NCBI GenBank assembly: GCA_964609125.1
Contig: CAZSQX010000002.1
Coordinates: 102,621-166,620, forward strand
Direction of reading: 5' to 3'
DNA length: 64,000 nt
Source of the DNA: an uncultured bacterium
Lineage (GTDB): Bacteria > Eisenbacteria > RBG-16-71-46
Shown here: positions 1 to 64,000 of the stretch, piece by piece
How positions within the stretch are numbered: position 1 is the stretch's first letter
Layout of the letters: every line of letters begins with the position of its first letter
Notes under the pieces: generated by a model
Databases searched by the model: none
The model's input: the letters and a program-made list of their open reading frames with translations, nothing else
Told to the model about the DNA's origin: nothing
Made by a program: the position numbers and the translations under genes

Positions 1-468
1 CTCATCGCCGCACTCGAGCGCGGGGCGGGCGAACCGCGCTTCGAGTGCGCGAGCATCGAGGTGCTGGGGCTCGCCCGCTGCCGGTCCGCGCGCGGAAGCG
101 TCACGGCGCGGCTCCAGAGCCCGCACCTGGAGGTGCGCGTGGCGGCCGCCCGGGCGCTCGGCCGGCTCGGCATGGGCGAGGCCATCCCGGTGCTGGTCAT
201 GGCGCTCGCGGATCCGGCGTGGCCGGTGCGGGCGATGGCGGCGCAGGCCCTGGGCCGGCTCTCGGCCTCGCCCGCGGTGGACGCGCTCGCGGCGTGCGTG
301 GGCGATCCGTCGTGGTGGGTGCGCCACCACGCGGCCTACGCGCTCGCGGCCATCGGCGGCGAGGGCCACGACGCGCTCTGCGACCTCGCGGCGCGCTCGG
401 CGGACGACTTCGCGCGCGAGATGGCGCGCGAGGCGCTCGACTACGGCGCGGGGCGCGAGCGGGCGTAG
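1..468 (+). CDS. HEAT/PBS-lyase-like repeat protein, 5' end outside window
   Basis: Translation in the frame of ORF 61..468 shows repeated AxxALGxLG...AIPxL HEAT-like units; no start within window. Confidence 0.55.
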   Translation, partial: LIAALERGAGEPRFECASIEVLGLARCRSARGSVTARLQSPHLEVRVAAARALGRLGMGEAIPVLVMALADPAWPVRAMAAQALGRLSASPAVDALAACVGDPSWWVRHHAAYALAAIGGEGHDALCDLAARSADDFAREMAREALDYGAGRERA

Positions 469-494
469 CACGGCGCTTGCCGCCAGCGACACGG

Positions 495-1448
495 ATGCCG
501 GAGACTCTCGCCATGGCCCACCCCTCTCCACGCGACCCGCGCCGGCCGAGGGCGTCGGGCTACATCCTCGAGCGCGCGGAGCGCGAGTCGGGCGGGAGCG
601 AGCTCCAGCGGGTGAAGGACGCGCTCGTTTCGCGCGGGCTCTCACCACGCAGGCGCTTCGGACAGAACTTCCTCGTGCGCGAGGAGATCGCCGAGCGGAT
701 CGTCGAGCACGCGCACCTGCACGAGGACGACGTGGCGGTGGAGATCGGCCCGGGCGCGGGCGCGCTCACGCTGCGGCTGGCGCGGCGCGTGCGGCACCTG
801 GTGGCGGTCGAGAAGGACGCCGGCCTCGCGGACTACCTGCGCGAGGAGTGCGGCGACGTGCCGCGCATCACCATCGTCGAGGGCGACTTCCTCGAGTTCG
901 ACCTGGCCGCGGCGGCCGCGGCGCACGGGGTCGCGAAGCTGGTGGTGGTGGGGAACATCCCCTACAACGTCACCACGCCCATCCTCGAGCACCTGTTCGC
1001 GGCGCGCGGCGTGGTGCGGAGCGCGGTGCTGCTGGTGCAGCGGGAGTACGCCCAGCGCCTCGCCGCCGCCGCCGGGACGCCGGAGTACGGCTCGCTGACG
1101 CTGTTCGCGCGCTACCACGCGCTCATGGAGCCGCTCATGACCGTGGGCGCGGGGGCGTTCTGGCCGCGGCCCGAGGTGGACTCGATGCTGGTGCGTTTCT
1201 TCCTGCGCGAGCACCCGCCGGTGGACGCGCCCGAGGCGCTGCTGTTCCGCATCATCCGCGCCTCGTTCCAGCAGCGGCGGAAGCAACTCCAGAACACGCT
1301 CGAGAACGCGCTCGGGCTGCCGCGCGCGGCGGTGGAGCGGCTCGGCCGCCAGGCGGGGATCTCGCTCGCGCGCCGCGGCGAGACGCTCACGCTGGACGAG
1401 TTCGCGCGCCTCGCGCGCGCCGCCGTGGACCGCGGCATCGACGCCTGA
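495..1448 (+). CDS. rsmA: 16S rRNA (adenine1518/1519-N6)-dimethyltransferase RsmA/KsgA
   Basis: RRFGQNFL motif, GNIPYNVTTP and SAM-binding EIGPGAGALT motifs typical of KsgA. ATG at 495 (M151 of ORF 45..1448); in-frame GTG at 612 would give a canonical-length N-terminus. Confidence 0.85.
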   Translation: MPETLAMAHPSPRDPRRPRASGYILERAERESGGSELQRVKDALVSRGLSPRRRFGQNFLVREEIAERIVEHAHLHEDDVAVEIGPGAGALTLRLARRVRHLVAVEKDAGLADYLREECGDVPRITIVEGDFLEFDLAAAAAAHGVAKLVVVGNIPYNVTTPILEHLFAARGVVRSAVLLVQREYAQRLAAAAGTPEYGSLTLFARYHALMEPLMTVGAGAFWPRPEVDSMLVRFFLREHPPVDAPEALLFRIIRASFQQRRKQLQNTLENALGLPRAAVERLGRQAGISLARRGETLTLDEFARLARAAVDRGIDA

Positions 1449-1542
1449 GCGGGGCGGCGGGCCCATGGGGGCGGCCCGCACCCGGCCCGACCGCGGCGAT
1501 GCCGGATCGCGGCGCGAGGCGACCGGACGGGCGGGCCGCCCG

Positions 1543-1917
1543 CTACCAGATCCCCAGCCGCAGGAACCTCACCTCGGCATTCCCCGCCGAGTCGATCACG
1601 GCCCGGAAGCGGTAGTTGGCCGAGCCCTCGACGTAGTCGCCGCCGTGCGAGGCGATCGGCCGGCCGCCGAAGCGGCCGCTCACCCACAGCAGATCCTCGC
1701 CCTTCACGCGCGGCCGCACCTCGACGCTCTCGCCCGGGGCGAGCGGCGGCACCCGCGCGGAGTCCCGCTGCGTGCGTACCCAGATCGCGTCCAGGCGCCG
1801 GCCCGAGGCGTTCACCACCCGCACGCGCGGCCCCTCGCCGCCGGCGCAGGCCGGGAGCGCGAGCGCCACCGCCAGCAGCGCGGCGCACAGCGAACACCCC
1901 GCGAGCATGCGGCGCAT
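1543..1917 (-). CDS. small lipoprotein, hypothetical
   Basis: MRRMLAGCSLCAALLAVALALPAC: signal peptide with lipobox. Last gene of the HK-RR operon direction. Start located by index within ORF 1543..2823. Confidence 0.5.
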   Translation of the reverse strand: MRRMLAGCSLCAALLAVALALPACAGGEGPRVRVVNASGRRLDAIWVRTQRDSARVPPLAPGESVEVRPRVKGEDLLWVSGRFGGRPIASHGGDYVEGSANYRFRAVIDSAGNAEVRFLRLGIW

Positions 1918-1997
1918 CCGGAGCGCGCGGCCGGCCCGCGGGGTGTCGGGCCCTCGTCGCCCGGGCGGCGGGTCGGGGGCCGGTGCTGCGTCGGAAC

Positions 1998-2702
1998 TCA
2001 CGGTTCCACGAACTTGTAGCCCACCTTGTGCACGGCCACGATGAAAGGCTTCTCGAAGCCCTCGCCCAGCTTGCTGCGCAGGTTCGAGACGTGCGTGTCC
2101 ACGGTGCGGGTGGTCACCCCCAGCTCCTCGTCCACGCCCCAGATCTCCTCGAGCAGCTCCTCGCGGCTCACGGTGCGGCCGCGGTGCTCGATGAGGTACT
2201 TCAGCAGCTCGAACTCCTTGAACGAGAGCGCGACCTGCTTGCCGGCCTTGTACACCTCGCGCGGCTCGAACCGCACCTCGACGTCGCCGAACGAGTACGT
2301 CGTCGTGGGCGGCGCGCCGATGTTCATGGGCCCGCGCGCCACGAGCCTCTTCACCCGCGCCGCCAGCTCCTTGGGGCTGAACGGCTTCGTCACGTAGTCG
2401 TCCGCGCCCAGGTCGAAGCCCTTGAGCACGTCGGCCTCGAAGTTGCGCGCGGTCATGACAAGGACCGGGATGTCCTTGTGCCTCTGGCGCAGTTCCTTCA
2501 GCACCGTGAAGCCGTCCTTCTCGGGCAGCATGATGTCCAGGAGCACGGCGTCCGGCTTCTGCTTGAGCGCCATGCGCAGGCCCTCCTGGCCGGTCTTCGC
2601 CGTCAGGACCTCGTAGCCCTCGTAGCGGAAGTTGTGGGCCAGGCCGTCGAGCAGGCCCTCTTCGTCCTCGACGATCAGGATCTTCTTCTTTTCCGTGGTC
2701 AT
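1998..2702 (-). CDS. OmpR-family response regulator (receiver + winged-helix)
   Basis: MTTEKKKILIVEDE receiver start and C-terminal OmpR/PhoB-type DNA-binding domain (TVDTHVSNLRSKL). Start codon overlaps the kinase stop (ATGA). Confidence 0.9.
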   Translation of the reverse strand: MTTEKKKILIVEDEEGLLDGLAHNFRYEGYEVLTAKTGQEGLRMALKQKPDAVLLDIMLPEKDGFTVLKELRQRHKDIPVLVMTARNFEADVLKGFDLGADDYVTKPFSPKELAARVKRLVARGPMNIGAPPTTTYSFGDVEVRFEPREVYKAGKQVALSFKEFELLKYLIEHRGRTVSREELLEEIWGVDEELGVTTRTVDTHVSNLRSKLGEGFEKPFIVAVHKVGYKFVEP

Positions 2703-4255
2703 GTCCCTCTCCCGGAGCGCCCGCCGTCCAGAGCCGGCAGCACGATGGTGAACGTGCTCCCCTCGCCGGGCGTGCTGGCCACTTCGACCCGGCCATGATG
2801 CGCCCGGACCAGCATCTGGACAAGCGACAGCCCCAGCCCCGCGCCCTTCACGGTGTGGACGAGCCCGGTCTCGACCCGGGCGAACTTCTCGAAGATTCGC
2901 TCGCGCTCGTCGGGCGGTATGCCGATGCCCCGGTCCGCCACGGCCAGCCGCACCTCGTCGCCGTCGGTCGTGAGCGCGACCCGGACGTCCTTGCGGTCGC
3001 GCGAGTACTTGACCGCGTTGTCGAGCAGGTTCAGGAGGCAGTGCTGGAGCGCGCGGCCGTCGCCCAGCACGAGCGGCATCGCGTCCGGCAGGGTGACCTC
3101 GTAGTGGAACCCGGCGTCCTCGAGCCGCAGGCGGAACGTGTCCATGACGGTGTTCACCACCTCGCGCAGGTCCACCGGCGCGCGGTCGATGGTGCGCTGG
3201 CCGGCTTCGAGCCGCGAGTAGTCGAGGATGTTGTCCACGAGGTGCGCGAGGCGGTCGGTCTCGCGCGCGATCGCGCGCAGGAACTTTTCGCGCTCGGCGT
3301 CGGTGCTGTAGCGTCCCAGCTCCAGCGTCTCGACCGCGACCATGATCACCGAGATCGGGGTCTTGAGCTCGTGCGTGACGTTGGAAACGAAGCTGGTCTT
3401 GGCGTTCACCAGCTCGACCTGGCGCAGGATGTAGCGCGCGCCCACGAACGTGGCCCCGAGCATCACCAGCGTGAGCAGGCCGATGAACGCGATCTCGATG
3501 GCCACGAGCCGGTTCGCGAACGCCACCGGCGACGTGGGTGTGGCCGCCACGCGCACCTGGAAGCCCTCGAACGGCCCGGTCATGGGCGCGTGGCGCGCGG
3601 TGGCCGGGAACGCCGACTCGCGCACGTGAGCCACCTCGTTGCCGAGCGGGCCGAGCACGGTGATCGCCAGATGACGCGTGGATTCGAGCCCGCCGTACAT
3701 GCGCGGGCTCGCGGGCAGCCGGTCCACGACCACCGTGCGCAGGTGCTCGGCGAGGAACGCGCGCGGGTTGAACCACCAGCCGCCGGCCCCGAGCACGTTG
3801 CCGTCGGGCCCGGAGAGCAGCATGGCCGCGAACGGGTGCTCGCGCTGCCCGGTGGGGTCGGCGCCGAAGATGAGCAGCTGGCCGTCCACCGTGACGATGG
3901 AATAGCCCTCGAGCTGGGCGAGAGGCACGAAGTGCGGCGCCTCGAACAAGCGCGCCCGGCTGGCGAGCGCGCGCCGGATCTCCTCCTGGTCGCCGGTGGC
4001 GCGGGACGCCGCCTCGGCGGGCCCCAGCGCGGCGCGCACCTCGTCCAGCAGCTCGCGCTCGAACGCCTCGACGACCTTCTCGGCCAGGTAGGCGTTGTAG
4101 CGGCCGGACTCGGCTTCGACCTGGCGCGAGACCCGCAGCGTGAGCCAGACGGCGGTCACGGCCAGAGCCAGCGCCGGCAGCGCGACGGCCACCACCAGCA
4201 CGAACAGCTTGTGCTCGCGCGAGCGCGGCAGGAGCCGGGGAACGGGCAGGGACAT
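2699..4255 (-). CDS. sensor histidine kinase
   Basis: H-box SNVTHELKTP and HATPase motifs (NLLDNAVKYS, DRGIGIP, GAGLGLSLV). N-terminal TM helix; start at M40 of ORF 2699..4372. Confidence 0.85.
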   Translation of the reverse strand: MSLPVPRLLPRSREHKLFVLVVAVALPALALAVTAVWLTLRVSRQVEAESGRYNAYLAEKVVEAFERELLDEVRAALGPAEAASRATGDQEEIRRALASRARLFEAPHFVPLAQLEGYSIVTVDGQLLIFGADPTGQREHPFAAMLLSGPDGNVLGAGGWWFNPRAFLAEHLRTVVVDRLPASPRMYGGLESTRHLAITVLGPLGNEVAHVRESAFPATARHAPMTGPFEGFQVRVAATPTSPVAFANRLVAIEIAFIGLLTLVMLGATFVGARYILRQVELVNAKTSFVSNVTHELKTPISVIMVAVETLELGRYSTDAEREKFLRAIARETDRLAHLVDNILDYSRLEAGQRTIDRAPVDLREVVNTVMDTFRLRLEDAGFHYEVTLPDAMPLVLGDGRALQHCLLNLLDNAVKYSRDRKDVRVALTTDGDEVRLAVADRGIGIPPDERERIFEKFARVETGLVHTVKGAGLGLSLVQMLVRAHHGRVEVASTPGEGSTFTIVLPALDGGRSGRGT

Positions 4256-4432
4256 GAGCGCGGGGAGCCTAGGGGCTGGGAGGCCGGTGCGCACGTCCAC
4301 GCCGGAGCCTGCGGCCGACGGGCGCGCCCGCGGAGGCGCCGAGGCGCGCCGCGACGCGGCGGCCCGGGCCACAAAGCGGCGGGCCGGTCCGCCAGTGGCG
4401 GACCGGCCCGGGGATCTTCGCGGGGCGCGCGA

Positions 4433-5260
4433 TCAGCGCATCGCGACCGGCTGGCCGGTCATGTTGCGGATGCGGGTCACGACGCTCTGGTCGCTGGAGG
4501 TGAGCAGCGTCATGCAGCCGCGCTCGACGTTCACCACCTCGCGCTGGAGCTTGCCGCTGGCGATCGCGCCGCGGAGCGCCTTGCACTCGGGGCACAGGCT
4601 CTTGCTGCCGCCCGCGGCGAGCGAGGACATCAGCTTCTCGTGCCGCTTGGCGACCATGGCCTGGAGCGCCTTCACGTCGGCCGGCGACTCGGTCGTGTAG
4701 ACGATCATCGCGCCGTTCTTGAGCGCGACCACCTGGGCCTTGGCGCCGAGCGCGTTCACGTCCTGCTCGCAGGTGGACCAATCGAGGCAGGCCGAGCAGT
4801 CGTGCGCCGCGCCCTTCATGCCGGCCACGGCGGCCGAGGAGGCCTTGCCGGTCGCGCAGTGGTCCATGGCGGACGCCTTGGCGTTCGCGGCGGCCACGGA
4901 GGCGGTCGAGGAGCCCTTCATGGCGCAGCAGTCGCCGCCCTTCGCGGCCTTGCCTGCCTTGCTGTTGCTCGCGACCATGGCGGTGGCCGAGGCGCCCTTC
5001 GCCTCGCAGCCCATGGCGGCGGCGACGGCCGGATTGCTCATGCAGGCTTCCGCCATCGCGGGCGTGCAGGCCGCGGCCATCTCCGCCGTGCAGCCGGCGT
5101 GGGCCGCGTGCGCGACCTTGGAAGCGCTCGCCGCCCTGGCGGTCGTGGCCTTGGCGGCGGTGGAGTTCTTCGCGGACTTGTGGGCGTCGCAGGCAAGCGC
5201 CGCGGAAGCGGTACAGGCGCAGGCGAGCAGGGCAACGGCGAGCAGGCGCAGCGACTTCAT
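4433..5260 (-). CDS. secreted Ala/Lys-rich protein with many Cys/His/Met (candidate periplasmic metal-binding protein)
   Basis: Signal peptide MKSLRLLAVALLACA. Low-complexity region rich in C, H, M (HAAHAGC, CC, MxxxM), then a C-terminal ~100-aa globular part with CPEC. GGGAGG RBS 8 nt upstream of the ATG. Confidence 0.6.
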   Translation of the reverse strand: MKSLRLLAVALLACACTASAALACDAHKSAKNSTAAKATTARAASASKVAHAAHAGCTAEMAAACTPAMAEACMSNPAVAAAMGCEAKGASATAMVASNSKAGKAAKGGDCCAMKGSSTASVAAANAKASAMDHCATGKASSAAVAGMKGAAHDCSACLDWSTCEQDVNALGAKAQVVALKNGAMIVYTTESPADVKALQAMVAKRHEKLMSSLAAGGSKSLCPECKALRGAIASGKLQREVVNVERGCMTLLTSSDQSVVTRIRNMTGQPVAMR

Positions 5261-5737
5261 GGAGTCGACCTCCCGGAAGGTTTGGACGCCGAGGTCGCAC
5301 TCGTGGGGAGCACGCCCCGCAAAGACCCTGGAATCATCGGCCGGCCAGCGGAAATCGTGTCAGTCGGGGTTCCGCCCGATGTCAGGCTGCTGCAAAAAGG
5401 CCCCCGCACTGGGCGTTCGGAGCCGCCCCGGCCGGGTGACCCGCACCACGGGGAGCGTCGCGCGACGATGTTCTCAAGGGAGGTGGCGCCGGAGTCCGCC
5501 CGGGACCACCGGCGGAGGCGGGCTCCGATCCCCGTCCACGAGCTCCTCGATGGCGCCCCCCCGGCGCCCCGTCCTCGCGCGACACGACGCCGCCCGCCAG
5601 GGCGCCTGTCCTCGCACGCAGGCTCGCGGCCGATCCGCGATGGCTCCACGAGCGAGCCGTCGTGCACACGGCGGCGCCAGCGATTCCTCTTCATTGACGC
5701 TCGGCGCGGAGCCTTCTTACTGTGCGAGACGCTCCTC

Positions 5738-6925
5738 ATGGTCAAGCGACGCTCGTCCGCCAAAGGGAAACGCGCCCCGTTCCTGGTGGGCGCGATCGCC
5801 GCTGGCGCCCTGCTGCTGTTCCTCGCGGGCGAGCTGTTCGCGTGGTTCGTGTCGGACTCGGGCCGCCTGGCGCTGTGGCGCCACGTCCACCTCGGCAGCC
5901 GCGCACACGCCGTGCGCATCGTCGGGCGCCGCATCGAGCAGGGCCTCGAGCGCGCCGGCGTGCCCCGCACCGCCATCGCCTCCGAGGCGCGCGGCGGCTC
6001 GGGGCCGTCGCTCGCCTGGGAGGTGACGCTCCCGCGCGGGGCCTCGCCGCTCCTCGCCAATCACCTGGTCACGCGAGCGGTGGAAGCCGGAGGCGCCGAG
6101 GTGCTGTCGGGGCGCGAGCGCACCGACCGCGAGGGCCGGCTGGTGGTGACGCTGCTCGTGGGCGTGCCCGGGCGGCCCACGCACGAGGTGAGGCTCGCGC
6201 GCCCCGCGCCCCCGAGCGAGGACTCCGCGCCCGAACCGGCGAAGCTCGCGGTGCTGCTCGTGGCCTCCGCCGAGGACGACTCGCTGCTCGCGGCCGTGAG
6301 CGGGCGGCCCGAGGTGTTCTCCGTGGGCGTGGCCGCGACCGGCGCCGGCCGGAGCGAGCCGCTGCGCGCGGCGCACGAGCGCCGGCGCGAGGTCGTGCTG
6401 TTCATGCCCATGGAACCCGAGAACTACCCGCGCGTGAACCCGGGGCCCGCCACGCTGCTCGTGAGCATGCCGCCGGGGCGCATCGGTCAGGCGCTCCGCC
6501 GCGAGATCGACGTGGCCCGTCCGGTGGTGGCGGTGGCGAACCTGATGGGCTCGTTCGCGACCCAGGACGAGGCCTTTATGACCGCGGTCTACGAGGAGCT
6601 GCGCCGCTCGCAGCTCCCGTTCCTGCACGTGAACGCGGTGCCGCGCGCGGTGTGCCGGCCGCTGGCGGCGCGGGTCGGCGCCGCGTACGACGAGCCGGAC
6701 GAGACCATCGACGGCGAGGCCCGGCGCGGCGACGCGCGGGCGTTCGAGCGCGCGTGGACCGCGGCGGTCGCGCGGGCGCGCGATCGCGGCCAGGCGCTGG
6801 TGATCGTGCGCGTCACCCCGGCGAGCGCGGGCTGGCTCGCGCGCGCGCTCGACCCGAAACGGCTGGGCGAGGTGCGGCTCGTGCCCGTCTCGGCGGTGAT
6901 CCGCCGACCCACAGCCGCGCACTGA
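5738..6925 (+). CDS. divergent polysaccharide deacetylase (YibQ-like) family protein
   Basis: N-terminal TM helix after MVKRRSSAKGKR. Overall similarity to the divergent polysaccharide deacetylase family (recognised by overall family resemblance; no single motif cited). Confidence 0.7.
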   Translation: MVKRRSSAKGKRAPFLVGAIAAGALLLFLAGELFAWFVSDSGRLALWRHVHLGSRAHAVRIVGRRIEQGLERAGVPRTAIASEARGGSGPSLAWEVTLPRGASPLLANHLVTRAVEAGGAEVLSGRERTDREGRLVVTLLVGVPGRPTHEVRLARPAPPSEDSAPEPAKLAVLLVASAEDDSLLAAVSGRPEVFSVGVAATGAGRSEPLRAAHERRREVVLFMPMEPENYPRVNPGPATLLVSMPPGRIGQALRREIDVARPVVAVANLMGSFATQDEAFMTAVYEELRRSQLPFLHVNAVPRAVCRPLAARVGAAYDEPDETIDGEARRGDARAFERAWTAAVARARDRGQALVIVRVTPASAGWLARALDPKRLGEVRLVPVSAVIRRPTAAH

Positions 6926-7059
6926 GGCGTGCGGGCCGCCGTCCGCGCGCGGGACGGCGCCGCGCGGGGCCGGCCCTCGACACCACGACCTGCGATCTCC
7001 CGAGCGCCAGGCACACCGTGCTGGCTTCGGGCCACGCGAGGCGTCTATGCTGGCGTCCC

Positions 7060-9168
7060 ATGGAGCCGGGACAGGACGTCCTCGCCTCGCTGCTTCACAC
7101 CAGCACCCGGACGTGGTGGCTCTCCGACGGCCGCGGCGCGCTCGTGTGCGGCACGTCCTCGGGCGCGGCCGCGCGGCGCGGGCATGCTCTGCTCGCGGCC
7201 CCCGGCGTGGGCCCGCGCGCCGAATGGCCGGCCGTCTCCCTCCTCCGCTTCGACGACCGCGCCACCCCGGAGGGCGGGGCGCCCTGCGAGCTCACACCCG
7301 CGTTCGTCGCGTCCGCGCGCGGCGAGGCCGGCCCTGGGCTCGCCGCGCGCGGACGCCCGCCCGCGTTCCTCGAGTCGTTGACGGCGTCGCCGTGGCCGAG
7401 GTGGCGGGTCCGCGGCGAGGGCTGGCGGCTCGAACGCGAGTACCGGACGATCGAGGGCCACCCGGCGCTCCTCGCCACCTGGCGGCTGCTCGCGGGCGGG
7501 CCGGTGCGGCTGGACGTGGCGCCGCTCCTCGTGGCGCGCTCCCTCGAGGGCCTCGAACGCGAGACGCCGGAGTTCCGCGGCGCGACCACGGGGATCCCGG
7601 GCAGGGTGCGCTGCGGCACGGTCGAGGGCTACGCGCCGCTCACGCTCTGGCACGGCGGCGCGTTCATGCCGGCGCGAGCCTGGCACCGCGGGCTCGCCTA
7701 CCCGGGCGAGCGCTCGCTCGAGCCGGGCGACCCGGACCTGGGCGAGGGCACGCCCGTCGAGGACGCGTTTCTTCCGGGCTGGGTCCAGTTGGTGCTGGCG
7801 GAACCCGGCGCGGCGCTGCACGTGGTGGCCTCGCCCGAGGAGCAGTTGTTCCGGACGCTCGCCGCCGAGCAGCGGCTCGGCACGCCGCCGGCCCGCACAC
7901 TCGCCGACTGCGTCTCGATGCTCGGCCTGGCCGAGAGCGAGCGCCGCGCCGGCTGGCACGACACGGCGATCGCCGGCGCGCGCGTGACGCGCCGGCAGGT
8001 GGCCGAAGCGGTGGCCGCCCGCGCGGCCCGCGAAGCAGGCGCGGCGCGCGAGGCGGGCGCCGAGCCGCCGGCCGCGGCCGAACCCGGGTCCTCGCTCGAC
8101 AGCGGCGACCAGGCGCTCGTCGCGCGGCTCGCGGCCCGGCTGCACGACGCCCTCCTCGAGCGCGCCGACCGCACGGCCGTGCTCACACAGCCGGGCCGCG
8201 CCGAGGAGCGCGGCCCCGACGCGCTGCGCGTCGCCGCCGGGTTCGTGTCGCTGCGCGGGTTCCGCGTCGCGCGCGACATCGCCCGCGGCTACATCGCCTA
8301 CCTGGACGAGGGGCTCGCGCCCGCCGGCTTCGGCGCCGACGGCATGCCGCACTACTCCGGCCCGGAGAGCTCGCTGTGGCTGATCCACGTCGTGGACCTG
8401 CTCTCGCGCCGCGACGACTCGGCGCAGACCGCCGACTGGCTCCGCGACGGCGCGTACGCCGCGCTCGAGGGCGTGCTCCAGAGCCTGCGCGCGGGCTCGC
8501 GCGAAGGGGTGCGCTGCGACCGCGACGGGTTCCTGTGGTCGGGCGAGGGCGGATCGGCCTGCTCGCGCGCGGACTTGAACGCGCTCTGGTACCACGCGCT
8601 CGTCGCCATGGCGCAGCTCGCCAAGCGCGCGAACCGGCGCGAGAACGCCGCGTTCTACCTGGCATGGGCGAGGGAGCTCCAGCGCGCGTTCATCGAACGC
8701 TTCTGGGACGAGGAGGCCGGCGAGCTGTTCGGCGCGCTGCTGCCCGACGACGTGCGGCGCCGCGAGCTGGTGCCCGCGCAACTCCTCGCGGTCTCGCTCC
8801 CGCCCATGCTGCTGCCGCCCAACCTGGCCGTGCGGCTGCTCGCCACCGTGACGCGCGAGCTCGCCGCCCCGGGCGGACTCCGACCGCGGCCGGGCGACGG
8901 CGCGGCCGAGCCCGACTGGCTCGGCGCCTGGGCGGCAGCGACGCGGCGCGCGCACGATCGCGACGCCGCGAGCGCCGGGCGGGTGCGCGAGGCGGTCGAG
9001 CGCTGGGCCGCCGGCGAGATGCGACACCGCGCCTCGCCCGGTGTCTCGCTCGCTTCGCTGGATCCATCCGGGGAGCTGGGCGTGGCGGGCGCCGCCGACC
9101 TGCTGCGCGCCGTGGTCGAGGAACTGGACCCGGCCCCGATCGAGGCGGAGGCGCCCGCGACGCGCTGA
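7060..9168 (+). CDS. glycogen debranching enzyme-like protein (amylo-alpha-1,6-glucosidase family)
   Basis: ~700-aa protein with GDE N-terminal and (alpha/alpha)6-barrel-like C-terminal region. ATG at 7060, in frame with ORF 5722..9168. Confidence 0.7.
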   Translation: MEPGQDVLASLLHTSTRTWWLSDGRGALVCGTSSGAAARRGHALLAAPGVGPRAEWPAVSLLRFDDRATPEGGAPCELTPAFVASARGEAGPGLAARGRPPAFLESLTASPWPRWRVRGEGWRLEREYRTIEGHPALLATWRLLAGGPVRLDVAPLLVARSLEGLERETPEFRGATTGIPGRVRCGTVEGYAPLTLWHGGAFMPARAWHRGLAYPGERSLEPGDPDLGEGTPVEDAFLPGWVQLVLAEPGAALHVVASPEEQLFRTLAAEQRLGTPPARTLADCVSMLGLAESERRAGWHDTAIAGARVTRRQVAEAVAARAAREAGAAREAGAEPPAAAEPGSSLDSGDQALVARLAARLHDALLERADRTAVLTQPGRAEERGPDALRVAAGFVSLRGFRVARDIARGYIAYLDEGLAPAGFGADGMPHYSGPESSLWLIHVVDLLSRRDDSAQTADWLRDGAYAALEGVLQSLRAGSREGVRCDRDGFLWSGEGGSACSRADLNALWYHALVAMAQLAKRANRRENAAFYLAWARELQRAFIERFWDEEAGELFGALLPDDVRRRELVPAQLLAVSLPPMLLPPNLAVRLLATVTRELAAPGGLRPRPGDGAAEPDWLGAWAAATRRAHDRDAASAGRVREAVERWAAGEMRHRASPGVSLASLDPSGELGVAGAADLLRAVVEELDPAPIEAEAPATR

Positions 9169-9213
9169 CCGGGTGGTCGCCCGTCGGACGCTCGGACGCC
9201 CGTGACCGGCCGA

Positions 9214-9229
9214 CCGGGCGATCGCCCGG
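9214..9229. terminator. perfect 16-bp palindrome ccgggcgatcgcccgg between convergent genes (candidate bidirectional terminator hairpin)
   Basis: Lies in the 66-bp gap between the GDE-like stop (9168) and the AsmA stop (9235). A longer imperfect hairpin spans ~9205-9236. No U-tract. Confidence 0.4.
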
Positions 9230-9234
9230 CCGGC

Positions 9235-11844
9235 TCAGCGCGGCGTCGTGTCCGGGGCCGGCGCGGGCGGCGGGGCCGGGGTCGCGCCCTGCTTCCTCCC
9301 GAAGAACCCCTCGAGCAGCCCCTTCGCCGCGCTCCGGAGCGTGTCGCGCTCGCCGCCGGGCGTGAGGCGCGTGGCCGCGGCCGCGGAGTCGCCCGCGGCG
9401 GCCGAGTCCTGCCGGCCGCCGAGCCGCTCCAGCAGCGCCCGGCGAGCCGCCTCGCGCGCGTCGGCCTCGAGCCTCGCGCGCTGCCCGGCGAGCGCCTCCG
9501 AGGCGCGCCCGGCGAGCCGAGCACGCATGGCATCCGTGTCCCAGGCGACTCGCGGCGCGCGCGCCGGGCCGCTCACGCGCAGGTCGAGCAGCATCCGGCC
9601 CTGCGGGTCGGCGAGCGCGCCTGCCGCGAGCGCGGCGCGCGCGCCCAGCGCCTCCACGGCCGCGGGCGGCAGCGTCACGCTCACCGCGTAGTCGAGCGCG
9701 CCGTCGAATCCGACCGCGCCCACGAGCTTCCAGTCGCCGCTCGGCCCGCTGAGCTGGACCGCGTCGGTGGTCAGCCGGCCGTCGTGGATGTGCATGGGCA
9801 GCTCGAGCTTCTTGAAGTCGAGCTGGCGGAGCTTCGGCACCTTCACGAACCGCGCCACCGCCTCCAGCGCGGGGCCGGGGCCGAGGCGGCCCTCGGAGAT
9901 CGCGGCGAGTCCCACCAGCGTGAGCGTGCGCTTGAGGTCATCCGGCGTCTGGCCGGCACCCGAGAACTCGAGGTTCGTGCTGAGCGTGCCCGCGAGCAGG
10001 TCCCTGACCGGCGTCCACGCGCCGAGGAGCGCCCCGGCCTTGACGGTGTCCACCACGGCGCGCACCGCGTAGACCGGCTTGCGCGTGTCGCGCAGGTCGA
10101 AGCGCGCGTCGCCGCGCACGCTGCCGCCGTAGCCCTGGAGCGTGAACCGCGGCGACTCGAGCGCGGCCGGCGAGAGCTTCGCCTCGGCCTGCACGTCGCT
10201 CACGTCCAGCCGGCCCTGCCTGAGGCGCGCGATCGCCACCCGGCCGCCGCCGCGCGCGTTGGGCAGGAACGGCGCGCCCGGCGTCGTGGGCAGCAGCTCG
10301 GCCAGGTCCAGGTGCGGTGAGCGGAACGTGAAGTCCACGTCCGCGGGCGGGACCTTCCCGGGCTCGGCCAGCAGCGCGAGCGGCCGCCCGACGCTGGCAT
10401 CCAGCGTGTAGGACGACTGTCCGGCGCGCGCCGAGAGCTGCTTCACGGTGGCGCGCTGCGCCGAGAACTCCACCCGGCCGTTCACCTGCTCCACCTTCTT
10501 CGGGAGCCCCGCGCCCTCCACGCTCACGTCGTGGAGGTCGGCCGCGCCCGCCAGTGCCAACGTGCCCGGGTCCTTCGCCCGGCCGCGGCCGCTCACGTCC
10601 ACGGCCGCGCGGCCCGCGAGCCGCGTGTCCTTCGCCGCGAGCGCGGGCGCGATGGCCGCCAGGTCCACGTTTCCGCGCACGGCGAAGTCCAGCATCGGGT
10701 CGGCGAACCGCCACACCGCGAGCCGGGCCGCGACCGGCTGGCCGGAGACGCGCGCGCGCAGGTCGGGGATCACGAGCGAGTCGGGGCGGAAGTTCGCGGC
10801 GAACGCCAGGTCGCTCACCTCGGCGGGAGCGCCTGGGTAGCGGAACGCGGCGTCCCGCACCGTGAGCACGCCGGTGAGGGCGGGCAGCGCGCCGGGCGCC
10901 ACGCTCCCGCGCGCGGCGAGGTCGAACGCCAGCGCGCCGCGGCCGGTGATGCCGCTCACCGCCTTCGCGTCGGCGACCGCGACCCACTCGAGCACCTGCG
11001 CCAGGTCCACGCCGCTGCCGCGCGCCTGGAGCGCGTAGCGGGCGCGCGGGCCCACGCTGTCCACGAGCCCCGAGAGCGCCACCTGCGTGCCGCCGAGTCG
11101 GAGCGCCATCTCCTCGAGCGCGAGCCGCCGCGCGGCCGCGTCGAACTTGCCGCGGTGCCGCACGTTCCACTCGAGCCGGGCGAGGCCCTGCTGCATCTCG
11201 CCCGCGCTCCGCGCCGTGAGCGGGCCCGTGGTGAGGCCCGAGAGCACGGTCTCGCCGCCGGTGGCGACGCGGGCGCCGCCCTTCTCGGCGACCAGGTCCA
11301 TTCGCGTCTCGAGTCGGAGCATCATCCGTCGCCCCGCACGCAGGTCGTCCACGAGCACCCCGCCGTCGCGCACGCGGAACTCGCGGACGTCGAGGTCCAG
11401 CGCGGGGGGTGCGGCCGCGCCGGGCTTGCCGCCGGGCGCGGCGCCGATGCCGTCCAGGTTCGTGGTGCCGTCGGCACGCAGCAGCAGGTGGAGCGCGGGG
11501 CCCGCGAGCGCGAGCCGGCGCACGCGCACCTGGCGCCCGAGGAGCGCCGGCACGTCCAGGTCCAGGTCGAGCGAGGCCGCCGAGAACGCGGCGCCGCGCT
11601 CGAACCCGCCCGGCTCCGCCAGCTCCAGCCTCCGCACCGCGAGCCGCACCGGCGGGAACAGCGAGAGCGAGACCTTCTCGAACCGCACCTCGCGCGCGAG
11701 GCTGCGCGACAGCTGCTCGCGCACGAGCCGCGTGGCGCGCTCGGGCGGCAGCAGGATCCCGAGCGCGCCCCACGCGAGCAGGAACAGCGCGAGCGGCGCC
11801 GCGGCGATCCACACCCACGGCGGCACGCGGCGGGAGGCGCTCAT
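9235..11844 (-). CDS. AsmA family protein
   Basis: 869 aa with N-terminal TM anchor, then long repetitive beta-rich AsmA-like region. Confidence 0.8.
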   Translation of the reverse strand: MSASRRVPPWVWIAAAPLALFLLAWGALGILLPPERATRLVREQLSRSLAREVRFEKVSLSLFPPVRLAVRRLELAEPGGFERGAAFSAASLDLDLDVPALLGRQVRVRRLALAGPALHLLLRADGTTNLDGIGAAPGGKPGAAAPPALDLDVREFRVRDGGVLVDDLRAGRRMMLRLETRMDLVAEKGGARVATGGETVLSGLTTGPLTARSAGEMQQGLARLEWNVRHRGKFDAAARRLALEEMALRLGGTQVALSGLVDSVGPRARYALQARGSGVDLAQVLEWVAVADAKAVSGITGRGALAFDLAARGSVAPGALPALTGVLTVRDAAFRYPGAPAEVSDLAFAANFRPDSLVIPDLRARVSGQPVAARLAVWRFADPMLDFAVRGNVDLAAIAPALAAKDTRLAGRAAVDVSGRGRAKDPGTLALAGAADLHDVSVEGAGLPKKVEQVNGRVEFSAQRATVKQLSARAGQSSYTLDASVGRPLALLAEPGKVPPADVDFTFRSPHLDLAELLPTTPGAPFLPNARGGGRVAIARLRQGRLDVSDVQAEAKLSPAALESPRFTLQGYGGSVRGDARFDLRDTRKPVYAVRAVVDTVKAGALLGAWTPVRDLLAGTLSTNLEFSGAGQTPDDLKRTLTLVGLAAISEGRLGPGPALEAVARFVKVPKLRQLDFKKLELPMHIHDGRLTTDAVQLSGPSGDWKLVGAVGFDGALDYAVSVTLPPAAVEALGARAALAAGALADPQGRMLLDLRVSGPARAPRVAWDTDAMRARLAGRASEALAGQRARLEADAREAARRALLERLGGRQDSAAAGDSAAAATRLTPGGERDTLRSAAKGLLEGFFGRKQGATPAPPPAPAPDTTPR

Positions 11845-11959
11845 GCGCGGGTCTCACGCGGGGGACGGAGCGTCACGCGCGGCATGATGCCACATCGCCG
11901 CCGCGCGGACGCCCGTGCGTGTGGACGCCCCGAGGGCGCGGCGCGTAGAGTCGCACGCC

Positions 11960-12637
11960 ATGGCGAGCCCCCCGCAGGACGCGGCGCAGGTCTCGGACGC
12001 CGTCCGCGCCCACCGGCTGGTCGCGGTCATCCGCGCCGCAAGCCCGGAGGCCGCGCTCGGCGCGGCCCGCGCGGTGATCCGCGGCGGCATCGCCCTCGTC
12101 GAGATCACGTACTCGGTCCCCGACGCGCCGTCGGTGATGCGCGAACTCGCAGCCGAGGCGCGCCCGGGCGTGGTCGTGGGCGCCGGCACGGTGCTCACCG
12201 CGCGGCAGGCGCACGACGCGCTCCGCGCCGGCGCGCGGTTCCTCATCGCGCCCAACGTCTCGGCCGAGGTGGCGGCGGTCGCACGCGAGACCGGCACGCT
12301 CTACTGCCCGGGCGCCTACACGACCGGAGAGATCCTGCACGCGGTCGCGCAGGGCGCGCACCTGGTGAAGGTCTACCCGGTGGGCGTCGCGGGCGGGCCC
12401 GACTACATCAAGGTGATCCGCGACCCGCTCCCCGACATCCCCATGCTCGCCGCGGGCGGCACGAACCTCGAAAACGTGGTGCCGTTCCTCGCCGCCGGCT
12501 GCGTCGCGTGCGGGCTGGGCGGCGCGCTCGCCGACCCCGCGCTCGCGCTGGCCGGCCGCTTCGCCGAGATCGAGTCGCGCGCCCGGGCGTTCGTGGCGCG
12601 CGCGGCGTCGTTCGCGCCGGCGGCCGCGCGGGGCTGA
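11960..12637 (+). CDS. eda: 2-dehydro-3-deoxyphosphogluconate / 4-hydroxy-2-oxoglutarate aldolase
   Basis: KDPG aldolase signatures: GIALVEITY, LIAPNV, KVYP, GGT. Start at M16 of ORF 11915..12637. Confidence 0.8.
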   Translation: MASPPQDAAQVSDAVRAHRLVAVIRAASPEAALGAARAVIRGGIALVEITYSVPDAPSVMRELAAEARPGVVVGAGTVLTARQAHDALRAGARFLIAPNVSAEVAAVARETGTLYCPGAYTTGEILHAVAQGAHLVKVYPVGVAGGPDYIKVIRDPLPDIPMLAAGGTNLENVVPFLAAGCVACGLGGALADPALALAGRFAEIESRARAFVARAASFAPAAARG

Positions 12638-13911
12638 TGCGGCGGCCCCGCCTCCGGGACGCTCCCGCGACGCCGGCGACCCCGCGCGCGTTGCGCCTCG
12701 CCCTGGCGCTGGTCCTGCTGCCGCTCGCGACCCCCGCGCGCGCGAGCTACGAGGAATTCGCCACGTTCGACGTGGGCCGGCAGGAGGCGGACGACGAGAA
12801 CCTGCTCGACCACGTGCTGGTCCGCCCGCCGGTCGAGTGGCGTGACGAGTGGACGCGGACGCGGGCCGGGTTCCGCTCCATGCAGGGCTGCTTCACCTCG
12901 GGCAAGTGGTACCTGGACCACCAGCTCGTGTTCCGCGTGCCGATGAGCGACAGCACCCGGTTCGATCTCGAGATCCGGGAGGTCTCGGACGACGAGTCGT
13001 TCTACGGCTGGACCTCGCTCGACTTCCGCTTCCCCATCCCGGGCGCCGGGCTGTGGGGCGCGCGGTTCCGCCCGACGTTCGACAAGGCCCGCCAGGACGC
13101 CGCGCTGCTCTGGGACGTGGGCCACGCGGGCACGGCCCTTCAAGTGAGCGCCGTCATGGGGCTCGAGGACGTGTTCAACAAGCTGTGGGCGTCGCGCCAG
13201 ACGCAGGTGGGCGACGAGTACCAGCCCTACGAGCGCCACCCGTTCGAGCCCGCGCTCGCGCTCGCTTGGCGCGGGCCCGCGCACGAGGTCGCGGTCTCGG
13301 GCAAGTGGCTCACGCCCTCGGTCAAGCGCTTCGAGACCCATGACCCGGCCGAGCGCCGCCGCGAGCGGCTGTGGGGCGTGAAGCACGCGGCCAGCCTCGC
13401 GCGCCGTTTCGGCGGCACCCGCGCCGAGCTGGGGTTCGAGCAGACGCAAACGTCGTCGTGGGCCGAGTGGCAGACGGTGGCGGGCGACCATCATCTCTAC
13501 CGCCGGCGCTGGCGCGTCGAGGGCGCGGTGAGCCGCGCGATCGGCGAGCGCGGAGAGGTGGGCGTGCGGTTCTTCTACCAGGAGCGCGACCAGGTCTGGC
13601 GGCCGCCGCACGGCAACTCCTCGCTCGGCATCATCGACCGCATGCCCATGCTCGAGGGCGCTTTCGCCGCGCCGTGGGACCTGCGCGCCCGCGTCGGGTT
13701 CATGCGCAACCGGGTCACGGTGGACCCGTCCGGCCGGATCCCCGTGTTCACCTGGGGCACCCGGGTCGAGACTCGGTTGTTTCTCACGCTCCAGAAGCGG
13801 TTCGGACGGCTGCTCCTCCAGGGCACGGAGGGGCTCGAGCTCGACTCGGAGCACTACGACGTGGCCCTCATCCACGACAAGGGCTTCCTCCAGCTCCAGG
13901 CCACGTTCTAG
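12637..13911 (+). CDS. secreted hypothetical protein
   Basis: ATG overlaps the eda stop (TGATG). Arg-rich n-region plus hydrophobic core signal peptide; Trp/Tyr-rich mature protein; no recognisable domain. Confidence 0.55.
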   Translation: MRRPRLRDAPATPATPRALRLALALVLLPLATPARASYEEFATFDVGRQEADDENLLDHVLVRPPVEWRDEWTRTRAGFRSMQGCFTSGKWYLDHQLVFRVPMSDSTRFDLEIREVSDDESFYGWTSLDFRFPIPGAGLWGARFRPTFDKARQDAALLWDVGHAGTALQVSAVMGLEDVFNKLWASRQTQVGDEYQPYERHPFEPALALAWRGPAHEVAVSGKWLTPSVKRFETHDPAERRRERLWGVKHAASLARRFGGTRAELGFEQTQTSSWAEWQTVAGDHHLYRRRWRVEGAVSRAIGERGEVGVRFFYQERDQVWRPPHGNSSLGIIDRMPMLEGAFAAPWDLRARVGFMRNRVTVDPSGRIPVFTWGTRVETRLFLTLQKRFGRLLLQGTEGLELDSEHYDVALIHDKGFLQLQATF

Positions 13912-14037
13912 CCACGGGCCCGCGGCCTGCCATCGCGATGTGCGCGGCATCCGCGCCTCGGTCCGCGGTTCGTGGGTGACGCCGACCGGCGCTATCCTGC
14001 CGCGGGCGGGCAGGCCGTCCATCCCAGGAGGTGACCC

Positions 14038-14442
14038 ATGTTGAAGCGCATCATGACGATGCTCGAAGGGCTGAATGCGATGTCGCTCGCGCTCGGCGTC
14101 ATCATCGGCGGCGCGATCGGCAAGGTGGTGGGCTCGCTCACGAGCGACGTGCTCATGCCGCTCATCTCGCTCGTCATCCCGGGTGGTTCGTGGCGGACCG
14201 CCGAGATCGTGCTCCGGCGGAACGACGCGGGCGAGGTCGTGAACGCCATCAAGGCCGGCTCGTTCTTCGGCACGGTCGTGGACTTCCTCATCATCGCGTT
14301 CGTGATCCAGTGGCTCACGAAGATGCTGGTGAGACCCGCCCCGGCCCCGGCCGCCGCGCCCGCGACCAAGACCTGCCCCGAGTGCCGCGAGTCGGTGCTC
14401 GCGGACGCGCGCAAGTGCCGTCACTGCGGGAGCGCTCTGTAG
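14038..14442 (+). CDS. mscL: large-conductance mechanosensitive channel MscL with C-terminal Cys4 zinc-ribbon
   Basis: AGGAGGTG RBS 7 nt upstream. TM1 LALGVIIGGAIGKVV and TM2 VDFLIIAFVIQ match MscL. C-terminus is CPEC(x11)CRHC. Confidence 0.85.
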   Translation: MLKRIMTMLEGLNAMSLALGVIIGGAIGKVVGSLTSDVLMPLISLVIPGGSWRTAEIVLRRNDAGEVVNAIKAGSFFGTVVDFLIIAFVIQWLTKMLVRPAPAPAAAPATKTCPECRESVLADARKCRHCGSAL

Positions 14443-14716
14443 GTCGGAGCGCGCGCACGACGGCGCGCACGGGCCGCGGTCGGTCCGCTCCGGGGCCCCG
14501 GCCGATGTCCGGGGCCCGGAGCTTGCACGCGCCGCCCCGCGCCTCGTAGGCTCCCGCCCCTCGCGCCCGGAACACGTTGTGCCGACACGGCCTCGTGCGT
14601 GTCGTCGCGGCGGGCCGGCGCCTCCGACGTCCCGCGTTTCGGCAGGGCGGCGCCGCACTGTGCGGCGGCCGCGAGCCCAGTACCGGGCTTCCGACATAGT
14701 GCCTAAGGAGAACGAG

Positions 14717-16237
14717 ATGCGCCACCGCCTCCGGTTCGCCCCGCTCGCCCTGGTCCCGCTGCTCGCGGCCGGCGTGGCCGTGGCCGAGCCCCTCGGATCG
14801 CACTGGGAGCTGACGCCGTTCGGCGGGTTCACGATGTTCGACAGCAAGCTGCGCTTCCCCGGCAGCAACCTGCCGCTCACCGACGACCTGCACGTGGGCG
14901 GGCGGGTGGCGTGGCAGTCGAGGTCGTGGTTCGGCCTCGAGGCCGCGGGCGGGTTCTCGCCCACCACCGAGGACACGCCCGGCGGGCGCGACTTCGACTG
15001 GCTGCACGTGAGCGGCAACCTCGTGCTCTCGCCCGCGCGCGGGCGCTGGGGCGGCCCGTACCTGTTCGCGGGCGGCGGCACGGCGCAGGGCAAGCCGTCC
15101 AACGCCTCGGGCAGCACCGAGACCACGCTCGAGTTCGGCGGCGGCGTGAAGCTGTGGATGACGGACGCCGTGGGCCTCCGCTTCGAGGCGCGCGACGTGT
15201 CGTTCAAGTCGTTCTCGGGCAGCTCCTCCTCGCGGCTCCACACCGTGGTGCTGGGCGCCGGACTCACGTTCGCGCTGGGCGCCACACCGCGCGACACCGA
15301 CGGCGACGGTGTGCCCGACAAGAAGGACAAGTGCCCCGGCACGCCCGCGGGCGCCAAGGTGGACGCGAACGGCTGCCCGATCGACACCGACGGCGACGGC
15401 GTCTACGACGGCCTCGACCAGTGCGAGGGCACGCCGAAGGGCGCCACGGTGGACGCGAAGGGCTGCCCGAGCGACGCCGACGCCGACGGCGTGTTCGACG
15501 GCCTCGACCAGTGCGCCGACACCCCGAAGGGCGCCACGGTGGACGCGCGCGGCTGCCCGAGCGACTCGGACGGCGACGGCGTGCTCGACGGAATCGACCA
15601 GTGCCCCGGCACGCCCAAGGGCGCGGCCGTGGACGAGAGGGGCTGCCCGAAGGACTCGGACGGAGACGGCGTGTTCGACGGGCTGGACGAGTGCCCCGAC
15701 ACAATGGCCGGACTCAAGGTGGACGCCAAGGGCTGCCCGATCGAGGTGACCGAGCGCGAGACGGAGCTGCTGGACACCGGCATGATCCGGCTCCAGAACG
15801 TGAACTTCGAGACCAACAAGTCGGACATCCTTCCGGAGAGCTACCCCACGCTGGACGCGGTGGGCACGCTGCTCACGCGCTGGCCGCAGTTGAAGCTCGA
15901 GATCGGCGGCCACACCGACTCGCGCGGCTCCGCGGCGCGCAACCAGACGCTGTCCGAGGCGCGGGCCGAGGCGGTGCGCACGTACCTGACGGGCAAGTTC
16001 GCGCAGCTCGCACCCGGGCAGTTCACGGTGAAGGGCTACGGCGAGGCGAAGCCCGTGGTGCGCAACACCAGCGAGTTGAACTGGGCGAAGAACCGCCGCG
16101 TCGAGTTCGTGGTGATCAACAAGGACGTGCTGCGGAAGGAGATCGAGCGCCGCCGCCTGCTCCAGCAAGACGAGGCGGCGCCGCGCGACACGACGACCGC
16201 CCCCGCGCCGGCGCCGGCGGACACGACGAGGCGGTAG
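14717..16237 (+). CDS. OmpA-family outer membrane protein with N-terminal beta-barrel and thrombospondin type-3 repeats
   Basis: AAGGAG RBS; signal peptide; five DxDxDGxxDxxDxCPxTPxGAxVDxxGCP repeats; C-terminal OmpA domain (NxxLSxxRAxxV, NRRVEF). Confidence 0.85.
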   Translation: MRHRLRFAPLALVPLLAAGVAVAEPLGSHWELTPFGGFTMFDSKLRFPGSNLPLTDDLHVGGRVAWQSRSWFGLEAAGGFSPTTEDTPGGRDFDWLHVSGNLVLSPARGRWGGPYLFAGGGTAQGKPSNASGSTETTLEFGGGVKLWMTDAVGLRFEARDVSFKSFSGSSSSRLHTVVLGAGLTFALGATPRDTDGDGVPDKKDKCPGTPAGAKVDANGCPIDTDGDGVYDGLDQCEGTPKGATVDAKGCPSDADADGVFDGLDQCADTPKGATVDARGCPSDSDGDGVLDGIDQCPGTPKGAAVDERGCPKDSDGDGVFDGLDECPDTMAGLKVDAKGCPIEVTERETELLDTGMIRLQNVNFETNKSDILPESYPTLDAVGTLLTRWPQLKLEIGGHTDSRGSAARNQTLSEARAEAVRTYLTGKFAQLAPGQFTVKGYGEAKPVVRNTSELNWAKNRRVEFVVINKDVLRKEIERRRLLQQDEAAPRDTTTAPAPAPADTTRR

Positions 16238-16344
16238 GCGGGCGGCGCTCCGCCGTCGATTGCGCTCCGAGGCGCACGGCGGCGGAGCGGCCCGTCGGAT
16301 GCTCCGGCTTGCGCCCCCCGCGCGCCCCATGCACGCTGCCTCGC

Positions 16345-17091
16345 ATGTCCATCGAGAGCGAGCAGGACCTGGCCGGCATGAAGGCGGCGGGCGCGGTGGT
16401 GCGCGACACGCTCGCGGCCATGCGCGCGGCGGTGGCGCCGGGGGTCACCACCGCGGAGCTGGACACGGTCGCGAAGCGCGTGTTCGACTCGGCGGGCGCC
16501 CGCTCGGCTCCGCAGCTCGTCTACCGGTTCCCCGGGGTCACCTGCATCAGCGTCAACGACGAGATCGTGCACGGCATCCCGTCCGCGTCGCGGAAACTCG
16601 CGGAGGGTGACCTCGTCAAGCTGGACGTGACCGCGGAGTTGGACGGTTTCATGGCGGACGCCTGCGTGACCGTGGGCGTGGGGCGCATCTCCGAGGGCGC
16701 GAAGCAGCTCATCGCATGCGCCGAGCAGGCGTTCAAGAAGGGCCTGCGCGCGGTCCGCCACGGCGGGCGCGTGCTGGACGTGGGGCGCGTCGTGGAGGAG
16801 GAGGTCGAGCGCAAGGGCTTCTCCGTGGTGCGCACGCTCCAGGGCCACGGCATCGGCCGCACCATCCACGAGGAGCCGATGGTCCCCAACTGGCCCGACC
16901 CGGCGGCGCGCGGCTGGCTCACGGACGGGCTCGTCATCACGCTCGAGCCCATCATCGCCGCCGGCGACGGCGAGATGGTCGAGGACGAGGACGGCTGGAC
17001 CATCCGCACGCGCGACGGCTCGCTCTCGGCGCACCACGAGCACACGCTCGTGGTCACGAAGGGCGCGCCGCTCCTGCTCACGGCGGCTTGA
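16345..17091 (+). CDS. map: type I methionine aminopeptidase
   Basis: Metal-ligand pattern of MetAP type I (D..D..H..E..E) across the CISVNDEIVHGIP and GHGIGRTIHEEP regions. Confidence 0.9.
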   Translation: MSIESEQDLAGMKAAGAVVRDTLAAMRAAVAPGVTTAELDTVAKRVFDSAGARSAPQLVYRFPGVTCISVNDEIVHGIPSASRKLAEGDLVKLDVTAELDGFMADACVTVGVGRISEGAKQLIACAEQAFKKGLRAVRHGGRVLDVGRVVEEEVERKGFSVVRTLQGHGIGRTIHEEPMVPNWPDPAARGWLTDGLVITLEPIIAAGDGEMVEDEDGWTIRTRDGSLSAHHEHTLVVTKGAPLLLTAA

Positions 17092-18422
17092 GCCGCGCAC
17101 GGCCGGGGGCGCTCGCGCTGCTCGCCGTGGCGCTGGCCGCCATCGGCTTCACCGCCGTGCACAAGCAGCTCCGCGACGGCAACGACTTCCCGATCTACTG
17201 GGAGGCGGCCCGCGATCTGCTGGCGGGGCGTTCGCCCTACGTGGTGGGCTCGGGTCTCCATGGCTACGTCTACCTGCCGTGGTTCGCCTGGGCGCTGGCG
17301 CCGCTCGCGCTCCTGCCGCTCCCCGCGGCGGCGTGGGCCTGGTACGCGCTCAACCTCTGCTTCCTGTTTGACGCGATCGGGTCCCTGCTCGCCGCGCTGC
17401 GCGCGGTGGGACTCGCGCCGGGCGCGAGGGCGCTGCTCGCGGCCGCGCTCCCGCTCGCGGGGCTCGCGCACGACAACCTGGCGCTGGGGCAGGCCAACCT
17501 GTTCCTCCTGTGGCTGGTGGCGGTCGCCGTGCGCGCGGCGGTCGGAGTGCCGCTGGGGGCGGGCGTCGCCGCCTCGCCGGCGGTCACGCCGGCCGCCGGG
17601 CGCCGCCCTCGCCGGGCTCTCTCCGGCATAGCGCTCGGCCTGGCCGCGGCGCTCAAGATGCCCGCCGCGCTGCTCGCACTGCCGCTCGTCCGCCACCGCC
17701 GGGGGCGAGTGGCCGCGGGGTTCGCGGCGGGCGCGGCGCTGGCGCTCGCCGCGCCGTTCGTCACCCTGGGACCGGAGGGCGGCGGCCGCCTGCTCGGGCA
17801 ATGGCACGCCAAGGTCGTGGCGCCCGCGGCGGGCGGGACGCTCCAGGGCTCGCGGGTGATCGACCAGTCGCCCCACGCCGGCCTCCGCCGATTGCTCGTG
17901 GCCGCCCCCGCGTTCGGCGACACGCGAGTGAACGTGGCCGCGCTCGACGCCGCCACGTTCACCCGCGTGAGCCGCGGGCTCTCGCTCCTGGTGCTGGCGG
18001 CGTACGCGTTCGTCTGGCTCGCCGCGCCGTCGCCCGCCGCGCCGCGGGCGCTGCTGCTCGACCTGGCGCTCGGGTGCTGCGCCATGGTGCAGGTGACGGG
18101 GTTCAGCCTGAAGGCGCAGTTCGTCGTGCTGCTGCTCCCGGCCTGGGCCGCGGCCGCGCTGGCCTGGCGCGAGCCGGCGCCCCGCGGCGTGCGCGTGCTG
18201 CTGGTGCTGGCGGGAGTGCTGTTCCTGCCCTCCTACACCGACCTGGTCGGGCGGGCCGCCTCCGACTGGCTGCTCGCCCACTCGAGCATGGCGGCGGGCA
18301 CGCTGCTCCTCGCGGTGGCGATCACCATGCTTCGCTTCCGCGTGGCCGCAGCGGATGCGCGCGCTACGCCGTCTCCCACCGCCGCGCGAACCGCCGCGCC
18401 AGGAACAGGAACAGCACGGTGA
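17088..18422 (+). CDS. integral membrane protein, GT87/DUF2029-like glycosyltransferase
   Basis: Many TM helices and the GT87-type DGNDFPIYWEAARDL motif region. No ATG; TTG at 17088 overlaps the map stop, alternative GTG at 17127. Confidence 0.6.
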   Translation: MSRARPGALALLAVALAAIGFTAVHKQLRDGNDFPIYWEAARDLLAGRSPYVVGSGLHGYVYLPWFAWALAPLALLPLPAAAWAWYALNLCFLFDAIGSLLAALRAVGLAPGARALLAAALPLAGLAHDNLALGQANLFLLWLVAVAVRAAVGVPLGAGVAASPAVTPAAGRRPRRALSGIALGLAAALKMPAALLALPLVRHRRGRVAAGFAAGAALALAAPFVTLGPEGGGRLLGQWHAKVVAPAAGGTLQGSRVIDQSPHAGLRRLLVAAPAFGDTRVNVAALDAATFTRVSRGLSLLVLAAYAFVWLAAPSPAAPRALLLDLALGCCAMVQVTGFSLKAQFVVLLLPAWAAAALAWREPAPRGVRVLLVLAGVLFLPSYTDLVGRAASDWLLAHSSMAAGTLLLAVAITMLRFRVAAADARATPSPTAARTAAPGTGTAR

Positions 18423-19554
18423 ACCCGAGCAGCGCGCCCACCTGCGGCGCCAGCTCGTGCGGCGGTGATTCGCGCCAGAACACCTTCAGGTAGCCGTCGA
18501 GCGCCCAGGCGTTGAAGCCCACGAGCGAGAATTGCTGCAGCGTCTCGCTCATGAGGAAGCGCGGGAACATGCTTCCGCCGATCGCGTTCAGCCCCAGCAC
18601 CAGCAGGTTCGCGAGCCCCGAGAGCTGCTGGCGCGTGCGCGCGAGCGTCGCGAGCACGAGCCCGAACGCGGCGGCGGCCGCGGCGGTGCACACGGTCATC
18701 ACCACGAAGCCCGGCAGGTGCGACAGGAGCGGCAGCCGGAACGCGAGCGCGCCCCACACGAACATCACCAGGATCTGGGCGCACGCGAACGAGGTCAGCG
18801 ACAGCCACTTGGCGAGCAGCAGGCCGTTCATGCCGAGGCCGCTCGTCAGGACGCGCTCGAGCGTGCCGGACTCGGTCTCCTCGATCAGCGCCCCGCCCGC
18901 CCCGGCGGCGGAGAACATGATGAACATCACCGCGATGCCCGCGGCGTAGAACGCGATCATCGGGCTCGTCCGCTTCTGGCCGAGCACGGGCTGCTCCTCG
19001 AACGGGAGCGGCATCATCTGCTCCGCCGCGCTTCCGGGACCGAGCGGGAGGTCGCCGCCGCCGCTCGCCGCCACGCGCAGCGCCGCGCGCTGGAGCAGTC
19101 CGCCCACGAGCCGCGACGCGACCGGGTCGCCGGGGTCGGAGAGGATGACCGCGGGCACCCGGCTCGCGACGCTGAAGTTCATGATGGACCATTCGACGCC
19201 CGCGGGCAGCACGAGCGCCACGGACACGTCGCCCCGCTTCACCCACTGCTCGGCCAGCGCGCGCGTGAACGGCTCGCCGGCCCGGCCCGGGCCCCGGGCG
19301 CCGCGCGGAACGACGGCGTCCACGCGCAGGCCCGAGTCGGCCTCGAGCGCCCGGACGAGCGCCGCGCTGCGTTCCGTGCGCGACTCGTCGGCCACCACCA
19401 CGCGCACCCGGCTCGTGCGGCCCACGTTCGTGCCGCCGCCGAAGATCACCGCGAACACCGAGAAGAACACGATCGGCACGATGAACGACAGCACCTGCGC
19501 AGCGCGGTCGCGGGCGAGCTGGGCCCAGGCCCTCTGCACGAGCATCCCGATCAT
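18364..19554 (-). CDS. ABC-2 type transporter permease
   Basis: N-terminal TM, large extracytoplasmic loop, five C-terminal TMs. ATGA overlap with the upstream ATPase gene. Confidence 0.8.
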   Translation of the reverse strand: MIGMLVQRAWAQLARDRAAQVLSFIVPIVFFSVFAVIFGGGTNVGRTSRVRVVVADESRTERSAALVRALEADSGLRVDAVVPRGARGPGRAGEPFTRALAEQWVKRGDVSVALVLPAGVEWSIMNFSVASRVPAVILSDPGDPVASRLVGGLLQRAALRVAASGGGDLPLGPGSAAEQMMPLPFEEQPVLGQKRTSPMIAFYAAGIAVMFIMFSAAGAGGALIEETESGTLERVLTSGLGMNGLLLAKWLSLTSFACAQILVMFVWGALAFRLPLLSHLPGFVVMTVCTAAAAAAFGLVLATLARTRQQLSGLANLLVLGLNAIGGSMFPRFLMSETLQQFSLVGFNAWALDGYLKVFWRESPPHELAPQVGALLGFTVLFLFLARRFARRWETA

Positions 19555-20462
19555 TCGCGCAGCTCCCGCCCGGTGAGCTTCAGGAACACCGCCTGCAGGC
19601 TGGTCGTGCGCACCTCGAGGTCGCGCACGCCGAGCCCCGCTTCGCGCACGCGCGCGAGCAGCCCCGGCAGCTCCGCGCCGACGTCGCGGATGGTGGCCGT
19701 GAGCACGCCCGTGTCGCCCTCGCGCTGGAACCCCGGCGGCGCGGCGGCCGCGGCCCGGTCGAGGCGCAGGCGCACGAGCCGGCCCCCGAGCCCCGCCTGG
19801 TCCACAAGTTCAGGCAGGGTGCCCGCGGCGACGGCGCGCCCGCGGTCCACGACCACGATCCGCTCGCAGCGCGCCTCGGCCTCCTCCAGGTAGTGCGTGG
19901 TGAGCAGCAGCGACGCGCCGTCCGAGCGCAGCCCGGCGAGCATGTCGTAGATCCTCTCCCGGCTCTGCGGGTCCACGCCCACCGTGGGCTCGTCGAGCAG
20001 CACGAGCTTCGGCTCGTGCAGCACGCCGCAGGCGAGGTTCAGCCGACGCTTCATGCCGCCCGAGAACGACCGCACGACGCTGCGCGCGCGGTCGGCGAGC
20101 CCGGTCCACTCCAGCGCCCACGCGGTCCGCTCGCGCAGGCGCCTGCCCTCGAGCCCGTTCAGACGCCCGAACGTCTCCAGGTTCTCGCGCGCGGTCAGCA
20201 ACGGGTAGAGCGCGTTCTCCTGCGGCACCACGCCCAGGTCGGCGCGCGGCGCGCCGGCGGCGATCGCGCAGCCGAACAGCGTCACCGCGCCGGAGTCCAG
20301 CCGCACCCGGCCGGCGATGGCGCGGATGAGCGTCGTCTTGCCGGCGCCGTTCGGGCCCAGCAGCCCGAGCAGCTCCCCCTCGCCGAGCCTGAAGGTCAGC
20401 CCGTCCAGCGCCTGCGTGGCGCCGAACCGCTTGCGGGCGTCGCGGACCTCGAGGGCGGGCAT
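19551..20462 (-). CDS. ABC transporter ATP-binding protein
   Basis: Walker [10 protein letters not shown], signature FSGGMKRRL, Walker B LVLLDEPT. Start at the in-frame ATG inside ORF 19551..22394. Confidence 0.85.
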
Positions 20463-20837
20463 GGGTCGGTTCCGGGGTTGCCGCACGGGCCCGGCACGAA
20501 CCGGGCGCCGGCGGAGCGTGAGCGTCGCGCATCCTAGGGGAGGCGCGGCGGCCGGAGCGACCGGCACTCCGGCTCGACGCATTCGCATGCACTTACGTCG
20601 GTCCCGGATGGTCCGGCGGGCTTCTGCGCAGAAGCGAGAGTGCCGGGTGGCCGATAGGTGGCCCATGGGCACCCGGCCGGCGGGCGCCGGCTCGCGATGA
20701 ACGGACGAGACGGCCCGACGGCCGGGTGGGAGCGGCTTGTCGCCTCCCCCCGGCCCTCGTACCCTACCGCGCGTGCGGTCCGGATCGGCGGCCCGAACGT
20801 CGCGACCGGAGTGCGTGATCCACATGGAGGTGGTCCT

Positions 20838-22304
20838 ATGCGCCTGGTCAGAACTTTCGCCGCGCCCGTCCTCGCGGCGGCGTGGCTCGCGTCCGCCGTC
20901 CCGGCGGCCGCGGTCGAGTCCAAGACGTGGACGGTCTCGCTGCTCGGCGGCTACGGCGTGTTCGACGAGCGCCTGCGCTACCCGGCCGACTCGCTCGCCG
21001 ACGCCCCGCTCGGGGGCGTGCGGATCGGCTACAGGATCGCCCGCAACTTCACGATCGAGGCGAGCGGCAGCTACGGGAAGACGCACGAGCAGCGGCGCAA
21101 CGGCTCCAACGGCGACGACGTCACGGTGATCACGGGCGGCGGCGCGCTCCTCGCCAACCTTTCGCCCGAGTCCAAGTGGGGCGACCTCTACCTGGGCGCG
21201 GGCTACGGCTACAACCGCTACAAGGCCGATTCGGCCAGCGACGACGCGCACTTCGGCACGTTCGACGCGATCGCGGGCTGGACGATCCCGCTGGGCGACG
21301 TGGCCCGGCTCCGGCTCGAGGCGCGCAACCTCCTCAACGTGCCCAAGGAGGACTGGGCCAAGGCGAGCCTCTCCGACCAGCAGTACTGGGGCGGGCTCAC
21401 GTTCGGCTTCGGCGGCGCGCCGAAGGACACCGACGGCGACGGCGTGCCGGACCGGAAGGACAAGTGCCCCGACACGCCGAACGGCGCCACGGTGGACGCG
21501 ACGGGCTGCCCGACGGATTCCGACGGCGACGGCGTGTGGGACGGCCTCGACCAGTGCATCGGCACGCCCAAGGGCGCGACCGTGGACGCGAAGGGCTGCC
21601 CGACGGACGCGGACGGCGACGGCGTCTACGACGGGCTGGACGCGTGCGGCGACACGCCGAAGGGCGCGACCGTGGACGCGCGCGGCTGCCCGGCCGACTC
21701 CGACGGCGACGGCGTGTTCGACGGCCTCGACCAGTGCGCCGGCACGCCGAGGGGCGCGACGGTGGACGCGAAGGGGTGCCCGACCGACTCCGACGGCGAC
21801 GGCGTGTTCGACGGCCTCGACCGCTGCCCCGGCACCGCCGCCGGCCTCAAGGTGGACTCGGAGGGCTGCCCGATCGAGGTCACCGAGAAGGAGACCGAGC
21901 TGCTCGACACGGGCATGATCCGGCTCCAGAACGTGAACTTCGAGACCGGCCGCTCGACGCTGCTGCCCGAGAGCTACCCGGCGCTCGACGAGGTCGGGAC
22001 CATTCTGCTCAAGTGGCCGCAGCTCAACATCGAGATCGGCGGTCACACCGACTCGCGCGGCAGCCTGCCGTTCAACCAGCGCCTGTCCGAGGATCGCGCC
22101 CAGTCGGTGAAGGACTACCTGACGCAGAAGTTCACCGGCCTCGCGGCGGACCAGCTCTCGATCAAGGGCTACGGCGAGAGCCGGCCGCTGGTGCGGAACA
22201 CGACCCAGCTCAACATGGCGAAGAACCGCCGCGTCGAGTTCAAGGTCACGAACCGCGACGTGCTGAAGAAGGAGATCGAACGGCGGAAGCTGCTTCAGAA
22301 GTAG
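20838..22304 (+). CDS. OmpA-family outer membrane protein with TSP3 repeats (paralog of 14717..16237)
   Basis: GGAGG RBS; signal peptide; five TSP3 repeats; OmpA C-terminal domain. The C-terminal ~150 aa are near-identical in motif order to the first paralog. Confidence 0.85.
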   Translation: MRLVRTFAAPVLAAAWLASAVPAAAVESKTWTVSLLGGYGVFDERLRYPADSLADAPLGGVRIGYRIARNFTIEASGSYGKTHEQRRNGSNGDDVTVITGGGALLANLSPESKWGDLYLGAGYGYNRYKADSASDDAHFGTFDAIAGWTIPLGDVARLRLEARNLLNVPKEDWAKASLSDQQYWGGLTFGFGGAPKDTDGDGVPDRKDKCPDTPNGATVDATGCPTDSDGDGVWDGLDQCIGTPKGATVDAKGCPTDADGDGVYDGLDACGDTPKGATVDARGCPADSDGDGVFDGLDQCAGTPRGATVDAKGCPTDSDGDGVFDGLDRCPGTAAGLKVDSEGCPIEVTEKETELLDTGMIRLQNVNFETGRSTLLPESYPALDEVGTILLKWPQLNIEIGGHTDSRGSLPFNQRLSEDRAQSVKDYLTQKFTGLAADQLSIKGYGESRPLVRNTTQLNMAKNRRVEFKVTNRDVLKKEIERRKLLQK

Positions 22305-22411
22305 TCCGTCGGCGCTGAAGCGAGGGCCCGGGGGCATCCGCCCCCGGGCCCTGCGCGCTCTGGTACGATTCCCGGGTCGTCCCGCATCCCCCACCCGACC
22401 CCGGAGGCCCC

Positions 22412-23692
22412 GTGCGCACCCCCGCGTGGCTCGCGCTCGCGCTGGTCCTGGGCGCGCCGGCCGCGCCAGCCGCGCCCCAGTGGCAGGCGCTCCCCGGGGC
22501 GCCGGTCGCCCAGCGGCTGGACGATCTCCACTTCCTGGACGCGGACCACGGCTGGGTCTGCACCGGCGACGGCGGCATCTACCGCACGAGCGACGGCGGC
22601 GTCACCTGGCTGCTCGCCTACGAGAACCCCGCGCGCTACTTCCGCTGCATCCGCTTCGCCGACGCGCAGCACGGCTTCGCCGGCACGCTCACCTCGGGCG
22701 CGGTCCTCATGCGCACCACCGACGGCGGAGTGACCTGGAGCACCGTCGCCGACCTGCCCGAGCCGCGGCCCAACGCCCTGTGCGGACTGTCCGTGGCATC
22801 GCCCTCCGTCGTGTACGGCGTCGGCTCGTACGCCGGCCCGGCGCGGCTCATCAAGTCGGCGGACGGCGGCGCCACGTGGACGAGCAAGGACCTGGCCCCG
22901 CTCGCGAGCACGGCCATCGACGTGCACTTCAGGAACCCGTCGGAGGGCTTCGTGGTGGGGAGCGTGGGCGCGTTCCCCAGCTCGAACCGTTCGGTCGTGC
23001 TGCACACCACCGACGGCGGTGCCACCTGGCAGCAGCGCTTCGTCGGCACGCGGCTCGGGGAGTGGTGCTGGAAGATCTCGTTCCCCACGCCCGCGGTGGG
23101 CTACGTGTCGCTCGAGCGCTTCGCGGGGCCGATGTTCCTGCTCAAGACCGTGGACGGCGGCCTGACGTGGACGGAGCTGCCGTTCCCGGACTACAACGAG
23201 CAGGGCGTCGGATTCGCCACGCCCGACGTGGGCTGGATCGGCGGCGCCGACAATCCGACCATGGGCACGACCGACGGCGGCTCGACCTGGACGCCGACGC
23301 CGTGGGGCGACTACCTGAACCGGTTCCAGTTCCTGAGTCCGACGCTCGGCTACGGCAGCGGCGTCACCGTGTACCGCTATGCGGAATCGTCGCTGGCCGC
23401 GGGCGACGACAAGCCGCGGCCGCGGCCGGCGCAGGTCGCCCCCAATCCGTTCGGCCCGCGGACCACGATCCGGTTCACGCTCCGGCGGCCCGGGCGCGTC
23501 CAGTTGCTGATCGCCGACCCGTCCGGCCGCGTCGTGCGGACGCTGGGCGAGGGGCCCCGCGTCGCCGGGCCGCACGTGGTGGAGTGGGACGGGCGCACGG
23601 ACCGCGGCGCGCGCGCGCCGGCGGGCATCTACCTCTACATCCTGCACGCCGGCGAGCAGCACGAGATGGGGAAGCTGGTGCGCGTCCCGTAG
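22412..23692 (+). CDS. BNR/Ycf48-like beta-propeller protein with C-terminal FlgD-Ig/T9SS-type sorting domain
   Basis: GTG start with GGAGG RBS. Repeated TxDGGxTW units. Last ~80 aa are PNPFxxxTxIRFxL...GRxVRTL...AGIYLYIL. Confidence 0.7.
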   Translation: MRTPAWLALALVLGAPAAPAAPQWQALPGAPVAQRLDDLHFLDADHGWVCTGDGGIYRTSDGGVTWLLAYENPARYFRCIRFADAQHGFAGTLTSGAVLMRTTDGGVTWSTVADLPEPRPNALCGLSVASPSVVYGVGSYAGPARLIKSADGGATWTSKDLAPLASTAIDVHFRNPSEGFVVGSVGAFPSSNRSVVLHTTDGGATWQQRFVGTRLGEWCWKISFPTPAVGYVSLERFAGPMFLLKTVDGGLTWTELPFPDYNEQGVGFATPDVGWIGGADNPTMGTTDGGSTWTPTPWGDYLNRFQFLSPTLGYGSGVTVYRYAESSLAAGDDKPRPRPAQVAPNPFGPRTTIRFTLRRPGRVQLLIADPSGRVVRTLGEGPRVAGPHVVEWDGRTDRGARAPAGIYLYILHAGEQHEMGKLVRVP

Positions 23693-23803
23693 CGCGGCCC
23701 GCGCACGCTTCGGCCCGCCGCGTCATTTCCCACGCCCGCGGGCGGATGGCAAGATGCCGGGAAGTCCGCCTCGTCCCCACCCCGCGCGGCCCCGGAGGCC
23801 CCC

Positions 23804-24991
23804 ATGACCGTCGCCACCCCGCACTTCACCGGAGCCGACCTGGACGAGCTGGTCGCCACCCGGCGCGACCTGCACGCGCACCCCGAGCTGGGCTTCGAGG
23901 AGGTGCGCACGTCCGGCCTCGTGGCCGCGCGCCTGCGCGCGCTGGGGCTCGAGCCGCGGACGCACGTGGGCCGCACCGGCGTGCTCGCGCGCATCGCCGG
24001 CGGCCGGCCGGGCAAGACCGTGCTGCTCCGCGCCGACATGGACGCCCTCCCGATCCACGAGGAGAACGACGTCCCCTACCGCTCGCAGGCCCCGGGCCGG
24101 ATGCACGCCTGCGGCCACGACTGCCACACCAGCATCCTGCTCGGCGTGGCGAAGCGCCTCGTCGCCGAGGCGCGCGAGACGAAGGGCGACGTCGTGCTCT
24201 GCTTCCAGCCGGCCGAGGAGCTGGGCGGCCCCAAGGGCGGCGCCGAGGCGATGATCCTGGACGGCGCGCTCGAGTGGGCGAAGGCCGACGCCGCGTTCGG
24301 CCTGCACGTGTGGCAGGACCTGCCGCTCGGCCTCGTCGGGGTGACCGCCGGCCCCTGGATGGCGGCGGTGGACGAGTTCACCGTGACGTTCAAGGGCAGG
24401 GGCGCGCACGCGGCCATGCCGCAGGCCGGGCGCGATCCCATCGTGGCGCTCGCGCACGCGGTGACCGCGCTCCAGTCGCTCGCCAGCCGCAACGCCGACC
24501 CCCTGAAGGAGCTGGTCGTGAGCGTGACGCAGCTTCGCGCCGGCTCCGCGTTCAACATCATCCCCGAGACCGCGTGGATGAACGGCACGATCCGCGTCTT
24601 CGACCGCGACCTGTGGGCGCGCATTCCGCGCGACTTCGAGCGCGTCGTGCGCGGCGTGGCGGCGGCGCTCGATTGCGAGGCGGATGTCCTCTACGAGCGC
24701 GGCAACAAGCCCACGGTGAACGATCCGGCGATGTGCGCGTTCGCGCGCGCCGCGGCGGCCAGCGTCGTGGGCGAGGCGAACGTGCGTGCCGACGTGCGCA
24801 CCATGGGCGGCGAGGACTTCTCGGCGTTCCTCGAGCGTGTCCCGGGCGTGTTCATCGCCATCGGCTCGCGCAACGAGTCGCGCGGGCTCACGCACGACCA
24901 TCACCACCCGCGCTTCGACGTGGACGAGGAGAGCCTTCGGATCGGCGCCGAGGTGCTGCTGGAGACGACGCGCCGGTACCTGTCCGCGTGA
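23804..24991 (+). CDS. M20-family amidohydrolase (N-acyl-L-amino acid amidohydrolase/hippuricase-like)
   Basis: MHACGHDxH metal-binding motif and M20 dimerisation domain. GGAGG RBS. Confidence 0.85.
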   Translation: MTVATPHFTGADLDELVATRRDLHAHPELGFEEVRTSGLVAARLRALGLEPRTHVGRTGVLARIAGGRPGKTVLLRADMDALPIHEENDVPYRSQAPGRMHACGHDCHTSILLGVAKRLVAEARETKGDVVLCFQPAEELGGPKGGAEAMILDGALEWAKADAAFGLHVWQDLPLGLVGVTAGPWMAAVDEFTVTFKGRGAHAAMPQAGRDPIVALAHAVTALQSLASRNADPLKELVVSVTQLRAGSAFNIIPETAWMNGTIRVFDRDLWARIPRDFERVVRGVAAALDCEADVLYERGNKPTVNDPAMCAFARAAAASVVGEANVRADVRTMGGEDFSAFLERVPGVFIAIGSRNESRGLTHDHHHPRFDVDEESLRIGAEVLLETTRRYLSA

Positions 24992-26418
24992 GCGGCCCCC
25001 GCGACGGGGCCGCGCCGGCGGACGCGGACGGCACCCGGGTCGAGCGGGCGGCAGGCGATGCGCGCCCCGGACCCGGACTCCGGCCCGGCGCACGGGTCCG
25101 GCGCGCGGGCGCGCTCGCCACGGCGCTGCTGGCCGCGCTGGCGCCGTTCGCCGCCGCGGACTGGCTCGCGCCCGACGCCAGCTTCCGCGAGGCGCAGCTT
25201 CAGATCCGCTACGCCGCGCGCGACACGGCCGAGAAGGGGGCGAGCCGTTCGACGCTCGACACGCTTGGCGCCGCCTTGCTGCGGCTCGGCCGCACGGCCG
25301 AGGCGCGGGCGATGTTCGAACGCGTGCTCGCGCTCGAGCCGCGCGACCCCACCGCGCTCGCCGCGCTCGGGAAGTTCGCGCTGTGGGACGACCGGCTCGC
25401 CGAGGCCGAGAGCCTGCTCGCCGCGGCGGGGCCGGTGGGAGGCGCGCGCGCCGACCTGTACGCGGCGCGGCTCCGGCGCGGCGCCTGGGCCGAGGCGGCG
25501 GCGCTGTGCGAGGAGGCGGGCGACGAGGGCCGCAAGCCGCTGCTCGAGCACCTCGCCGCCGGCGAGCCCACGCGCGTGACCGGCGACCGGGCGCGCATCC
25601 TGTTCGAGCGCCCGTGGCCGGCGCCGCTCGTGGAGGTGAAGCTCAACGGCACCACGGTCGTGATGCTGGTGGACACCGGCACCCCGGGGCTCCTCGTGGA
25701 CCGCCAGGCCGCCGCGCTCCATGGCGTCACGCTGCTCGCCGGCCAGCGGCTCCAGCCGTGGGGCGGCACGCGCGTGGCGGTGCGGAACGCGAGCGTCCGC
25801 CGGCTCGAGCTGGGCGACATCCGGATCGAGGGCGTGCCCGCCGGCGTGCTTTCGCTCCACAAGCTCTCGATCGAGGTGAATCCACAGGCCGCGCCGGTCT
25901 CGGGCGTCATCGGCGTGGACGTGCTGCGCCGATTCGACGTCACGTTCGACTACCGCAGGCGGCGGCTGGAGCTGGCTCCGCTCGGCTGGGCCGCCGGCGT
26001 GCAGGGCGCGCGGGTCCCGTTCGACCTGTGGGGCGAGGGCGAGATCACCACCTGGGGCGCCATCCAGGGCGGCCGTCGCATGGCGATGATGCTCTCCACC
26101 GGGCTCCCCGGCGGCGGCGTGGGCGCGCCCGATGTGGTGTTCGAGGAGCACGGCCTCAAGCCCGGCGGCGTGTCGAAGGCGTTGCGCGGCATGGGCGAGT
26201 GGCTGAACGCCCGCCCGTGGGCGCAGGTGGGCGTGCCCTCGCTCACGCTCGGCCCGGTCGCGTTCAACCGGCTCCCGGGCTGGGCGGGCGCGATGGACGC
26301 GTCCGAGCTGTGGCGGCACGGCGTGCGGCGCGACGCGCTCCTCGGCCCCGGCATCCTCGCCAAGCGGCGGATGACGATCGACTGGACGCGCCGCGAACTG
26401 GTGTTCGAGGAGGACTGA
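24988..26418 (+). CDS. retropepsin-like aspartyl protease with N-terminal TPR-like region
   Basis: VMLVDTGTPGLLV aspartic protease motif and a second half-site (GVIGVDVL). GTG at 24988 overlaps the M20 stop (GTGA); exact start uncertain. Confidence 0.6.
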   Translation: MSGPRDGAAPADADGTRVERAAGDARPGPGLRPGARVRRAGALATALLAALAPFAAADWLAPDASFREAQLQIRYAARDTAEKGASRSTLDTLGAALLRLGRTAEARAMFERVLALEPRDPTALAALGKFALWDDRLAEAESLLAAAGPVGGARADLYAARLRRGAWAEAAALCEEAGDEGRKPLLEHLAAGEPTRVTGDRARILFERPWPAPLVEVKLNGTTVVMLVDTGTPGLLVDRQAAALHGVTLLAGQRLQPWGGTRVAVRNASVRRLELGDIRIEGVPAGVLSLHKLSIEVNPQAAPVSGVIGVDVLRRFDVTFDYRRRRLELAPLGWAAGVQGARVPFDLWGEGEITTWGAIQGGRRMAMMLSTGLPGGGVGAPDVVFEEHGLKPGGVSKALRGMGEWLNARPWAQVGVPSLTLGPVAFNRLPGWAGAMDASELWRHGVRRDALLGPGILAKRRMTIDWTRRELVFEED

Positions 26419-26503
26419 GACCGCTCCCGCCGGACGCGGTGCCGCGCTCGGGCCCGGTTCGAGCCGCTCGTCCGACCCGCGGACCCGCCGGCGCGCGGGC
26501 GGA

Positions 26504-27064
26504 CTAGTTCGACCCGCCCGAGGGCGCCGGCTGCGCGGGCGGCGCCTCGGCGGGGGCCTCACGCGAACCGGACCGCTCCTCGCGGTGCTCGCCCGCGCGG
26601 GCGCTCTTCACGAGCTGGCCGTCCACCTTCACGTTGGCGCCGTGCTCGTACGTGAGCTTGCCGCCGAGCAGGCCCGTGCGCGTCACGGCGACCGCCGCCA
26701 TGACCTGCAGCACCAGCGCCAGGCCGCCCACCGCGCCCGCCGCGCCGCCCTTGAGCCGCGACGCGACCGCCACGGCGGCCACCGCTCCGCCGGAGGTCCA
26801 CGTCACCCACTTCGCCGCGTCGGAGTGCTCGTGGATGGCCTCTTCGGGCACGCCCTGGTCGTGCTCCGGTACGCGGTGCGCGGGCTTGCCCGACTGCTCG
26901 GCGAGAAACGAGCCGACGAAACCGATCACCAGCAGCAGCACCGAGGTCTTGCGCAGCCACTCGCGGTCGAGGAGCCGGCCGGCGATGGCGAAGAGGGCGC
27001 TGAAGACGAGCAGCGCGATCGGCGTGTGTACGATCTGCGGATGGAACGGACCGAGGAAGTCCAT
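26504..27064 (-). CDS. DUF2231-like membrane protein
   Basis: Start at M62 of ORF 26504..27247 with a GGAG RBS. Upstream in-frame codons run into the repeat element, so the longer ORF is rejected. Confidence 0.6.
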   Translation of the reverse strand: MDFLGPFHPQIVHTPIALLVFSALFAIAGRLLDREWLRKTSVLLLVIGFVGSFLAEQSGKPAHRVPEHDQGVPEEAIHEHSDAAKWVTWTSGGAVAAVAVASRLKGGAAGAVGGLALVLQVMAAVAVTRTGLLGGKLTYEHGANVKVDGQLVKSARAGEHREERSGSREAPAEAPPAQPAPSGGSN

Positions 27065-27140
27065 GGAAGCCTCCGGAAGGGACGGGTTCACAGCGCGCGC
27101 AGGATAGGGGCGCCGCGCGGGGTCGGGCAACGGCCGGGAC

Positions 27141-27250
27141 GCCCGGGCCGGGATCGATTCACCCGCGGGGACCCCGCTTCGCGGCCCCACTCGCGAATCG
27201 ACGCCGCCCCGACCCGGCTTCCGAGGTGCCGAATCGATGAAAGCCATCTA
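27141..27250. repeat. ~100-bp palindromic repeat element, copy A (inverted relative to copy B)
   Basis: The reverse complement of ~27141-27242 matches 30377-30477 with about 5 mismatches in ~101 bp. Contains nested inverted subrepeats (tcgattc/gaatcga, ccgggccggg/cccggcccgg). Intergenic. Confidence 0.75.
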
Positions 27251-27261
27251 GAGTCCCGCGC

Positions 27262-27939
27262 GTGAGCGCCCGTCCGCCGCTGCCCGTGATCGTGCTGCGC
27301 GTGCTGGTCGCGCTCGCGGCGGAGACCGCGCTGCTCGCGTGGGGCCTCGGGGGCCTCGCGGCGCTGCTCGCCTCGCCGCGCGCGCTGGCGCTCGTCGCGA
27401 TCTGGGGCGTCACCGGGCTCGTGCTCGGCGTGTCCCGCCCGACGCGCGCCCACGACACGGTGCGCGCCGAGCGCGACCCGCTGCCGATGCTGGCGCTCGC
27501 GCTCCTGCCGCTCGCCATCCCCGGGGTCGCGGCGTGGGGCGGCCGGCTGGGGCTGTGGCCGCTCCCGGCGCCCGAGGCGACCGGCTGGCTGGGCGTGGCG
27601 CTCGCGGCGCTCGGGCTCTGGATCCGCGTCTCCGCCATGCGGCAGCTCGGCGGGCGGTTCTCGCCGTTCGTGGCGCTCCAGCGCGAGCACGCGCTCGAGA
27701 CCACCGGTTGGTACGCGCGGGTCCGGCACCCGGGCTACCTCGGCGCGCTGATCGCGAGCCTCGGCGCGGCGCTCGCCTTCGGGAGCGCGCTCGCGCTCCC
27801 GCTCGTGGCGGCGATGTGCGGGTTCCAGTGGCGCCGGGTCCGGCACGAGGAGCGGGTGCTCGCGAGTCACTTCGGCGAGGCGTGGCGTGCCTACGCGGCG
27901 CGCACCGGCGCACTGCTCCCGAGGTTCGGAGCGCGCTGA
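27262..27939 (+). CDS. isoprenylcysteine carboxyl methyltransferase / phospholipid methyltransferase-family membrane protein
   Basis: GTG start. Multi-TM protein with the ICMT/PEMT-family motif GWYARVRHPGYLG and C-terminal EE...W. Confidence 0.7.
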   Translation: MSARPPLPVIVLRVLVALAAETALLAWGLGGLAALLASPRALALVAIWGVTGLVLGVSRPTRAHDTVRAERDPLPMLALALLPLAIPGVAAWGGRLGLWPLPAPEATGWLGVALAALGLWIRVSAMRQLGGRFSPFVALQREHALETTGWYARVRHPGYLGALIASLGAALAFGSALALPLVAAMCGFQWRRVRHEERVLASHFGEAWRAYAARTGALLPRFGAR

Positions 27940-28058
27940 GAGGCCGGCCGCGCCCCGCACCCGGGCGGTCCCCCGCCCGCACGCTTTCGCGCGGATGCCG
28001 CGGGTCCGCTGTCGCCGGAGCCTTGACCCTCCCCGGGGCATCCCCGAGACTCCGCGTC

Positions 28059-28718
28059 ATGCGCATCGCCTACCACGTCATGTCGGCACCGGCGCCGCTC
28101 GGGCTCCTGTTCCTCGCCGCCGGCGAGAGGGGCGTGCGTCACGTCGAGTTCATGGACCGGAAGAGCCTCAAGCGCACCGTCGCCGCGCACGACGCGCGCT
28201 GGCCGGGCGGCACCTGGGAGCCGTCCGTGCTCGGGCTCCGCCCGTATGCGGACCAGCTCGACCAGTTCTTCACCGGCACCGCGAAGTCGCTCGACTGGCC
28301 GCTGGACCTGGCGGGCGACGAGCTGTCGGTGGCGGTGTGGCGCGCGCTCCGGCGCGTGCCGTACGGCGAGACGTGCACCGTGGCCGAGCTGGCGCGCGAG
28401 GTGGGCCAGCCGCGCAACCTGCGCGCGGTGGCGCAGGCCGTACTCACGAACCCGCTCGCGATCGTGGTGCCGTGCCACCGCGTGCTGGGGGCGGACGGCA
28501 AGCCCTCCAACTACGTGGGCGGGCTCCCGCGCAAGAAGTTCCTGCTCGCGCTCGAACAGCGGTTCGGGCGCATGGCCGGGCTGGACGAGAACCGCGTGAT
28601 CGGCGAGCTCGTCCGCCGCGTGCCGCGGCCGGCCGCGCGCCAGCGGCCCGCGCTCAAGCGCGCGACGCCGAAGAAGCGCGTCGCCGTGCTGGTCTCCGCC
28701 AAGAGGCGCCCGCGCTGA
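28059..28718 (+). CDS. ogt: methylated-DNA--protein-cysteine methyltransferase (Ogt/MGMT) with basic C-terminal tail
   Basis: Active-site PCHRV and the ETxTVAELAxxVGxPxNLRAVAxAxxxNP helix-turn-helix region. Lys/Arg-rich C-terminal ~40 aa. Confidence 0.85.
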   Translation: MRIAYHVMSAPAPLGLLFLAAGERGVRHVEFMDRKSLKRTVAAHDARWPGGTWEPSVLGLRPYADQLDQFFTGTAKSLDWPLDLAGDELSVAVWRALRRVPYGETCTVAELAREVGQPRNLRAVAQAVLTNPLAIVVPCHRVLGADGKPSNYVGGLPRKKFLLALEQRFGRMAGLDENRVIGELVRRVPRPAARQRPALKRATPKKRVAVLVSAKRRPR

Positions 28719-28734
28719 CCCCGCCGCTCCCCGG

Positions 28735-29907
28735 ATGGATCCCACCGGCATGCGACCCGACCTCCGCCGCCGCGGTCCCGCCTGGGCGCTCGTGACGCTG
28801 TCGCTGGGGCTCGCGCTCGCCGGCGCGCGGCCGGTGCACTCGCTGCCCGCCTACGCCGCGCGCACCGGGCTCGACTGCCGGTCGTGCCACTTCGACCCCA
28901 ACGGCGGCGGCCCGCGCAACGCGTTCGGGTTCGTGTTCGAGAAGCAGCGCCACGACCTGGCTCCCGATCCCGACCCGCGCCGGGCGGAGTTGCCCTCCAC
29001 GAACCGGTTCGGCGACGTGCTCTACGTGGGCACGAACACGCGCATGCTCTACGTCGGGATGGGGACCTGGGACCTGGTGCAGGCCTCGTCGTTCTTCCAG
29101 ATGCAGGGCGCGCTCGGCCTGACGCTCCGGCCGCACCCGAACCTGGCCATCGTCATGGTGCGCGACTTCGGCGAGTTCTCCGGCGACATCACGCGCGACC
29201 TCTACGGCCTGATCCAGGACGGCGGCGGCAACTAATACGTGAAGGCCGGGCGCATCCGCGGCGTGTTCGGCCTGCGCCAGGACGACCACACCGCGGGCAC
29301 GCGCGGCGGGTTCCTCGACACCGCGGCGGGCGGCACCGGCGGGCTCCTGCCGTACGACCCGCGCGGCGTGGCGACCGGGATCGAGGCGGGTGTGGCCCGC
29401 GGCGGCTGGACGCTTTCGGCCTCGCTCACGAACGGCGGGCCCGCGTTCGCGAACCCGGTCCAGACCGTGGCCGCGAAGCTCGCCGCTCCGGCGCCGTTCG
29501 GACGGGTGGGGTTCTCCGTCTACGACGACTTCGCGACCTCCACCCGGCAGCGGCACACGCGCTGGAGCGGCTTCGGGTTCGCGCGGATGCCGGGGGTACC
29601 CGACCTCACGCTCCAGGGCGAGATCGGCCTCGGGACCGACGACCTCGGGAACGGGGTGAAGCACAACCTGCGCGCGACCTGCGCCCAGGCCGACTACCGC
29701 TTCAGCCGCGCGTTCACGCTGCGCGGGCGCTACGACTTCGCCGACGTCTTCCGCAGCGAGCCGGGGAACGCCTCCGAACGTTTCGCGGCCGAAGGCGAGT
29801 GGACGCTCGTGCCGTTCGCCGACCTGCGGCTCGGCTACCGCGAGATCGTCCCCGAGAAGTCGGGGAACGAGCACATGTGGCTCGCCATGGTCCACCTCTA
29901 CTACTGA
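28735..29907 (+). pseudogene. Cyc2-like fused monoheme cytochrome c-outer membrane porin, interrupted by one in-frame TAA (29233..29235)
   Basis: ORFs 28735..29235 and 29239..29907 share a frame, separated only by TAA. Part 1 has a signal peptide and CRSCH (CxxCH) about 10 residues after the predicted cleavage site. Part 2 has no signal peptide but ends with beta-barrel-type ...VHLYY. The pattern of short amphipathic strands runs straight across the stop. Confidence 0.55.
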
Positions 29908-29908
29908 C

Positions 29909-30370
29909 ATGGCGCGCCGGAGCCTCGACCTCGCTCGGCTCGTCGCGGCCGGCCTCGCGCTGGTCTCGGCGGTCGGCTGCACCGAGAAGGTGCCGATGCC
30001 CACGGATCCCACCGGCGGACCCGGACCGGGTCCGGGCGGCCCTCCCCTGACCCCCGACTCGATCCAGGCGATCTTCACCGCCCGCTGCATCGGCTGCCAC
30101 TCCGGCGGCTCGCCGGCGGCCGGCATGGACCTGAGCGCGGGCCACTCCTACGAGAACACGGTCGACGTGCCGTCGGCCGCGTGCGCGGGCCTCGACCGCA
30201 TCGAACCGAACGATCCCGCGAACAGCTGCCTGGTGCGGCGCATCGAGGGCTCCGTGTCGCCGCGCATGCCGCTGGGCGGCACGGGGCCGCTCCCCGCGGC
30301 GGACATCGCGAAGATCCGCAGTTGGATCTCGCAGGGCGCGCCCGGCGTCGTGTCGGGCCCGGTGCCCTAG
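29909..30370 (+). CDS. lipoprotein monoheme c-type cytochrome (PSCyt1-like domain)
   Basis: Lipobox LVSAVGC. Then IFTARCIGCHSGGSPAAGMDLS ... CLVRRIEGSVSPRMP ... IRSWISQGAP, matching the Planctomycete-type cytochrome c (PSCyt1) pattern. ATG overlaps the upstream stop (TGACATG). Confidence 0.65.
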   Translation: MARRSLDLARLVAAGLALVSAVGCTEKVPMPTDPTGGPGPGPGGPPLTPDSIQAIFTARCIGCHSGGSPAAGMDLSAGHSYENTVDVPSAACAGLDRIEPNDPANSCLVRRIEGSVSPRMPLGGTGPLPAADIAKIRSWISQGAPGVVSGPVP

Positions 30371-30376
30371 GAGTCC

Positions 30377-30509
30377 TTCATCGATTCGGCGCCACGCAAG
30401 CCGGGCCGGGGCGGCGTCGATTCGCGGGTGGGGCCGCGAAGCGGGGTCCCCGCGGGTGAATCGATCCCGGCCCGGGCCGGCGGTGATGCGGAATCAGCGA
30501 AAGCCATCT
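30377..30509. repeat. ~100-130-bp palindromic repeat element, copy B
   Basis: See copy A. Copy B carries extra imperfect terminal inverted ends (ttcatcgattcgg ... cggaatcagcgaa). Lies 7 bp after the cytochrome lipoprotein stop. Confidence 0.75.
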
Positions 30510-30597
30510 GGGCTCGGTCTGGGAACACGACGCGAGCGCGACGGGGTGCCGGTGCCCCCGCGGCGCCGGCGTGCCGCCTGCGCGCGCGGGCGCCGCG

Positions 30598-31671
30598 CTA
30601 CGCCCCGCGCGCGAAGTGGTCCCAGCCGCGCGGCTCGAGCGGGCGGACCCCGCCGGCGCGCGTGACCAGCTCCAGCCCCGCGCCCGCGCGCGCCTCGCCG
30701 ATGCGCGCGAGCGGCACGCCCGAGTCCGCCGCGATCCGCGCGCAGCGCTCGAACCCGCCCGGCTCGATCGCGAGCAGCAGCTCGTAGTCGTCGCTCGGGC
30801 CGAGCTGGAGATGGGCGAGCAGCGCGCCCTCGCCCGCGGGCAGCGGCCCGCGCTCCTGTCCCGCCGCGGCCGAGAGGGCGCGGGCGGCGGTCCGCAGCGG
30901 CTCGTCCGCAGGGAGTTGCGCCTCCTCCAGCCGCGCACCCACGCCGCTCGCGCGGCAGACGTGCGCGAGATCGGCCGCGAGCCCGTCGCTCACGTCGATG
31001 GCCGCGCGCACGGCGCCGCTGGCGGCGAGCGCGCGGGCCAGCCGCACGCGGCAGGGCGGCGCGACGACGCGGGCGACGATCGCCTCCGGCACGCGCGCGC
31101 GCGACGGGGGATTCCCCCACAGCGCGAGCGCCAGGAAGGCGGCGGCGCTCCCCGGCACCCCGGTCACCGCGAGCACGTCGCCCGCGCGCGCCCCGGCGCG
31201 CGTCCAGGCGCGCCCGCGCTCCACCTCGCCGATCAGCGCGAGCGTGGCGACCAGCGGGCCGTCGGTGGCGGACAGGTTCCCGCCCACGACCGCGGCGCCC
31301 TCGGCGGCGAGGCGTTCCGCGCACGCGCGCTCGAGCGCCTCGCAGTCGGCGGCGCTCCACGACTCGGGCAAGGCGAGCGAGACGAGCGCCCAGCGCGGCT
31401 CGGCGGCCATCGCCGCCAGGTCGGAGAGGTTCGCGGCGGCCATGCGCGCGCCCGCCTCCTCCGGCGAGAACAGGTCGCGCCGGAAATGCCGTCCCTCCAC
31501 GAGCGCGTCGCACGTCGCGACCAGGTCGCGGCCCTCGCATGGCCGCAGCACGGCCGCGTCGTCGCCGGGGCCGACCACCACGCCCTCGCCGCGCGGAAGC
31601 CCCGCCACGATGGCGGCGATGCGCTCGAACTCCGACCCGTTCCGGGCGCGGGCGTCGCGCGGCTCACGCAC
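30598..31671 (-). CDS. thiL: thiamine-monophosphate kinase
   Basis: AIR-synthase-like fold signatures (DDAAVL, GEGHFRRDLF, DVSDGLAADL) characteristic of ThiL. Confidence 0.8.
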   Translation of the reverse strand: MREPRDARARNGSEFERIAAIVAGLPRGEGVVVGPGDDAAVLRPCEGRDLVATCDALVEGRHFRRDLFSPEEAGARMAAANLSDLAAMAAEPRWALVSLALPESWSAADCEALERACAERLAAEGAAVVGGNLSATDGPLVATLALIGEVERGRAWTRAGARAGDVLAVTGVPGSAAAFLALALWGNPPSRARVPEAIVARVVAPPCRVRLARALAASGAVRAAIDVSDGLAADLAHVCRASGVGARLEEAQLPADEPLRTAARALSAAAGQERGPLPAGEGALLAHLQLGPSDDYELLLAIEPGGFERCARIAADSGVPLARIGEARAGAGLELVTRAGGVRPLEPRGWDHFARGA

Positions 31672-32950
31672 GGGCGGCCCTCTGCGGACCGTCCGACCCC
31701 GAGGGCAGGAGCGCGGCCAGGGCCACGGCCGCGGCGAGCGCGAGCAGCGCGCCCAGCGCGAACGGAGCCTGCGGGCCCACGCGCTCCCACAGCAGCCCGG
31801 CCACGATGCTCGCGGGCAGCAGCGCCGCGCCCACCACCGCGTGGTAGACGCCGTACGCGGTCGCGCGCCGCTCGCGCGGCACCAGGTCGGCCACCAGGCT
31901 CCGCGCCTGCCCGTCGGCGAGCGCGGTATGCACCGCGAGCAGCGCGAACGCGATCACCGCGCCCGCGCGGCCGGGCGAGAACGCGGCCACCCAGTAGGCG
32001 AGCGCGTAGACCAGGTAGCCCGCGAGCAGCAGCGGCCGCCGGCCGACCCTGTCCGAGAGCCCGCCGAACGGGAACGCCAGCGCGGCCGCGAGCAGGTTGT
32101 AGCCCAGGTAGACGAGCGCCACCTCGCCCGCCGAGAAGCCCGCGTGCTGCGAGCGGAGCAGCAGGAACGCCATGCTCGAGTTGCCGAGCTGGAACAGCGC
32201 GTCGGCCGCGACGAAGCGGCGGAAGCGCGCGCCCAGCGGCGTCGTGGCGCGCCCCGCGGCCGCGCGCGCGTGCGCGGCCACGCGGGGCGCGCGCACGAAC
32301 GCCGCGAGCACGGCCACCGCGAGCGCGGCGGGGATCGCCGAGACGAGGAAGATCCGCCGGTAGCCTTCGGCGCCGAGGTGCGACCACCGCGCCAGCAGCC
32401 ACCACGCCACGAGCGGGCCCATCGCCGCGCCGGCCGTGTCCATGGCTCGGTGCAGCCCGAACGCGCGGCCGAGGAGCGGCGCGGGCGTCGAATCGGCGAT
32501 GAGCGCGTCGCGCGGCGGGTTGCGGAGCGCCTTGCCGACGCGGTCGCCGAAGCGGAGCCCGAGCAGCACGGTCCAGCTCGCGGCCCACGCCATGGCCGTC
32601 TTGCACGCGCCCGAGAGTCCGTAGCCCGCGACCAGGAACGGCTTCCGGTGCCCGATCCGGTCGGAGACGCGGCCGGAGACCAGACGCAACGCCGAGGCGG
32701 TGGCCTCGGCGACGCCCTCGATCCATCCGAGGCTCGCGACCGAGGCGCCCAGCGTGGCGGTGACGAACAACGGCATCACCGGCACCAGCATCTCGCTCGA
32801 GATGTCGGTGAGGAGCGAGGTGAAACCGAGCGCGACGACGTTGGGGTGGATGCCGGCGACACCGCCCGGGGCCGGCGACCCGGCGGACGGCCCGCCGGCG
32901 TCCGGACCGGACGGCGCCGGACCGGCCCCCGGCCCCCGCGACTCGCTCAT
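31664..32950 (-). CDS. MFS transporter
   Basis: 12 predicted TM helices and the MFS loop motif GRVSDRIGHRKP. 8-bp overlap with thiL. Confidence 0.8.
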   Translation of the reverse strand: MSESRGPGAGPAPSGPDAGGPSAGSPAPGGVAGIHPNVVALGFTSLLTDISSEMLVPVMPLFVTATLGASVASLGWIEGVAEATASALRLVSGRVSDRIGHRKPFLVAGYGLSGACKTAMAWAASWTVLLGLRFGDRVGKALRNPPRDALIADSTPAPLLGRAFGLHRAMDTAGAAMGPLVAWWLLARWSHLGAEGYRRIFLVSAIPAALAVAVLAAFVRAPRVAAHARAAAGRATTPLGARFRRFVAADALFQLGNSSMAFLLLRSQHAGFSAGEVALVYLGYNLLAAALAFPFGGLSDRVGRRPLLLAGYLVYALAYWVAAFSPGRAGAVIAFALLAVHTALADGQARSLVADLVPRERRATAYGVYHAVVGAALLPASIVAGLLWERVGPQAPFALGALLALAAAVALAALLPSGSDGPQRAARA

Positions 32951-32987
32951 CGCGCTCCTCCGCCCGGCCCGCTCGAGGCGGGCCGGC

Positions 32988-34433
32988 TCACTCGATCTCC
33001 CGGACCTCCATCGCCCCGAGGCCGTCCAGCGCCTTCTTCGCCAACTCGCCGTTCGTGACCACCAGGATCTTGAGGTCGTTCGTGCAGAAGTACGCCTTCA
33101 GCACGCGCTTCGCGTCCTCCATGGTCACTGCGCCGATCCTGTCCGGGTAGCTGGCGATGAAGTCCTGCGGCAGCCCGAAGAACTCGGCGCTCGCGATCTC
33201 GGCCGCCAGGTCGTCGGGCGACTGGAGCCCGAGCGGGAATTGGCCCTTGAGGAAGACGCGCGCCTTGTCGAGCTCGGCCTCGGTCGGGCCCTCGTCCACG
33301 AGTTTCTGAACCTCGGCCAGCACCGCGTCCACGCACTTCCGCAGCTGTTCGTTGCGCGTGAACGTGCTGATCCGGAACGCGCCGGAGTTGCGGTTGTGCC
33401 GGAACCCGCTGCCGATGCTGTAGGTGAGCCCCTGCTCGACGCGGATCGAGTTCACGAGCCGCGACGTGAAGCCGCCGCCGCAGATGGTGTTGGCCACCTG
33501 CAGCGCGTACCAGTCGGGGTGGTTGCGCGGCACCGACGGGCACATCATGCGGATCTGGGTCTGCGTGGCCTCGGGCTTGTTGATCACGCGCAGCGTGCGC
33601 CCGCGGATCGCCGCGGCCGGCCCGTAGGGGTCCTTGTCCGGCGCCGCCCCCGCGCGCTTCCAGCCGGCGAACGCCGTCTTGAGCGAGGCGGTGAGCGCCT
33701 GCGGCGAGACGTCGCCGACCACGACCAGCACCGAGCGCTCCGGCGTGACGAATCCGGCGTGGTAGCGCACCACGTCGTCGCGCGTGATGGCCTTGACGCT
33801 CGCCTCCCAGCCGATCGGCGGGTGGCCGAGCGGGCTGTCGCCCCAGAACCAGCGCGTCATCGCGTTCTCGGCGATCACCGACGGCTCGCTCTTGTCCGAG
33901 GCGATCTGGCCGAGCGCCTCCTCCTTCTTGCGCTCGAAGTCCTCGGCGCTGAAGCGGGGCGACACGATCACGTCGCGGAACATCTCGAGGCCGAGCGCCA
34001 GGTCCTTCTTGAGCACCTCGCAGCTCACCACCAGCTGCTCCGAGCCGGCGTTCGCGTCGAGCGACCCGCCCACGAACTCGATGTCGCCGGCCACCTGCTT
34101 GGCGTCGCGCCTGCCCGCGCCCTGCGTGAGCAGGTCCGCGGTGAGCCGCGCGAGCCCCTCGCGCCCGGCCGGGTCGTTGACCGAGCCGGCGCGGGCGAGG
34201 AGCCGGAAGTCCACGAGCGGCAGCCTCGAGGTGGGCACGATCACCACCTGGAGCCCGTTGGGGAGCGTCGTGCGCACCCACGCCCCCGTCTTCGCCTTCT
34301 CGGCGGCCCCTGCGGGTGCCGGCGCGGCGAGCGAGGCGGCCAGCGCCAGCGCGGCGAGCGCGCGGGTCCCCCGGCGGCCGGCGCGCGCCGGGGCGGCCGG
34401 AGACCCCGCCGGCATGTCCGTGGCGCGGCTCAT
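32988..34433 (-). CDS. M16-family peptidase subunit (no HxxEH; pairs with upstream subunit)
   Basis: Signal peptide and M16 fold motifs. Start at the ATG overlapping the upstream stop (ATGA); the longer ORF 32988..35831 is a read-through artefact. Confidence 0.8.
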   Translation of the reverse strand: MSRATDMPAGSPAAPARAGRRGTRALAALALAASLAAPAPAGAAEKAKTGAWVRTTLPNGLQVVIVPTSRLPLVDFRLLARAGSVNDPAGREGLARLTADLLTQGAGRRDAKQVAGDIEFVGGSLDANAGSEQLVVSCEVLKKDLALGLEMFRDVIVSPRFSAEDFERKKEEALGQIASDKSEPSVIAENAMTRWFWGDSPLGHPPIGWEASVKAITRDDVVRYHAGFVTPERSVLVVVGDVSPQALTASLKTAFAGWKRAGAAPDKDPYGPAAAIRGRTLRVINKPEATQTQIRMMCPSVPRNHPDWYALQVANTICGGGFTSRLVNSIRVEQGLTYSIGSGFRHNRNSGAFRISTFTRNEQLRKCVDAVLAEVQKLVDEGPTEAELDKARVFLKGQFPLGLQSPDDLAAEIASAEFFGLPQDFIASYPDRIGAVTMEDAKRVLKAYFCTNDLKILVVTNGELAKKALDGLGAMEVREIE

Positions 34434-35818
34434 GGCTGGGCCTCCTTCCCCACCGCGAGCGGCGTCAGGAACGCCACCGTGCGCCGGGTCGGGTCGAACA
34501 CCTGCTTCGCCACCCGCCGGCAGTCGGCGGCGGTCACGGCGCGGTACTTCTCGATCGCCGAGAACATCTTCCGGTAGTCGCCGTGGATGTGCTCGTAGAA
34601 CCCGAGCGTGCGCCCGGCGCCGTTGTTGGTCTTGAGCGCCGAGATGAACCCCATCTCGGCCTGGTTGCGCGCCTTCTGCAGCTCGCGCTCGGTCGGGCCT
34701 TCGGTCGCGAGCCGCTCGATCTCGGCGTAGAGCGCCTTCTCGCCGTCGGCGGTGGACCGGCCGGGCTTCATCTCGACGTAGAACTCGAACAGCCCCGGCT
34801 CGAGCCCGGCCTGGAACGAGGCCGCGGCGGTGAGCGCGATCTGCTGGTCGTAGATGAGCGCCTGGTGGAGCCGTGAGGACTCGCCGCCCGAGAGGATGTT
34901 CGCGACCACGTCGAGCGCCCAGATGTCCGCGCTCGCCACGCCCGGCGCCTTGTAGCCGGCCATGAACGACACGGTCTCGCTCGGGTAGCGGACCTCGACG
35001 CGGCGCTCGCCGTTCTGCTCCGGCTCGGAGTTCACCGGCGCGGCCGGCGGGGCCTGCTTGGGGATCGAGCCGAAGTGGTGCGCGATCTTGGCCTTCACGT
35101 CGGCCGGGTCGAAGTCGCCGACCAGGAGCAGGACGCAGTTGTTGGGGGCGTAGTAGGTGCGGAAGTAGTCCACCAGCTCGTCGCGGGTGATCCGCTCGAG
35201 GTCCTTCATCCAGCCCACCACCGGCCACTGGTAGGGCGAGGCCACGAACGCCGACGCGTAGAGCGCCTCGTTCAGGAGCCCCGGCACCGAGTTGTCGGTG
35301 CGGAACCGGCGCTCCTCGCGCACGACCTCCACCTCGCTCTTGCACAGCTCCGGGATCAGCGACAGCTCGCGCATGCGGTCGGCGTCCAGCTCGAACATCT
35401 TGTCGAGCGACTCCTTGCCGCCCTCCTCGTAGTACGCGGTCATGTCGTAGCTCGTGAACGCGTTGGAGTAGGCGCCGCGCGACTCGAGCTGCCGGTCGTA
35501 CTCCTTGGGCGGCACGTTCTTCGAGCCGTTGAACATCATGTGCTCGAAGAAGTGCGAGATTCCGGTGATGCCCTGGCGCTCGTTGCGCGAGCCCACCTTG
35601 TACCATTGCCAGAAGCACACGACCGGCACGGTCGGGTCGCGGTGCAGGAGCACGGTGATGCCGTTGTCGAGCGTGTAGCGCTCGACCGGGTAGTTGGCGG
35701 GTGAGAGCGCGGGTCCGCTCGCGGGCCGGGCGGTCGCCGCCCGGGCGGCGCCCGCCGCCCCGAGGGCGGAGGGTGTGAGCAGGAGCGCCAGGACGAGCGC
35801 GCCGATGCGACGGGACAT
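34430..35818 (-). CDS. M16-family zinc peptidase (pitrilysin-like, HxxEH)
   Basis: Inverted zinc motif HFFEHMMF and downstream E ligands. GAGGAGG RBS; signal peptide. Confidence 0.85.
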   Translation of the reverse strand: MSRRIGALVLALLLTPSALGAAGAARAATARPASGPALSPANYPVERYTLDNGITVLLHRDPTVPVVCFWQWYKVGSRNERQGITGISHFFEHMMFNGSKNVPPKEYDRQLESRGAYSNAFTSYDMTAYYEEGGKESLDKMFELDADRMRELSLIPELCKSEVEVVREERRFRTDNSVPGLLNEALYASAFVASPYQWPVVGWMKDLERITRDELVDYFRTYYAPNNCVLLLVGDFDPADVKAKIAHHFGSIPKQAPPAAPVNSEPEQNGERRVEVRYPSETVSFMAGYKAPGVASADIWALDVVANILSGGESSRLHQALIYDQQIALTAAASFQAGLEPGLFEFYVEMKPGRSTADGEKALYAEIERLATEGPTERELQKARNQAEMGFISALKTNNGAGRTLGFYEHIHGDYRKMFSAIEKYRAVTAADCRRVAKQVFDPTRRTVAFLTPLAVGKEAQP

Positions 35819-36085
35819 GGGGCCTCCTCACGGGATGGGCGGACGGTGGACCCCGGGGAGGCTAGGGGCGGCGGCGGGACCTCACAAGCGGACCGGGGCG
35901 GACGCCGGCCCCGGAGGGACCGGCGCTGCCCTCGAACGCCCGGCGGGCTCGCGCCGCGGCCGGCGGAGCGGGCGGGTGGCGCGGGTCGCGGCGGGACGGT
36001 TCGCCGCCGGGCCGCGCCGCGGGGGCGGAGGCCCCGGCGAGAACGCGACGGCGGGCCGGCCACGGGGGCCGGCCCGCCGCGGGGA

Positions 36086-36640
36086 TCACTTGCCGAGCCT
36101 GTAGGACAGCCCGGCGCGCAGCGAGAACTGGCTGAAGTCCGAGACCACCCCGTACCACGCCTCGGCGAGGAAGTCGGTGCGCGGGTTCATGGGCGTGCTG
36201 ATGCCGCCGCCCAGGTCGAACCCGAGCTTCGTCTGCGAGTCGCTCACCGACAGGGACGGCGTGAAGCTGTTGTCGGTGACCTCCAGGCTGATGAAGTGGA
36301 GCGCGAGGCCGCCGCCCGCGAACGGGCGGATCTTGGGATTCGCGGTCTCGAAGTGGTACTTGCCGCGGGCCCCGACCGCGATGTCGCGGACCTTGGTCTC
36401 GACGCCGAGGTAGTTCTCCGACCACGACCAGTGGTCGATGCGGGACTCGAGGCCCACGTTCGGGGCGATGGTGCCCCAGTCGGCGAAGCCGCCGAAGCTG
36501 AACGTGCCGTCGAGGTTCTCCGGGCTGACGTATCCGATCGCCACGCCCAGGTTCTTGAGCCCCAGGTTCGACTGGGCCATCGCCGCCGGCGCGACTGCGA
36601 GGCCGAGCACCGCCGCGAGAAGCAGGGTGATGCGCTTCAT
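36086..36640 (-). CDS. small outer membrane beta-barrel protein (OmpW/OmpA-barrel-like)
   Basis: Signal peptide MKRITLLLAAVLGLAVAPAAMA, alternating beta-strand pattern, C-terminal ...SYRLGK. GGAGGG RBS. Confidence 0.65.
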   Translation of the reverse strand: MKRITLLLAAVLGLAVAPAAMAQSNLGLKNLGVAIGYVSPENLDGTFSFGGFADWGTIAPNVGLESRIDHWSWSENYLGVETKVRDIAVGARGKYHFETANPKIRPFAGGGLALHFISLEVTDNSFTPSLSVSDSQTKLGFDLGGGISTPMNPRTDFLAEAWYGVVSDFSQFSLRAGLSYRLGK

Positions 36641-36919
36641 GGTTCCCTCCCTCGTGCTGCGCGGCCGGGCGCTCGTGTGGGGAGTCCACCGGCCGGGCCG
36701 CGCCCACGACCCCGGTTGTCGGCCGCGGCCGCCCGTGTGGTCAGGGGAATCGCCCGGCGCCGACCGGCGCTCCAGGCACTCGGCGCCGCCGGGCGGGGCG
36801 GCTCCAACCGCCCGTGCGCGGGCGGCCCGGGAGCCTCCGGGCCCCGCCTCCGGCGGCGCGCGCCCCGGCTCCGCCCCGCCAATTGGCACCCCATGGGAGA
36901 ACGCGCTAGGTTCGCCCGC

Positions 36920-37753
36920 ATGACCCAGAGGACGCCGGTGCAGGATGCGCCCGTGACCGCCGAGGACCCGGTCGCGTCACGGATCCGCGCGCTGCGGATG
37001 GCGCAGGGCCTCTCGTACAAGAGGCTGTCCGATGCCGCGGGCGGGCTCGCGACCTCGTTCCTCTTCAACATCGAGCACGGCCGCAAGGTCCCGGGCGAGG
37101 ACGTGGCGGCGCGCATCGCCACGGCGCTCGGCGACGGAGCCTACGAGCAGCTCTACCGGGCCTGGGCCCGTGTCAAGAGCCGGGGCCGGAACGGCCGGGC
37201 GGATCACGAGTCGCTCCTGGGCGCCTGGGAGCGCCTCCGCGCCGGATTCGCCGTCACCGACGCCGGTCTCGCGAGCGGGGCCGGCGCGGACGCCGAACGC
37301 GAGGGGGCGCGCGACGCCGGCCGGCTGCGCGTGCCGGTGCTCGCCTCCGCCATGGACCCGGGGGACGGCGTGCGGCCGGACGCCGAGCGCGTCCTCAACA
37401 CGTTGAGCCTGGACCCCTCGCTCTACGGGAACGACGCAGCGATCGCGCGCGAGCGGTTCGCGGCGCTCCGCCGCCCGTTCGGCTTCCCGCTCGACGCCGC
37501 TCAGGCGGCGCGCGCCCCCGGCCTGCCCGCGGGCTACCTGGCCATCGTCTCGCGCGAGCCGCTCGCCGGGCCCCGCGACGAGGACGCGCACGTGGTGCGC
37601 GCGGCCGGCCGGCTCGAGGTGGTGCGGGGCGCGGCGTTCGCCGGCGCGCCGCTGCCCGACGCGGTCCGCGCCGCCGGGCTCGCCGATCCCGCCGCGCTGC
37701 GCGCCGCGTACGTGGGGCGCATCGCGCTCCTGCTGCCGGACGTCCGGCGCTGA
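36920..37753 (+). CDS. XRE-family helix-turn-helix transcriptional regulator
   Basis: Cro/C1-type HTH IRALRMAQGLSYKRLSDAAG. Alternative ATG at 36893. Confidence 0.6.
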   Translation: MTQRTPVQDAPVTAEDPVASRIRALRMAQGLSYKRLSDAAGGLATSFLFNIEHGRKVPGEDVAARIATALGDGAYEQLYRAWARVKSRGRNGRADHESLLGAWERLRAGFAVTDAGLASGAGADAEREGARDAGRLRVPVLASAMDPGDGVRPDAERVLNTLSLDPSLYGNDAAIARERFAALRRPFGFPLDAAQAARAPGLPAGYLAIVSREPLAGPRDEDAHVVRAAGRLEVVRGAAFAGAPLPDAVRAAGLADPAALRAAYVGRIALLLPDVRR

Positions 37754-37757
37754 GCGC

Positions 37758-38747
37758 ATGACGTCGGCGCGCCGGGACGCCCGCCGGCACGCGGCGGCTT
37801 CCGGCGCCGCGCTCGTGGCGGTGCTGGCGCTCGCGGGCTGCGCGCGGGACGACGGCACGATCCGCGGCTCGGGCACGATCGAGATGGACGAGATCGACGT
37901 CGCGAGCGTCGTGGGCGGGCACCTGGTGCACCTCGCCGTTTCGGAAGGCGACAGCGTCCAGGCCGGCGACACGCTCGCGGTGCTGGATCAGGGCGAGGTG
38001 GCCGCGCAGCTCGCGGCGCGCGCGGCCGAGGCCGAGCGCGCCGCGTCCCAGGCGCGCGACCTGCAGCAGGGCGCGCGGCCGGCCGAGCTGGTGATCGCGC
38101 GCGAAAACCTGCGTGCGGCCGAGGCCGAGCTGGAGCTGGCGCGCGTCTCGTTCGAGCGCACCGAGAAGCTGGCGAAGGCGGCGGTGGCGCCGCCCGCGGA
38201 CCTCGACCGCGCGCGCACGGCGCTCCGGGCCGCGGAGGCCCGCGCCGCGGCGGCGCGCGAGGAGGTGCGGCTCCAGGAGGAGGGTTTTCGCCGCGCGCAG
38301 GTCTTGGCGGCGAAGCAGGGCGCGGCCGCCGCGGCCGCGCAGCTCGCGGGCGCGCGCAGCCGGGCGGACGAGCTGCTGCTCGTGGCACCCCGCGCCGGCG
38401 TGGTGCTGCTCACGAACTACGAGGCCGGCGAGCTGGTGGCGCCGGGCTCGCCGGTGGTCACGCTCGGGGACCCCGACTCGCTGTGGATGCGCGTGTACGT
38501 GGCCGCGCCGTCGCTCCCACGCCTGCGCCTGGGGGCCGAGGCGGAGGTCCGGCCGATCGGGGCCAGTCGTCCGTACGGGGCGCGGGTCGCGAGCATCGCC
38601 AGCCAGGCCGAATTCACGCCGCGCGCGGCGCTCACCGAGGAGGAGCAGGCGAACCTGGTGTTCGGGGTCAAGCTCGTGCTGGCGCCGAACGGCCGGGCGC
38701 TCAAGGCGGGCCTGCCCGCCGACGCGCGCATCCGGCCGGCGCCGTGA
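37758..38747 (+). CDS. HlyD-family membrane fusion protein
   Basis: Lipoprotein-like N-terminus (LALAGC), biotinyl-lipoyl-like and coiled-coil segments, beta-barrel domain. Confidence 0.8.
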   Translation: MTSARRDARRHAAASGAALVAVLALAGCARDDGTIRGSGTIEMDEIDVASVVGGHLVHLAVSEGDSVQAGDTLAVLDQGEVAAQLAARAAEAERAASQARDLQQGARPAELVIARENLRAAEAELELARVSFERTEKLAKAAVAPPADLDRARTALRAAEARAAAAREEVRLQEEGFRRAQVLAAKQGAAAAAAQLAGARSRADELLLVAPRAGVVLLTNYEAGELVAPGSPVVTLGDPDSLWMRVYVAAPSLPRLRLGAEAEVRPIGASRPYGARVASIASQAEFTPRAALTEEEQANLVFGVKLVLAPNGRALKAGLPADARIRPAP

Positions 38748-38805
38748 CCGGCCCCGGCGCGAGCCGCCCGCGGCGCGGCCCGGGCGCGCCGCCGCGGAGA
38801 CGGCC

Positions 38806-39543
38806 GTGAACGACGAACGCGTCGTCGTCGAGACGCGCAACCTGGTCAAGCGCTTCGGCAGCCTGGTCGCGGTGGACCACGTCTCGCTCTCCATCCACGC
38901 CGGCCGGATCTTCGGCATCCTCGGGCCCAACGGCTCGGGCAAAACCACCACCATCCGCATGCTGTGCGGGCTCATGCGCCCGACCGAGGGGCTCGCGCTG
39001 GTGGCCGGCGCCGACGTGTCGCGCGAGCCGGACCGCGTGAAGTCGCGCATCGGCTACATGTCGCAGGCGTTCGGGCTCTACCGCGACCTGTCGGTGGACG
39101 AGAACCTCGCGTTCTACGGCGGCGTCTACAACCTGGGCGCCGGCCTGGGCCCCCGCATCGCGTGGGCCAAGGAGTCCATGCGCCTCGCCGAGCTGGGCGG
39201 CCGGCTCTCGGGCGTGTTGTCGGGCGGCCAGAAGCAGCGCCTGGCGCTCGCCTGCGCCATGCTGCACGCGCCCGACGTGGTGTTCCTCGACGAGCCCACC
39301 GCGGGCGTGGACCCGGCCGCGCGGCGTCTGTTCTGGGCCATCATCCGCGAGCGTGCCGCCGAAGGCGTGACGATGATCGTCACCACCCACTACATGGACG
39401 AGGCCGAGCGTTTCGACCGGCTCGTGTTCCTGTCGCGCGGCCGGCTCGTGGCCGAGGGCTCCCCCGCCGAGGTGCGGAGCCAGTTCGGCGGCACCCGGAC
39501 GCTCGAGGACATCTTCGTGGCGCTCCAGGAGCGGGACGCGTGA
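38806..39543 (+). CDS. ABC transporter ATP-binding protein
   Basis: Walker A GPNGSGKTT, signature LSGGQKQRL, Walker B VVFLDEPT. GTG start with GGAGA RBS. Confidence 0.85.
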   Translation: MNDERVVVETRNLVKRFGSLVAVDHVSLSIHAGRIFGILGPNGSGKTTTIRMLCGLMRPTEGLALVAGADVSREPDRVKSRIGYMSQAFGLYRDLSVDENLAFYGGVYNLGAGLGPRIAWAKESMRLAELGGRLSGVLSGGQKQRLALACAMLHAPDVVFLDEPTAGVDPAARRLFWAIIRERAAEGVTMIVTTHYMDEAERFDRLVFLSRGRLVAEGSPAEVRSQFGGTRTLEDIFVALQERDA

Positions 39544-40664
39544 ACCCCGAGCGGCTCGGCGCCATGGTCCGCAAGGAGTTCGTGCAGATGCGGCGCGACC
39601 CGGCCACGCTCCGCCTCATGCTGGCCGTGCCGGTGATGCAGTTGCTCATCTTCGGCTACGCCATCCGCACCGACGTCCGGCACCTGCCCACGGTGGTGTT
39701 CGACCAGAGCCGCACCCGGCAGAGCCGCGAGTTCGTCGAACGCCTGACCGCCACCGACAACTTCGTGGTGAAGGCGAGCGTCCTCTCGTACGCCGCCGCC
39801 GTGAGCGAGGTGGACGCCGGCCGCGCCCGCGCCGCGGTGATCATTCCGCCCGACTACGCCCGGAGGCTCAAGCGCGGCCGCACCGCGGCCGTCCAGGTCC
39901 TGGTGGACGCGAGCGACCCGACCGCGTCCCAGAACGCGATCGCCGCCGCCCAGATGGTGGGCCAGCGGCTGAACGTCGCGATCGTGGGCGCGCGCAGCGG
40001 CGACGACCCGTCCGCGAAGCCGCCCGTGGACGTGCGCGTGCGGCCGCTCTACAACCCGGCGCTGCGCAGCGCGGTGTTCATCGTGCCGGGCATCATCGGC
40101 ATGATCCTGAGCAACATCCTGATCATCATCACCGCGCTGTCGCTGGTGCGCGAGCGCGAGACGGGTACGCTGGAGCAGCTCATCGTCACCCCGCTCGCGA
40201 AGTGGGAGATCATGGTCGGCAAGATCGCGCCGTACGTGCTGGTGGGCTACGTGCAGATGACCACGGTGCTGCTCGTGGGCCACTACGTATTCGACGTCCC
40301 GCTGCGCGGACCGCTGCTCGCGCTCTACGGTGCCTCGTTCCTGTTCATCGTCGCGAACCTCGGGCTGGGACTGTTCATCTCGACGCTGGGGCGGAATCAG
40401 GCGCAGGTGACCCAGGTGGCGTTCCTGTTCCTGCTCCCGAACGTGCTGCTGTCGGGGTTCATGTTTCCGCGCGAGGCGATGCCGGCGGTGGCGCGGGGGT
40501 TCGGCCTGCTCCTGCCGCTCACCTACTACCTCGAGGTGATCCGCGGCATCGTGCTGCGCGGGAACGGCCTGATGCAGGTATGGCCGCAGACGCTCGCGCT
40601 GGCGGGCTTCGCGCTGGCGTTCTTCCTGTTCGCCACGCGCCGGTTCTCGAAGACGCTGGAATGA
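39540..40664 (+). CDS. ABC-2 type transporter permease
   Basis: GTG overlapping the ATPase stop (GTGA); six TM helices; ABC-2 family motif region. Confidence 0.8.
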   Translation: MNPERLGAMVRKEFVQMRRDPATLRLMLAVPVMQLLIFGYAIRTDVRHLPTVVFDQSRTRQSREFVERLTATDNFVVKASVLSYAAAVSEVDAGRARAAVIIPPDYARRLKRGRTAAVQVLVDASDPTASQNAIAAAQMVGQRLNVAIVGARSGDDPSAKPPVDVRVRPLYNPALRSAVFIVPGIIGMILSNILIIITALSLVRERETGTLEQLIVTPLAKWEIMVGKIAPYVLVGYVQMTTVLLVGHYVFDVPLRGPLLALYGASFLFIVANLGLGLFISTLGRNQAQVTQVAFLFLLPNVLLSGFMFPREAMPAVARGFGLLLPLTYYLEVIRGIVLRGNGLMQVWPQTLALAGFALAFFLFATRRFSKTLE

Positions 40665-40683
40665 CGGGCCGGCGCGCGGGCGC

Positions 40684-41949
40684 ATGCAGGAGCGGGGCGG
40701 GGTCGCGATGGAGCTCGTGAACAAGGAGACCGCGAAGCCGCAGGCGTCGGCGGCGGCCCGCGACGTCCCCGACCCTTACCGGGTGCTGTTCCCGGTCGGG
40801 ATCGCGGCCGCGCTCGCGGGGCTCGCGCCGTGGCTCGCGTACGCCGTCGCGCTCCAGCCGTGGTGGCCCGCGTCGTGGCCGGTGGCGTGGCCGGGCCCCG
40901 CGCACGCGGGGCTCCTCGCGCAGGGCTTCGAGCTGGCGTTCGTGTGCGGGTTCCTGCTCACCGCCATGCCCGCGTTCACGCACGGCCCGCGCTGCACCCG
41001 CGCCGAGCTGGCGTTCGTGACCGCGGCCGTGGCCGCGTTCGTGGTCCTGCGCGCGCTGGACCTCGCCGTGGCCGCGTGGGCCTGGCTCGCGGCCCTGGCG
41101 CTGCTCGGGTTCACCGTCGCGCGCCGGGTCCGGCCCGGCGCGGCCGCGCCGCCCGAGGAGTTCCTGCTCGTGGGCACCGGGCTCGCACTCGGGCTCGCCG
41201 GCGGCGTGGTGCAGGCGCTGGCCGCCGCGGGCGTGCTCCCGCCGCCCGCCGAGCGCGCCGGCGTGCGCTGCGTCTCGCTCGGCATGCTGCCCGCGCTCGT
41301 GCTGGGCCTCGGCGGCCTGCTCGTGCCCACGTTCATGCGCATGGAGAACCCGCTCGACATCGTGGGCTGGGCGCGGGCGGGCGACCGCCCGCGACGCCGC
41401 GCGTACGCGGTCCTGATCGCGGCGCTGCTCGTGCTCGGGCTGCTCGGCGAGCTGTCGGGGCAGGTCCGCGCCGGCGGCTGGCTGCGCGCGCTCGCCGCGC
41501 TGGCCGCGACGCTGCTCGCCTGGAAGGTGTGGCGGCGCCCCGGGCGGAGCGACCCGCTGTCCTGGAGTCTCTGGACGGCCGGCTGGTGCGTCTCGCTCGG
41601 CTTCCTCGCCGCGGCGATCTGGCCCGTCCACCGCGTCGAGGCGTGGCACGTGGCGTTCGCCGGCGGCTACGCGCTGCTCACGCTCGGCATCGGCACGCGC
41701 GTCGTGGTCTCGCACGGCGGCCATGCCATGACCGAGGAGCGGGTGGTGCTGTCGGCCGGCGCGATCGCCGCGCTGCTGGCCGCCACGCTCGTGCGCGCGC
41801 TCGGCCCCGTCGCCGACCCGCCGCGGCTCGCGCTCCACCACGCGGTCGCCGCCGCGCTGGCGATGCTCGCGTTCGGGATGTGGCTGCTCGCCGCCTGGTC
41901 CCGCCTGCGGCGCACCCGGCGCCGGCTGCTGATGCCCGAGCGACGGTAG
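40684..41949 (+). CDS. NnrS-family membrane protein
   Basis: ~12 TM helices with conserved His residues, NnrS-like. Alternative ATG at 40708. Confidence 0.7.
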   Translation: MQERGGVAMELVNKETAKPQASAAARDVPDPYRVLFPVGIAAALAGLAPWLAYAVALQPWWPASWPVAWPGPAHAGLLAQGFELAFVCGFLLTAMPAFTHGPRCTRAELAFVTAAVAAFVVLRALDLAVAAWAWLAALALLGFTVARRVRPGAAAPPEEFLLVGTGLALGLAGGVVQALAAAGVLPPPAERAGVRCVSLGMLPALVLGLGGLLVPTFMRMENPLDIVGWARAGDRPRRRAYAVLIAALLVLGLLGELSGQVRAGGWLRALAALAATLLAWKVWRRPGRSDPLSWSLWTAGWCVSLGFLAAAIWPVHRVEAWHVAFAGGYALLTLGIGTRVVVSHGGHAMTEERVVLSAGAIAALLAATLVRALGPVADPPRLALHHAVAAALAMLAFGMWLLAAWSRLRRTRRRLLMPERR

Positions 41950-41978
41950 CGGGCCGGCCGCGGCGGCCCGCCGCGCCG

Positions 41979-42647
41979 TCAGGCCACGCTCTCGTCGGCG
42001 TGGTGCTTGATGATGCGGGCCTCGGCGATGAACACGACCTCCTCGGCCACGTTCGTGGCGAGGTCGCCGATCCGCTCCAGGTTCCGCCCCACCAGCACCA
42101 GCGTCATCGAGCGCTCCACCTGCCGCGGGTCCTCGATCATCCGCCCCATCAGGTCGGCGAACAGACGCCGGTGGAGCGCGTCCACCTCGTCGTCCCGCCG
42201 CACGAGCTTCCGGGCCGCCTCCGCGTCCCGGCGCACGAAGGCGTCCAGGGCGTCCTTGAGCATCGCGATGGACTTCTCGGCCAGCTCCGGCAGGTCGGAG
42301 AGCGGGCGCACCGGGGCCTGGCTCGCGAGCCGGCGGGCGCACTCCGCGATGTTCACCGCGTGGTCGCCCACCCGCTCCAGGTCGTTCGAGATCTTGAGCG
42401 CCGAGGTGATGAGCCGCAGGTCACGGGCGAGCGGCTGCTGCAGCGCGAGCAGCTGGACGCAGTGCTCCTCGATGTCGATCTCCATCCGATCGATTGTCTT
42501 GTCGTCGGCCAGGACCTCGTCCGCGAGCGCGGGGTCGCGGCGCATGAGCGACTCCACCGCCTTGCGCACGATGCCCTCCGTGCGCCCGCTCATGAGCAGC
42601 AGCTCCTGCTGGAGCCGCGCGATCTGTTCGTCGAATTGCCGTTGCAT
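41979..42647 (-). CDS. phoU: phosphate signalling complex protein PhoU
   Basis: Two PhoU repeats (DxxxDxxE...ERIGD motifs: NDLERVGDHAVN and NLERIGDLATN). Start at M151 of ORF 41979..43097, with a GGAG RBS. Confidence 0.85.
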   Translation of the reverse strand: MQRQFDEQIARLQQELLLMSGRTEGIVRKAVESLMRRDPALADEVLADDKTIDRMEIDIEEHCVQLLALQQPLARDLRLITSALKISNDLERVGDHAVNIAECARRLASQAPVRPLSDLPELAEKSIAMLKDALDAFVRRDAEAARKLVRRDDEVDALHRRLFADLMGRMIEDPRQVERSMTLVLVGRNLERIGDLATNVAEEVVFIAEARIIKHHADESVA

Positions 42648-42739
42648 GTCGGGGGGCTCCTCGGTCGCGCCGGCATCGCCCGCGCGGGTCAGGGTCCGCG
42701 GCGGCGGGCCCGCGCGCCGCGCGCGGGCCCGCGACCAGA

Positions 42740-43582
42740 CTAACCGAACCGGCCCGTGATGTAGTCCTCGGTGAGCTTCTCGCGCGGGCTCGTGAACACC
42801 CGCCGGGTGTCGTCGACCTCCACCAGCTCCCCCTGGAGCAGGAACGCGGTGCGGTCGGAGATCCGCGCCGCCTGCTGCATGTTGTGGGTCACGACCACGA
42901 TCGTGTACCGGCCCTTGAGCTCCAGGATCAGCTCCTCGATTCGGGTGGTCGCGGTCGGATCGAGCGCCGAGGCCGGCTCGTCCATGAGGATGACCTCGGG
43001 CTCCACGGCGAGGCAGCGGGCGATGCACAGGCGTTGCTGCTGCCCGCCCGAGAGCTGGAGCGCGGACCGGTCGAGCCGGTCCCGCACCTCGTCCCACAGC
43101 GCGGCGCGGCGCAGGCTCTGCTCGACGCGCGGCGCCAGCGCGTCGCGGTCGCGCACACCCAGCATGCGCAGGCCGAACGCCACGTTCTCGAAGATGGACT
43201 TGGGGAACGGGTTCGGCCGCTGGAACACCATGCCCACGCGCCGACGCAGCTCGACCACGTCCGTCCCGGTCGCGTACACGTCCTGGCCCGAGACGTTCAG
43301 GCTGCCCGTCACGCGCACGCCGGGGATGAGGTCGTTCATGCGGTTGAAGGAGCGGAGCAGCGTGCTCTTGCCGCAGCCGGACGGGCCGATGATCGCGGTG
43401 ACCGCGCTGTTCGGGATCTCGAGCGTGATGCCCTTGAGCGCGTGGTGGCTGCCGTAGTGGAGGTGGAACCCGCGCGCGGCGAGCCGCGCCTCGGCCGGCC
43501 GCTCGGGCGCGACGGTCTCGCGTTCGGGCACGTGCGGCCGGCTCACGAGCGTCGCGCTTCGTTCGGGGGTGTCGACGGTCAC
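42740..43582 (-). CDS. pstB: phosphate ABC transporter ATP-binding protein PstB
   Basis: Walker [10 protein letters not shown], signature LSGGQQQRL, Walker [15 protein letters not shown] start. Confidence 0.9.
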
Positions 43583-43583
43583 G

Positions 43584-44531
43584 TCAGCCCTTTCCCAGGA
43601 GGCGGGCCCGCAGCCGGGCCCGGAGGAGGATGGCGGTGAGGTTGAGCAGGAACGTCAGCACGAGCAGGACCAGCACCGTGCCGTAGAGCAGCGGTCGGGT
43701 CGCGTCCACGTCGGGCGACTGGGTCGCCAGCACGAACACGTGGTAGCCCAGCTCCATGAACTGGTCGGTGGGCGACTTGGGGAGGAACGGCAGGAAGTAG
43801 GCCGCGCCCGTGAACAGGATCGGCGCCACCTCGCCCGCGCCGCGCGCCACCGCGAGGATGGCCCCGGTGAGGATGCCGGGGAGGGCCTGCGGCAGCAGCA
43901 CGTGCCGCACCGTCTGCCAGCGCGTGGCGCCGAGCGCGAGCGACGCCTCGCGCTGGTCCCGGGCCACGGTGCGGAGCGACTCCTCGGTGGTGACGATGAC
44001 CACGGGCAGGTTGAGGAGCGCGAGCGTGAGCGCGGCCCAGATCAGCGCCGGCTGGCCCCAGACCACGTCGAGGCCCATCGCGCGGTCCATCTCGCGACCG
44101 ATGAACTGGATGAAGAAGCCGAGCCCGAACAGCCCGAACACGATGCTCGGCACGCCGGCCAGGTTGTGCACCGCGAAGCGCACCGCCCTCGTGGTCCAGG
44201 CGTCCTGGCGCGCGTAGAGGTGGAGCCACACCGCCGCGCCGACGCCGAACGGGATCAGCGCCACGACCATCAGCACCACGAGCAGCACGGTCCCGTAGAT
44301 CGCGGGGAAGATGCCGCCCTCGGTCATGCCCTCGCGCGGCGCGCCGGCGATGAACTCCCACGTCACCGCGCCCCAGCCGTTCCACGCGATCTCGCCGAGG
44401 ATGACCGCGACCATGGCCACGACGAGCAGCGCCGCGAATCCCGACAGCGCGGTGAACGCGGCCCCGCCCACGTCGATCCGGCGCCCGGGCCGGGCGAGCG
44501 GAGCCACCGCGGGCAGGCCGGCCGCGGTCAC
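43584..44531 (-). CDS. pstA: phosphate ABC transporter permease PstA
   Basis: GTG at 44529..44531 overlapping the pstC stop (GTGA). Six TM helices and an EAA-like loop. The N-terminal half of ORF 43584..45383 is artefact. Confidence 0.85.
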
Positions 44532-45478
44532 GCGCCCGCCAGCCGCTTGCGCAGCCGGTCCACGAACACGCCCGCCACGACGTTGATGAGGAACGTCACG
44601 CTGAACAGGAGCGCGCCCAGGAAGAACAGCGTGGCGTAGTGGGGGCTCCCGACCACGACCTCGGCCAGCTCGGCGGCGATCGTCGCGGACAGCGTGCGGA
44701 CGGAGTCGAACGGCGTGAACGAAGTGATGGCCGCGTTCCCCGAGGCCATCAGCACGATCATGGTCTCGCCCACCGCGCGCGCGAGTCCCAGCAGGCAGCC
44801 CGCCGTGACGCCGGCCGAGGCCGCGGGGAGCGAAACGTGCCAAGCCGTCTGCCACGGGCTGGCCCCGAGGCCGAGCGAGGCCTCGCGGAACGCGCGCGGC
44901 ACCGAGCGCAGCGCGTCCTCGGCCACCGTGAAGATGGTCGGGATGATCCCGAGTCCGAGCGCGACGCCGGCCGTGAGCGCGTTGAGCCGCATGGGCGATC
45001 GGGTCACCGACTGGAGCCACGAGGCCAGCACCATCAGTGCGAAGAAGCCCATCACCACCGACGGGATGCCCGCGAGCAGCTCGATCGCCGGCTTGAGCGC
45101 CTCGCGCACGCGGGGCGGGGCGAACTCCGCGCTGTAGACCGCCGCCAGGACCGCGAGCGGCACCGCGAAGACCAGCGCGATGACCACCACCTTGAGCGTG
45201 CCCGTGATCAGCGGCACGAGCCCGTACTTGGGCACCTCCCCCACCGGCTGCCAGAGCGGCGTGGCGAGGAATCCACGCAGGCTGGACTCCTTCTGGACCC
45301 CGGGGTCCACCAGGATCGGCCACGCCTCCTTGAACACGAACAGCACGATGAGCGCGAGCCCGGCCACGGCCGAGAACGCGCACGCGCGCAGCAGGAACTC
45401 GATCGCGCCCTCAACGGCGCGGAGCCGCACGCGTGCCGCGTTCGGCCGGGGGGCGGGGGAGGCGCCGGGGATGGCCAC
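44528..45478 (-). CDS. pstC: phosphate ABC transporter permease PstC
   Basis: GTG start; six TM helices; EAA loop region. Confidence 0.85.
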   Translation of the reverse strand: MAIPGASPAPRPNAARVRLRAVEGAIEFLLRACAFSAVAGLALIVLFVFKEAWPILVDPGVQKESSLRGFLATPLWQPVGEVPKYGLVPLITGTLKVVVIALVFAVPLAVLAAVYSAEFAPPRVREALKPAIELLAGIPSVVMGFFALMVLASWLQSVTRSPMRLNALTAGVALGLGIIPTIFTVAEDALRSVPRAFREASLGLGASPWQTAWHVSLPAASAGVTAGCLLGLARAVGETMIVLMASGNAAITSFTPFDSVRTLSATIAAELAEVVVGSPHYATLFFLGALLFSVTFLINVVAGVFVDRLRKRLAGA

Positions 45479-46305
45479 TAGTTGAGCGGGAAGTATCCGA
45501 CCTCGGCCGCAAGCTGCTGGCCCTCGGCCGACAGCACCCAGTCCACGAACTTCTTCGCGTCGCCCGCCGGGGGCTTGCGCAGGTAGAAGAACAGCGGTCG
45601 CGATAGCGGGTAGCTGCCGTCCCTGACCGCCGCTGCGCTCGGAAGGACCGCCGCGGCCTGCGCGTCCTTCTTCATCGCCACCTCGCGCACGCCCTTGGCG
45701 TACGCGGCGCCGCCATAGCCGATCCCGTTCGGGTCCTTGGAGACCGCGTTCACGACCGCCGCCGTGCCGGGCAGCGTCTGGACCCGCGCCGAGAAGTCTC
45801 GGTTCGCGAGCACGTGCTCCTTGAAGAACCCGTAGGTACCGGAATTGTTCTCGCGGCCGTACAGGATGATGGTGGCGTCCCGGCCGCCCAGATCCTTCCA
45901 GTTGGTGATCGTGCCCATGTAGATGCCCTTCAGCTGCTCGACGGTGAGGGACTGCAGCGGATTGCCCGCGTGCACGTACACCGCGAGGCCGTCCTTCGCC
46001 ACCGGGATCTCGACCCCCATCGTCTGGTAGCGGTCCCGGAGCTTGAGCCTCTCGTCCTGCTTCATGCTGCGAGAGGACTGGCAGATCTCGGTGGTGCCGT
46101 TGATGAGGGCGGCGATGCCGGTGCCCGAGCCGCCGCCGGTCACCATGACGACCTGCCCCTTGTTCTCGTTCATGAACTGCTCGGCCCAGCGCTGGCCGAG
46201 GATCACCATGGTGTCGGAGCCCTTGACGGTGATGGGCCTTCCGGCGGCGACCGGCGAGGCGATCGCCGCGACGAGCGCGAGCGAAGCGAGGCTGCGTCGA
46301 TTCAT
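45478..46305 (-). CDS. pstS: phosphate-binding protein PstS
   Basis: Signal peptide; phosphate-binding motifs (GSDTM..., GGGSGTG). GGAGGG RBS. Confidence 0.85.
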   Translation of the reverse strand: MNRRSLASLALVAAIASPVAAGRPITVKGSDTMVILGQRWAEQFMNENKGQVVMVTGGGSGTGIAALINGTTEICQSSRSMKQDERLKLRDRYQTMGVEIPVAKDGLAVYVHAGNPLQSLTVEQLKGIYMGTITNWKDLGGRDATIILYGRENNSGTYGFFKEHVLANRDFSARVQTLPGTAAVVNAVSKDPNGIGYGGAAYAKGVREVAMKKDAQAAAVLPSAAAVRDGSYPLSRPLFFYLRKPPAGDAKKFVDWVLSAEGQQLAAEVGYFPLN

Positions 46306-46321
46306 GATCCCTCCGTTCCTC

Positions 46322-47569
46322 TCAGAACTTGTGCTGGAGTTGGATGGTCCACAGGTTGTCGTGCGGGTCGGTGAACGCGCCGCCCGCGGCGGGGGAGTCG
46401 GTGGAGATCGCGTCGTAGGACACGGTGACGCGGGTGAAGCCGTCGAAGTACGCGTTGAGCCCGAGGCTCCAGCGCTCGTACTGGTCGTGGTCGACGTCCA
46501 CGTTGGGGTCGTAGGTGTCGAAGCGGACCACGGCCTGGAAGCGCTCGCCCAGGTTCTGCACGCCCATGAGGTACCAGCCGCGCACGTCGGTGGCGAGGTG
46601 CGAGGCGACCGCGCCGGCCTTGAGCAGCCGGTTCGGGTTGGCCGAGGTGGGGGCGACGACCAGCGTGCGCACCGAGTCGGCGTTCACGTCGTGGCCCGAG
46701 AAGAACTCGCCGCGCAGCGAGCCGCCGCCGACCTGCGGCAGCGTCCAGAACGCCTGGGCGTCGAAGCCGAGCCGGGTCTTGTCCGTGGTCACGTCGGCCC
46801 CGGTGAGCGGCGTCACGTGCCGGCCCCGGTAGCCCGAGACCGCCGCGTCCCACGCGCCCTGGGACCAGCGCACGCGGCCCACGACGTCCTTGGACTTGGT
46901 CGGGTCGGTGGCGGGGAAGTCGGCGCTGTTCACGCCGCCGCCGTTCAGGATCGCGATCACGGTGCGCAGCTGCGGCCGCCACTGGCTCTCCAGCTTCAAC
47001 CCGCGGTCGCGCTCGCCCGAGAACAGCACGTTCTCGGCGCGCGAGCGCTCGGGGAGCTCCCGCACGCTCGAGGAGCGCTCGATCTCCCAGCCGAACGGCA
47101 CGTTGAACTGGCCGAGCGTGAGCTGGTGGTCGTGGAGCGGCGTCCACGGGTCGAGCAGCGTGACGTAGGCCTCCAGCAGGCGGATGGTGCGATCGGCTCC
47201 GCCGTCGATGTAGACCACCGCCTGCGACAGCGGGCTCGAGTCGTAGGCGAGCTTGAGGCGCGCTCGGCGGATGAAGAAGCGCGTCGCGTTGGGCGCCGAG
47301 ATCGTGCCGGCCGCGCCGCTCACACGGACGCTGTCGCTGCTCGCCTCGCTGAACTCGGTGCGGGCCTGCACGTAGCCCGAGAACTTGAACTTCTTGAGCT
47401 TGTCGGTGTCGGCCATGAGCGTCTGGATCTGTTCGTTCAGGCCGTCCAGCAGTCCCTGCAGCTCCGCGCGCGTGACGGCGGCGGTGTCGGCGTCGCCCTG
47501 GGCGAGGGCCGGCCTGGCTCCGGCGGCGCACAGCAGGGCCGCCATGGACACGGACAGGATGTGCCTCAA
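46322..47569 (-). CDS. phosphate-selective porin OprO/OprP family
   Basis: Signal peptide, long beta-barrel, C-terminal ...LQHKF. TTG at 47567..47569 or ATG at 47543..47545 as start. Confidence 0.75.
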   Translation of the reverse strand: MRHILSVSMAALLCAAGARPALAQGDADTAAVTRAELQGLLDGLNEQIQTLMADTDKLKKFKFSGYVQARTEFSEASSDSVRVSGAAGTISAPNATRFFIRRARLKLAYDSSPLSQAVVYIDGGADRTIRLLEAYVTLLDPWTPLHDHQLTLGQFNVPFGWEIERSSSVRELPERSRAENVLFSGERDRGLKLESQWRPQLRTVIAILNGGGVNSADFPATDPTKSKDVVGRVRWSQGAWDAAVSGYRGRHVTPLTGADVTTDKTRLGFDAQAFWTLPQVGGGSLRGEFFSGHDVNADSVRTLVVAPTSANPNRLLKAGAVASHLATDVRGWYLMGVQNLGERFQAVVRFDTYDPNVDVDHDQYERWSLGLNAYFDGFTRVTVSYDAISTDSPAAGGAFTDPHDNLWTIQLQHKF

Positions 47570-47787
47570 GCGCTCCTCCTCGCGGAGCCGGGGGCCTCGC
47601 GCGCGGTCGGCGACGCGGTACTCCCCGGCGACCTCGGGCGTCCGTCGCGGGATGCTCCGGCGCCCGCGTCCATGTTCGGGCCGGGAGAGTTTCGGCAACG
47701 GCTCGCGATGGTTACGGGGAGGTAACAAAGCTGCCGGAATGTCCCGGCGGCCCGCGTCTCGGGCGGTGCGCGCGGCGCGGCCGCGCG

Positions 47788-48108
47788 TCAGCGTGCGGAT
47801 CTCACGCGCCGGCGCCGCGCCTCGACCGCCCGGCGCCGCGCCGCGGCTGTCGCCGCCCCGTGGTCGAGCCCCGCGGCGGCGAGCGCCGAGGCCCAGCTCC
47901 CGAACAACCGTCGGGCGCGCGCGTAGAGCGACGGCAGGTCGAGATGGACTCGGAACAGCCGGTCGCGCCCGGCGAGGTCCCGGATGTGCGCGATCACCTC
48001 GTGCGGCTGCATCTCGAGCGGTCGGCCGCGCTTCCGGCGCACGCTCCCGGCGTGGTGCGCGAGCGGCGGCGTGTCCGCGCCGGCGGTGGAGGGAAGGTCA
48101 TCGGTCAA
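47788..48108 (-). CDS. small Arg-rich hypothetical protein
   Basis: Only this ORF lies between the porin promoter region and the secreted-protein gene; no motif recognised. Confidence 0.3.
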   Translation of the reverse strand: MTDDLPSTAGADTPPLAHHAGSVRRKRGRPLEMQPHEVIAHIRDLAGRDRLFRVHLDLPSLYARARRLFGSWASALAAAGLDHGAATAAARRRAVEARRRRVRSAR

Positions 48109-48229
48109 TGCGGGATCCTCCTCGGGATCACGTCCGGCGGATGGCGGCGCGGAGGGAGCGAACCATGCGCCCGGTTACCGGCGGGTTAACGCCGGGTGTC
48201 GGTGGGTTGAAAGCGGCCGTGGCCGTGGC

Positions 48230-48847
48230 TCAGTCCCGCAGGCTCTGCAACTTGAACGACCCGAGTCGCTCCGCGACCGCGCGGACGTGCGGGAGCCGCA
48301 CCTCGCGCCCCTGCTCGTCGCGCACCACGAGCAGGAGCCCGTTGTGGAGGCGGAAGTTCTTGTAGCCCCGCGCCGGCGCCGTCCTCTCCCAGCGCAGGAA
48401 CTCCAGATGCTGGCCGCCCAGCTCGTTCAGGATCTTCGACACGCCGCCGCGCAGCCGGGCGTCGAGCAGGAACCACGCGTCGTCGGCAGTCAGCCCGGTC
48501 GCGGGCCGGCTCTCCGGGAACTCCCGCCACAGGATCCCGGCGAACTCGTCGCGCGTGAGACACAGCCGCCTCAGCGAGTCGGCGCTGGTGTGGTGGATGG
48601 CGTGCACGAGGCGGCGCCCGAGGTCGTCGAGGCTCGACGCACCGTCCCGGAACCGCGCCTGGACGAGCGGCGCGTCCAGCCGGCGGCCGAGGCGGACGCT
48701 CGCCGAGTCGGGGTCGGCCGCGGGCCGGTAGCCCGGCGCGTCGCGCAGCGCGGGGTTCACGTCGTAGGCGTGCACGACCGTGGCGGTGACCAGCAGCGCC
48801 AGGGCGCAGGCCGCGGGGCGGAGCCGGCGGGCCGGGGATCCGATCAT
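48230..48847 (-). CDS. secreted hypothetical protein
   Basis: Signal peptide MIGSPARRLRPAACALALLVTATVVHA; no recognisable domain. Confidence 0.45.
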   Translation of the reverse strand: MIGSPARRLRPAACALALLVTATVVHAYDVNPALRDAPGYRPAADPDSASVRLGRRLDAPLVQARFRDGASSLDDLGRRLVHAIHHTSADSLRRLCLTRDEFAGILWREFPESRPATGLTADDAWFLLDARLRGGVSKILNELGGQHLEFLRWERTAPARGYKNFRLHNGLLLVVRDEQGREVRLPHVRAVAERLGSFKLQSLRD

Positions 48848-48860
48848 CGAGCTCGCCTCC

Positions 48861-51758
48861 TCAGGATCCGAACGAGACCGACAGCGAGAACGCCGGTCCC
48901 GGCTTCGTGCGGTAGTACTCGACCGGACCCTGCCGGCCGGTCACCGTGACGTCGGTCAGGTTGGTGCCCGAGAGCTTCACGCGCACCGCCGGGCGCGGCC
49001 GGGCGCTGACCGAGGCGTCCACGGTGGTGACCGGGTCGTCCCAGAAGTCGGGGGCCACGTCGATGCCGAGCGCCGCGAGCTTGCGGCCGGTGTGCGACAC
49101 GAGCAGCGTGGTCTCGAAGCGCTGGTCCTGGGTCGCCCAGGTGAGCCCGGCGTTCAGCAGCCGGTCGGCCTGGCCCTGGAGCGGATGGACGCGACGCACG
49201 AGCGTGGTCGTGAACGCGGGCAGGCGCACTTCGGAGTCGATCCACGAGGCGTTGGCGTTCAGCGACAGGCGCCGGAGCGGCCGCCACACCCGGCCGAGCG
49301 AGGTCCGCAGCTCCAGCTCGAGCCCGCGGTTGCGGCCCGACTCCGAGTTCGTGGGCGTGAAGTAGGGCTCGTTGCCGCCGCGCGCCGACAGCTCCACGGG
49401 CTGCAACAGCCCCTTGTGGAACACGCCGACCGCGACCAGCTCGCCGAGCGAGGGAAACAGCTCCCAGCGCACGTCGTAGTTGTCGAGCCGCGCCCGGTCC
49501 AGGTCGGGGTTCCCGGTGAACACGAAACCCGGCAGGTCGCGCAGGCCGGGGACGTAGTCCTCGATCTGCTGTGGCGCCAGCTCGTTCACGTCCGGACGGG
49601 ACAGCGTGCGGCTCGCGCCGAGGCGCAGGCTCATGCTCTCGCGCGGATTCCACGTCAGGTTCGCGGACGGGAGCAGGTCGGTGTGGTCGAACTCCCCGAA
49701 CGCGGTGGTGTGCCCGTCGAACAGGTGGAAGCTGCGCACGCGCTGCATGCCGTACTCGAGCCGGGCGCCCAGCGTGGCCCGCAGGCGCGGGCCCAGCGGC
49801 AGGTCGAGGCTCATGAACGTGGCGGCCTGGTACTGCTGGGCGCCGTAGTTGTCGTCCGGGCGGGTCCATTCACGCACGTCCGCGCCCTGGAGCGTCCCGG
49901 TCCAGCGCTCCGGCGCGAACATCTCGCCGGGGGACAAGGTGTCGCCGCCGGGCGGCGGCACGAAGTAGAACCGCCGCATCCAGAACCGGCGCTCCTTCCA
50001 CTGGTCGCTGATCCCGGCCAGCCAGCGGCCCTGGCCCAGCCCGCCGGCGCGGAACGGCGTGCTCCACGACAGCTCGGCGCCGCGCCCGCGCTCGTCCATG
50101 TCGCTGAACTCGCGCGTGGCGCCACGGGTCTGTCCGCGCAGCGACCAGATCTCGCGCACCACGTCGTTGCCGTCCGGGTCCGTGAGCACGATGTCGCTGC
50201 GCTGGTAGTTCGATTCGCGCATGTCGGGCACCACGCGATCGGCGCGCGAGCGGCTCAGCTTCCAGTCCACGCGGCTGCCGTTCAGCGAACGGAACTCGTG
50301 CCGTCCCTCCAGGCTCCCGGTCAGGATGCTGCGCTCGACGTAGCGCAGGCGGTCGGAGCGGATGCGGTCCTGGATGTCCTCGCTGAAGCCATCGAACGAG
50401 CGCACCTCGTCCTCGGCGTCGCGGTTGTAGAAGCCGCGCAGGTGCAGCGAGTGCGCGGGCGCGAGGCGCACGCCCACCGCCGCCAGGCCGCCGAGTTGCA
50501 CTCGATCGCTGCCGCGCTCGACGCCGTAGTCGAACCGGGGCTGGTCGGGGACGCCGTTCGCGAAGTCCTGGCCCACGTAGTAGCGCGAGCGCTCGGTCTG
50601 GATCTCCTGGGACCGGCTGTAGTTCCCGGACGCGAGCACGCCCACCGAGCGGCCGAACAGCCGGTACTCGTCCCCGAACGAGGCCGCGTAGCTGCCGTTC
50701 GGAGCGACCGAGCCCCGCTCCGGCGTCCACTCCTGGTCGAAGCCGCGGCCGATCTCGGCGCGCTCGGCCGACGTGAGGCCGGTGCCGAGCACGCTGTTGT
50801 ACGTGGTCACGGGCTGCGTCGACGCGAGCCGCTGCAGCGCGCCCGGCAGCGCGCGGGCCGACGCGCCGAGCCCCCACGAGTCGCGTCCCGAGCCGGCGTA
50901 GCGCAGGCCGCGCTCGAACGTGCTCCCGTCGTCCACGCCCTGGCCCGCCGAGAACGACCATTGCCGCCGGCCGGGAAAGTCCTTGGTCTTCACCTGCACG
51001 TCGCCGCCCCCGAACTCCGCCGGGCGATCGGCGGTGTAGGTCTTCTGCACCGTGATGTTCTCGAGCAGGTTCGCCGGGATGATGTCGAGCGGCACGACGC
51101 GCTTGTTGAGCTCGGGCGAGGCGAGCCGGACCCCGTCCACCTCGGTCGAGCTGTAGCGCTCGCCCAGACCCCGCACGTACACGAACTTCCCCTCGTTGAC
51201 CGAGAGCCCGGTGACGCGCTTGAGCACGTCGCCGGCGTCCTTGTCGGGCGAGCGCCGCATCTGCTCGGCGCTCACCGCGTCGGACACCGCGGCGGCCTTG
51301 CGGCGGATCGCGAGCAGGGCGTTGTCGGTGTCCTGGGCGCGGCGCGCCTCGACGACGATCTCCTCCTGCTCGATCGCCTCGGGCGTGAGCGGCACGAGCA
51401 GCTCCTCGGACGGCGCGGCGCCCACGCGCACCCCCGCCAGCTCCTTGCGCGCGTAGGAGAGCGCCTGCACACGCAACGTGTAGATCCCGGGGGCGGCAAG
51501 CAGCTCGAACGTGCCGTCGGCGTTCGTCATGCCGCCGACCCGCCGGAGCGTGGTGTCCGCGGGCAGCAACAGCAGGTTGCAGTACGACATGGGCTCGCCG
51601 GTGTCCCTGGCGACGACCTTGCCGCGGACCCTGCCCGGCGGCTGAGCGTTCGCGACGGACACGAGCACCGCCACCGCGAACGTCGCCGCGACGCACAGCG
51701 TCGCGGTCCACTTCGTCGCCCGGGCGGCCGGGGAGCGGGAGTCGTGATTGCGGTTCAT
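48861..51758 (-). CDS. TonB-dependent receptor with N-terminal carboxypeptidase-regulatory-like domain
   Basis: Start at M44 of ORF 48861..51887. Contains CarbopepD_reg-like RVRGKVVARDTGEPMSYCNLLL, a plug domain, and a long beta-barrel. Confidence 0.85.
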   Translation of the reverse strand: MNRNHDSRSPAARATKWTATLCVAATFAVAVLVSVANAQPPGRVRGKVVARDTGEPMSYCNLLLLPADTTLRRVGGMTNADGTFELLAAPGIYTLRVQALSYARKELAGVRVGAAPSEELLVPLTPEAIEQEEIVVEARRAQDTDNALLAIRRKAAAVSDAVSAEQMRRSPDKDAGDVLKRVTGLSVNEGKFVYVRGLGERYSSTEVDGVRLASPELNKRVVPLDIIPANLLENITVQKTYTADRPAEFGGGDVQVKTKDFPGRRQWSFSAGQGVDDGSTFERGLRYAGSGRDSWGLGASARALPGALQRLASTQPVTTYNSVLGTGLTSAERAEIGRGFDQEWTPERGSVAPNGSYAASFGDEYRLFGRSVGVLASGNYSRSQEIQTERSRYYVGQDFANGVPDQPRFDYGVERGSDRVQLGGLAAVGVRLAPAHSLHLRGFYNRDAEDEVRSFDGFSEDIQDRIRSDRLRYVERSILTGSLEGRHEFRSLNGSRVDWKLSRSRADRVVPDMRESNYQRSDIVLTDPDGNDVVREIWSLRGQTRGATREFSDMDERGRGAELSWSTPFRAGGLGQGRWLAGISDQWKERRFWMRRFYFVPPPGGDTLSPGEMFAPERWTGTLQGADVREWTRPDDNYGAQQYQAATFMSLDLPLGPRLRATLGARLEYGMQRVRSFHLFDGHTTAFGEFDHTDLLPSANLTWNPRESMSLRLGASRTLSRPDVNELAPQQIEDYVPGLRDLPGFVFTGNPDLDRARLDNYDVRWELFPSLGELVAVGVFHKGLLQPVELSARGGNEPYFTPTNSESGRNRGLELELRTSLGRVWRPLRRLSLNANASWIDSEVRLPAFTTTLVRRVHPLQGQADRLLNAGLTWATQDQRFETTLLVSHTGRKLAALGIDVAPDFWDDPVTTVDASVSARPRPAVRVKLSGTNLTDVTVTGRQGPVEYYRTKPGPAFSLSVSFGS

Positions 51759-51883
51759 TCGACACCCCTTCGTTCGGGATGGTCCGGGGCCGACGCCGGG
51801 CCCGTGGTCCACGATGCTTCGGAAGACGCCCGGGGGGGGCGGGCCCGCGCCCGCCCCCCTCCGCAGCCCGTCCTGGCGCCCGC

Positions 51884-54800
51884 TCAACGCAGTCGCACGA
51901 ACCGGCCCGTCGCCTGACGGCCGGGCGTGCGGACCCGGTAGAAGTAGGTGCCCGCCGGGAGCTCGCCGGCCTCCCTCCAGGTGACGGTGTGGGCGCCGGC
52001 GTCCCGCTCACCGCGCGCGAGCGTGCGGACGAGGCGGCCGTCGGCGCCGAACACATCGACGTCCACGCGACCCGCGACCGGCAGCGTGAAGCGGATCTGG
52101 AGCTCGTTCCGCACCGGGTTCGGGAGCGCGAACGCCGTGAACGCGGCGTGTCCCGTCCCGCCGACGTCCGCGGTGGCCTGGCTGCACTGGACGCCGGGGC
52201 CGTAGGCGAACGAGCGGTCGGCGCAGTGGTTGCGGAACGTCTCGGCGCCGTTCAGCTCGAGCGCGTTGCTCTTCCAGTAGGCGATGATCGAGTTCAGGAT
52301 CACGGCGCTCGTCCCGCGGCGGAGGAACACGCCGTCCACGACGCCCGAGCCCGCCGTCTTATCGCCGAGGATGGTGAAGTTGGAGAGGGTGGGGAACGAC
52401 CGCCCCGAGCACAGCTCGGTGGCGTTGTTGAACTCGTTGTTGTCCGCCTCGATGCCGCGTTCCGTGCCCGCCGCCCCCGTGATCTGCCGGATCACCACGA
52501 ACTGCGCCTTGCCCCGGTAGCCCATCTGCCAGTCGAAGCCGTCGTCCTCGCCGTAGGTCAGCACCAGGTGGCTCACCTGCGCCGTGCCCCCGAACAGCTC
52601 GAACAGGTCGTCCGAGCTCCGGTGGCTCTGGATGTGGTGGATCTCCGTGCCCGAGCCCACCGCGTTCAGCGTCAGCCCGTTCGCCTCGTTGTTCGGCCCC
52701 ACCTGCACGCCCGCGAACTCCGAACGCAGATAGCGGATCACGCCGCTGTCGTCCGCGTCGTCGTTGCCGCCGTAGTGGCCCACCACCCCGCCCTCCGAGG
52801 CGGCGGAGTCGCCGGCGCACGAGTTCACCGCGTTCGTCCGCGCCCGGCCGTGCACGAAGATGCCGCCGATGCCGCCCGGCGTCTGCGAGCCCGGCGCCGC
52901 GTCCGACGTCAGCACGATCGGCGCGTACGACTCGCCCAGCGCGAAGATCTTCGCCCCGCGCTCGATGATGATGGTGCCGACGGTCGCGGTCTCCTCGAAG
53001 ATGTGCGTGCCGGCCTGGATCGTGAGCGAGGCCTGCTCCTTCACCCGCAGCTGCCCGCGCACCAGGTAGTTCGAGTCCGCCGAGAACGTGCGGTCGGAGT
53101 AGAAGTTGTGGTTGTCCACCACCACCACCGGCCGCACCGGGAACGTCCGGCCCCCGCCGTCCAGCCCGTAGTACGTCCACCCCGCCGTCCAGTCCGGCTC
53201 CGTCGCGCCGAGCGCGCCGGCGAAGTCCACCTGCCGGAAGAAGCCGTCGTTCGGCAGGTCGAGCACCGGGTGCAGGCCGTTCGCGCAGAACGCGGGCGAG
53301 CCCGCCGCCGGCCGCCAGTTCGGGCTCGCGGTGACGAGCGCGCCCGAGAGCAGCGGGTCCAGGTTGCTGTTGCGCGTGAACTGGACCGTGGCGATGCTCA
53401 CCGTCGTCGAGTCGAGACCCGGCACGCACGGGCTGCCCGCCGAGGCCGCGCCCGCGTAGTGGTCGCCGCCCGAGGCGCCGTTGTCCCACAGCAGGTTGCC
53501 GTCGAAGACGACGGGGTCCGGGTTCACGCCGGCCGCGCAGGCCGCCGCGGGCACGAGCCCCGCGACGCCCGCGCGGTCGGCGCAGTGGTTGGCGAACGTC
53601 TCGGCGCCGTTCAGCTCGAGCGCGTTGCTCTTCCAGTAGGCGATGATCGAGTTCAGGATCACGGCGCTCGTCCCGCGGCGGAGGAACACGCCGTCCACGA
53701 CGCCCGAGCCCGCCGTCTTATCGCCGAGGATGGTGAAGTTGGAGAGGGTGGGGAACGACCGCCCCGAGCACAGCTCGGTGGCGTTGTTGAACTCGTTGTT
53801 GTCCGCCTCGATGCCGCGTTCCGTGCCCGCCGCCCCCGTGATCTGCCGGATCACCACGAACTGCGCCTTGCCCCGGTAGCCCATCTGCCAGTCGAAGCCG
53901 TCGTCCTCGCCGTAGGTCAGCACCAGGTGGCTCACCTGCGCCGTGCCCCCGAACAGCTCGAACAGGTCGTCCGAGCTCCGGTGGCTCTGGATGTGGTGGA
54001 TCTCCGTGCCCGAGCCCACCGCGTTCAGCGTCAGCCCGTTCGCCTCGTTGTTCGGCCCCACCTGCACGCCCGCGAACTCCGAACGCAGATAGCGGATCAC
54101 GCCGCTGTCGTCCGCGTCGTCGTTGCCGCCGTAGTGGCCCACCACCCCGCCCTCCGAGGCGGCGGAGTCGCCGGCGCACGAGTTCACCGCGTTCGTCCGC
54201 GCCCGGCCGTGCACGAAGATGCCGCCGATGCCGCCCGGCGTCTGCGAGCCCGGCGCCGCGTCCGACGTCAGCACGATCGGCGCGTACGACTCGCCCAGCG
54301 CGAAGATCTTCGCCCCGCGCTCGATGATGATGGTGCCGACGGTCGCGGTCTCCTCGAAGATGTGCGTGCCGGCCTGGATCGTGAGCGAGGCCTGCTCCTT
54401 CACCCGCAGCTGCCCGCGCACCAGGTAGTTCGAGTCCGCCGAGAACGTGCGGTCGGAGTAGAAGTTGTGGTTGTCCACCACCACCACCGGCCGCACCGGG
54501 AACGTCCGGCCCCCGCCGTCCAGCCCGTAGTACGTCCACCCCGCCGTCCAGTCCGGCTCCGTCGCGCCGAGCGCGCCGGCGAAGTCCACCTGCCGGAAGA
54601 AGCCGTCGTTCGGCAGGTCGAGCACCGGGTGCAGGCCGTTCGCGCAGAACGCGGGCGAGCCCGCCGCCGGCCGCCAGTTCGGGCTCGCGGTGACGAGCGC
54701 GCCCGAGAGCAGCGGGTCCAGGTTGCTGTTGCGCGTGAACTGGACCGTGGCGATGCTCACCGTCGTCGAGTCGAGACCCGGCACGCACGGGCTGCCCGCC

Positions 54801-54967
54801 GAGGCCGCGCCCGCGTAGAGCCCGGCGCTCGCGCTGAAGACGATGTTGCCGTCGAAGACGACCGGGTTCACCTGGGACTTCGCCGGCGCCGCGAGCGCGG
54901 CCACGAGCGCGAGGGCACGGACCGCCGTGCGGACCGGACGGCGTCCGACCGTGGTGGTGATGCGCAT
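51884..54967 (-). CDS. large secreted protein with internally duplicated ~450-aa module and C-terminal FlgD-Ig/T9SS-type sorting domain
   Basis: AGGAGG RBS; signal peptide MRITTTVGRRPVRTAVRALALVAALAAPAKS; two near-identical modules. C-terminus NPVRNELQIRFTLPVAGRV...GTYFYRV. Confidence 0.7.
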   Translation of the reverse strand: MRITTTVGRRPVRTAVRALALVAALAAPAKSQVNPVVFDGNIVFSASAGLYAGAASAGSPCVPGLDSTTVSIATVQFTRNSNLDPLLSGALVTASPNWRPAAGSPAFCANGLHPVLDLPNDGFFRQVDFAGALGATEPDWTAGWTYYGLDGGGRTFPVRPVVVVDNHNFYSDRTFSADSNYLVRGQLRVKEQASLTIQAGTHIFEETATVGTIIIERGAKIFALGESYAPIVLTSDAAPGSQTPGGIGGIFVHGRARTNAVNSCAGDSAASEGGVVGHYGGNDDADDSGVIRYLRSEFAGVQVGPNNEANGLTLNAVGSGTEIHHIQSHRSSDDLFELFGGTAQVSHLVLTYGEDDGFDWQMGYRGKAQFVVIRQITGAAGTERGIEADNNEFNNATELCSGRSFPTLSNFTILGDKTAGSGVVDGVFLRRGTSAVILNSIIAYWKSNALELNGAETFANHCADRAGVAGLVPAAACAAGVNPDPVVFDGNLLWDNGASGGDHYAGAASAGSPCVPGLDSTTVSIATVQFTRNSNLDPLLSGALVTASPNWRPAAGSPAFCANGLHPVLDLPNDGFFRQVDFAGALGATEPDWTAGWTYYGLDGGGRTFPVRPVVVVDNHNFYSDRTFSADSNYLVRGQLRVKEQASLTIQAGTHIFEETATVGTIIIERGAKIFALGESYAPIVLTSDAAPGSQTPGGIGGIFVHGRARTNAVNSCAGDSAASEGGVVGHYGGNDDADDSGVIRYLRSEFAGVQVGPNNEANGLTLNAVGSGTEIHHIQSHRSSDDLFELFGGTAQVSHLVLTYGEDDGFDWQMGYRGKAQFVVIRQITGAAGTERGIEADNNEFNNATELCSGRSFPTLSNFTILGDKTAGSGVVDGVFLRRGTSAVILNSIIAYWKSNALELNGAETFRNHCADRSFAYGPGVQCSQATADVGGTGHAAFTAFALPNPVRNELQIRFTLPVAGRVDVDVFGADGRLVRTLARGERDAGAHTVTWREAGELPAGTYFYRVRTPGRQATGRFVRLR
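52218..54818. repeat. near-perfect tandem duplication, two ~1.24-kb units with 1359-bp period (approx. 52218..53458 and 53577..54818)
   Basis: Identical six-frame ORFs recur at +1359 (52284/53643 and 52860/54219). Direct reading shows identity from ~52214/53573 to ~53458/54818, with 2 mismatches near the lower junction. Confidence 0.8.
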
Positions 54968-55292
54968 GCTGCCTCCTGGGACTGGTACCGCAGCGGGATG
55001 TCGGTGGCGCGCGCCTTCCGTCGGTGAGCCGACCGCCGGATCCCTCGGGGTTCTCGCCGCAGGGCTCGGCGCGCGCCGGGGGATGTGGGAGGGGCGGGAC
55101 GGCGAAGCGAGGACGTTGATGTGGAGCGCGCGGCGAGCCCGCAGGTGTCATTCCCGAGGGTGTAGACCCGCTCGCCGCGGCCACCCGCTTCCCACGGGGG
55201 ACAGAGTGCGGTGCGGCGAAACGCCGGCCGGTGTCCGCCGTGTTTCGGTCACGTAAGAACCCGCGTCGCCGGAATGCGCGCGACGCGCGGGC

Positions 55293-57056
55293 TCACGCGG
55301 CCGGGGGCGCGAGCCTCGCGGGGATGGAGAAGCGGAACGTCGAGCCCGCCCCGGGCCGGCTCTGCACGGAGACCTCGCCGCCGTGGAGCTGGATCGCGTG
55401 CTTCACGATGCTCAGGCCCAGCCCGGTGCCGCCGCGTGCCGGCCCGCCCTCGCGCGAGCGGGCCTTGTCCACGCGGTAGAACCGCTCGAAGATCCGCGGC
55501 AGGTCGGCCGTCGGGATGCCCGGGCCCGTGTCGCGCACCTCGAACCAGGCCGAGCCCTCACCCGCGCCCACCCGCACCGTAACGCTGCCGCGCTCGGTGT
55601 ACTTGAGGGCGTTGTCGAGCAGGTTGCTCATCGCCTGCTCCACCCGCACGCGGTCCGCTTCGGCCCACGCCGGCCCGCCGGGCTCCAACTCGAGCATGAG
55701 CCCGGTGCGGAGCGAGACGTCCCGCGCCTCGGCCACGAGCCGCGCCGCCAGCTCGCGCAGGTCGAGCCGCTCGCGCCGCAGCGACACGTCGGGGCGCTCC
55801 ATCTCGGCAAGCACGAGCAGGTCCTCCACGAGCGCCTGCAGCCGCACCGCGCCGTCGCGGATCACCCGCACGAAGTGCTCGCGCGCCTCGGGGTCGTCGA
55901 GCGCGCCCTCGAGCAGCGTCTCGGCGTAGCCGCGCAGCGTCGTGAGCGGCGTGCGCAGCTCATGGGACACGTTGGCCACGAAGTCCTGCCGGATACGCTG
56001 CAGCGCCTCGCTCTGCGACAGGTCGTGCAGCACCACGAGCACGGGCTCCGGCTCGGGGCCGCCGAGCGGAGTGACCGTGGCCCGCGCGCTGCCCACGCGG
56101 GTGGCCCAGGGTCTCAGCTCGCGCTCGACGCTGCGCCGCCCGGAGCGCGCGGCGGCGATCATCTCGGCGAGCTCCGGCGTCCGCGTGAAGACCGCGAATG
56201 GCGTGCCCGCCTCGGGCGGGTGCGCGGCGTGCAGCAGCTCCGCCAGCCGGTGGTTCGCGTGCACGACCCGGTCGGAGCCGTCCAGGAGCGCCACGCCGTC
56301 GTCCATGTGCGCGAGGATCTGCTCGCGGTCGTCGCGTTCGCGTCGCAGCGACTCGAGGCGGGCGTCCAGCTCGGAGCGCATCTCGTTCAGCGCCCTGCCC
56401 AGCTGGCCGAGGTCGTCGCGTGGGTCCTCGGGCGCACGCAAGCCGGGCTCGCCCTGGCCGATGCGGCGCGCCACCCGCTGCAGGTCGCGCAGCCGCTCGG
56501 CGAAGCGCGCCCCGAGCCAGGTCAGCGCGAGCAGGCTGGCGAGGAGCGCGACGGACGCGGCGGCCGCGGTGAGCCGCGTCAGCGATCCCGCCACGCGGCT
56601 CACCACCGCGAGCGGCTGCGCCACCCGCAGCACGGCCGCGCCATCGCGCCGCACCGGCACGGCGGCGTACACGTACTCCTCACCGGTCGTGGCCGAGCGG
56701 CGCACCGCGACCCCCTCCCCGCCGGCGAGCGCGCCGCGGACCTCGGGCCGTGCGCCGTGGTTCTCCATGGTCCCGGCGGCGGCGCGCGAGTCGGCGAGCA
56801 CGGCGCCGGTCCCGGCGATCACCGTGGCGCGCAGCCCGAAGCGCTGCTCGAGCGAGTCGGCGGCCGACTGCCAGGACGCCGTATCGGGGCGCGCCCCGCG
56901 CGCCGCCTCGCGGGCCAGGCGCAGGAGCGCCCGGGACTCGTGCTCCACGAGCCAGGCGCGCTGCGACCTCTGCTCCAGCGTGGCCAGCAGCCCGACCGCG
57001 CCGGCCACGATCGCCGCCGGGACGACGATCAGTCGCGCTCGGAGCGAAAGCGTCAC
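55293..57056 (-). CDS. sensor histidine kinase (PhoR-like: TM, HAMP, PAS, HisKA, HATPase)
   Basis: H-box VSHELRTPLT, N/G boxes (NLLDNALKYT, DTGPGIP, GTGLGLSIV). GTG start overlapping the regulator stop (GTGA). Confidence 0.8.
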   Translation of the reverse strand: MTLSLRARLIVVPAAIVAGAVGLLATLEQRSQRAWLVEHESRALLRLAREAARGARPDTASWQSAADSLEQRFGLRATVIAGTGAVLADSRAAAGTMENHGARPEVRGALAGGEGVAVRRSATTGEEYVYAAVPVRRDGAAVLRVAQPLAVVSRVAGSLTRLTAAAASVALLASLLALTWLGARFAERLRDLQRVARRIGQGEPGLRAPEDPRDDLGQLGRALNEMRSELDARLESLRRERDDREQILAHMDDGVALLDGSDRVVHANHRLAELLHAAHPPEAGTPFAVFTRTPELAEMIAAARSGRRSVERELRPWATRVGSARATVTPLGGPEPEPVLVVLHDLSQSEALQRIRQDFVANVSHELRTPLTTLRGYAETLLEGALDDPEAREHFVRVIRDGAVRLQALVEDLLVLAEMERPDVSLRRERLDLRELAARLVAEARDVSLRTGLMLELEPGGPAWAEADRVRVEQAMSNLLDNALKYTERGSVTVRVGAGEGSAWFEVRDTGPGIPTADLPRIFERFYRVDKARSREGGPARGGTGLGLSIVKHAIQLHGGEVSVQSRPGAGSTFRFSIPARLAPPAA

Positions 57057-57751
57057 GCGCCCTCGGGTCCGGGCGGGGCGGCCAGCTTGTAGCCCGCGCC
57101 GAGCACGGTCTCGATCATGCCGTGGTGCTCGCCGAGCTTGGCGCGCAGGCGCCGCACGTGCACGTCCACCGTGCGCGTCTCGCCCACGTAGTCGTAGCCC
57201 CATACCTTGCGCAGCAGCTCGTCGCGCGAGAGCGCCCGGCCGGGATGGCGCGCGAGGAACGCCAGCAGGTCGAACTCGCGCGGCGTGAGGTCGAGCCGGG
57301 AGCCGGCGCAGCTGGCCTCGTGCGCCTCGAGGTCCACCCGGAGCGGCCCGGCCTCCAGCGCTCGCCCGGGGCCGGCGGGCTTCGCCCGGCGGAGCAGCGC
57401 GCGCACGCGCGCCACCAGCTCGCGGGGGCTGAACGGCTTGGTGAGGTAGTCGTCCGCGCCCTGCTCGAAGCCCAGGAGCTTGTCCATCTCGGCCGAGCGC
57501 GCCGTGAGCACGAGCACGGGCAGGTCGTGGGTGAGCGGTTCGGCGCGCACCTCGCGCACGATCTCGAGGCCGTTCAGCCCCGGCAGCATGAGGTCCAGCA
57601 CCAGCGCGTCGGGCCGCGACGCGAACACCTGGCGGAGGCCTTCCTCGCCGTCGCCGGCCGTGGCGACCCGGAAGCCCGCCTTCTCGAGGTTGTAGCGGAC
57701 GAGGTCGCGGATCTCCTTCTCGTCCTCGATCACCATGACCAGGTCGTTCAC
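57053..57751 (-). CDS. OmpR/PhoB-family response regulator
   Basis: Receiver (VMVIEDE, D-box LDLMLPG) plus winged-helix output (TVDVHVRRLRAKL). GTG start. Confidence 0.85.
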   Translation of the reverse strand: MNDLVMVIEDEKEIRDLVRYNLEKAGFRVATAGDGEEGLRQVFASRPDALVLDLMLPGLNGLEIVREVRAEPLTHDLPVLVLTARSAEMDKLLGFEQGADDYLTKPFSPRELVARVRALLRRAKPAGPGRALEAGPLRVDLEAHEASCAGSRLDLTPREFDLLAFLARHPGRALSRDELLRKVWGYDYVGETRTVDVHVRRLRAKLGEHHGMIETVLGAGYKLAAPPGPEGA

Positions 57752-57873
57752 GGGGTCCCTCCCGGGCCGAATAGAAGCACCGCCACCCGCCGCCCGTCCA
57801 AGGGCGCCGGTGGCGGGGGTTGCCGGAATGTCGGCGGGCCGCGCGGAACGGTCCGTGCCGGCGCCCTGGTGCT

Positions 57874-58770
57874 ACCATGCTGGCCCGCGTCATGGCGCTC
57901 CATCCCGGCATCGGCGCCGCGGTCCTCGATCCGCTCGGCCCGCGCGACGTCCCCGAGGTCCTGTCCTTCCTCGAGGACGACCCGGTGCTCAACGTCTACC
58001 TCGTCGCGCTCGTCCTGCGCGACGCGCTCGCGCGCCCGAACGACGCCTGGTGGGGCGCCCGGAGGCACGGCCGGCTCACCGCGCTCCTCTACCTCGGCGC
58101 CCACTCCGGCGCCGTGCTGCCCGCGGGTGACGACGAGGACGCGCTGCGGGCGTTGGGCGTGGCCGTCGCCCGCGAGCGAGCGCGGCACGCGCCGCGGTTC
58201 CAGGTCATCGGCCCGCGGGCCGCGGTCCGCGCGCTGCGCGGGGGCTTCCCGGGCCCCGGCGCCAGGCTGCGGCTGGAACGGGACCAGGTCTACATGACGC
58301 TCGACCGCCCGCCCCCGGGACTCCAGCCGCTCCCCGACCTGCGCGCGGCGCGGCGCGAGGACTACGCGTTCCTCTACCACGCCGGGGCCGAGCTGCGGGC
58401 CGAGGAGCTGCTGGAGGACCCGCGCCAGGTGGATCCCGTGGCCTACGCCCGTCGCGTCGAGGAGGAGTGCCGCGACGGCTGGACGTGGGTATGGCGGGAC
58501 GTGCGCGGCCTGTGCTTCCGAGCCGGCATCAGCGCCATCACCCGCACCGCCGCTCAGGTCTCGGGCGTCTACGTGCCGCCCGCGCTCCGCAACCGGGGGG
58601 TCGCGCGCCGCGCGCTGGGCGAGTTGTGCTCGCGGCTCCTCGCGCGCACGCGGCACGTGTGCCTGTTCGTGAACGAGTTCAACGCGCCCGCGCTCGCGCT
58701 CTACCGCCGGCTCGGCTTCCGCGACCGCGCCGAGTGGGCGTCGGCGTTCTACGTGAGCGCCGGCGCCTGA
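57874..58770 (+). CDS. GNAT-family N-acetyltransferase
   Basis: C-terminal acetyl-CoA binding region VPPALRNRGVARRALGEL...ALYRRLGF. Start ambiguous (57820, 57874 or 57889). Confidence 0.55.
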   Translation, partial: TMLARVMALHPGIGAAVLDPLGPRDVPEVLSFLEDDPVLNVYLVALVLRDALARPNDAWWGARRHGRLTALLYLGAHSGAVLPAGDDEDALRALGVAVARERARHAPRFQVIGPRAAVRALRGGFPGPGARLRLERDQVYMTLDRPPPGLQPLPDLRAARREDYAFLYHAGAELRAEELLEDPRQVDPVAYARRVEEECRDGWTWVWRDVRGLCFRAGISAITRTAAQVSGVYVPPALRNRGVARRALGELCSRLLARTRHVCLFVNEFNAPALALYRRLGFRDRAEWASAFYVSAGA

Positions 58771-58873
58771 GCCGCGTTGCCGGATCCTCCGCGACGGCGC
58801 GTTGACCGGCGCGGTCCGCCCGCCGATACATTTCCTCAGGGACGCCGTCCCCGGGGCCCCGGAAAGGCGAAGC

Positions 58874-60658
58874 GTGCGACTGGCCGCCATCGACATCGGC
58901 ACCAACTCCATCCACATGGTCATCGCCCGGGCCACGCGCGGCGATGCATTCACCGTGCTCGATCGCGAGCGCGAGGTGGTGCAGATCGGCCGCGGCTCGT
59001 TCGTGCAGGGGCGGCTCGGCCAGGAGGCCATGACCCGCACCGCGCTCGCGCTCCAGCGCTTCGTGCAGCTCGCCCGCCGCCACGGGGTGGACCGCATCCT
59101 GTGCACGGCCACGGCCGCCGTGCGCGAGGCCAAGAACGGCGGCGACTTCCTGCGCCTGGCGCGCCGCGAGGCGGGGCTCTCCCCGCAGGTGATCCCCTCG
59201 GAGGAGGAGGGCCGCCTCATCCACCTCGCGGTCCAGGCGGCGCTGCCGCTGCCCGACCACCCCGCGCTGCTCGTGGACATCGGCGGCGGCAGCGTGCAGC
59301 TCGTGCTCGTGCGCGGGCCCGAGCTCCTGCGCGTGGTGGGCGCGCCGCTCGGGGCGCTCCGGCTCACCGAGACCATGCTCGATCGTGACCCGCCCTCGCG
59401 CGACAGTGTCGCCCGCCTCCGGCGTGCCGTGCGCAAACAGCTCCGGCGCGCGCTCGAGCACTTCGCCGCGACCCCTCCGGAGTCCGTGTTCGGGTCCTCC
59501 GGCTCCATTCACGCGCTGGCCGAGGTCGTGCATCAGGAGGAGGCCGGCCGGGAGCTGCCGCAGATCAACGGGCACGTACTTCCGGTCGAGGCGCTTGCCG
59601 CTCTCACGCGCCGGCTCGAGCGCATGCCACGCCCGCAGCGCGAGCGCCTGCCCGGGATCGACGCCGCCCGGGCCGAGATCCTCCTCCCCGGCGCGGTCGT
59701 GCTCGAGCAGGTCCTCGAGCTCACCGGCGCCTCCGGCATCACGCTCACCGACTACGGCGTGCGCGAGGGGCTGGTCACCGACTGGCTCCGCCGGCACGCC
59801 CGCGAGCTGTCCTCGCTCGAGGCGGCCGACGACCTGCGCCTGAGGAGCGTCCTCGGGCTGCTCGCGCGCTTCGACCCGGACGGCCGGCACGCCCGCCACG
59901 TGGCCGAGTTGTCGTGCCGGCTCTTCGACGAGCTGCGCCACGGCCACGACCTCGGCGACCGGGAGCGCGAGTGGCTGCGCTTCGCGGCGCTGCTCCACGA
60001 CATCGGCTCGTCGGTGGCCTACGACGGCCACGCCCAGCACTCCGCGTACCTGATCCGGAACGGCGGGCTCCGCGGGCTCACCGGCGAAGAGATCGAGGTC
60101 GTGGCCGCGATCGCGCGCCATCACGGTCGCGCGCGTCCGCGCCGGAGCCGGGACGAGGCCTACGCCGCGCTCCCCCGGGCGCTCCGCCGCGCGGTGCGCT
60201 GGCTGTCGGCCATCCTGCGCGTGGCGGAGGGGCTCGACCGTAGCCACTACCAGCTCGTGCGCGACCTCGCGGTGCGCCGGCGGCGCGGGCCCGTGGTCGT
60301 GCGCGTGGACGCCGCGAGCCAGGCGCAGCTCGAGCTGTGGGCGGCCCGCCGCCGCGCGAGCGATCTCGCGCGACTGCTCGGCCACGCGGTCACGTTCCGG
60401 CCGGCGAAGCGCGCTTCGGCGCCTTCGCGAGCGGGCGCAGCCGCAGGCGAAGCTCCGCCGCCCGGGCGAGCCGAGCGGTCTCGAGACGCTCGGCCGCGCG
60501 TCGCCACGCCTCCCCCTTCCCCGCGACGAAGGCGATCAGGACCGCGCGATCGTTCAGCCCCCCCAGTTCCGCCTGCCAGCGCCGGAGGACGGGAACCCGC
60601 GCCGACCGGCGCTCCCTCGCGAGGGCGAACCCTTCCTCCGCGTACCGCCAGCGCTTGA
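58874..60658 (+). CDS. ppx: exopolyphosphatase / guanosine pentaphosphate phosphohydrolase (Ppx/GppA) with HD-like C-terminal domain and Pro/Arg-rich tail
   Basis: GTG start. Ppx/GppA motifs AAIDIGTNSIHMVIA, DIGGGS, E...SGS. The last ~85 aa are low complexity and overlap the convergent CHAD gene. Confidence 0.75.
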   Translation: MRLAAIDIGTNSIHMVIARATRGDAFTVLDREREVVQIGRGSFVQGRLGQEAMTRTALALQRFVQLARRHGVDRILCTATAAVREAKNGGDFLRLARREAGLSPQVIPSEEEGRLIHLAVQAALPLPDHPALLVDIGGGSVQLVLVRGPELLRVVGAPLGALRLTETMLDRDPPSRDSVARLRRAVRKQLRRALEHFAATPPESVFGSSGSIHALAEVVHQEEAGRELPQINGHVLPVEALAALTRRLERMPRPQRERLPGIDAARAEILLPGAVVLEQVLELTGASGITLTDYGVREGLVTDWLRRHARELSSLEAADDLRLRSVLGLLARFDPDGRHARHVAELSCRLFDELRHGHDLGDREREWLRFAALLHDIGSSVAYDGHAQHSAYLIRNGGLRGLTGEEIEVVAAIARHHGRARPRRSRDEAYAALPRALRRAVRWLSAILRVAEGLDRSHYQLVRDLAVRRRRGPVVVRVDAASQAQLELWAARRRASDLARLLGHAVTFRPAKRASAPSRAGAAAGEAPPPGRAERSRDARPRVATPPPSPRRRRSGPRDRSAPPVPPASAGGREPAPTGAPSRGRTLPPRTASA

Positions 60659-61187
60659 GCGCCAGCCGCGCGCGATGGAGCGCGCCCGCTCCGCCCCGGG
60701 CGAGAGCGCGGGCGAGCCGCGCCAGCGCCCTCCGCCGCCAGCGGGCGAGCGTCTCCCGCACGCGCCGCCTGCGCATGCCGCGACGCGCCAGCCGGTCCGC
60801 CGCCGCGGCGACGTGGGCCAGCAGCCGGCCCGCCGGGTCCTCGGGAAGCTCGAGCGCCGGGACCTCGCGGGCGAGCTCCTCGCGCCACCTGCGCCGCGCC
60901 GGAGCGGGAAGGCGCGCGGCCCCGCCCGCGCCGGAGGAGAGCAGGCCGAGCAGCACCTCGGCGTCCCGCGCCGGAGCGGCCGCGCGCCGGAGCGCCCCCG
61001 CCTCGCGACGGGCCGCGCGGGCGGCGGGTCCCCGCGCCCACAGCGCGAGGCAGGTCTCCAGCCGCCGGCACGCGACCCGCAGGTCGTGGATGGCTGTCGG
61101 CCCGCCGCCGGCCGCCGCCGCGCGTGCGCGCTCCACGACCGCGGCCGCCTGGGCGCGCAGCACCCCTGCGGCCGGGCCGCCGTTCAT
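60390..61187 (-). CDS. CHAD-domain protein
   Basis: CHAD signature IHDLRVACRRLETCL and a second half LKRWRYAEE. Start at M71 of ORF 60390..61397, overlapping the upstream stop (ATGA). Confidence 0.75.
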   Translation of the reverse strand: MNGGPAAGVLRAQAAAVVERARAAAAGGGPTAIHDLRVACRRLETCLALWARGPAARAARREAGALRRAAAPARDAEVLLGLLSSGAGGAARLPAPARRRWREELAREVPALELPEDPAGRLLAHVAAAADRLARRGMRRRRVRETLARWRRRALARLARALARGGAGALHRARLALKRWRYAEEGFALARERRSARVPVLRRWQAELGGLNDRAVLIAFVAGKGEAWRRAAERLETARLARAAELRLRLRPLAKAPKRASPAGT

Positions 61188-61891
61188 CGCGCCGCGCCCG
61201 CCGCCCTCCGCGCCAGCAGACGCGTGACGCTCTCGCACAGCTCGCCCGCCAGGTCGTCCACCTCGCGCGTGGCGTCGAGCGCCTGGAAGCCGAAGTCGCT
61301 CGCGAGCCCGTCCAGCTCCCGGATGAGGCGCCCCTGGTAGCGGACGAAGGACTCGTAGAGGTCCTCCCCCATCGGCACGTCCATGCCCGATTCCCAATAG
61401 TCGAAAGGGCCGTCGGCCAGCACGCGCGGGACCAGCTCCTCGGGCGCGATCCGCAGGTAGAACACGGCGTCCGGCCGGAGCGCGAACGAGTACACCTGCC
61501 GGATCCAGTCCGGGTCCGCCCCCCGCACGATGGCGCGTGCGATCAGCGAGTAGATGTACCGATCGGTGATCATCACGAACCCGGCGCGCAGCGCGGGCAG
61601 GATCTGCTTCTCGAGCCGGTCCGCGAAGTCCGTCGCGTAGAAGAGGTTGTAAGCGTTCGCTCCGAGCGTGTTGCCCTGCTTGGCGCGCCGGATGCCGCGG
61701 CTCGCGAGGTCGGACCGCGTGAAGCCGGTCTCCGCGACCGCGTATCCGAGCCTCTCGAGGTGCGTCCGAACGCGGTTCACGTGCGTGGTCCGACCGACGC
61801 CGTCCGGCCCCTCGATCACGATGAGCCAGCCCGAGAGGTCGTCGAGCTTCGTGCCGGGGAGCGGCTGGCCGTAGGACTCGAACCGCCTCAT
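61184..61891 (-). CDS. thymidylate-kinase-like protein with degenerate P-loop (GPDGVGRTT)
   Basis: Tmk-like IVIEGPDGVGRTT and DRY motif. P-loop lysine replaced by Arg. Start at M203 of ORF 61184..62497. Confidence 0.65.
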   Translation of the reverse strand: MRRFESYGQPLPGTKLDDLSGWLIVIEGPDGVGRTTHVNRVRTHLERLGYAVAETGFTRSDLASRGIRRAKQGNTLGANAYNLFYATDFADRLEKQILPALRAGFVMITDRYIYSLIARAIVRGADPDWIRQVYSFALRPDAVFYLRIAPEELVPRVLADGPFDYWESGMDVPMGEDLYESFVRYQGRLIRELDGLASDFGFQALDATREVDDLAGELCESVTRLLARRAAGAAR

Positions 61892-62610
61892 GCCCGCCGC
61901 CCCGCTTCCACGACGCGCGCGCTCGGATCCCGCGTGACGCCCTTGAGGTGGGGCCGGACCAGCTCGCGGAGCATGCGCTGCTGCACCTCCACCGGCTGCG
62001 TGGCGTCCATCACCGCCAGCCCGTACTCGGGCACGATCCGCTCGTACTCGTCCTGGATGCGCTGCTGGAATCGCCGATAGCTCTCCGCCGGGTCGGGGTG
62101 GAGCCCCAGATCCATCCCGGCCTCGTACCACTTGAGCTTCGGCCGGCCGGAGAGGATCCGGTAGAGCGCCACGTCGAGCGGCACCCGATAGTAGACGGCG
62201 AGCGTGGGGGTGACCGCGAAGCGGTAGAGCGAGCGCACCCACTGCGGGTCCACGCCGCGGGCCACGTCGCGTGCGAACGCCGTGTAGACGTAGCGATCGG
62301 CGAGCACGACCGCGCCGGCCTTCAGGGCCGGCACGATGTCGCGCTCGACCCGATCCGAGAAGTCGGTGGCATGGATGAGCGAGAACGTGAGCGGCGTCAG
62401 GAGCTGGCGCTTCTTCCCTCGAGCCGTGGTCGCGCGCACGATCGGCGAGGAATTCCATTCGCTGAAGATCGCGAGATGTCCCTCGCTCCGGAGCCACTGG
62501 GCGAGGAGCGTCAGCTGCGTGCTCTTCCCCGAGCCGTCGATGCCCTCGACGATGATGAGCCGGCCGGGATACGGGTTGGGGACCCGGCCGAAGCTGGGGC
62601 CCGGGCTCAC
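61888..62610 (-). CDS. thymidylate-kinase-like protein (canonical P-loop GIDGSGKST)
   Basis: IIVEGIDGSGKSTQL and DRY motif. GTG start at V114 of ORF 61888..62949. Confidence 0.7.
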   Translation of the reverse strand: MSPGPSFGRVPNPYPGRLIIVEGIDGSGKSTQLTLLAQWLRSEGHLAIFSEWNSSPIVRATTARGKKRQLLTPLTFSLIHATDFSDRVERDIVPALKAGAVVLADRYVYTAFARDVARGVDPQWVRSLYRFAVTPTLAVYYRVPLDVALYRILSGRPKLKWYEAGMDLGLHPDPAESYRRFQQRIQDEYERIVPEYGLAVMDATQPVEVQQRMLRELVRPHLKGVTRDPSARVVEAGRRA

Positions 62611-63134
62611 GCGACCTTGCCCCGGCCGCGCTGCCTGACCGCCCGGAGCGCGGCGGGCGGGAGCCACCAGCGGAGCTTCGCCGCGAGCGGCCCGTCCGCC
62701 GCGAGCTCGAGCGCGCAGGCGCCGGCCTTCTTGAAGGAGATCGAGCCCGGGCGCACGCCGAGCAGCGCCGACGCGAACTCGGACAGCTCCGGCTCGTGGC
62801 CTACGAGCGCCACCGCCGACGCGGCATGCTCGCGCGCGAGCTGGCGGACGGACTCCAGCGGTGCGGCGCCGGGCAGCAGCGCGTCCAGCCGCGCCGGCTC
62901 GTCGCGCAGCCCGAGCGCCAGGGCCAGGAGTCGTGCCGATTCGACGCAACGCACGGCGGGACTCGAATAGACGCGCTCGATCCCGCGCTCGAGGCGCGCG
63001 AGCCCGGCCGCCGCGCGCCGCATGCGGCTCACGCCACGCGGCGTCAGGGGCCGGGCAAGATCGTCCGGCCAGTGGACCGGGTCGCGGGGCTCGGCCGGAG
63101 CGTGTCGCAAGAGCACGAGTCGCATGGGTTCCAT
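62607..63134 (-). CDS. sixA: phosphohistidine phosphatase SixA-like (histidine phosphatase superfamily)
   Basis: LVLLRHAPAE (RHG motif) and HEPELSEF. Start at M238 of ORF 62607..63845. Confidence 0.7.
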   Translation of the reverse strand: MEPMRLVLLRHAPAEPRDPVHWPDDLARPLTPRGVSRMRRAAAGLARLERGIERVYSSPAVRCVESARLLALALGLRDEPARLDALLPGAAPLESVRQLAREHAASAVALVGHEPELSEFASALLGVRPGSISFKKAGACALELAADGPLAAKLRWWLPPAALRAVRQRGRGKVA

Positions 63135-63298
63135 CTCGCGGGGGTCATCGGCGGTCGGCGCGCGGGACGATAGCACGGAGTGAGTAGAACTCACTTGCGC
63201 ACAACGACTTGCGTTGCCGGAAATACCTCGCGACCTCGCTTCCGGGCGCGCCGGATCGCGGTGGAGGCGGGGTCGAGGCGCGGGGCGGCCGCCCTTCG

Positions 63299-64000
63299 TC
63301 AGCCGGCGCTGACCTTCGCCGCCAGCCCCGCCAGCCCGCCCTCGACCGGCTCCACTTCGCCCGCCGGCAGGGCGGCGATGAGGCGCCGCATGCGCTCGGT
63401 CGTGTAGGCGTGCACGAGCCAGAACAGGCGCAGGTGCTTCCACGCCGCCTCGGCGCGCTTGAGCGCCAGCGGCAGCGCGAGGTCGAGCGAGAACACGTCG
63501 CCGACGATGGCGTCGGGCCGCTCCTCGCGCAGCACCTTCTCGTAGTCGGGCCGCGCCACGTCCACGGCGAGGCCGCCCACCGTGATCCGCTCCCCCGCAC
63601 CGGGCGCCAGCAAGAACTTGCGCGCCGAGCCGCGCAGCCGGAGTGCGCGGTCGGCCCGCGCCGGGTGGACGGCGGACGGCAGGCCCGCGTGCGCGAACCA
63701 GCGCGCGAGCTTCCCGGTGTCGGAGTTCGAGACCACGACGATGTCCACGCCGCGAGCGAGCAGCTCGCGTCCGGCCGCGGCGGCCCGGTCCACGATGCCC
63801 GGCCCGCGGCGCGCCTCCACCGCCCGCACGCCCGCCACGTGGCACTGGCCGCCGAAGGCGTCGAGTGTGACCCCCCTCGCCTCGATGGCGGCGGCGAGCC
63901 GGGCGGCGAGCGGGTCCTCGCCGCGACGGTCGCTCAGGTGGTGGAGCAGGGCGCCATGTTCGGTGAACGGGTCTTCGTCGGCGAACGCGGAGATCCGGCC
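63299..64000 (-). CDS. HAD-like hydrolase, N-terminus beyond window end
   Basis: Frame stays open to the window edge. DIVVVSNSDTG and GDVFSLD motifs suggest HAD superfamily. Confidence 0.4.
   Translation of the reverse strand, partial: GRISAFADEDPFTEHGALLHHLSDRRGEDPLAARLAAAIEARGVTLDAFGGQCHVAGVRAVEARRGPGIVDRAAAAGRELLARGVDIVVVSNSDTGKLARWFAHAGLPSAVHPARADRALRLRGSARKFLLAPGAGERITVGGLAVDVARPDYEKVLREERPDAIVGDVFSLDLALPLALKRAEAAWKHLRLFWLVHAYTTERMRRLIAALPAGEVEPVEGGLAGLAAKVSAG

Follow-up and report, generated by a model that had tools for sequence, protein, structure and literature searches.

A probable recent pseudogene in a conserved, unnamed family of fused monoheme cytochrome-porins from uncultured Eisenbacteria

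The split gene, its product and its relatives

In the present work, we analysed a 64,000-nucleotide stretch of DNA (hereafter the window) from an uncultured bacterium of the Eisenbacteria lineage, and in it a locus at 28735..29907 whose features all lie on the forward strand. Translated throughout, the locus yields 391 codons in one frame with a sole internal stop, a TAA at 29233..29235. This falls on codon 162, at the first residue of the fifth barrel strand, where the closest relatives carry TAC (Tyr); a single C-to-A substitution at 29235, outside any homopolymer, separates the two codons. The stop divides the frame into an upstream open reading frame (ORF) of 166 aa (28735..29235) and, in the same frame, a downstream fragment of 222 aa (29239..29907), which starts with GTG, covers strands 5-16 up to a terminal ...VHLYY and ends with TGA at 29905..29907. 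The first ORF offers two start codons, an ATG at 28735 and a second at 28750, the latter being the start used by the homologues and giving an ancestral protein of 385 aa; depending on the start, the window copy is thus split into 161 or 166 aa and 222 aa. Read from the second ATG, the intact-equivalent frame (28750..29907) encodes a signal peptide, one CRSCH heme site and a 16-strand barrel with the VHLYY end. The original prediction, which had described one frame broken by this single TAA, with a single CxxCH, a VHLYY terminus and a downstream GTG piece devoid of a signal peptide, is borne out on all of these points: in alignments with intact homologues the downstream fragment covers their middle and C-terminal portions, and it has no signal peptide of its own. 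GC3 is 0.96-0.97 in both ORFs, in a window of 74% G+C, and among 37 GC3-filtered ORFs of the window TGA serves as stop in 22 and TAG in 14, the only TAA being that at codon 162. A scan for promoters and terminators around the locus gave nothing useful, and Rfam returned zero matches anywhere in the window.

The N-terminal piece reads MRPDLRRRGPAWALVTLSLGLALAGARPVHS-LPAYAARTGLDCRSCH... and holds the single CxxCH. Its first 31 residues (28750..28842, start codon included; MRPDLRRRGPAWALVTLSLGLALAGARPVHS followed by LP...) form a predicted Sec signal peptide, as judged from an n-h-c pattern (MRPDLRRRG / AWALVTLSLGLALAG / ARPVHS), a helix at residues 5-24 of the AlphaFold2 model and the alignment with the 385-aa homologues; the region also aligns with the signal peptides of Cyc2. 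The heme site lies 12 residues past the predicted cleavage site. Read directly from the sequence, it is a CRSCH (C43, C46 and H47; 28876..28890), the sole CxxCH in the protein; the three residues do not vary across an alignment of 109 homologues and occur in each of the 246 family sequences whose N-terminus is covered, an invariance that argues against a chance motif. Around it extends a monoheme cytochrome c module (residues 32-88; 28843..29013; mean column conservation 0.72), with the signature LPxYAARTGxxCxxCHFDPNGGGPRNxFGFxF followed by the nearly invariant R67-H68 and W78 (the last an Arg in the window). Across the family the signature of the module can be written as [AST][LV]PxYAARTGxxCxxCH[FV][DN]PxGGGxRNx[FY]Gxx[FY].

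Residues 91-384 (29020..29901) make up a 16-strand OprP-type β-barrel according to AlphaFold2 and a fold search. The model, obtained with the family alignment for an intact 385-aa homologue of 99% identity, is confident (mean pLDDT 85.8, pTM 0.82); besides the signal helix it contains a short helical segment bearing the CxxCH (residues 34-79, pLDDT 81-89) and exactly 16 strands, and its best match among solved folds is OprP. The barrel of about 16 strands that had been expected behind a signal peptide and one N-terminal heme is therefore what the modelling returned. Conservation peaks twice, once in the heme module and once in the long strand 5-6 loop (residues 171-206; 29260..29367), which in the model occupies the position of loop L3 of classical porins. 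This loop, with the signature GRxRxxFGLRxDDHTxxTRxGF ... LPYDPR and again a mean column conservation of 0.72, includes the most conserved motifs of the barrel, namely FGLRxDDHT (in which H180 is invariant), R185, F188 and LPYDPR. Conserved charged residues elsewhere in the barrel include R98, D139, R170, E212, K243, R268, R271, E291, D329, R344, E348 and R364, and the nearly invariant ones on strands probably face the lumen. Four further residues, H68, M118, H129 and H180, are conserved at 98-100% and are candidates for the distal heme ligand.

In the window and in its closest relatives the gene order is the same: a DUF2231 gene (reverse strand), a PEMT/ICMT methyltransferase, a DNA_binding_1 (MGMT-type) gene and the barrel gene, followed by a 153-aa lipoprotein cytochrome c, ThiL and an MFS transporter (the last two on the reverse strand); synteny with a contig 82-86% identical to the window extends over more than 13 kb. 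The lipoprotein (29909..30370; lipobox ...AVGC), a monoheme cytochrome c that starts 1 nt past the barrel stop, is intact in the window and displays a CIGCH, a conserved RMPLGG, two conserved cysteines and weak Pfam matches to PSCyt1 and Cytochrome_CBB3. It lies directly downstream of the barrel gene only in the closest clade (barrel identity of at least 60%). In distant Eisenbacteria clades the barrel gene stands alone among housekeeping genes, with cdaA and folP-ftsH-hpt-tilS as neighbours in one clade and hydantoinase/GH3 in another; no oxidase, rusticyanin, cyc1-type or multiheme genes were seen near it there, and the context thus neither supports nor excludes a respiratory role. A conserved operon was considered and rejected, given that the downstream cytochrome c is confined to the closest clade and the neighbours elsewhere are unrelated.

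The joined sequence found 352 relatives in a collection of 5.8 billion proteins, most of the 120 listed being single chains of about 385-400 aa. A profile of 109 homologues, searched against 1.84 billion representatives of 50%-identity clusters, retrieved 2,020 representatives at E <= 1e-3 and 739 at E <= 1e-10. Relatives occurred at 131 loci of GTDB species genomes, of which 80 were kept; by title, 59 of these belong to Ca. Eisenbacteria/Eiseniibacteriota, 12 name no taxon and 9 belong to others, which include Ignavibacteriaceae and Bacteroidetes at 26-27% identity. Distant members, found in Nitrospiraceae, Ignavibacteria and Gammaproteobacteria metagenome-assembled genomes (MAGs), are all labelled hypothetical. 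Neither the joined protein nor either half matched a Pfam or NCBIfam model at E <= 1, the PDB sequences, searched in full with a profile, yielded nothing beyond a chance match at the N-terminus (E 6.3), and a limited literature search found no description of a PxYAARTG/CHFDPNGGG family. The intact protein is a member of a large, unnamed and unannotated outer-membrane family.

Likeness to Cyc2 and the possible role of the intact protein

Several known outer-membrane systems resemble the family in part. OprP/OprO phosphate-selective porins and general 16-strand porins share its fold at an identity of only 14%, and OprP, unlike the window family, carries no heme module; Porin_O_P (PF07396) was not matched at E <= 1 by the joined protein or by either half. 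Elsewhere in the window, a separate ORF (46322..47728) has a Porin_O_P match. MtrAB(C), MtoAB and PioAB are outer-membrane electron conduits in which a β-barrel is combined with c-type heme, but the barrel of about 26 strands and the separate multiheme partner that define MtrB/PioB/MtoB are not seen in the window protein.

The closest likeness is to Cyc2, whose published features are a signal peptide, one CXXCH, a 16-strand porin modelled on OprO/OprP and a length of at least 365 aa (Keffer et al., PMC8406198). The family displays a predicted signal peptide, a single N-terminal CXXCH and a C-terminally fused 16-strand OprO/OprP-like porin, in the same domain order as the Cyc2 proteins of clusters 1-3 (Mariprofundus Cyc2PV-1, Acidithiobacillus Cyc2 and Leptospirillum Cyt572; about 385-420 aa); in both, the mature N-terminus lies about 12 residues before the single CxxCH and the heme module is very short. 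A genuine Cyc2 from Mariprofundus aestuarium (P0359), passed through the same pipeline as a control, was modelled alike (pLDDT 87.0), with 16 strands, OprP as best solved match and a long strand 5-6 loop, the region of its nearly invariant FGQH; a long loop with a conserved F-G-...-H on an OprP-matched barrel is thus common to the two. In the heme module the likeness extends to sequence. An hhalign comparison of the family with 67 Zetaproteobacteria Cyc2 sequences gave a probability of 95.9% (E 5.3e-9) for the full alignments, over the signal and heme region, and of 96.6% (E 5.7e-10; 34 columns, 38% identity) for the cytochrome region with the signal peptides left out. The two heme modules are homologous and share the spacing P-x-aromatic-A-x-x-T-G-x-x-C-x-S-C-H-F ... 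N-x-F-G, with a two-residue GG insertion in the window family.

From this design a role for the intact protein can be proposed. It would be exported through Sec, carry heme attached at C43 and C46 with H47 as axial (proximal) ligand, and be inserted as a barrel by BAM; the heme module and the invariant strand 5-6 loop (FGLRxDDHT, LPYDPR) would be placed in or at the pore, and single electrons would cross the outer membrane, exchanged on the outside with a small, soluble redox species and on the inside with a carrier in the periplasm. Fe2+ comes first among the candidates for the extracellular species, by analogy with Cyc2, whose monoheme design has been proposed to act on dissolved Fe2+ (PMC8406198), and it is from this analogy that we infer a possible iron oxidation by the intact family. 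The periplasmic carrier, in the closest clade, may be the putatively co-transcribed lipoprotein cytochrome c at 29909..30370. On the opposite side, the gene is near phylum-wide in presumed heterotrophs and the strain that has lost it is often recovered, both of which argue against an essential energy metabolism.

A heme porin without electron transfer, serving instead in redox or gas sensing, in peroxide or metal detoxification or in gated solute uptake, would agree with that near phylum-wide presence in presumed heterotrophs, with the housekeeping neighbourhoods and with the loss tolerated in an abundant strain. The unusually high conservation of the barrel, with its many invariant charged lumen residues, would also fit a specific binding site or channel. 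Yet in the one characterised case, that of Cyc2, a covalently bound c-type heme at the periplasmic N-terminus of a porin is an electron-transfer device (PMC8406198), and a second cytochrome c accompanies the gene in the closest clade; we consider these other roles unlikely.

Whether the family is Cyc2 itself, beyond the Cyc2-like architecture of the original prediction, is a separate question, and here the differences weigh more than the shared design. Cyc2 proteins carry two short motifs, AXPXFAR[Q/K][T/Y] just upstream of the CXXCH and PXL 4 residues downstream, both of which served Keffer et al. as inclusion criteria (PMC8406198). In a Cyc2 reference set retrieved with the Cyc2PV-1 tryptic mass-spectrometry peptides of the published Table S1 (PMC8406198), 115 of the 120 Zetaproteobacteria homologues listed have the PAFARQTGAACLSCHFQTFPALNAFG-type motif, written P.FAR[QK][TY]. 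This pattern occurs in none of the 246 family members, whose PxYAARTG takes its place; the SLPAYAART of the window keeps P, the aromatic residue, A and T at the same spacing, with R replaced by A and Q/K by R. P.L at +4 of the CXXCH is equally absent (0/246), the window reading CH-FDPNGGGPRN, where the two-residue insertion of the family falls. Conversely, HFDPNGGGPRN, FGLRxDDHT and LPYDPR, invariant in the window family, are missing from Cyc2. The barrel, far more conserved within its own family, cannot be aligned to that of Cyc2 by sequence (hhalign probability for the barrel alone 0.6%; global alignment uninformative), and against an HMM made from 67 cluster-1 Cyc2 sequences the members of the family reach only 20-30 bits, confined to the N-terminal region. 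A reading of the intact family as genuine Cyc2 iron oxidase, forming a divergent fourth cluster in relatives that would be iron oxidisers, could appeal to the common domain order, size and OprP-type 16-strand fold, to the homologous heme module with its identical spacing, and to the partner periplasmic cytochrome c downstream, which recalls the cyc2-cyc1 organisation of Acidithiobacillus (PMC10654088). With both motifs and any barrel similarity lacking, with invariant motifs of its own and with no iron-oxidation gene context found at the loci inspected, this reading is improbable. Judged from sequence comparison, the family appears to follow the Cyc2 design and to share a homologous heme module without being Cyc2 sensu stricto; given the absence of both motifs and of barrel similarity, it should not be filed as Cyc2 or as an iron oxidase. 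The Cyc2 call thus holds for the design and the heme module and fails for the motifs and the barrel, and the iron-oxidase identity was overstated. A further difference from Cyc2 is that the window copy is a pseudogene, to which we return below.

The suggestion that the locus would extend the known distribution of Cyc2 is also weak, as Cyc2-like genes had already been reported from Eisenbacteria and other MAGs of the FCB group in a 2022 survey (PMC9769843). The Eisenbacteria sequence of that survey comes from the same phylum and has the same general architecture as the window family; we considered whether it belongs to this family and rejected the idea, since, as far as supplementary Fig. S9 of that source goes, its motif is canonical (PAFARKY-type), which places it in Cyc2 proper (PMC9769843).

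It is possible, and we advance it tentatively, that the PxYAARTG-CxxCHFDPNGGG-porins constitute a second, undescribed lineage of fused monoheme cytochrome-porins, a trans-outer-membrane redox device whose substrate or direction would differ from those of Cyc2 iron oxidation. With about 2,000 clusters at 50% identity, the group occurs almost throughout Ca. Eisenbacteria and extends to Ignavibacteria, Nitrospiraceae and Gammaproteobacteria MAGs. Only the heme module is common with Cyc2; the heme pocket would be rebuilt (GGG insertion), and the pore loop is invariant and charged.

Nature of the internal stop codon

Intact versions of the gene exist in very close relatives. The closest (P0001) is 99% identical and has Tyr at the position of the stop (GGGNYYVKAGR); its contig (L003) shows 99.25% DNA identity to 28455..30441 of the window and carries TAC. 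An intact gene with TAC is also present on two further contigs, L089 (98.46% identical over 6.2 kb) and L090, and the intact sister strains, 98.5-99.2% identical, have the 385-aa gene. The split allele recurs as well. Two contigs from JGI samples 3300037465 and 3300043267 (L087 and L088) match the window at 100% identity along 5.5 kb and 4.3 kb, TAA included, and an exact-sequence look-up recovered the exact split products on 6 JGI contigs of differing lengths and on a 240,610-bp NCBI/Logan contig.

When differences were polarised against three intact strains, the window lineage proved to have five private changes in the gene, four of them protein-altering: W78R (TGG -> CGG; 28981..28983), where 94% of the family have Trp; Q127R (29128..29130), where Arg is tolerated in some homologues; Y162*; and L308R (29671..29673), which falls within the conserved NLLA motif in strand 12. 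On the branch of the intact L089/L003 alleles, 6 changes are synonymous and 1 is non-synonymous (1/7 protein-altering), a contrast with a one-sided Fisher p = 0.045 that rests on only 5 window-lineage substitutions; between the same strains, the genes around it carry numerous non-synonymous differences too. The pattern suggests relaxed constraint on the window allele, with the proviso that the sites are few and that the neighbouring genes have such differences as well.

Three explanations had been offered for the stop, namely a recent pseudogene, a sequencing error and an unusual split, and only the first survives well. The locus reads as a recent pseudogene, a nonsense allele apparently fixed in a repeatedly recovered strain, to go by the alleles compared here. 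The C-to-A change at codon 162 truncates the protein after four strands. The putative conduit of the window strain is dead, as the N-terminal fragment comprises the heme module and four strands only and the C-terminal fragment has no export signal.

A functional split, whether by readthrough or recoding of the stop or by assembly of a working barrel from the two pieces, is very improbable. Re-initiation is conceivable at the GTG 3 nt past the stop, GC3 is coding-like in both halves, and the strain with the split allele is the one most often recovered at its identity level. However, the other family members found are single chains, contig-end fragments aside, and the C-terminal piece, devoid of a signal peptide, would remain in the cytoplasm. 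No recoding signal was seen, the stop is a TAA with a T after it, a context that terminates strongly in E. coli, and the same lineage has Arg at the nearly invariant Trp and at the conserved Leu. We accordingly rejected both readthrough or recoding and a split barrel, chiefly for the missing signal peptide of the second piece and the single-chain state of its relatives.

An error of sequencing or assembly, with the gene intact in the organism, has next to no probability: a single base separates TAA from the intact codon and the window derives from a metagenome assembly, but the TAA lies inside 4.3-5.5 kb of 100% identity in assemblies of at least 2 JGI samples, the truncated products recur exactly on the 6 JGI contigs and the NCBI/Logan contig, and the change is a substitution with no homopolymer, the identical allele in independent assemblies excluding such an error for practical purposes.

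Meaning for the family

Overall, we put at roughly 0.7 the probability that the locus is a recently pseudogenised member of a conserved, unnamed family in which a monoheme c-type module of about 55 residues is fused to a 16-strand OprP-type porin. To our knowledge, the Eisenbacteria, a phylum widespread in soil and groundwater, have no cultured members. The dead allele of the window matters less than the family to which it belongs, though it shows that an abundant natural strain can do without the gene. It is the family that deserves attention, as a new form of the fused cytochrome-porin design that would offer a well-conserved, confidently modelled scaffold for studying how one heme works in a porin.

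In metagenomes, microbial iron oxidation is inferred chiefly from one marker gene, Cyc2. Its published definition leans on two short motifs, and a large sister family with the same architecture carries neither. If electrons do cross the outer membrane through this family, present inventories of such conduits in the environment have a gap; and should it prove to be a second lineage of fused monoheme cytochrome-porins, surveys of the environment for iron and extracellular electron-transfer genes that rely on motifs or HMMs would systematically miss it.

An inverted repeat around the barrel block

The gene for the split cytochrome-porin stands within a block that is bracketed by an inverted repeat of 121 nt, with arms at 27141-27261 and 30357-30477 (89% complementary overall, with 101 nt at 95%). 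Exactly four genes are enclosed by the arms: PEMT/ICMT, an MGMT-like gene, the split barrel, and the cytochrome c gene. A GC-rich extended hairpin of ~75 nt lies within each of the two arms, with folding energies of -72 and -63 kcal/mol (RNAfold). Both arms are present in the relatives at 98-100% identity (L087-L089); in the 82% identical relative contig, L001, they were not detected by blastn. The element has no match in Rfam, and it could be REP/MITE-like or represent the ends of a cassette.

Genes adjoining the barrel

Immediately 5' of the barrel gene, across a gap of 31 nt, lies a DNA_binding_1 gene of the MGMT type with a PCHRV motif (28059-28718). Gene callers assign it 219 aa, and the longest ORF in the same frame begins far upstream, at 27339; in the 74% G+C sequence of the window, spurious long reading frames are a typical feature of both strands. 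In two distant Eisenbacteria contigs, L085 and L086, the barrel gene adjoins an FtsH gene (6870-9596 and 10312-13614, respectively), whose AAA domain carries an intein (Intein_splicing match), with a faint LAGLIDADG_3 match in one of the two.

Envelope and putative phosphate genes of the window

A minus-strand ORF with a match to Pfam Porin_O_P (46322-47728), ORFs upstream of it that look like pstB/pstA/pstC (42740-46305), with a C-terminus (...ITGRFG) which we take to be PstB-like, and an ORF with a profile match to Ppx/GppA (58802-60658) together suggest that the window also encodes a phosphate-regulon porin, unrelated in sequence to the cytochrome-porin. Envelope genes are abundant in another part of the window, including an AsmA/YhdP-like protein (9235-11844) and two paralogous outer-membrane proteins (14579-16237 and 20658-22304) that share a layout of OMP_b-brl barrel, thrombospondin type-3 repeats, and OmpA domain. 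FlgD_ig-type C-terminal domains occur in a BNR/Sortilin-like protein (ORF 22412-23692) and in a 1,027-aa protein (ORF 51884-54967), whose gene is upstream of that of a TonB-dependent receptor with CarboxypepD_reg (48861-51887). These domains are probably what the original prediction had described as T9SS-type sorting tails, and their presence is consistent with a genome of the FCB group.

Follow-up and report, generated by a model that had tools for sequence, protein, structure and literature searches.

The window (the whole stretch of DNA that was analysed, 64,000 nucleotides in length and from an uncultured bacterium) encodes a predicted monoheme lipoprotein cytochrome of 153 aa, PSCyt1/FoxE-like in sequence (29909..30370, with the stop codon TAG at 30368-30370). 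Directly upstream of it is a gene of 385 codons for a fused monoheme cytochrome and 16-strand porin (28750..29907), which is interrupted here and has intact 385-aa orthologues. All features described are on the + strand, apart from an inverted repeat to which no strand is assigned. The small open reading frame was described in an earlier note on this DNA, and its position and translated length were borne out. It is a genuine conserved gene under purifying selection and more than a chance reading frame, as 19 homologues were returned by the database search (of which 17 are 139-155 aa long and 59-98% identical), dN/dS was 0.26-0.42 when compared with three orthologues, and GC3 was 0.94. The neighbourhood common to close relatives comprises genes for an M20 peptidase, DUF2231, ICMT, MGMT, ThiL, MFS and M16. 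No respiratory or heme-maturation genes were found near the pair, and no oxidase or rusticyanin genes follow it.

Residues 1-23 of the small protein form a predicted signal peptide (29909..29980, which includes the Cys24 codon at 29978-29980 and is followed by T-E-K). It ends in the lipobox A21-V22-G23-C24 (29969-29980), the AVGC reported previously, which is conserved in the close clade. Lipoprotein signal peptides were judged without a dedicated predictor, using a lipobox of [LVIA][ASTVI][GAS]C in which the Cys is invariant, a positively charged n-region and a hydrophobic h-region. On this basis MARRSLDLARLVAAGLALVSAVG-C has a charged n-region, a hydrophobic h-region and a lipobox, and is a predicted substrate of signal peptidase II. 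Conservation of G23 and C24 is 90% or higher (consensus LGCTEK, alignment A1), and a lipobox is also found in 16 of 16 distant relatives that are linked to a porin, for example VAGCSDGG and VAACGGGG; position +2 in these is S, G or T. Export by the Tat route was considered, as there is an RR in the n-region, and was rejected since the RR is not conserved and RK or TR is found in orthologues; c-type cytochromes are matured after Sec export, which also counts against a Tat route for this protein. Following the lipobox is a Pro/Gly-rich linker (residues 25-49, TEKVPMPTDPTGGPGPGPGGPPLTP, 29981..30055) that is variable in length among homologues and is probably a flexible tether. The AF2 pLDDT is below 50 over residues 20-49.

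The cytochrome domain occupies residues about 50-146 (30056..30346) and aligns to the PSCyt1 profile and to both FoxE heme repeats. The single CIGCH of the earlier note was confirmed as the only heme-binding motif in the protein (C60-I-G-C63-H64, 30086..30100); CxxxxCH replaces the usual motif in four orthologues. The motif pattern in which it had been described, read here as IFxxRCxxCH...DL...CLVRR...RMP...WIsQGAP, is also present and conserved in an alignment of 20 sequences, with C60, C63, H64, W139 and G143 invariant and M120 nearly invariant. Met120 (codon 30266..30268, within PRMPLG) aligns with the RMP Met of both FoxE repeats and is the candidate distal heme ligand. Two other cysteines, Cys92 (codon 30182-30184) and Cys107 (codon 30227-30229), delimit a segment at 30182..30229; each shows a conservation of 90% or more within the close clade, neither is present in the distant members P0018 and P0019, and it is possible that they form a disulfide. 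The AF2 model of the small protein, made with the 20-sequence alignment, was poor (pLDDT 60, pTM 0.53), and when it was compared with the PDB using Foldseek no match was obtained at E<=0.001. The weak Foldseek matches were all to class I cytochrome c domains, and were regarded as uninformative.

The domain had been identified from its motifs as PSCyt1 (PF07635). In the Pfam search the window protein scored 21.3 bits for PSCyt1 (E=4.3e-4, profile positions 1-56 of 59), which misses the gathering cut-off (22 bits) by 0.7 bit, and 19.5 bits for Cytochrome_CBB3 against a cut-off of 27. Of the 20 family members, 12 matched PSCyt1 and 13 matched Cytochrome_CBB3 at E<=0.01. The NCBIfam search of the small protein gave insignificant matches only. 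The hallmarks of PSCyt1, which are CxxCH at the start of the domain and P118-R-M120-P121 downstream, are present in the window protein and are conserved. Relatives retrieved with the family profile score 40-148.7 bits, the highest score being for a protein with five copies; L025 scores 42 bits on PSCyt1 and L064, which also carries PSCyt2 and PSD1, scores 53 bits. Because these relatives pass the cut-off clearly, the PSCyt1 assignment, as read from profile scores, holds at the superfamily level, whereas at the level of the Pfam cut-off it does not. The superfamily is very large (30,653 cluster representatives at E<=1e-3), with many architectures that include single-domain forms of ~150 aa, so the standalone form of the window protein is not the exception it had been taken for.

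FoxE (5MAB) was the sole significant match of the family profile among PDB sequences (43.6 bits, E=2.4e-10), all others scoring 16.7 bits or less, and it is matched by the window sequence alone at E=0.0015; the similarity of the window protein to FoxE is thus remote. Both FoxE heme repeats align to the single window domain (5MAB residues 90-176 and 198-289), and the fragment corresponding to FoxE repeat 2 itself scores 23 bits on PSCyt1. In Rhodobacter ferrooxidans SW2, FoxE (PDB 5MAB/5MVO) is the diheme c-type Fe(II) oxidoreductase and is encoded in the foxEYZ operon. The features shared with it are an aligned CxxCH, P-x-DP-x-[NA]S, RMP-x-G and WI-x-[QA]GA[PK] in both repeats; like the predicted window protein FoxE is exported, and its RMP Met is an axial ligand according to PMC10654088. 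From these alignments, the heme domain of the small protein is best described as a single copy of the homologous repeat that occurs twice in FoxE. Unlike FoxE, the window protein has one repeat and one CxxCH, bears a lipobox, and is encoded beside a porin-cytochrome and ThiL and not beside foxY (for a PQQ protein) or foxZ. Given the single repeat and the different neighbours, we regard it as a FoxE-homologous domain and not as a FoxE orthologue. In FoxE, each RMP methionine ligates the heme of the other repeat, as described in PMC10654088, and a single-repeat protein must therefore self-ligate or pair up. This being so, the lipoprotein may need to dimerise in order to work, or may share heme ligation with its partner.

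The upstream gene has a hydrophobic N-terminus and the heme motif CRSCH at residues 43-47 (28876-28890), and CxxCH is invariant in the porin-cytochrome family. An AF2 model of P0020, an intact porin which is 99% identical, was of good quality (pLDDT 85.7, pTM 0.82) and consists of a helical N-terminal heme segment followed by 16 strands; with Foldseek it matched 16-strand porins at E about 1e-12 (5e-13 and weaker). Pfam and NCBIfam gave no match to the porin-cytochrome, either for the two halves or for the intact homologues. A homologue at 47% identity is from Candidatus Eiseniibacteriota. The gene had been called Cyc2-like, and its membership of Cyc2 was judged here by published motif and architecture only. 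The criteria used (PMC8406198) are a length of at least 365 aa, a signal peptide, one CXXCH at the N-terminal end, a 16-stranded porin barrel, PXFAR[Q/K][T/Y] upstream of the heme motif and PXL 4 residues downstream. In architecture the likeness to Cyc2 stands, since the intact 385-aa product has a signal peptide, one CXXCH near its N-terminus and a predicted 16-stranded barrel. The motif filter is failed, however: the strict upstream motif is matched by 0 of 78 porin family members, the window having SLPAYAARTGLDCRSCHFDPNGGGPRN at this site, and there is no PXL after the heme motif in the window sequence or the family consensus, where the stretch after CH is FDPNG. In place of the two Cyc2 motifs the family has PLYAAR[TQ]GLxCxxCHFDPNGGGPRN.

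The two genes are separated by a one-base spacer (TGA-C-ATG, 29905..29911, read as TAC TGA C ATG with the stop codon at 29905-29907 and the ATG at 29909), and the overlap of stop and start codons that was previously reported is not found. The identical junction occurs in L001, L004, L005, L008, L009, L010, L066, L068 and L069. Variants are TGA-C-GTG (L070), TGATG (L074) and a 13-nt spacer with GGAAGG (L072), the Shine-Dalgarno-like GGAAGG being confined to this longer junction. No Shine-Dalgarno sequence was seen upstream of the ATG of the small gene, and a one-base junction that has no ribosome-binding site suggests translational re-initiation. The 3' end of the small gene is overlapped by one arm of a 121-nt inverted repeat with a long hairpin (30357..30477), the other arm of which is located at 27141-27261. 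The arms are 89% complementary and 3095 nt apart and are the only two copies in the window; the MFE for the arm with the hairpin is -72.6 kcal/mol (z = -2.2). That these repeats mark a mobile cassette was considered and rejected, because relatives with the same synteny do not have the repeat. Scanning the window against Rfam yielded 0 matches, and the same number was obtained for sigma-70 promoters and terminators in 28000-31000.

The porin-cytochrome gene contains a premature in-frame stop codon, TAA, at codon 162 of 385 (29233..29235), and so the fused cytochrome-porin of the earlier note is interrupted in this genome. The codon is TAC (Tyr) in five comparators: L146, which is 99.2% identical over 1987 nt, and the orthologues L066, L001, L005 and L004. 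In addition to the stop there are three window-specific replacements at conserved sites (W78R, where the position is at least 90% conserved, Q127R and L308R), compared with one clear case of a window-derived synonymous change. Based on the premature stop, the porin and lipoprotein pair is probably no longer working here, and the minimal EET module that had been proposed would probably be non-functional in this organism. Whether the module is a decaying remnant, with the porin a pseudogene and the small gene, dependent on translational coupling, poorly expressed or being lost, is in our view evenly balanced. The TAA, the excess of replacements and the missing Shine-Dalgarno sequence before the small gene are all consistent with decay, but very few changes were counted, the stop may have arisen as an error in sequencing or assembly, the porin frame after it is otherwise intact, and the small gene differs from that of the intact strain by a single replacement, S117P, at a variable site.

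Linkage of the two genes was determined from both sides. At metagenome loci where the porin has at least 55% identity and there is enough flank, the partner is directly downstream in 8 of 8 cases. Starting from the cytochrome, a porin-cytochrome relative is located within 6 kb at 20 of 58 genome loci and is immediately adjacent at 19 of those 20; at the other 38 loci, and likewise for P0018, no porin was found within the available flanks. The pairing is seen again in Gammaproteobacteria, Gemmatimonadota and Vicinamibacterales, accompanied by a reversed gene order and by domain fusions. The porin directly follows the cytochrome in 11 Gammaproteobacteria loci and 1 Gemmatimonadota locus, with a gap of 90-174 nt between the stop codon and the porin heme codon in these 12 loci, and in L013 and the Vicinamibacterales loci the porin is upstream. 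In L004 an opposite-strand gene splits the pair from the upstream genes and the pair itself stays joined. The linkage to cytochrome-porin genes that was suggested from this one locus is therefore repeated in distant lineages, contrary to the lack of any such linkage among homologues that would have refuted the earlier note. Near porin relatives at 46% identity or less, there was no match to a PSCyt1-like domain at any of 71 metagenome loci, 44 of which extend 500 nt or more beyond the porin on the downstream side, showing that the porin family needs no adjacent partner. The Vicinamibacterales partners have a degenerate heme motif, CVEHH, so that in some lineages the pairing may not require heme. 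Relatives also join the cytochrome domain to CHRD, PKD, Ig-like, TSP3 and MopE-like modules, and the Woeseiaceae/Pseudomonadales versions are elaborated with CHRD, Ig-like and TSP3. As such fused modules are often extracellular, a periplasmic location of the small cytochrome would not be assured.

The arrangement can be compared with several known systems. A fused monoheme-porin gene followed by a periplasmic c-type cytochrome gene is also found in cyc2-cyc1 of the Acidithiobacillus rus operon (PMC10654088). Cyc1 is a diheme c4 cytochrome (PMC7029218; PMC10654088), unlike the small protein, which is a monoheme PSCyt1/FoxE-like lipoprotein with FoxE as its only significant solved homologue, and the Cyc1-like partner previously proposed is at most a functional analogy. 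The Planctomycete PSCyt1-PSCyt2-PSD1 proteins (DUF1549/DUF1553) have a heme domain of the same family, PF07635, but there it is the N-terminal module of proteins of ~1100 aa and here it is a standalone lipoprotein; in the porin-linked relatives the PSCyt1-like domain is C-terminal or duplicated. The most distant relative retrieved was L064, which comes from a Planctomycetota MAG and has this classical architecture. MtoAB-MtoD, PioAB-PioC and MtrCAB similarly have an outer-membrane barrel and heme protein beside a small carrier or lipoprotein cytochrome (PMC10654088; PMC10734462). Those conduits have a 26-strand barrel and a decaheme protein (PMC8406198), whereas in the present pair each component carries one heme and the barrel is 16-stranded, and there is no sequence relationship between those conduits and the pair. 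The pair is a variant of the known modules of a porin-cytochrome and a periplasmic cytochrome, and the variant itself is new. With regard to the earlier note as a whole, its open reading frame, lipobox, heme motif and residue pattern were all found, and a Pfam score above the cut-off, the codon overlap and an intact porin gene were not. Of its interpretation, a predicted exported monoheme lipoprotein of the PSCyt1 superfamily that is linked to a porin is kept, and the Cyc1-like identity is reduced to an analogy; a functional module in this genome is improbable.

We consider it probable that the porin-cytochrome has the small protein as its dedicated, lipid-tethered redox partner, and that the two would form a two-part electron conduit. 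The small cytochrome would be exported by Sec and lipid-modified at Cys24, and would covalently bind one heme at CIGCH, which would be axially ligated by His64 and probably by Met120. The heme domain would then hang from the membrane on a Pro/Gly tether of roughly 25 residues. We infer both the lipidation and the location, and the membrane would most likely be the inner leaflet of the outer membrane as Asp is found at position +2 in no family member. The lipoprotein would be co-produced with the fused monoheme-porin encoded upstream. As to how the two make contact, which way the electrons run and what the substrate is, we infer that the lipoprotein would accept electrons from the porin heme, or directly from Fe2+ entering through the pore, and would hand them to soluble or inner-membrane carriers.

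It is conceivable, but in our estimate rather unlikely, that the small cytochrome is itself a FoxE-like periplasmic Fe(II) oxidase, and that the upstream porin is mainly a pore admitting Fe2+ with a heme that is auxiliary or parallel. FoxE is the sole significant solved homologue and both its repeats align, it is described as extracting electrons from Fe(II) in PMC10654088, and Fe2+ has been argued to enter the pore of Cyc2-type barrels (PMC8406198). However, the resemblance is remote, as the single-sequence E-value and the presence of one repeat instead of two indicate, the invariant CxxCH of the porin argues for a functional porin heme, and genes for FoxY and FoxZ were not found nearby.

Another reading, which we think unlikely, would place the lipoprotein at the surface as the extracellular redox face of the porin-cytochrome, like MtrC for MtrAB, where it would contact minerals, humics or metals. 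The porin-linked relatives in Gammaproteobacteria and Acidobacteriota are large lipoproteins in which the cytochrome domain is terminal and accompanied by CHRD, PKD, Ig-like, TSP3 and MopE-like modules, which are typical of surface or secreted proteins, and the lack of Asp at +2 in any member would also fit. The window protein, though, carries no additional domain and its tether is just 25 residues long, and surface-export machinery is not linked to the pair. Furthermore, an even-stranded porin barrel has its N-terminus on the periplasmic side, so that with the 16 strands of the AF2 model the porin heme segment would face the periplasm.

Monoheme cytochromes with His/Met ligation are usually high-potential and suited to electron uptake, and the characterised relatives on both sides, Cyc2 and FoxE, are oxidases. 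Both points speak against the pair moving electrons outward, to extracellular Fe(III), Mn(IV) or humics or to dispose of reducing power, or having a non-energetic role in metal detoxification or redox sensing, and we hold such functions to be improbable. In their favour, electron direction is unreadable from sequence, the flanking genes are housekeeping genes with no respiratory operon, and weak Fe(III)-reducing activity was described in a FoxE-containing fraction (PMC11570789). Finally, that the adjacency is mere inherited synteny and the small protein a general periplasmic cytochrome unrelated to the porin is very unlikely: close relatives share the whole neighbourhood, so adjacency within the clade proves little, and many relatives of either gene are found without the other, but the two families adjoin in unrelated neighbourhoods and in opposite order in the Gammaproteobacteria, Gemmatimonadota and Vicinamibacterales, the one-base junction is conserved, and the pair in L004 is intact despite a changed upstream neighbour.

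If the small protein is the tethered redox partner of the porin-cytochrome, the pair could, tentatively, be extended to an unrecognised type of two-gene conduit. This would consist of a fused monoheme 16-strand porin outside the curated Cyc2 family and an outer-membrane-tethered, single-repeat FoxE-like cytochrome, would be conserved in lineages as different as uncultured soil bacteria of high GC and the marine Woeseiaceae and Pseudomonadales, and would serve electron uptake from Fe(II) or another extracellular source; we see this as possible but somewhat doubtful. The periplasmic acceptor of the monoheme porin-cytochromes of neutrophilic iron oxidisers is still unsettled, with Cyc1 absent in some lineages and many candidate cytochromes (PMC7029218). 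A tightly coupled gene pair that crosses phyla provides a concrete candidate partner for these proteins, and it connects the Cyc2-like barrel with the FoxE-like heme repeat, two types of iron-oxidation protein that had so far been considered apart. FoxE has been described as restricted to a narrow microbial range (PMC11570789); its heme repeat belongs to the very large PSCyt1-like superfamily. Should the pair be functional in soil and sediment bacteria, surveys of iron-cycling genes that use the strict Cyc2 motif would miss it.

The small cytochrome gene (29909-30370, + strand) encodes 153 aa and lies directly downstream of a gene for a fused monoheme cytochrome and porin, the porin-cytochrome (28750-29907, + strand). 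Its product begins with a signal peptide, MARRSLDLARLVAAGLALVSAVG, and a lipobox, A-V-G-C, containing Cys24; a Pro/Gly-rich stretch (residues 25-49) precedes a heme domain of ~100 residues with one CIGCH motif (C60-H64), two additional conserved cysteines (C92 and C107), a PRMPLG motif containing M120, and a C-terminal helix, IRSWISQGAP. The window has a G+C content of 74%, at which long ORFs often arise by chance; on comparative evidence this one is nevertheless a real gene. Of 19 database homologues, 17 share 59-98% identity and are 139-155 aa long. In an alignment of 20 family sequences C60, C63, H64, W139 and G143 are invariant, and G23, C24, M120 and C92/C107 nearly so. GC3 is 0.94 and dN/dS against three orthologues is 0.26-0.42. 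The 153-aa ORF, AVGC lipobox and single CIGCH described in the earlier note are all present, and conserved among homologues.

The protein had been assigned to the PSCyt1 family. In Pfam, residues 60-121 match PSCyt1 with 21.3 bits (gathering score 22) and Cytochrome_CBB3 scores 19.5 bits (cut-off 27); at E<=0.01 the two models match 12 and 13 of the 20 family members, respectively. A family profile matched 30,653 proteins at E<=1e-3 and 8,564 at E<=1e-10 among 1.84 billion cluster representatives, most of the top matches having 2-8 domain copies and some being single-domain proteins of ~150 aa. In a Pfam scan, ten top matches are PSCyt1 proteins well over threshold (e.g. 148.7 bits, five copies), with these domains combined with CHRD or Ig-like domains. 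The assignment is therefore right at the superfamily level, as relatives clear the threshold and L064, a Planctomycetota protein and the most distant of the genome relatives, shows the classical PSCyt1-PSCyt2-PSD1 arrangement, but the window protein itself is 0.7 bit short of the cut-off.

Among all PDB sequences, the sole significant match of the family profile was FoxE (5MAB/5MVO; E=2.4e-10, 43.6 bits), the remaining matches reaching at most 16.7 bits. Both FoxE heme repeats align with the profile over CxxCH, P-x-DP-x-[NA]S, RMP-x-G and WI-x-GA[PK]; the window sequence alone matched FoxE at E=0.0015 (PDB sequences), and a fragment of FoxE repeat 2 scored 23 bits on Pfam PSCyt1. From the sole match and the alignment of both repeats, the small cytochrome is a single-repeat relative of the FoxE heme domain with a predicted lipid anchor, whereas FoxE is diheme, with two repeats. 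It is no relative of Cyc1, described as a diheme c4 cytochrome (PMC7029218, PMC10654088), and the proposal of a Cyc1-like partner gives way to FoxE as the solved relative. In the foxEYZ system FoxE draws electrons from Fe(II), and its axial methionines are described as supplied by the RMP motif of the opposite repeat (PMC10654088). It is unlikely that the lipoprotein, for all this kinship, is itself a primary FoxE-like oxidase. No respiratory, heme-maturation or Fox genes were found near the pair. FoxE is regarded as narrowly distributed in BLAST-based surveys (PMC11570789); its heme repeat belongs to the very large PSCyt1-like superfamily of those 30,653 cluster representatives.

The heme motif varies among relatives. 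CxxCH and CxxxxCH forms (e.g. RCAIPACH) interchange inside one orthologous family, as in P0005, P0007, P0008 and P0014 of the 20-sequence alignment. Among 58 wider relatives (L008-L065), 30 have only CxxxxCH, typically CA[FLV]SGCH, 17 only CxxCH, two both and nine neither; five CxxxxCH-bearing proteins gave no match to Pfam PSCyt1 at E<=0.001. The Vicinamibacterales partners adjoining a porin-cytochrome (L043:5824-6414, L044:5911-6354, L055:5926-6354 and L056:5266-6354) have a degenerate SCVEHHGD, the second Cys being replaced by His, with the remainder of the domain and the lipobox conserved; this form may hold heme via a single thioether, or may not bind heme.

Large gammaproteobacterial lipoproteins carry the heme domain at their C-terminus, together with 3-6 CHRD domains, an Ig-like (Big_5) domain and, in some cases, thrombospondin type 3 repeats; proteins of Woeseiaceae and relatives have two copies of it, one on either side of an Ig-like domain. 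A porin-cytochrome gene is adjacent in all ten fusion-bearing loci (L011, L012, L013, L021, L026 and L041, with genes ending near 6300, and L025, L030, L035 and L037), directly downstream in nine and upstream in L013. Among the papers searched, none linking CHRD-domain proteins to porin-cytochromes was found. Exposure of the lipoprotein on the cell surface, suggested by the fusion of relatives to CHRD, PKD, Ig-like, TSP3 and MopE-like modules, is doubtful. All 16 porin-linked distant relatives have a lipobox, and their +2 residue is S or G. Such residues suggest an outer-membrane anchor in Gammaproteobacteria at least, since that class follows the Asp+2 retention rule.

Intact porin-cytochrome orthologues are 385 aa long and start at the ATG equivalent to 28750. 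An AF2 model of P0020, an intact protein 99% identical to that of the window (95 homologues; pLDDT 85.7, pTM 0.82), has a helical N-terminal segment with CRSCH followed by 16 strands, and Foldseek matched it to 16-strand general porins (e.g. VhChiP, Omp32 and OmpF, E about 1e-12). The family thus shares the Cyc2 architecture of Keffer et al., namely a signal peptide, a single CXXCH, at least 365 aa and 16 strands (PMC8406198), but not the Cyc2 motifs; PXFAR[Q/K][T/Y] was matched by none of 78 members, whose signature is PLYAAR[TQ]GLxCxxCHFDPNGGGPRN, and PXL is absent from the residues after CH (FDPNG). No Pfam or NCBIfam model matched. With the layout present, the motifs missing and no family model, the protein is Cyc2-like by modelled architecture, its membership of the Cyc2 family being unproven; the earlier note's Cyc2-like fusion stands to this extent for the intact relatives, but in the window the gene is interrupted. 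The cyc2-cyc1 pair of the rus operon (PMC10654088), MtoAB-MtoD and PioAB-PioC follow the same logic of an outer-membrane heme barrel and a periplasmic cytochrome, with different parts; among the papers searched, only five of which mention PSCyt1, none was found linking it to Cyc2. Outward electron flow through the pair is improbable.

The interruption is an in-frame TAA at 29233-29235 (translation of 28735-29907), where the window reads N*YVKAGRIRG and intact orthologues YYVKAGRIRG; five comparators have TAC. One contig from a different sample, L146, shows 15 differences over 1987 nt (99.2% identity) and has TAC at the site, with intact 385-aa and 153-aa genes. When these differences were polarised with four outgroups, window-lineage replacements were seen at three conserved porin-cytochrome sites, W78R, Q127R and L308R (across 95 sequences, conservation at position 78 is 90% or higher), and one synonymous change in the gene was clearly window-derived. 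The stop and three replacements against one synonymous change, although small numbers, are more suggestive of relaxed selection or recent pseudogenisation than of an isolated sequencing error, and the gene is probably inactivated in the window.

A 121-nt inverted repeat (27141-27261 and 30357-30477; 89% complementary, with a 101-nt core at 95%) encloses 3.1 kb containing the ICMT-like, MGMT-like, porin-cytochrome and small cytochrome genes. Its downstream arm, which begins within the final 14 nt of the small cytochrome gene, folds as a long hairpin of -72.6 kcal/mol (z = -2.2). The whole window holds only these two copies; the repeat is present in L146 and was undetected in relatives with the same synteny.

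Close relatives share a neighbourhood of M20 peptidase, TPR-aspartyl protease, DUF2231, ICMT/PEMT, MGMT-like, the gene pair, ThiL, MFS and two M16 peptidases, which alone is little proof of functional linkage. Of 80 metagenome loci scanned from the porin side, all eight with a porin of at least 55% identity and enough flank have the small cytochrome directly downstream; a PSCyt1-like domain match was found in none of the 71 with a porin of at most 46% identity (downstream flank of 500 nt or more in 44). Starting from the cytochrome, 20 of 58 genome loci in many phyla have a porin-cytochrome relative, immediately adjacent in 19. The porin is upstream in L013 and the Vicinamibacterales loci, and the order is reversed in 11 gammaproteobacterial loci (Woeseiaceae, Pseudomonadales and others) and one Gemmatimonadota locus, with 90-174 nt from lipoprotein stop to porin heme codon. 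In the relative L004 the pair is intact though an opposite-strand gene has replaced the upstream contact. Taken from gene order, the two surveys and the independence in L004 exceed shared synteny, and mere synteny is a very improbable account of the adjacency; the predicted co-occurrence with cytochrome-porins is borne out in several phyla.

At the junction, TAC-TGA-C-ATG, the small cytochrome ATG does not overlap the porin stop, as had been read from TGACATG, but follows it after a one-base gap. This TGA-C-ATG is retained in most close relatives, among which no Shine-Dalgarno sequence was found at the junction and GGAAGG is confined to junctions with a 13-nt spacer, a pattern compatible with translational coupling.

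Two predicted paralogues combining an outer-membrane beta-barrel, thrombospondin type 3 repeats and an OmpA domain (14333-16234 and 20658-22301, + strand) indicate a diderm envelope. The window also encodes AsmA and a TonB-dependent receptor with a CarboxypepD_reg domain (48864-52007, - strand), and the outer-membrane proteins, including the OmpA-type barrels, fit a diderm cell. Adjoining the receptor is a gene for a 1087-aa protein (51887-55147, - strand) whose sole match is a C-terminal FlgD_ig-like domain, and an NnrS-family membrane protein gene is located at 40573-41946 (+ strand).

In these uncultured organisms a gene for an exported, lipobox-bearing monoheme cytochrome is thus encoded with, and conserved beside, a gene for a monoheme 16-strand barrel. 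The small cytochrome would be lipidated and tethered near the barrel, where its His/Met heme would be reduced by the N-terminal heme of the barrel or, alternatively, by Fe2+ entering the pore; such entry has been proposed for Cyc2 (PMC8406198), and electron uptake from Fe(II) for FoxE (PMC10654088). The small cytochrome would then hand the electrons inward.

Follow-up and report, generated by a model that had tools for sequence, protein, structure and literature searches.

A Repeat of Near-Perfect, Probably Artefactual Identity in the Gene for a Predicted Two-Module Beta-Helix Surface Protein of Eisenbacteria

Introduction

A gene for a 1027-residue secreted protein in a metagenome contig of Eisenbacteria contains two copies of a 1246-bp segment that are identical at all but two adjacent positions. 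Comparison with other assemblies of the same strain and with orthologues from related lineages indicates that the complete identity of the two copies is probably an artefact of assembly, and that the two-module architecture of the gene is real. The product is predicted to be a cell-surface protein, sorted by the type IX secretion system (T9SS) and composed of two tandem right-handed beta-helix modules. This layout appears to be ancestral to a clade of Eisenbacteria. Within it, the helix cores have apparently been homogenised repeatedly by intragenic gene conversion, and the N-terminal subdomain of each module stays position-specific. We describe here the gene, its neighbourhood and the competing explanations of its repeat; the window denotes the whole 64-kb stretch of DNA that was analyzed, and all positions refer to it.

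Results

Architecture of the protein

The order of domains in the protein is signal peptide, beta-helix module 1, linker, beta-helix module 2 and T9SS C-terminal domain (Table 1). An initial annotation, made from the sequence, had proposed two tandem modules of ~450 residues between a signal peptide and a FlgD-Ig/T9SS tail, and this description was borne out by the translation and by the scores of the C-terminal domain against TIGR04183 (27.3 bits, cut-off 23) and PF13860 FlgD_ig (27.2 bits, cut-off 27); PF18962 reached 17.8 bits there, under its cut-off of 27. No other part of the protein rose above threshold in a scan against NCBIfam and a Pfam copy lacking PF28492, and a match to FAD_binding_4 (25.3 bits vs 26.4, no stretch passing) was regarded as spurious. 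The same annotation had each module open at a cysteine-containing motif, AGAASAGSPC; the motif is present, but the biological module extends from VNP(DP)VVFDGN, ~20 residues ahead of it, to NHCADR. The N-terminus, MRITTTVGRRPVRTAVRALALVAALAAPAKSQ, contains no cysteine and the protein therefore has no lipobox; anchoring would be achieved via the T9SS domain instead.

An AlphaFold2 model (pLDDT 91, pTM 0.91) consists of a beta-helix core and an N-terminal subdomain, and the predicted structure has the right-handed parallel beta-helix fold. A Foldseek search of the PDB returned weak, generic beta-helix matches only, and a sequence search of the PDB returned nothing meaningful. The protein is identical to an NCBI record (P0272) from a 240,610-bp contig.

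Table 1. Positions of the genes, domains, repeat copies and junctions discussed in the text
Feature	Position	Strand	Basis or remark
Porin O/P-like gene, then pstS, pstC, pstA, pstB, phoU	41979..47728	minus	domain scans
Conserved 205-aa secreted protein	48230..48847	minus	no family match
TonB-dependent receptor (CarboxypepD_reg, Plug, barrel)	48861..51887	minus	domain scans
Secreted-protein gene, 1027 aa	51884..54967	minus	ORF; third-position G+C 0.98
T9SS type A sorting / FlgD-Ig-like C-terminal domain, aa about 945-1027	51887..52135	minus	TIGR04183, PF13860
Repeat copy, module 2 (aa 504-918)	52214..53459	minus	offset comparison, self-BLASTN
Two mismatches between repeat copies	52233..52234, partners 53592-53593	minus	Arg codon of FRNHC (module 2), Ala codon of FANHC (module 1)
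Module 2 N-terminal subdomain, suspect	53196..53379	minus	M1-type in window, M2-type in L027 (11589-11772); 62 differences
Novel junction 2	53379..53460	minus	missing from L027 for k >= 82 (k-mer test)
Unrepeated linker and position-specific module 2 start (AGVAGLVPAAACAAGVNPDPVVFDGNLLWDNGASGGDHY)	53460..53572	minus	homologous linker in L001-L006, L024, L027
Repeat copy, module 1 (aa 51-465)	53573..54818	minus	offset comparison, self-BLASTN
Novel junction 1	53593..53654	minus	missing from L027 for k >= 62 (k-mer test)
Module 1 3' patch, suspect	53654..53720	minus	M2-type in window, M1-type in L027 (11248-11314); 13 differences
Signal peptide, aa 1-32 (...ALAAPAKSQ/VNP)	54872..54967	minus	read from translation; cleavage site inferred
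PhoR/PnpS-like histidine kinase	55293..57056	minus	NCBIfam PnpS/PhoR, 338/289 bits
PhoB-like response regulator	57053..57751	minus	best NCBIfam model PhoB, 246 bits

A predicted phosphate-starvation operon

The beta-helix gene appears to belong to a phosphate-starvation operon. The regulator and kinase genes (55293..57751) lie directly upstream of it, and the order continues with the TonB-dependent receptor, the 205-aa gene, the porin gene and pstSCAB-phoU. The products PstS, PstC, PstA, PstB and PhoU all scored over their NCBIfam cut-offs, and the PhoB and PnpS/PhoR scores were all under the equivalog cut-offs. Position by itself, between the phoB/phoR-like genes and pstSCAB-phoU, suggests that the beta-helix gene is induced by phosphate starvation, and we infer a role of its product in phosphate scavenging. 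A scan for Rfam families, promoters and terminators upstream of the gene yielded nothing useful.

The receptor, which JGI calls as a 965-residue protein starting about 126 bp past the stop of the beta-helix gene, lies downstream of the homologue in all 14 genome loci compared, at identities down to 34%. It follows immediately in 13 of them; in the other, L016, the 205-aa gene precedes it. In 12 of these loci the 205-aa gene adjoins the receptor, and in the remaining two (L006, L007) the contig ends before that position; both genes thus accompany the beta-helix homologue wherever the contig extends far enough, and this three-gene cassette is kept across Eisenbacteria, reaching Krumholzibacteriota. 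Neither Pfam nor NCBIfam contained a match to the 205-aa protein. No SusD-like lipoprotein, as expected beside the SusC-like transporter of a SusCD-type locus (PUL/PUS), was found among the neighbours of the receptor, of which the 205-aa protein and a 106-aa protein have no NCBIfam match.

Family membership

The precomputed annotation PF28492 (Beta_helix_4) is carried by 120 of the 120 homologues listed and by two proteins near-identical to that of the window (P0121 and P0270); a literature search on PF28492/Beta_helix_4 returned nothing. P0121 contains the 86-aa linker region. Matched stretches number two to eight in most of the best 150 of 5,502 family representatives (E <= 0.001), and a scan of metagenome contigs found distant relatives only, at no more than 49% identity.

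To place the family, its profile was compared by hhalign with a Sphingomonas gene that lies ahead of a TonB-dependent receptor and gspN/D/E, which is the arrangement described for elpS (elpS, receptor, gsp genes; PMC2996285), and which served as a stand-in for CC0170. The two aligned with a probability of 99.9% (E = 2e-35; 261 columns, 38% identical). By virtue of this homology the modules are provisionally placed in an ElpS-like family. A TonB-dependent receptor adjoins the homologue in Alteromonas and Sphingomonas as well.

Geometry of the repeat

At an offset of 1359 the two blocks, of 1246 bp each, differ only by a CG vs GC dinucleotide (Table 1). A repeat-pair search of the window gave the same spacing and self-BLASTN aligned the copies at 99.76% over 1249 bp. 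The near-identical blocks of the initial annotation therefore survive self-alignment, with edges that move by a few bases, and the six-frame open reading frames that it saw recurring inside them are genuine but a trivial result of the repeat. Outside the blocks, identity at offset 1359 falls on both sides to 16-48% in windows of 50 nt, a level expected as background at 74% G+C, so that a chance origin of the repeat is excluded. The 113 bp between the blocks are unrepeated, such that identical sequence does not fill the period. TRF reported nothing, its longest period of 500 rendering it blind to a pair spaced 1359 apart, and self-BLASTN found no further copy of the module elsewhere in the 64-kb window.

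An old layout with homogenised cores

The same linker occurs in six other two-module Eisenbacteria lineages (L001-L006), and the segments just outside the repeat blocks are of position-specific types shared with L003 and L006. In a tree of the N-terminal subdomain all first-module (M1) copies form one clade and all second-module (M2) copies another; dS between M1 and M2 is 0.55-0.95 in this subdomain and 0.01-0.53 in the core. From these comparisons, the modules of real genomes appear to differ in an N-terminal subdomain of ~100 residues that is of either M1 or M2 type. At the FRNHC/FANHC site, too, five of the six other two-module orthologues differ by position, with Arg in module 2 and A, N or I in module 1; the exception, L002, has Val in module 2.

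The helix cores behave differently from this subdomain: in the core tree, modules from one genome fall together, whereas in the N-subdomain tree they sort by position. Core identity between the modules of one gene is a mosaic that ranges from 71 to 100% among the relatives. It is complete in L027, which is a JGI contig of the window's own strain, and in L024, a co-occurring strain, and reaches 99.9% over about 950 bp in L005, in which the 5' third is diverged. Five substitutions that distinguish L024 from L027 each occur in both modules, at an offset of exactly 1359. In P0271 the 3' patch is mosaic, and the homogenised module of the window itself mixes M1- and M2-derived states when set against L003 and L006. 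Likeness within genomes, a duplication older than that likeness, discrete tracts and doubly fixed substitutions, the marks of concerted evolution, are therefore all found here. Gene conversion, one of the causes that had been offered for the repeat, evidently does act on this gene, as seen in the clustering of cores by genome and in the strain-specific substitutions present in both modules of two strains.

Other assemblies of the same strain

Over 22,117 bp, L027 differs from the window at 77 positions: 2 SNPs in the kinase gene, 13 positions in the 3' patch of module 1 and 62 in the N-subdomain of module 2. The flanks thus carry 2 SNPs in about 19 kb, and the other 75 differences all fall within two patches of the gene, at which L027 retains an M2-type subdomain in module 2 and an M1-type patch in module 1. 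Because the same strain has non-identical modules in L027, the complete identity of the window modules is doubtful. L027 as a chimera with L024 was considered and rejected as the simple explanation; the M2-type subdomains of the two differ at one site, in keeping with the 0.9% divergence of their genes.

L027 contains each k-mer of 61 nt or shorter that occurs in the gene region of the window, and the window gene is accordingly a valid walk in the L027 graph up to that k. The alternative arms are equal in total length, the offset being 1359 on both sides. The dinucleotide mismatch forms a fork in a de Bruijn graph and no closed bubble, and the differences remaining between the window modules are those unable to close as bubbles.

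Four further contigs of the strain (L028-L031), from four JGI samples and up to 76 kb long, contain one module each; their flanks are 99.9-100% identical to the window, and their sequence is that of the window minus one 1359-bp unit. The locus is therefore unstable in assembly. The JGI assemblies of the strain give the heterogeneous or the one-module form and never that of the window. The protein cluster contained no left-over fragment with N2 or c1, but exact sub-fragments are perhaps not stored there.

Origin of the identity

We consider it probable that the complete 1246-bp identity arose during assembly of a gene that does have two modules, the true sequence of the strain probably being the heterogeneous version present in L027. 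A short-k de Bruijn assembler may have treated the equal-length alternatives, N1/N2 and the c1/c2 patch, as bubbles, collapsed them to a single consensus and then traversed the linker loop once, which would write the same consensus module twice. That L027, assembled independently from the same strain, departs from the window in only two patches of the gene, and that the window gene adds to the L027 k-mers only two novel junctions, both argue for this explanation, as does a consideration of rates: N1 and N2 have been kept apart in every other lineage, with dS values as high as about 0.9, and the window and L027 have diverged by about 1e-4 per site. The assembler metaSPAdes projects bulges, thereby masking variation, collapses larger bulges and aims at a consensus backbone (PMC5411777). 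A mis-resolution of this type would account for a window gene that traces a valid path through the L027 graph, but the arms merged here, at about 65% identity, would be unusually divergent. Collapse of a ~190-bp bubble with such arms would require either that the assembler apply no test of arm similarity or that coverage be imbalanced. Assembly as the origin is also opposed by the absence of the window form from the JGI assemblies and of N2- or c1-bearing fragments from the protein cluster; accurate long reads behind the 240-kb contig would make the window sequence real, frequent gene conversion at the locus renders real and full homogenisation plausible, and the four one-module contigs are equally explicable as collapses of a truly homogenised gene. 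An assembly artefact, already proposed at the outset, hence stays a live explanation, but its single-module version is unlikely given the two non-identical modules of L027.

Real identity of the modules is possible, if not the reading that we favour. Module 2 would have acquired the M1 subdomain, and module 1 the 3' patch of module 2, once the strain had separated from the L027 lineage, by two opposite conversion tracts or by one long heteroduplex with patchy repair, leaving the gene fully homogenised. The conversion evident in the cores of L024, L027 and L005, the five doubly fixed differences, the mosaic patch of P0271 and the mosaic state of the window module all speak for it; moreover, the block edges match the ends of usable homology, and a truly perfect repeat would collapse to one-module contigs as in the four samples. 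Against it, conversion is required across a ~65% identical segment that is unconverted in every other lineage examined, a second tract is required as well, and both must fit within 2 SNPs per about 19 kb; the window, further, is the sole sequence in the homogenised state, P0272 being identical as a protein and probably not a separate record. Unequal crossing-over alone was rejected as a source of the window allele, since it cannot put an M1-type subdomain behind the linker. A fuller form, in which the homogenised allele is real, the module 2-specific N-subdomain was overwritten in one clone-level lineage and one- and two-module alleles coexist, strikes us as rather doubtful.

It is improbable that a single module is the true state and the two-module forms are expansions by assembly, or that one- and two-module alleles coexist as a copy-number polymorphism that arose by unequal crossing-over within the 765-bp identical core. 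The four JGI samples with a one-module contig point that way, as do the lack of left-over N2 or linker fragments in the protein cluster and two one-module relatives, L017 (96% nucleotide identity to L005) and P0003 (related to module 2 of L004). An assembler, however, cannot invent a linker and an M2-type subdomain that are conserved in six other lineages, L024 and L027, and a one-module contig is the standard outcome when the loop through a long exact repeat is skipped; a deletion allele may coexist, yet it leaves the window unexplained. We give almost no weight to the idea that a 1.36-kb segment was freshly duplicated in tandem in the window genome. Near-perfect identity at a constant offset would fit such an event, but it would leave no unrepeated spacer, and the 113 bp that separate the copies occur only once, keep the reading frame and share homology with the linkers of other two-module genes, which refutes it; with the position-specific flanks shared with L003 and L006, and the two modules that the same strain already has in L027, the very recent duplication first suggested is excluded. 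Equally slight is the chance of programmed phase or antigenic variation that expands or shuffles surface-protein modules. The modules are repeated and surface-exposed and their number differs between assemblies, but the gene and its surroundings have no simple-sequence tracts (by TRF), inverted repeats or silent cassettes, the 64-kb window holds no other copy of the module, and the neighbours are phosphate-uptake genes; the phase-variable expansion of the initial annotation is thus unsupported.

Discussion

The comparison of assemblies from one strain indicates that the identity of the modules was probably manufactured, and it names the two junctions that are decisive. Perfect long repeats in metagenome-assembled contigs should be compared among same-strain assemblies before a biological reading is attempted. 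If the homogenised allele is real after all, the phosphate-starvation response would include a surface protein that is naturally hyper-recombining, with module number and subdomain type varying from strain to strain, and the natural variants would help in learning what the two subdomain types of the ElpS family bind. The findings on the repeat and on the gene do not overturn current understanding; the locus illustrates concerted evolution clearly, with a homogenised helix core and one position-specific subdomain, and a predicted T9SS-sorted, two-module protein of Eisenbacteria joins, provisionally, an ElpS-like family whose members are abundant exoproteins of phosphate starvation.

ElpS (CC0170) of Caulobacter crescentus is an extracellular lipoprotein induced by phosphate starvation, and its overproduction is associated, as an association only, with higher extracellular phosphatase activity (PMC2996285). 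Like the window protein it is a surface or secreted protein, its ~50 kDa being the size of one window module, and its gene also adjoins a TonB-dependent receptor (CC0171). It differs in being a lipoprotein whose release is aided by type II secretion, whereas the window protein has no lipobox, carries a T9SS domain and comprises two modules.

The Flavobacterium johnsoniae proteins FI, FII and FIII (Fjoh_3856, Fjoh_0546 and Fjoh_4889), encoded in PUSIII/PUSIV clusters, respond to low phosphate with strong induction, rank with the most abundant exoproteins, have been modelled as pectate-lyase/polygalacturonase-like and are reported kin of ElpS (PMC8115612). The kinship of the window protein with them is drawn only by literature analogy, through that relation to ElpS. 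By description, TonB-dependent transporters are adjacent to their genes as at the window gene, and the phoBR cluster with an OprP porin at FII is the gene set of the window locus; the three are, however, single-module lipoproteins of another phylum, and a SusD-like partner is lacking in the window. A 1356-residue protein of the Alteromonas macleodii plasmid pBGP9 has three tandem modules, with 34-37% identity to the window module, and its gene lies between phoB-phoR-pstS and a TonB-dependent receptor with exbBD-tonB. This protein, too, comes from another phylum; it has no T9SS tail, and its modules have visibly diverged from one another.

Concerted evolution by RecA-dependent gene conversion is known from tufA/tufB and the rRNA operons, among others. 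As in tufA/tufB, the repeated units described here are more alike within a genome than orthologues are between genomes, conversion tracts are discrete and new substitutions reach both copies. The present case differs in that the units are modules of one reading frame, and in that one subdomain has remained unhomogenised in every lineage except, apparently, in the window contig.

Results

A tandem repeat within a single two-module gene

Comparison of the window with itself confirmed the near-perfect intragenic tandem repeat of the initial annotation: two blocks offset by 1359 bp differ only at a single dinucleotide, and self-BLASTN of the repeat returned 99.76% identity over 1249 bp. The blocks are separated by 113 bp of unrepeated sequence, and identity at the same offset beyond them is 16-48% per 50-nt window, the background for DNA of 74% G+C. 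Both copies lie within one minus-strand ORF with a third-position G+C of 0.98. The previously proposed signal peptide, two modules of about 450 aa and FlgD-Ig/T9SS tail were borne out by translation and by domain scores above cut-off, and homologues of the protein carry the Pfam annotation PF28492 (Beta_helix_4).

Features of the window, with positions on its forward strand or within the 1027-aa protein
Feature	Position	Strand	Remarks
Two-module beta-helix gene	51884..54967	-	1027 aa
Signal peptide	N-terminus of protein	-	no lipobox
Two modules, ~450 aa each	from VNP(DP)VVFDGN to NHCADR	-	translation
Linker	within protein	-	
T9SS type A / FlgD-Ig domain	C-terminus	-	TIGR04183 27.3 bits (cut-off 23); PF13860 27.2 (cut-off 27)
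Repeat blocks	52214..53459; 53573..54818		1246 bp each
Sole mismatches between blocks	52233/52234; 53592/53593		
Module 1 3' patch differing in L027	53654..53720		
Module 2 subdomain differing in L027	53196..53379		
Kinase gene SNPs in L027	56809; 56654		
Junctions absent from L027	53593..53654; 53379..53460		novel from k = 62 and k = 82, respectively
Upstream intergenic region	54968..55292	-	
205-aa secreted protein	48230..48847	-	
OmpA-family paralogues	14579..16237; 20658..22304	+	
Internal repeats of the paralogues	15292-15702; 21414-21877		period ~90 bp
Inverted repeat pair	27141..27241; 30377..30477		101 bp each

The gene is preceded on the same strand by genes encoding a PhoB-like regulator and a PhoR/PnpS-like kinase, and is followed by a TonB-dependent receptor, the 205-aa secreted protein, a 106-aa ORF, a porin O/P-like protein, pstS, pstC, pstA, pstB and phoU. 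A GNAT acetyltransferase gene runs divergently, as does an exopolyphosphatase gene further out. Of 14 recovered genome loci, 12 encode all three of the beta-helix protein, the receptor and the 205-aa protein, one of these loci being in a Krumholzibacteriota genome, with homologues down to 34% identity; this trio is retained wherever the contig is long enough, the two loci without the 205-aa gene being on contigs that stop short of its position. The 205-aa protein, an uncharacterised third member of this cassette, has no family match in Pfam or NCBIfam.

The intergenic region upstream of the two-module gene contains blocks conserved across five species (aligned with L003:9660-10020, L006, L005 and L004), such as TTCCGGCGACGCG..GTT.TTACGTG.CCGAAACA and GTGGGAAG.GGGCGGCCGCGGCC.GCGGGTC...TCGGGAAGG. 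These blocks could represent a Pho-box/promoter region or a structured leader; searches of the region for Rfam matches and for a sigma-70-like promoter were negative.

Two further repeats are present elsewhere in the window. The OmpA-family paralogues, 80% identical over 910 bp, each comprise a beta-barrel, thrombospondin type 3 repeats and an OmpA domain. The inverted repeats, 95% identical, surround about 3.1 kb containing a PEMT/ICMT-type methyltransferase gene and two ORFs without a family match; no tRNA gene lies near the pair, and the enclosed segment could be mobile or invertible.

An old duplication under concerted evolution

Full two-module orthologues were found in four Eisenbacteria genomes (loci L003, L004, L005 and L006+L007, the last a single orthologue split at the repeat), and two further contigs (L001, L002) end inside module 1. 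All these orthologues have in common the linker NHCxDR-(8-10 aa)-C-(3 aa)-(V/L/S)(N/D)P(D/G/T)P-(V/I)VFDGN. In every two-module orthologue the N-terminal subdomain is of two position-specific types, M1-type in module 1 (QFTRNS...NWRPAAGSPAFCANG) and M2-type in module 2 (QY.NNS...WVPA.GSPAYAGN.GHG...CF.GA), and in the subdomain tree the M1 copies form one clade and the M2 copies another, without exception. The modules cluster by genome in the tree of the beta-helix core, where identity between modules of one genome is patchy, ranging from ~71% to 100%; between modules, the subdomain has a dS of 0.55-0.95 and the core one of 0.01-0.53. The grouping of cores by genome and a discrete tract in L005, ~950 bp at 99.9% identity beside a diverged 5' third, bear out the gene conversion suggested in the initial annotation. 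The gene thus evolves in concert by gene conversion atop an old duplication or fusion; this is real and well supported, and its mechanism is textbook.

The segment preceding each block in the window is also position-specific (IVFSASAGLY versus LLWDNGASGGDHY), and the two mismatches give module 1 an Ala and module 2 an Arg; five of the six further two-module orthologues likewise have Arg in module 2. Because the linker is conserved and both the pre-block segments and the Ala/Arg mismatches are position-specific, the very recent duplication that had been entertained for the window is excluded.

Gene versions in the window's strain and species

Exhaustive search identified a protein, P0121, 96% identical to that of the window, on a contig (L024) of a conspecific strain with 97.7% identity to the window over 13.3 kb. 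L024 keeps an M2-type subdomain in module 2 and an M1-type 3' patch in module 1, and 765 bp of core are identical between its two modules. When site patterns were compared among the four modules of the window and L024, 23 sites were position-specific in both strains, 62 differed in L024 module 2 only, 14 differed in L024 module 1 only, and five had a base specific to the strain in both modules.

Four other proteins share the 90% cluster of P0121. P0272, on a 240,610-bp NCBI contig, is identical to the window protein. P0270, also of 1027 aa, has heterogeneous modules and lies on L027, a contig of the window's own strain (JGI sample 3300037465), and P0269 (574 aa) is a one-module protein that matches the window protein with a single 453-aa period removed. 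The fourth, P0271, is a 417-aa fragment of another strain on a 1259-bp JGI contig that begins exactly at the subdomain/core boundary, a typical repeat break; its module 2 3' patch is a mosaic, half M1-type (GDLTAG) and half M2-type (GTSAVILNS), which points to short intraspecific conversion tracts.

L027 and the window differ at 77 positions over 22,117 bp aligned: two fall in the kinase gene, 13 within the 3' patch of module 1 and 62 within the subdomain of module 2. Four other contigs (L028-L031; JGI samples 3300037501, 3300043243, 3300043177 and 3300043267) have one module between flanks 99.9-100% identical to the window. Since the window, L027 and L028-L031 disagree at the gene, one strain is represented by three gene versions. 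A simple chimera of L027 with L024 was rejected: their M2-type subdomains differ at one site, which fits the 0.9% divergence of the gene. One-module forms also occur elsewhere, in L017 (96% identical to L005, with the signal peptide joined to module 2) and in P0003, which clusters with module 2 of L004. Such recurrent forms are explained either by assemblies that systematically skip the loop or by unequal crossing-over that produces real deletion alleles.

Discussion

The repeat is present in the window sequence, and the possibility that it was an assembly artefact must be divided: the two-module architecture is real, and the complete identity of the modules is probably a product of assembly. 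L027 is heterogeneous, and all k-mers up to k = 61 from the window gene and its two 500-bp flanks are present in it, only two window junctions being absent. Bubble removal in metaSPAdes is not known to take arm similarity into account, and its default k values for short reads extend to 55. This assembler uses bulge projection, collapses larger bulges than SPAdes and is designed to produce a consensus backbone (PMC5411777). If the heterogeneous gene were represented as a de Bruijn graph at such k, the two N-terminal subdomains, and likewise the two 3' patches, would be equal-length alternative paths between common vertices, and the linker would be a loop. Collapse of both bubbles with one traversal of the loop would yield the window sequence, and skipping the loop would yield the one-module contigs; the type-A/B segment and the Ala/Arg dinucleotide, which still distinguish the modules of the window, would be the differences unable to close as bubbles.

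Alternatively, the window may hold a real allele homogenised by gene conversion, which we regard as possible but doubtful. It is favoured by the frequency of conversion at this locus and by the window form never having come out of JGI's own assemblies. However, a tract would have to cross a segment only ~65% identical, which is unconverted in all other lineages (dS up to ~0.9); a second tract, running the other way, would also be required, and both must fit within a per-site divergence of ~1e-4. All remaining explanations together appear improbable.

The two-module gene, which we place in the ElpS-like family, is real and well supported. A search of 1.84 billion representatives matched 5,502 proteins at E <= 0.001, and tandem modules are a habit of the family, because most of the best 150 of these matches show 2-8 matched stretches. 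In the module alignment (window protein, aa ~254-390 of each module), invariant acidic/amide motifs occupy successive beta-helix rungs (GGNDDxDxSG, NNEANG, SDDLFExFGG, DDGFDWQxGYRG and GIEADNNE), suggesting a continuous acidic ladder that would allow metal-mediated binding of a polyanionic substrate.

Homologues were also found in Proteobacteria and Bacteroidota by tblastn against plasmid records. In Sphingomonas parapaucimobilis the homologue, matched by the family profile with 99.9% probability (E = 2e-35), precedes genes for a TonB-dependent receptor and gspN/D/E; elpS (cc0170), cc0171 and T2SS genes have the same arrangement in Caulobacter and sphingomonads (PMC2996285). An Alteromonas macleodii homologue of 1356 aa has three modules, with phoB-phoR-pstS on one side and a receptor with exbBD-tonB on the other. 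This gene (L025, 4436-8506 of the 239-kb plasmid pBGP9), annotated as a hypothetical protein, stands in the order phoB-phoR-pstS-2OG oxygenase-three-module gene-TonB receptor-exbB/exbD/tonB. The Flavobacterium johnsoniae lipoproteins FI, FII and FIII, reported to be related to ElpS and modelled as polygalacturonase-like, adjoin TonB-dependent transporters and rank with the most abundant exoproteins at low phosphate; FII is encoded in a phoBR cluster with OprP (PMC8115612). From gene context and the literature on ElpS and FI-FIII, our working model is that the two-module protein would be displayed on the outer membrane, where it may capture or process a phosphorus-containing substrate for the adjoining receptor. 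The protein is a T9SS-sorted, two-module newcomer to a known family.
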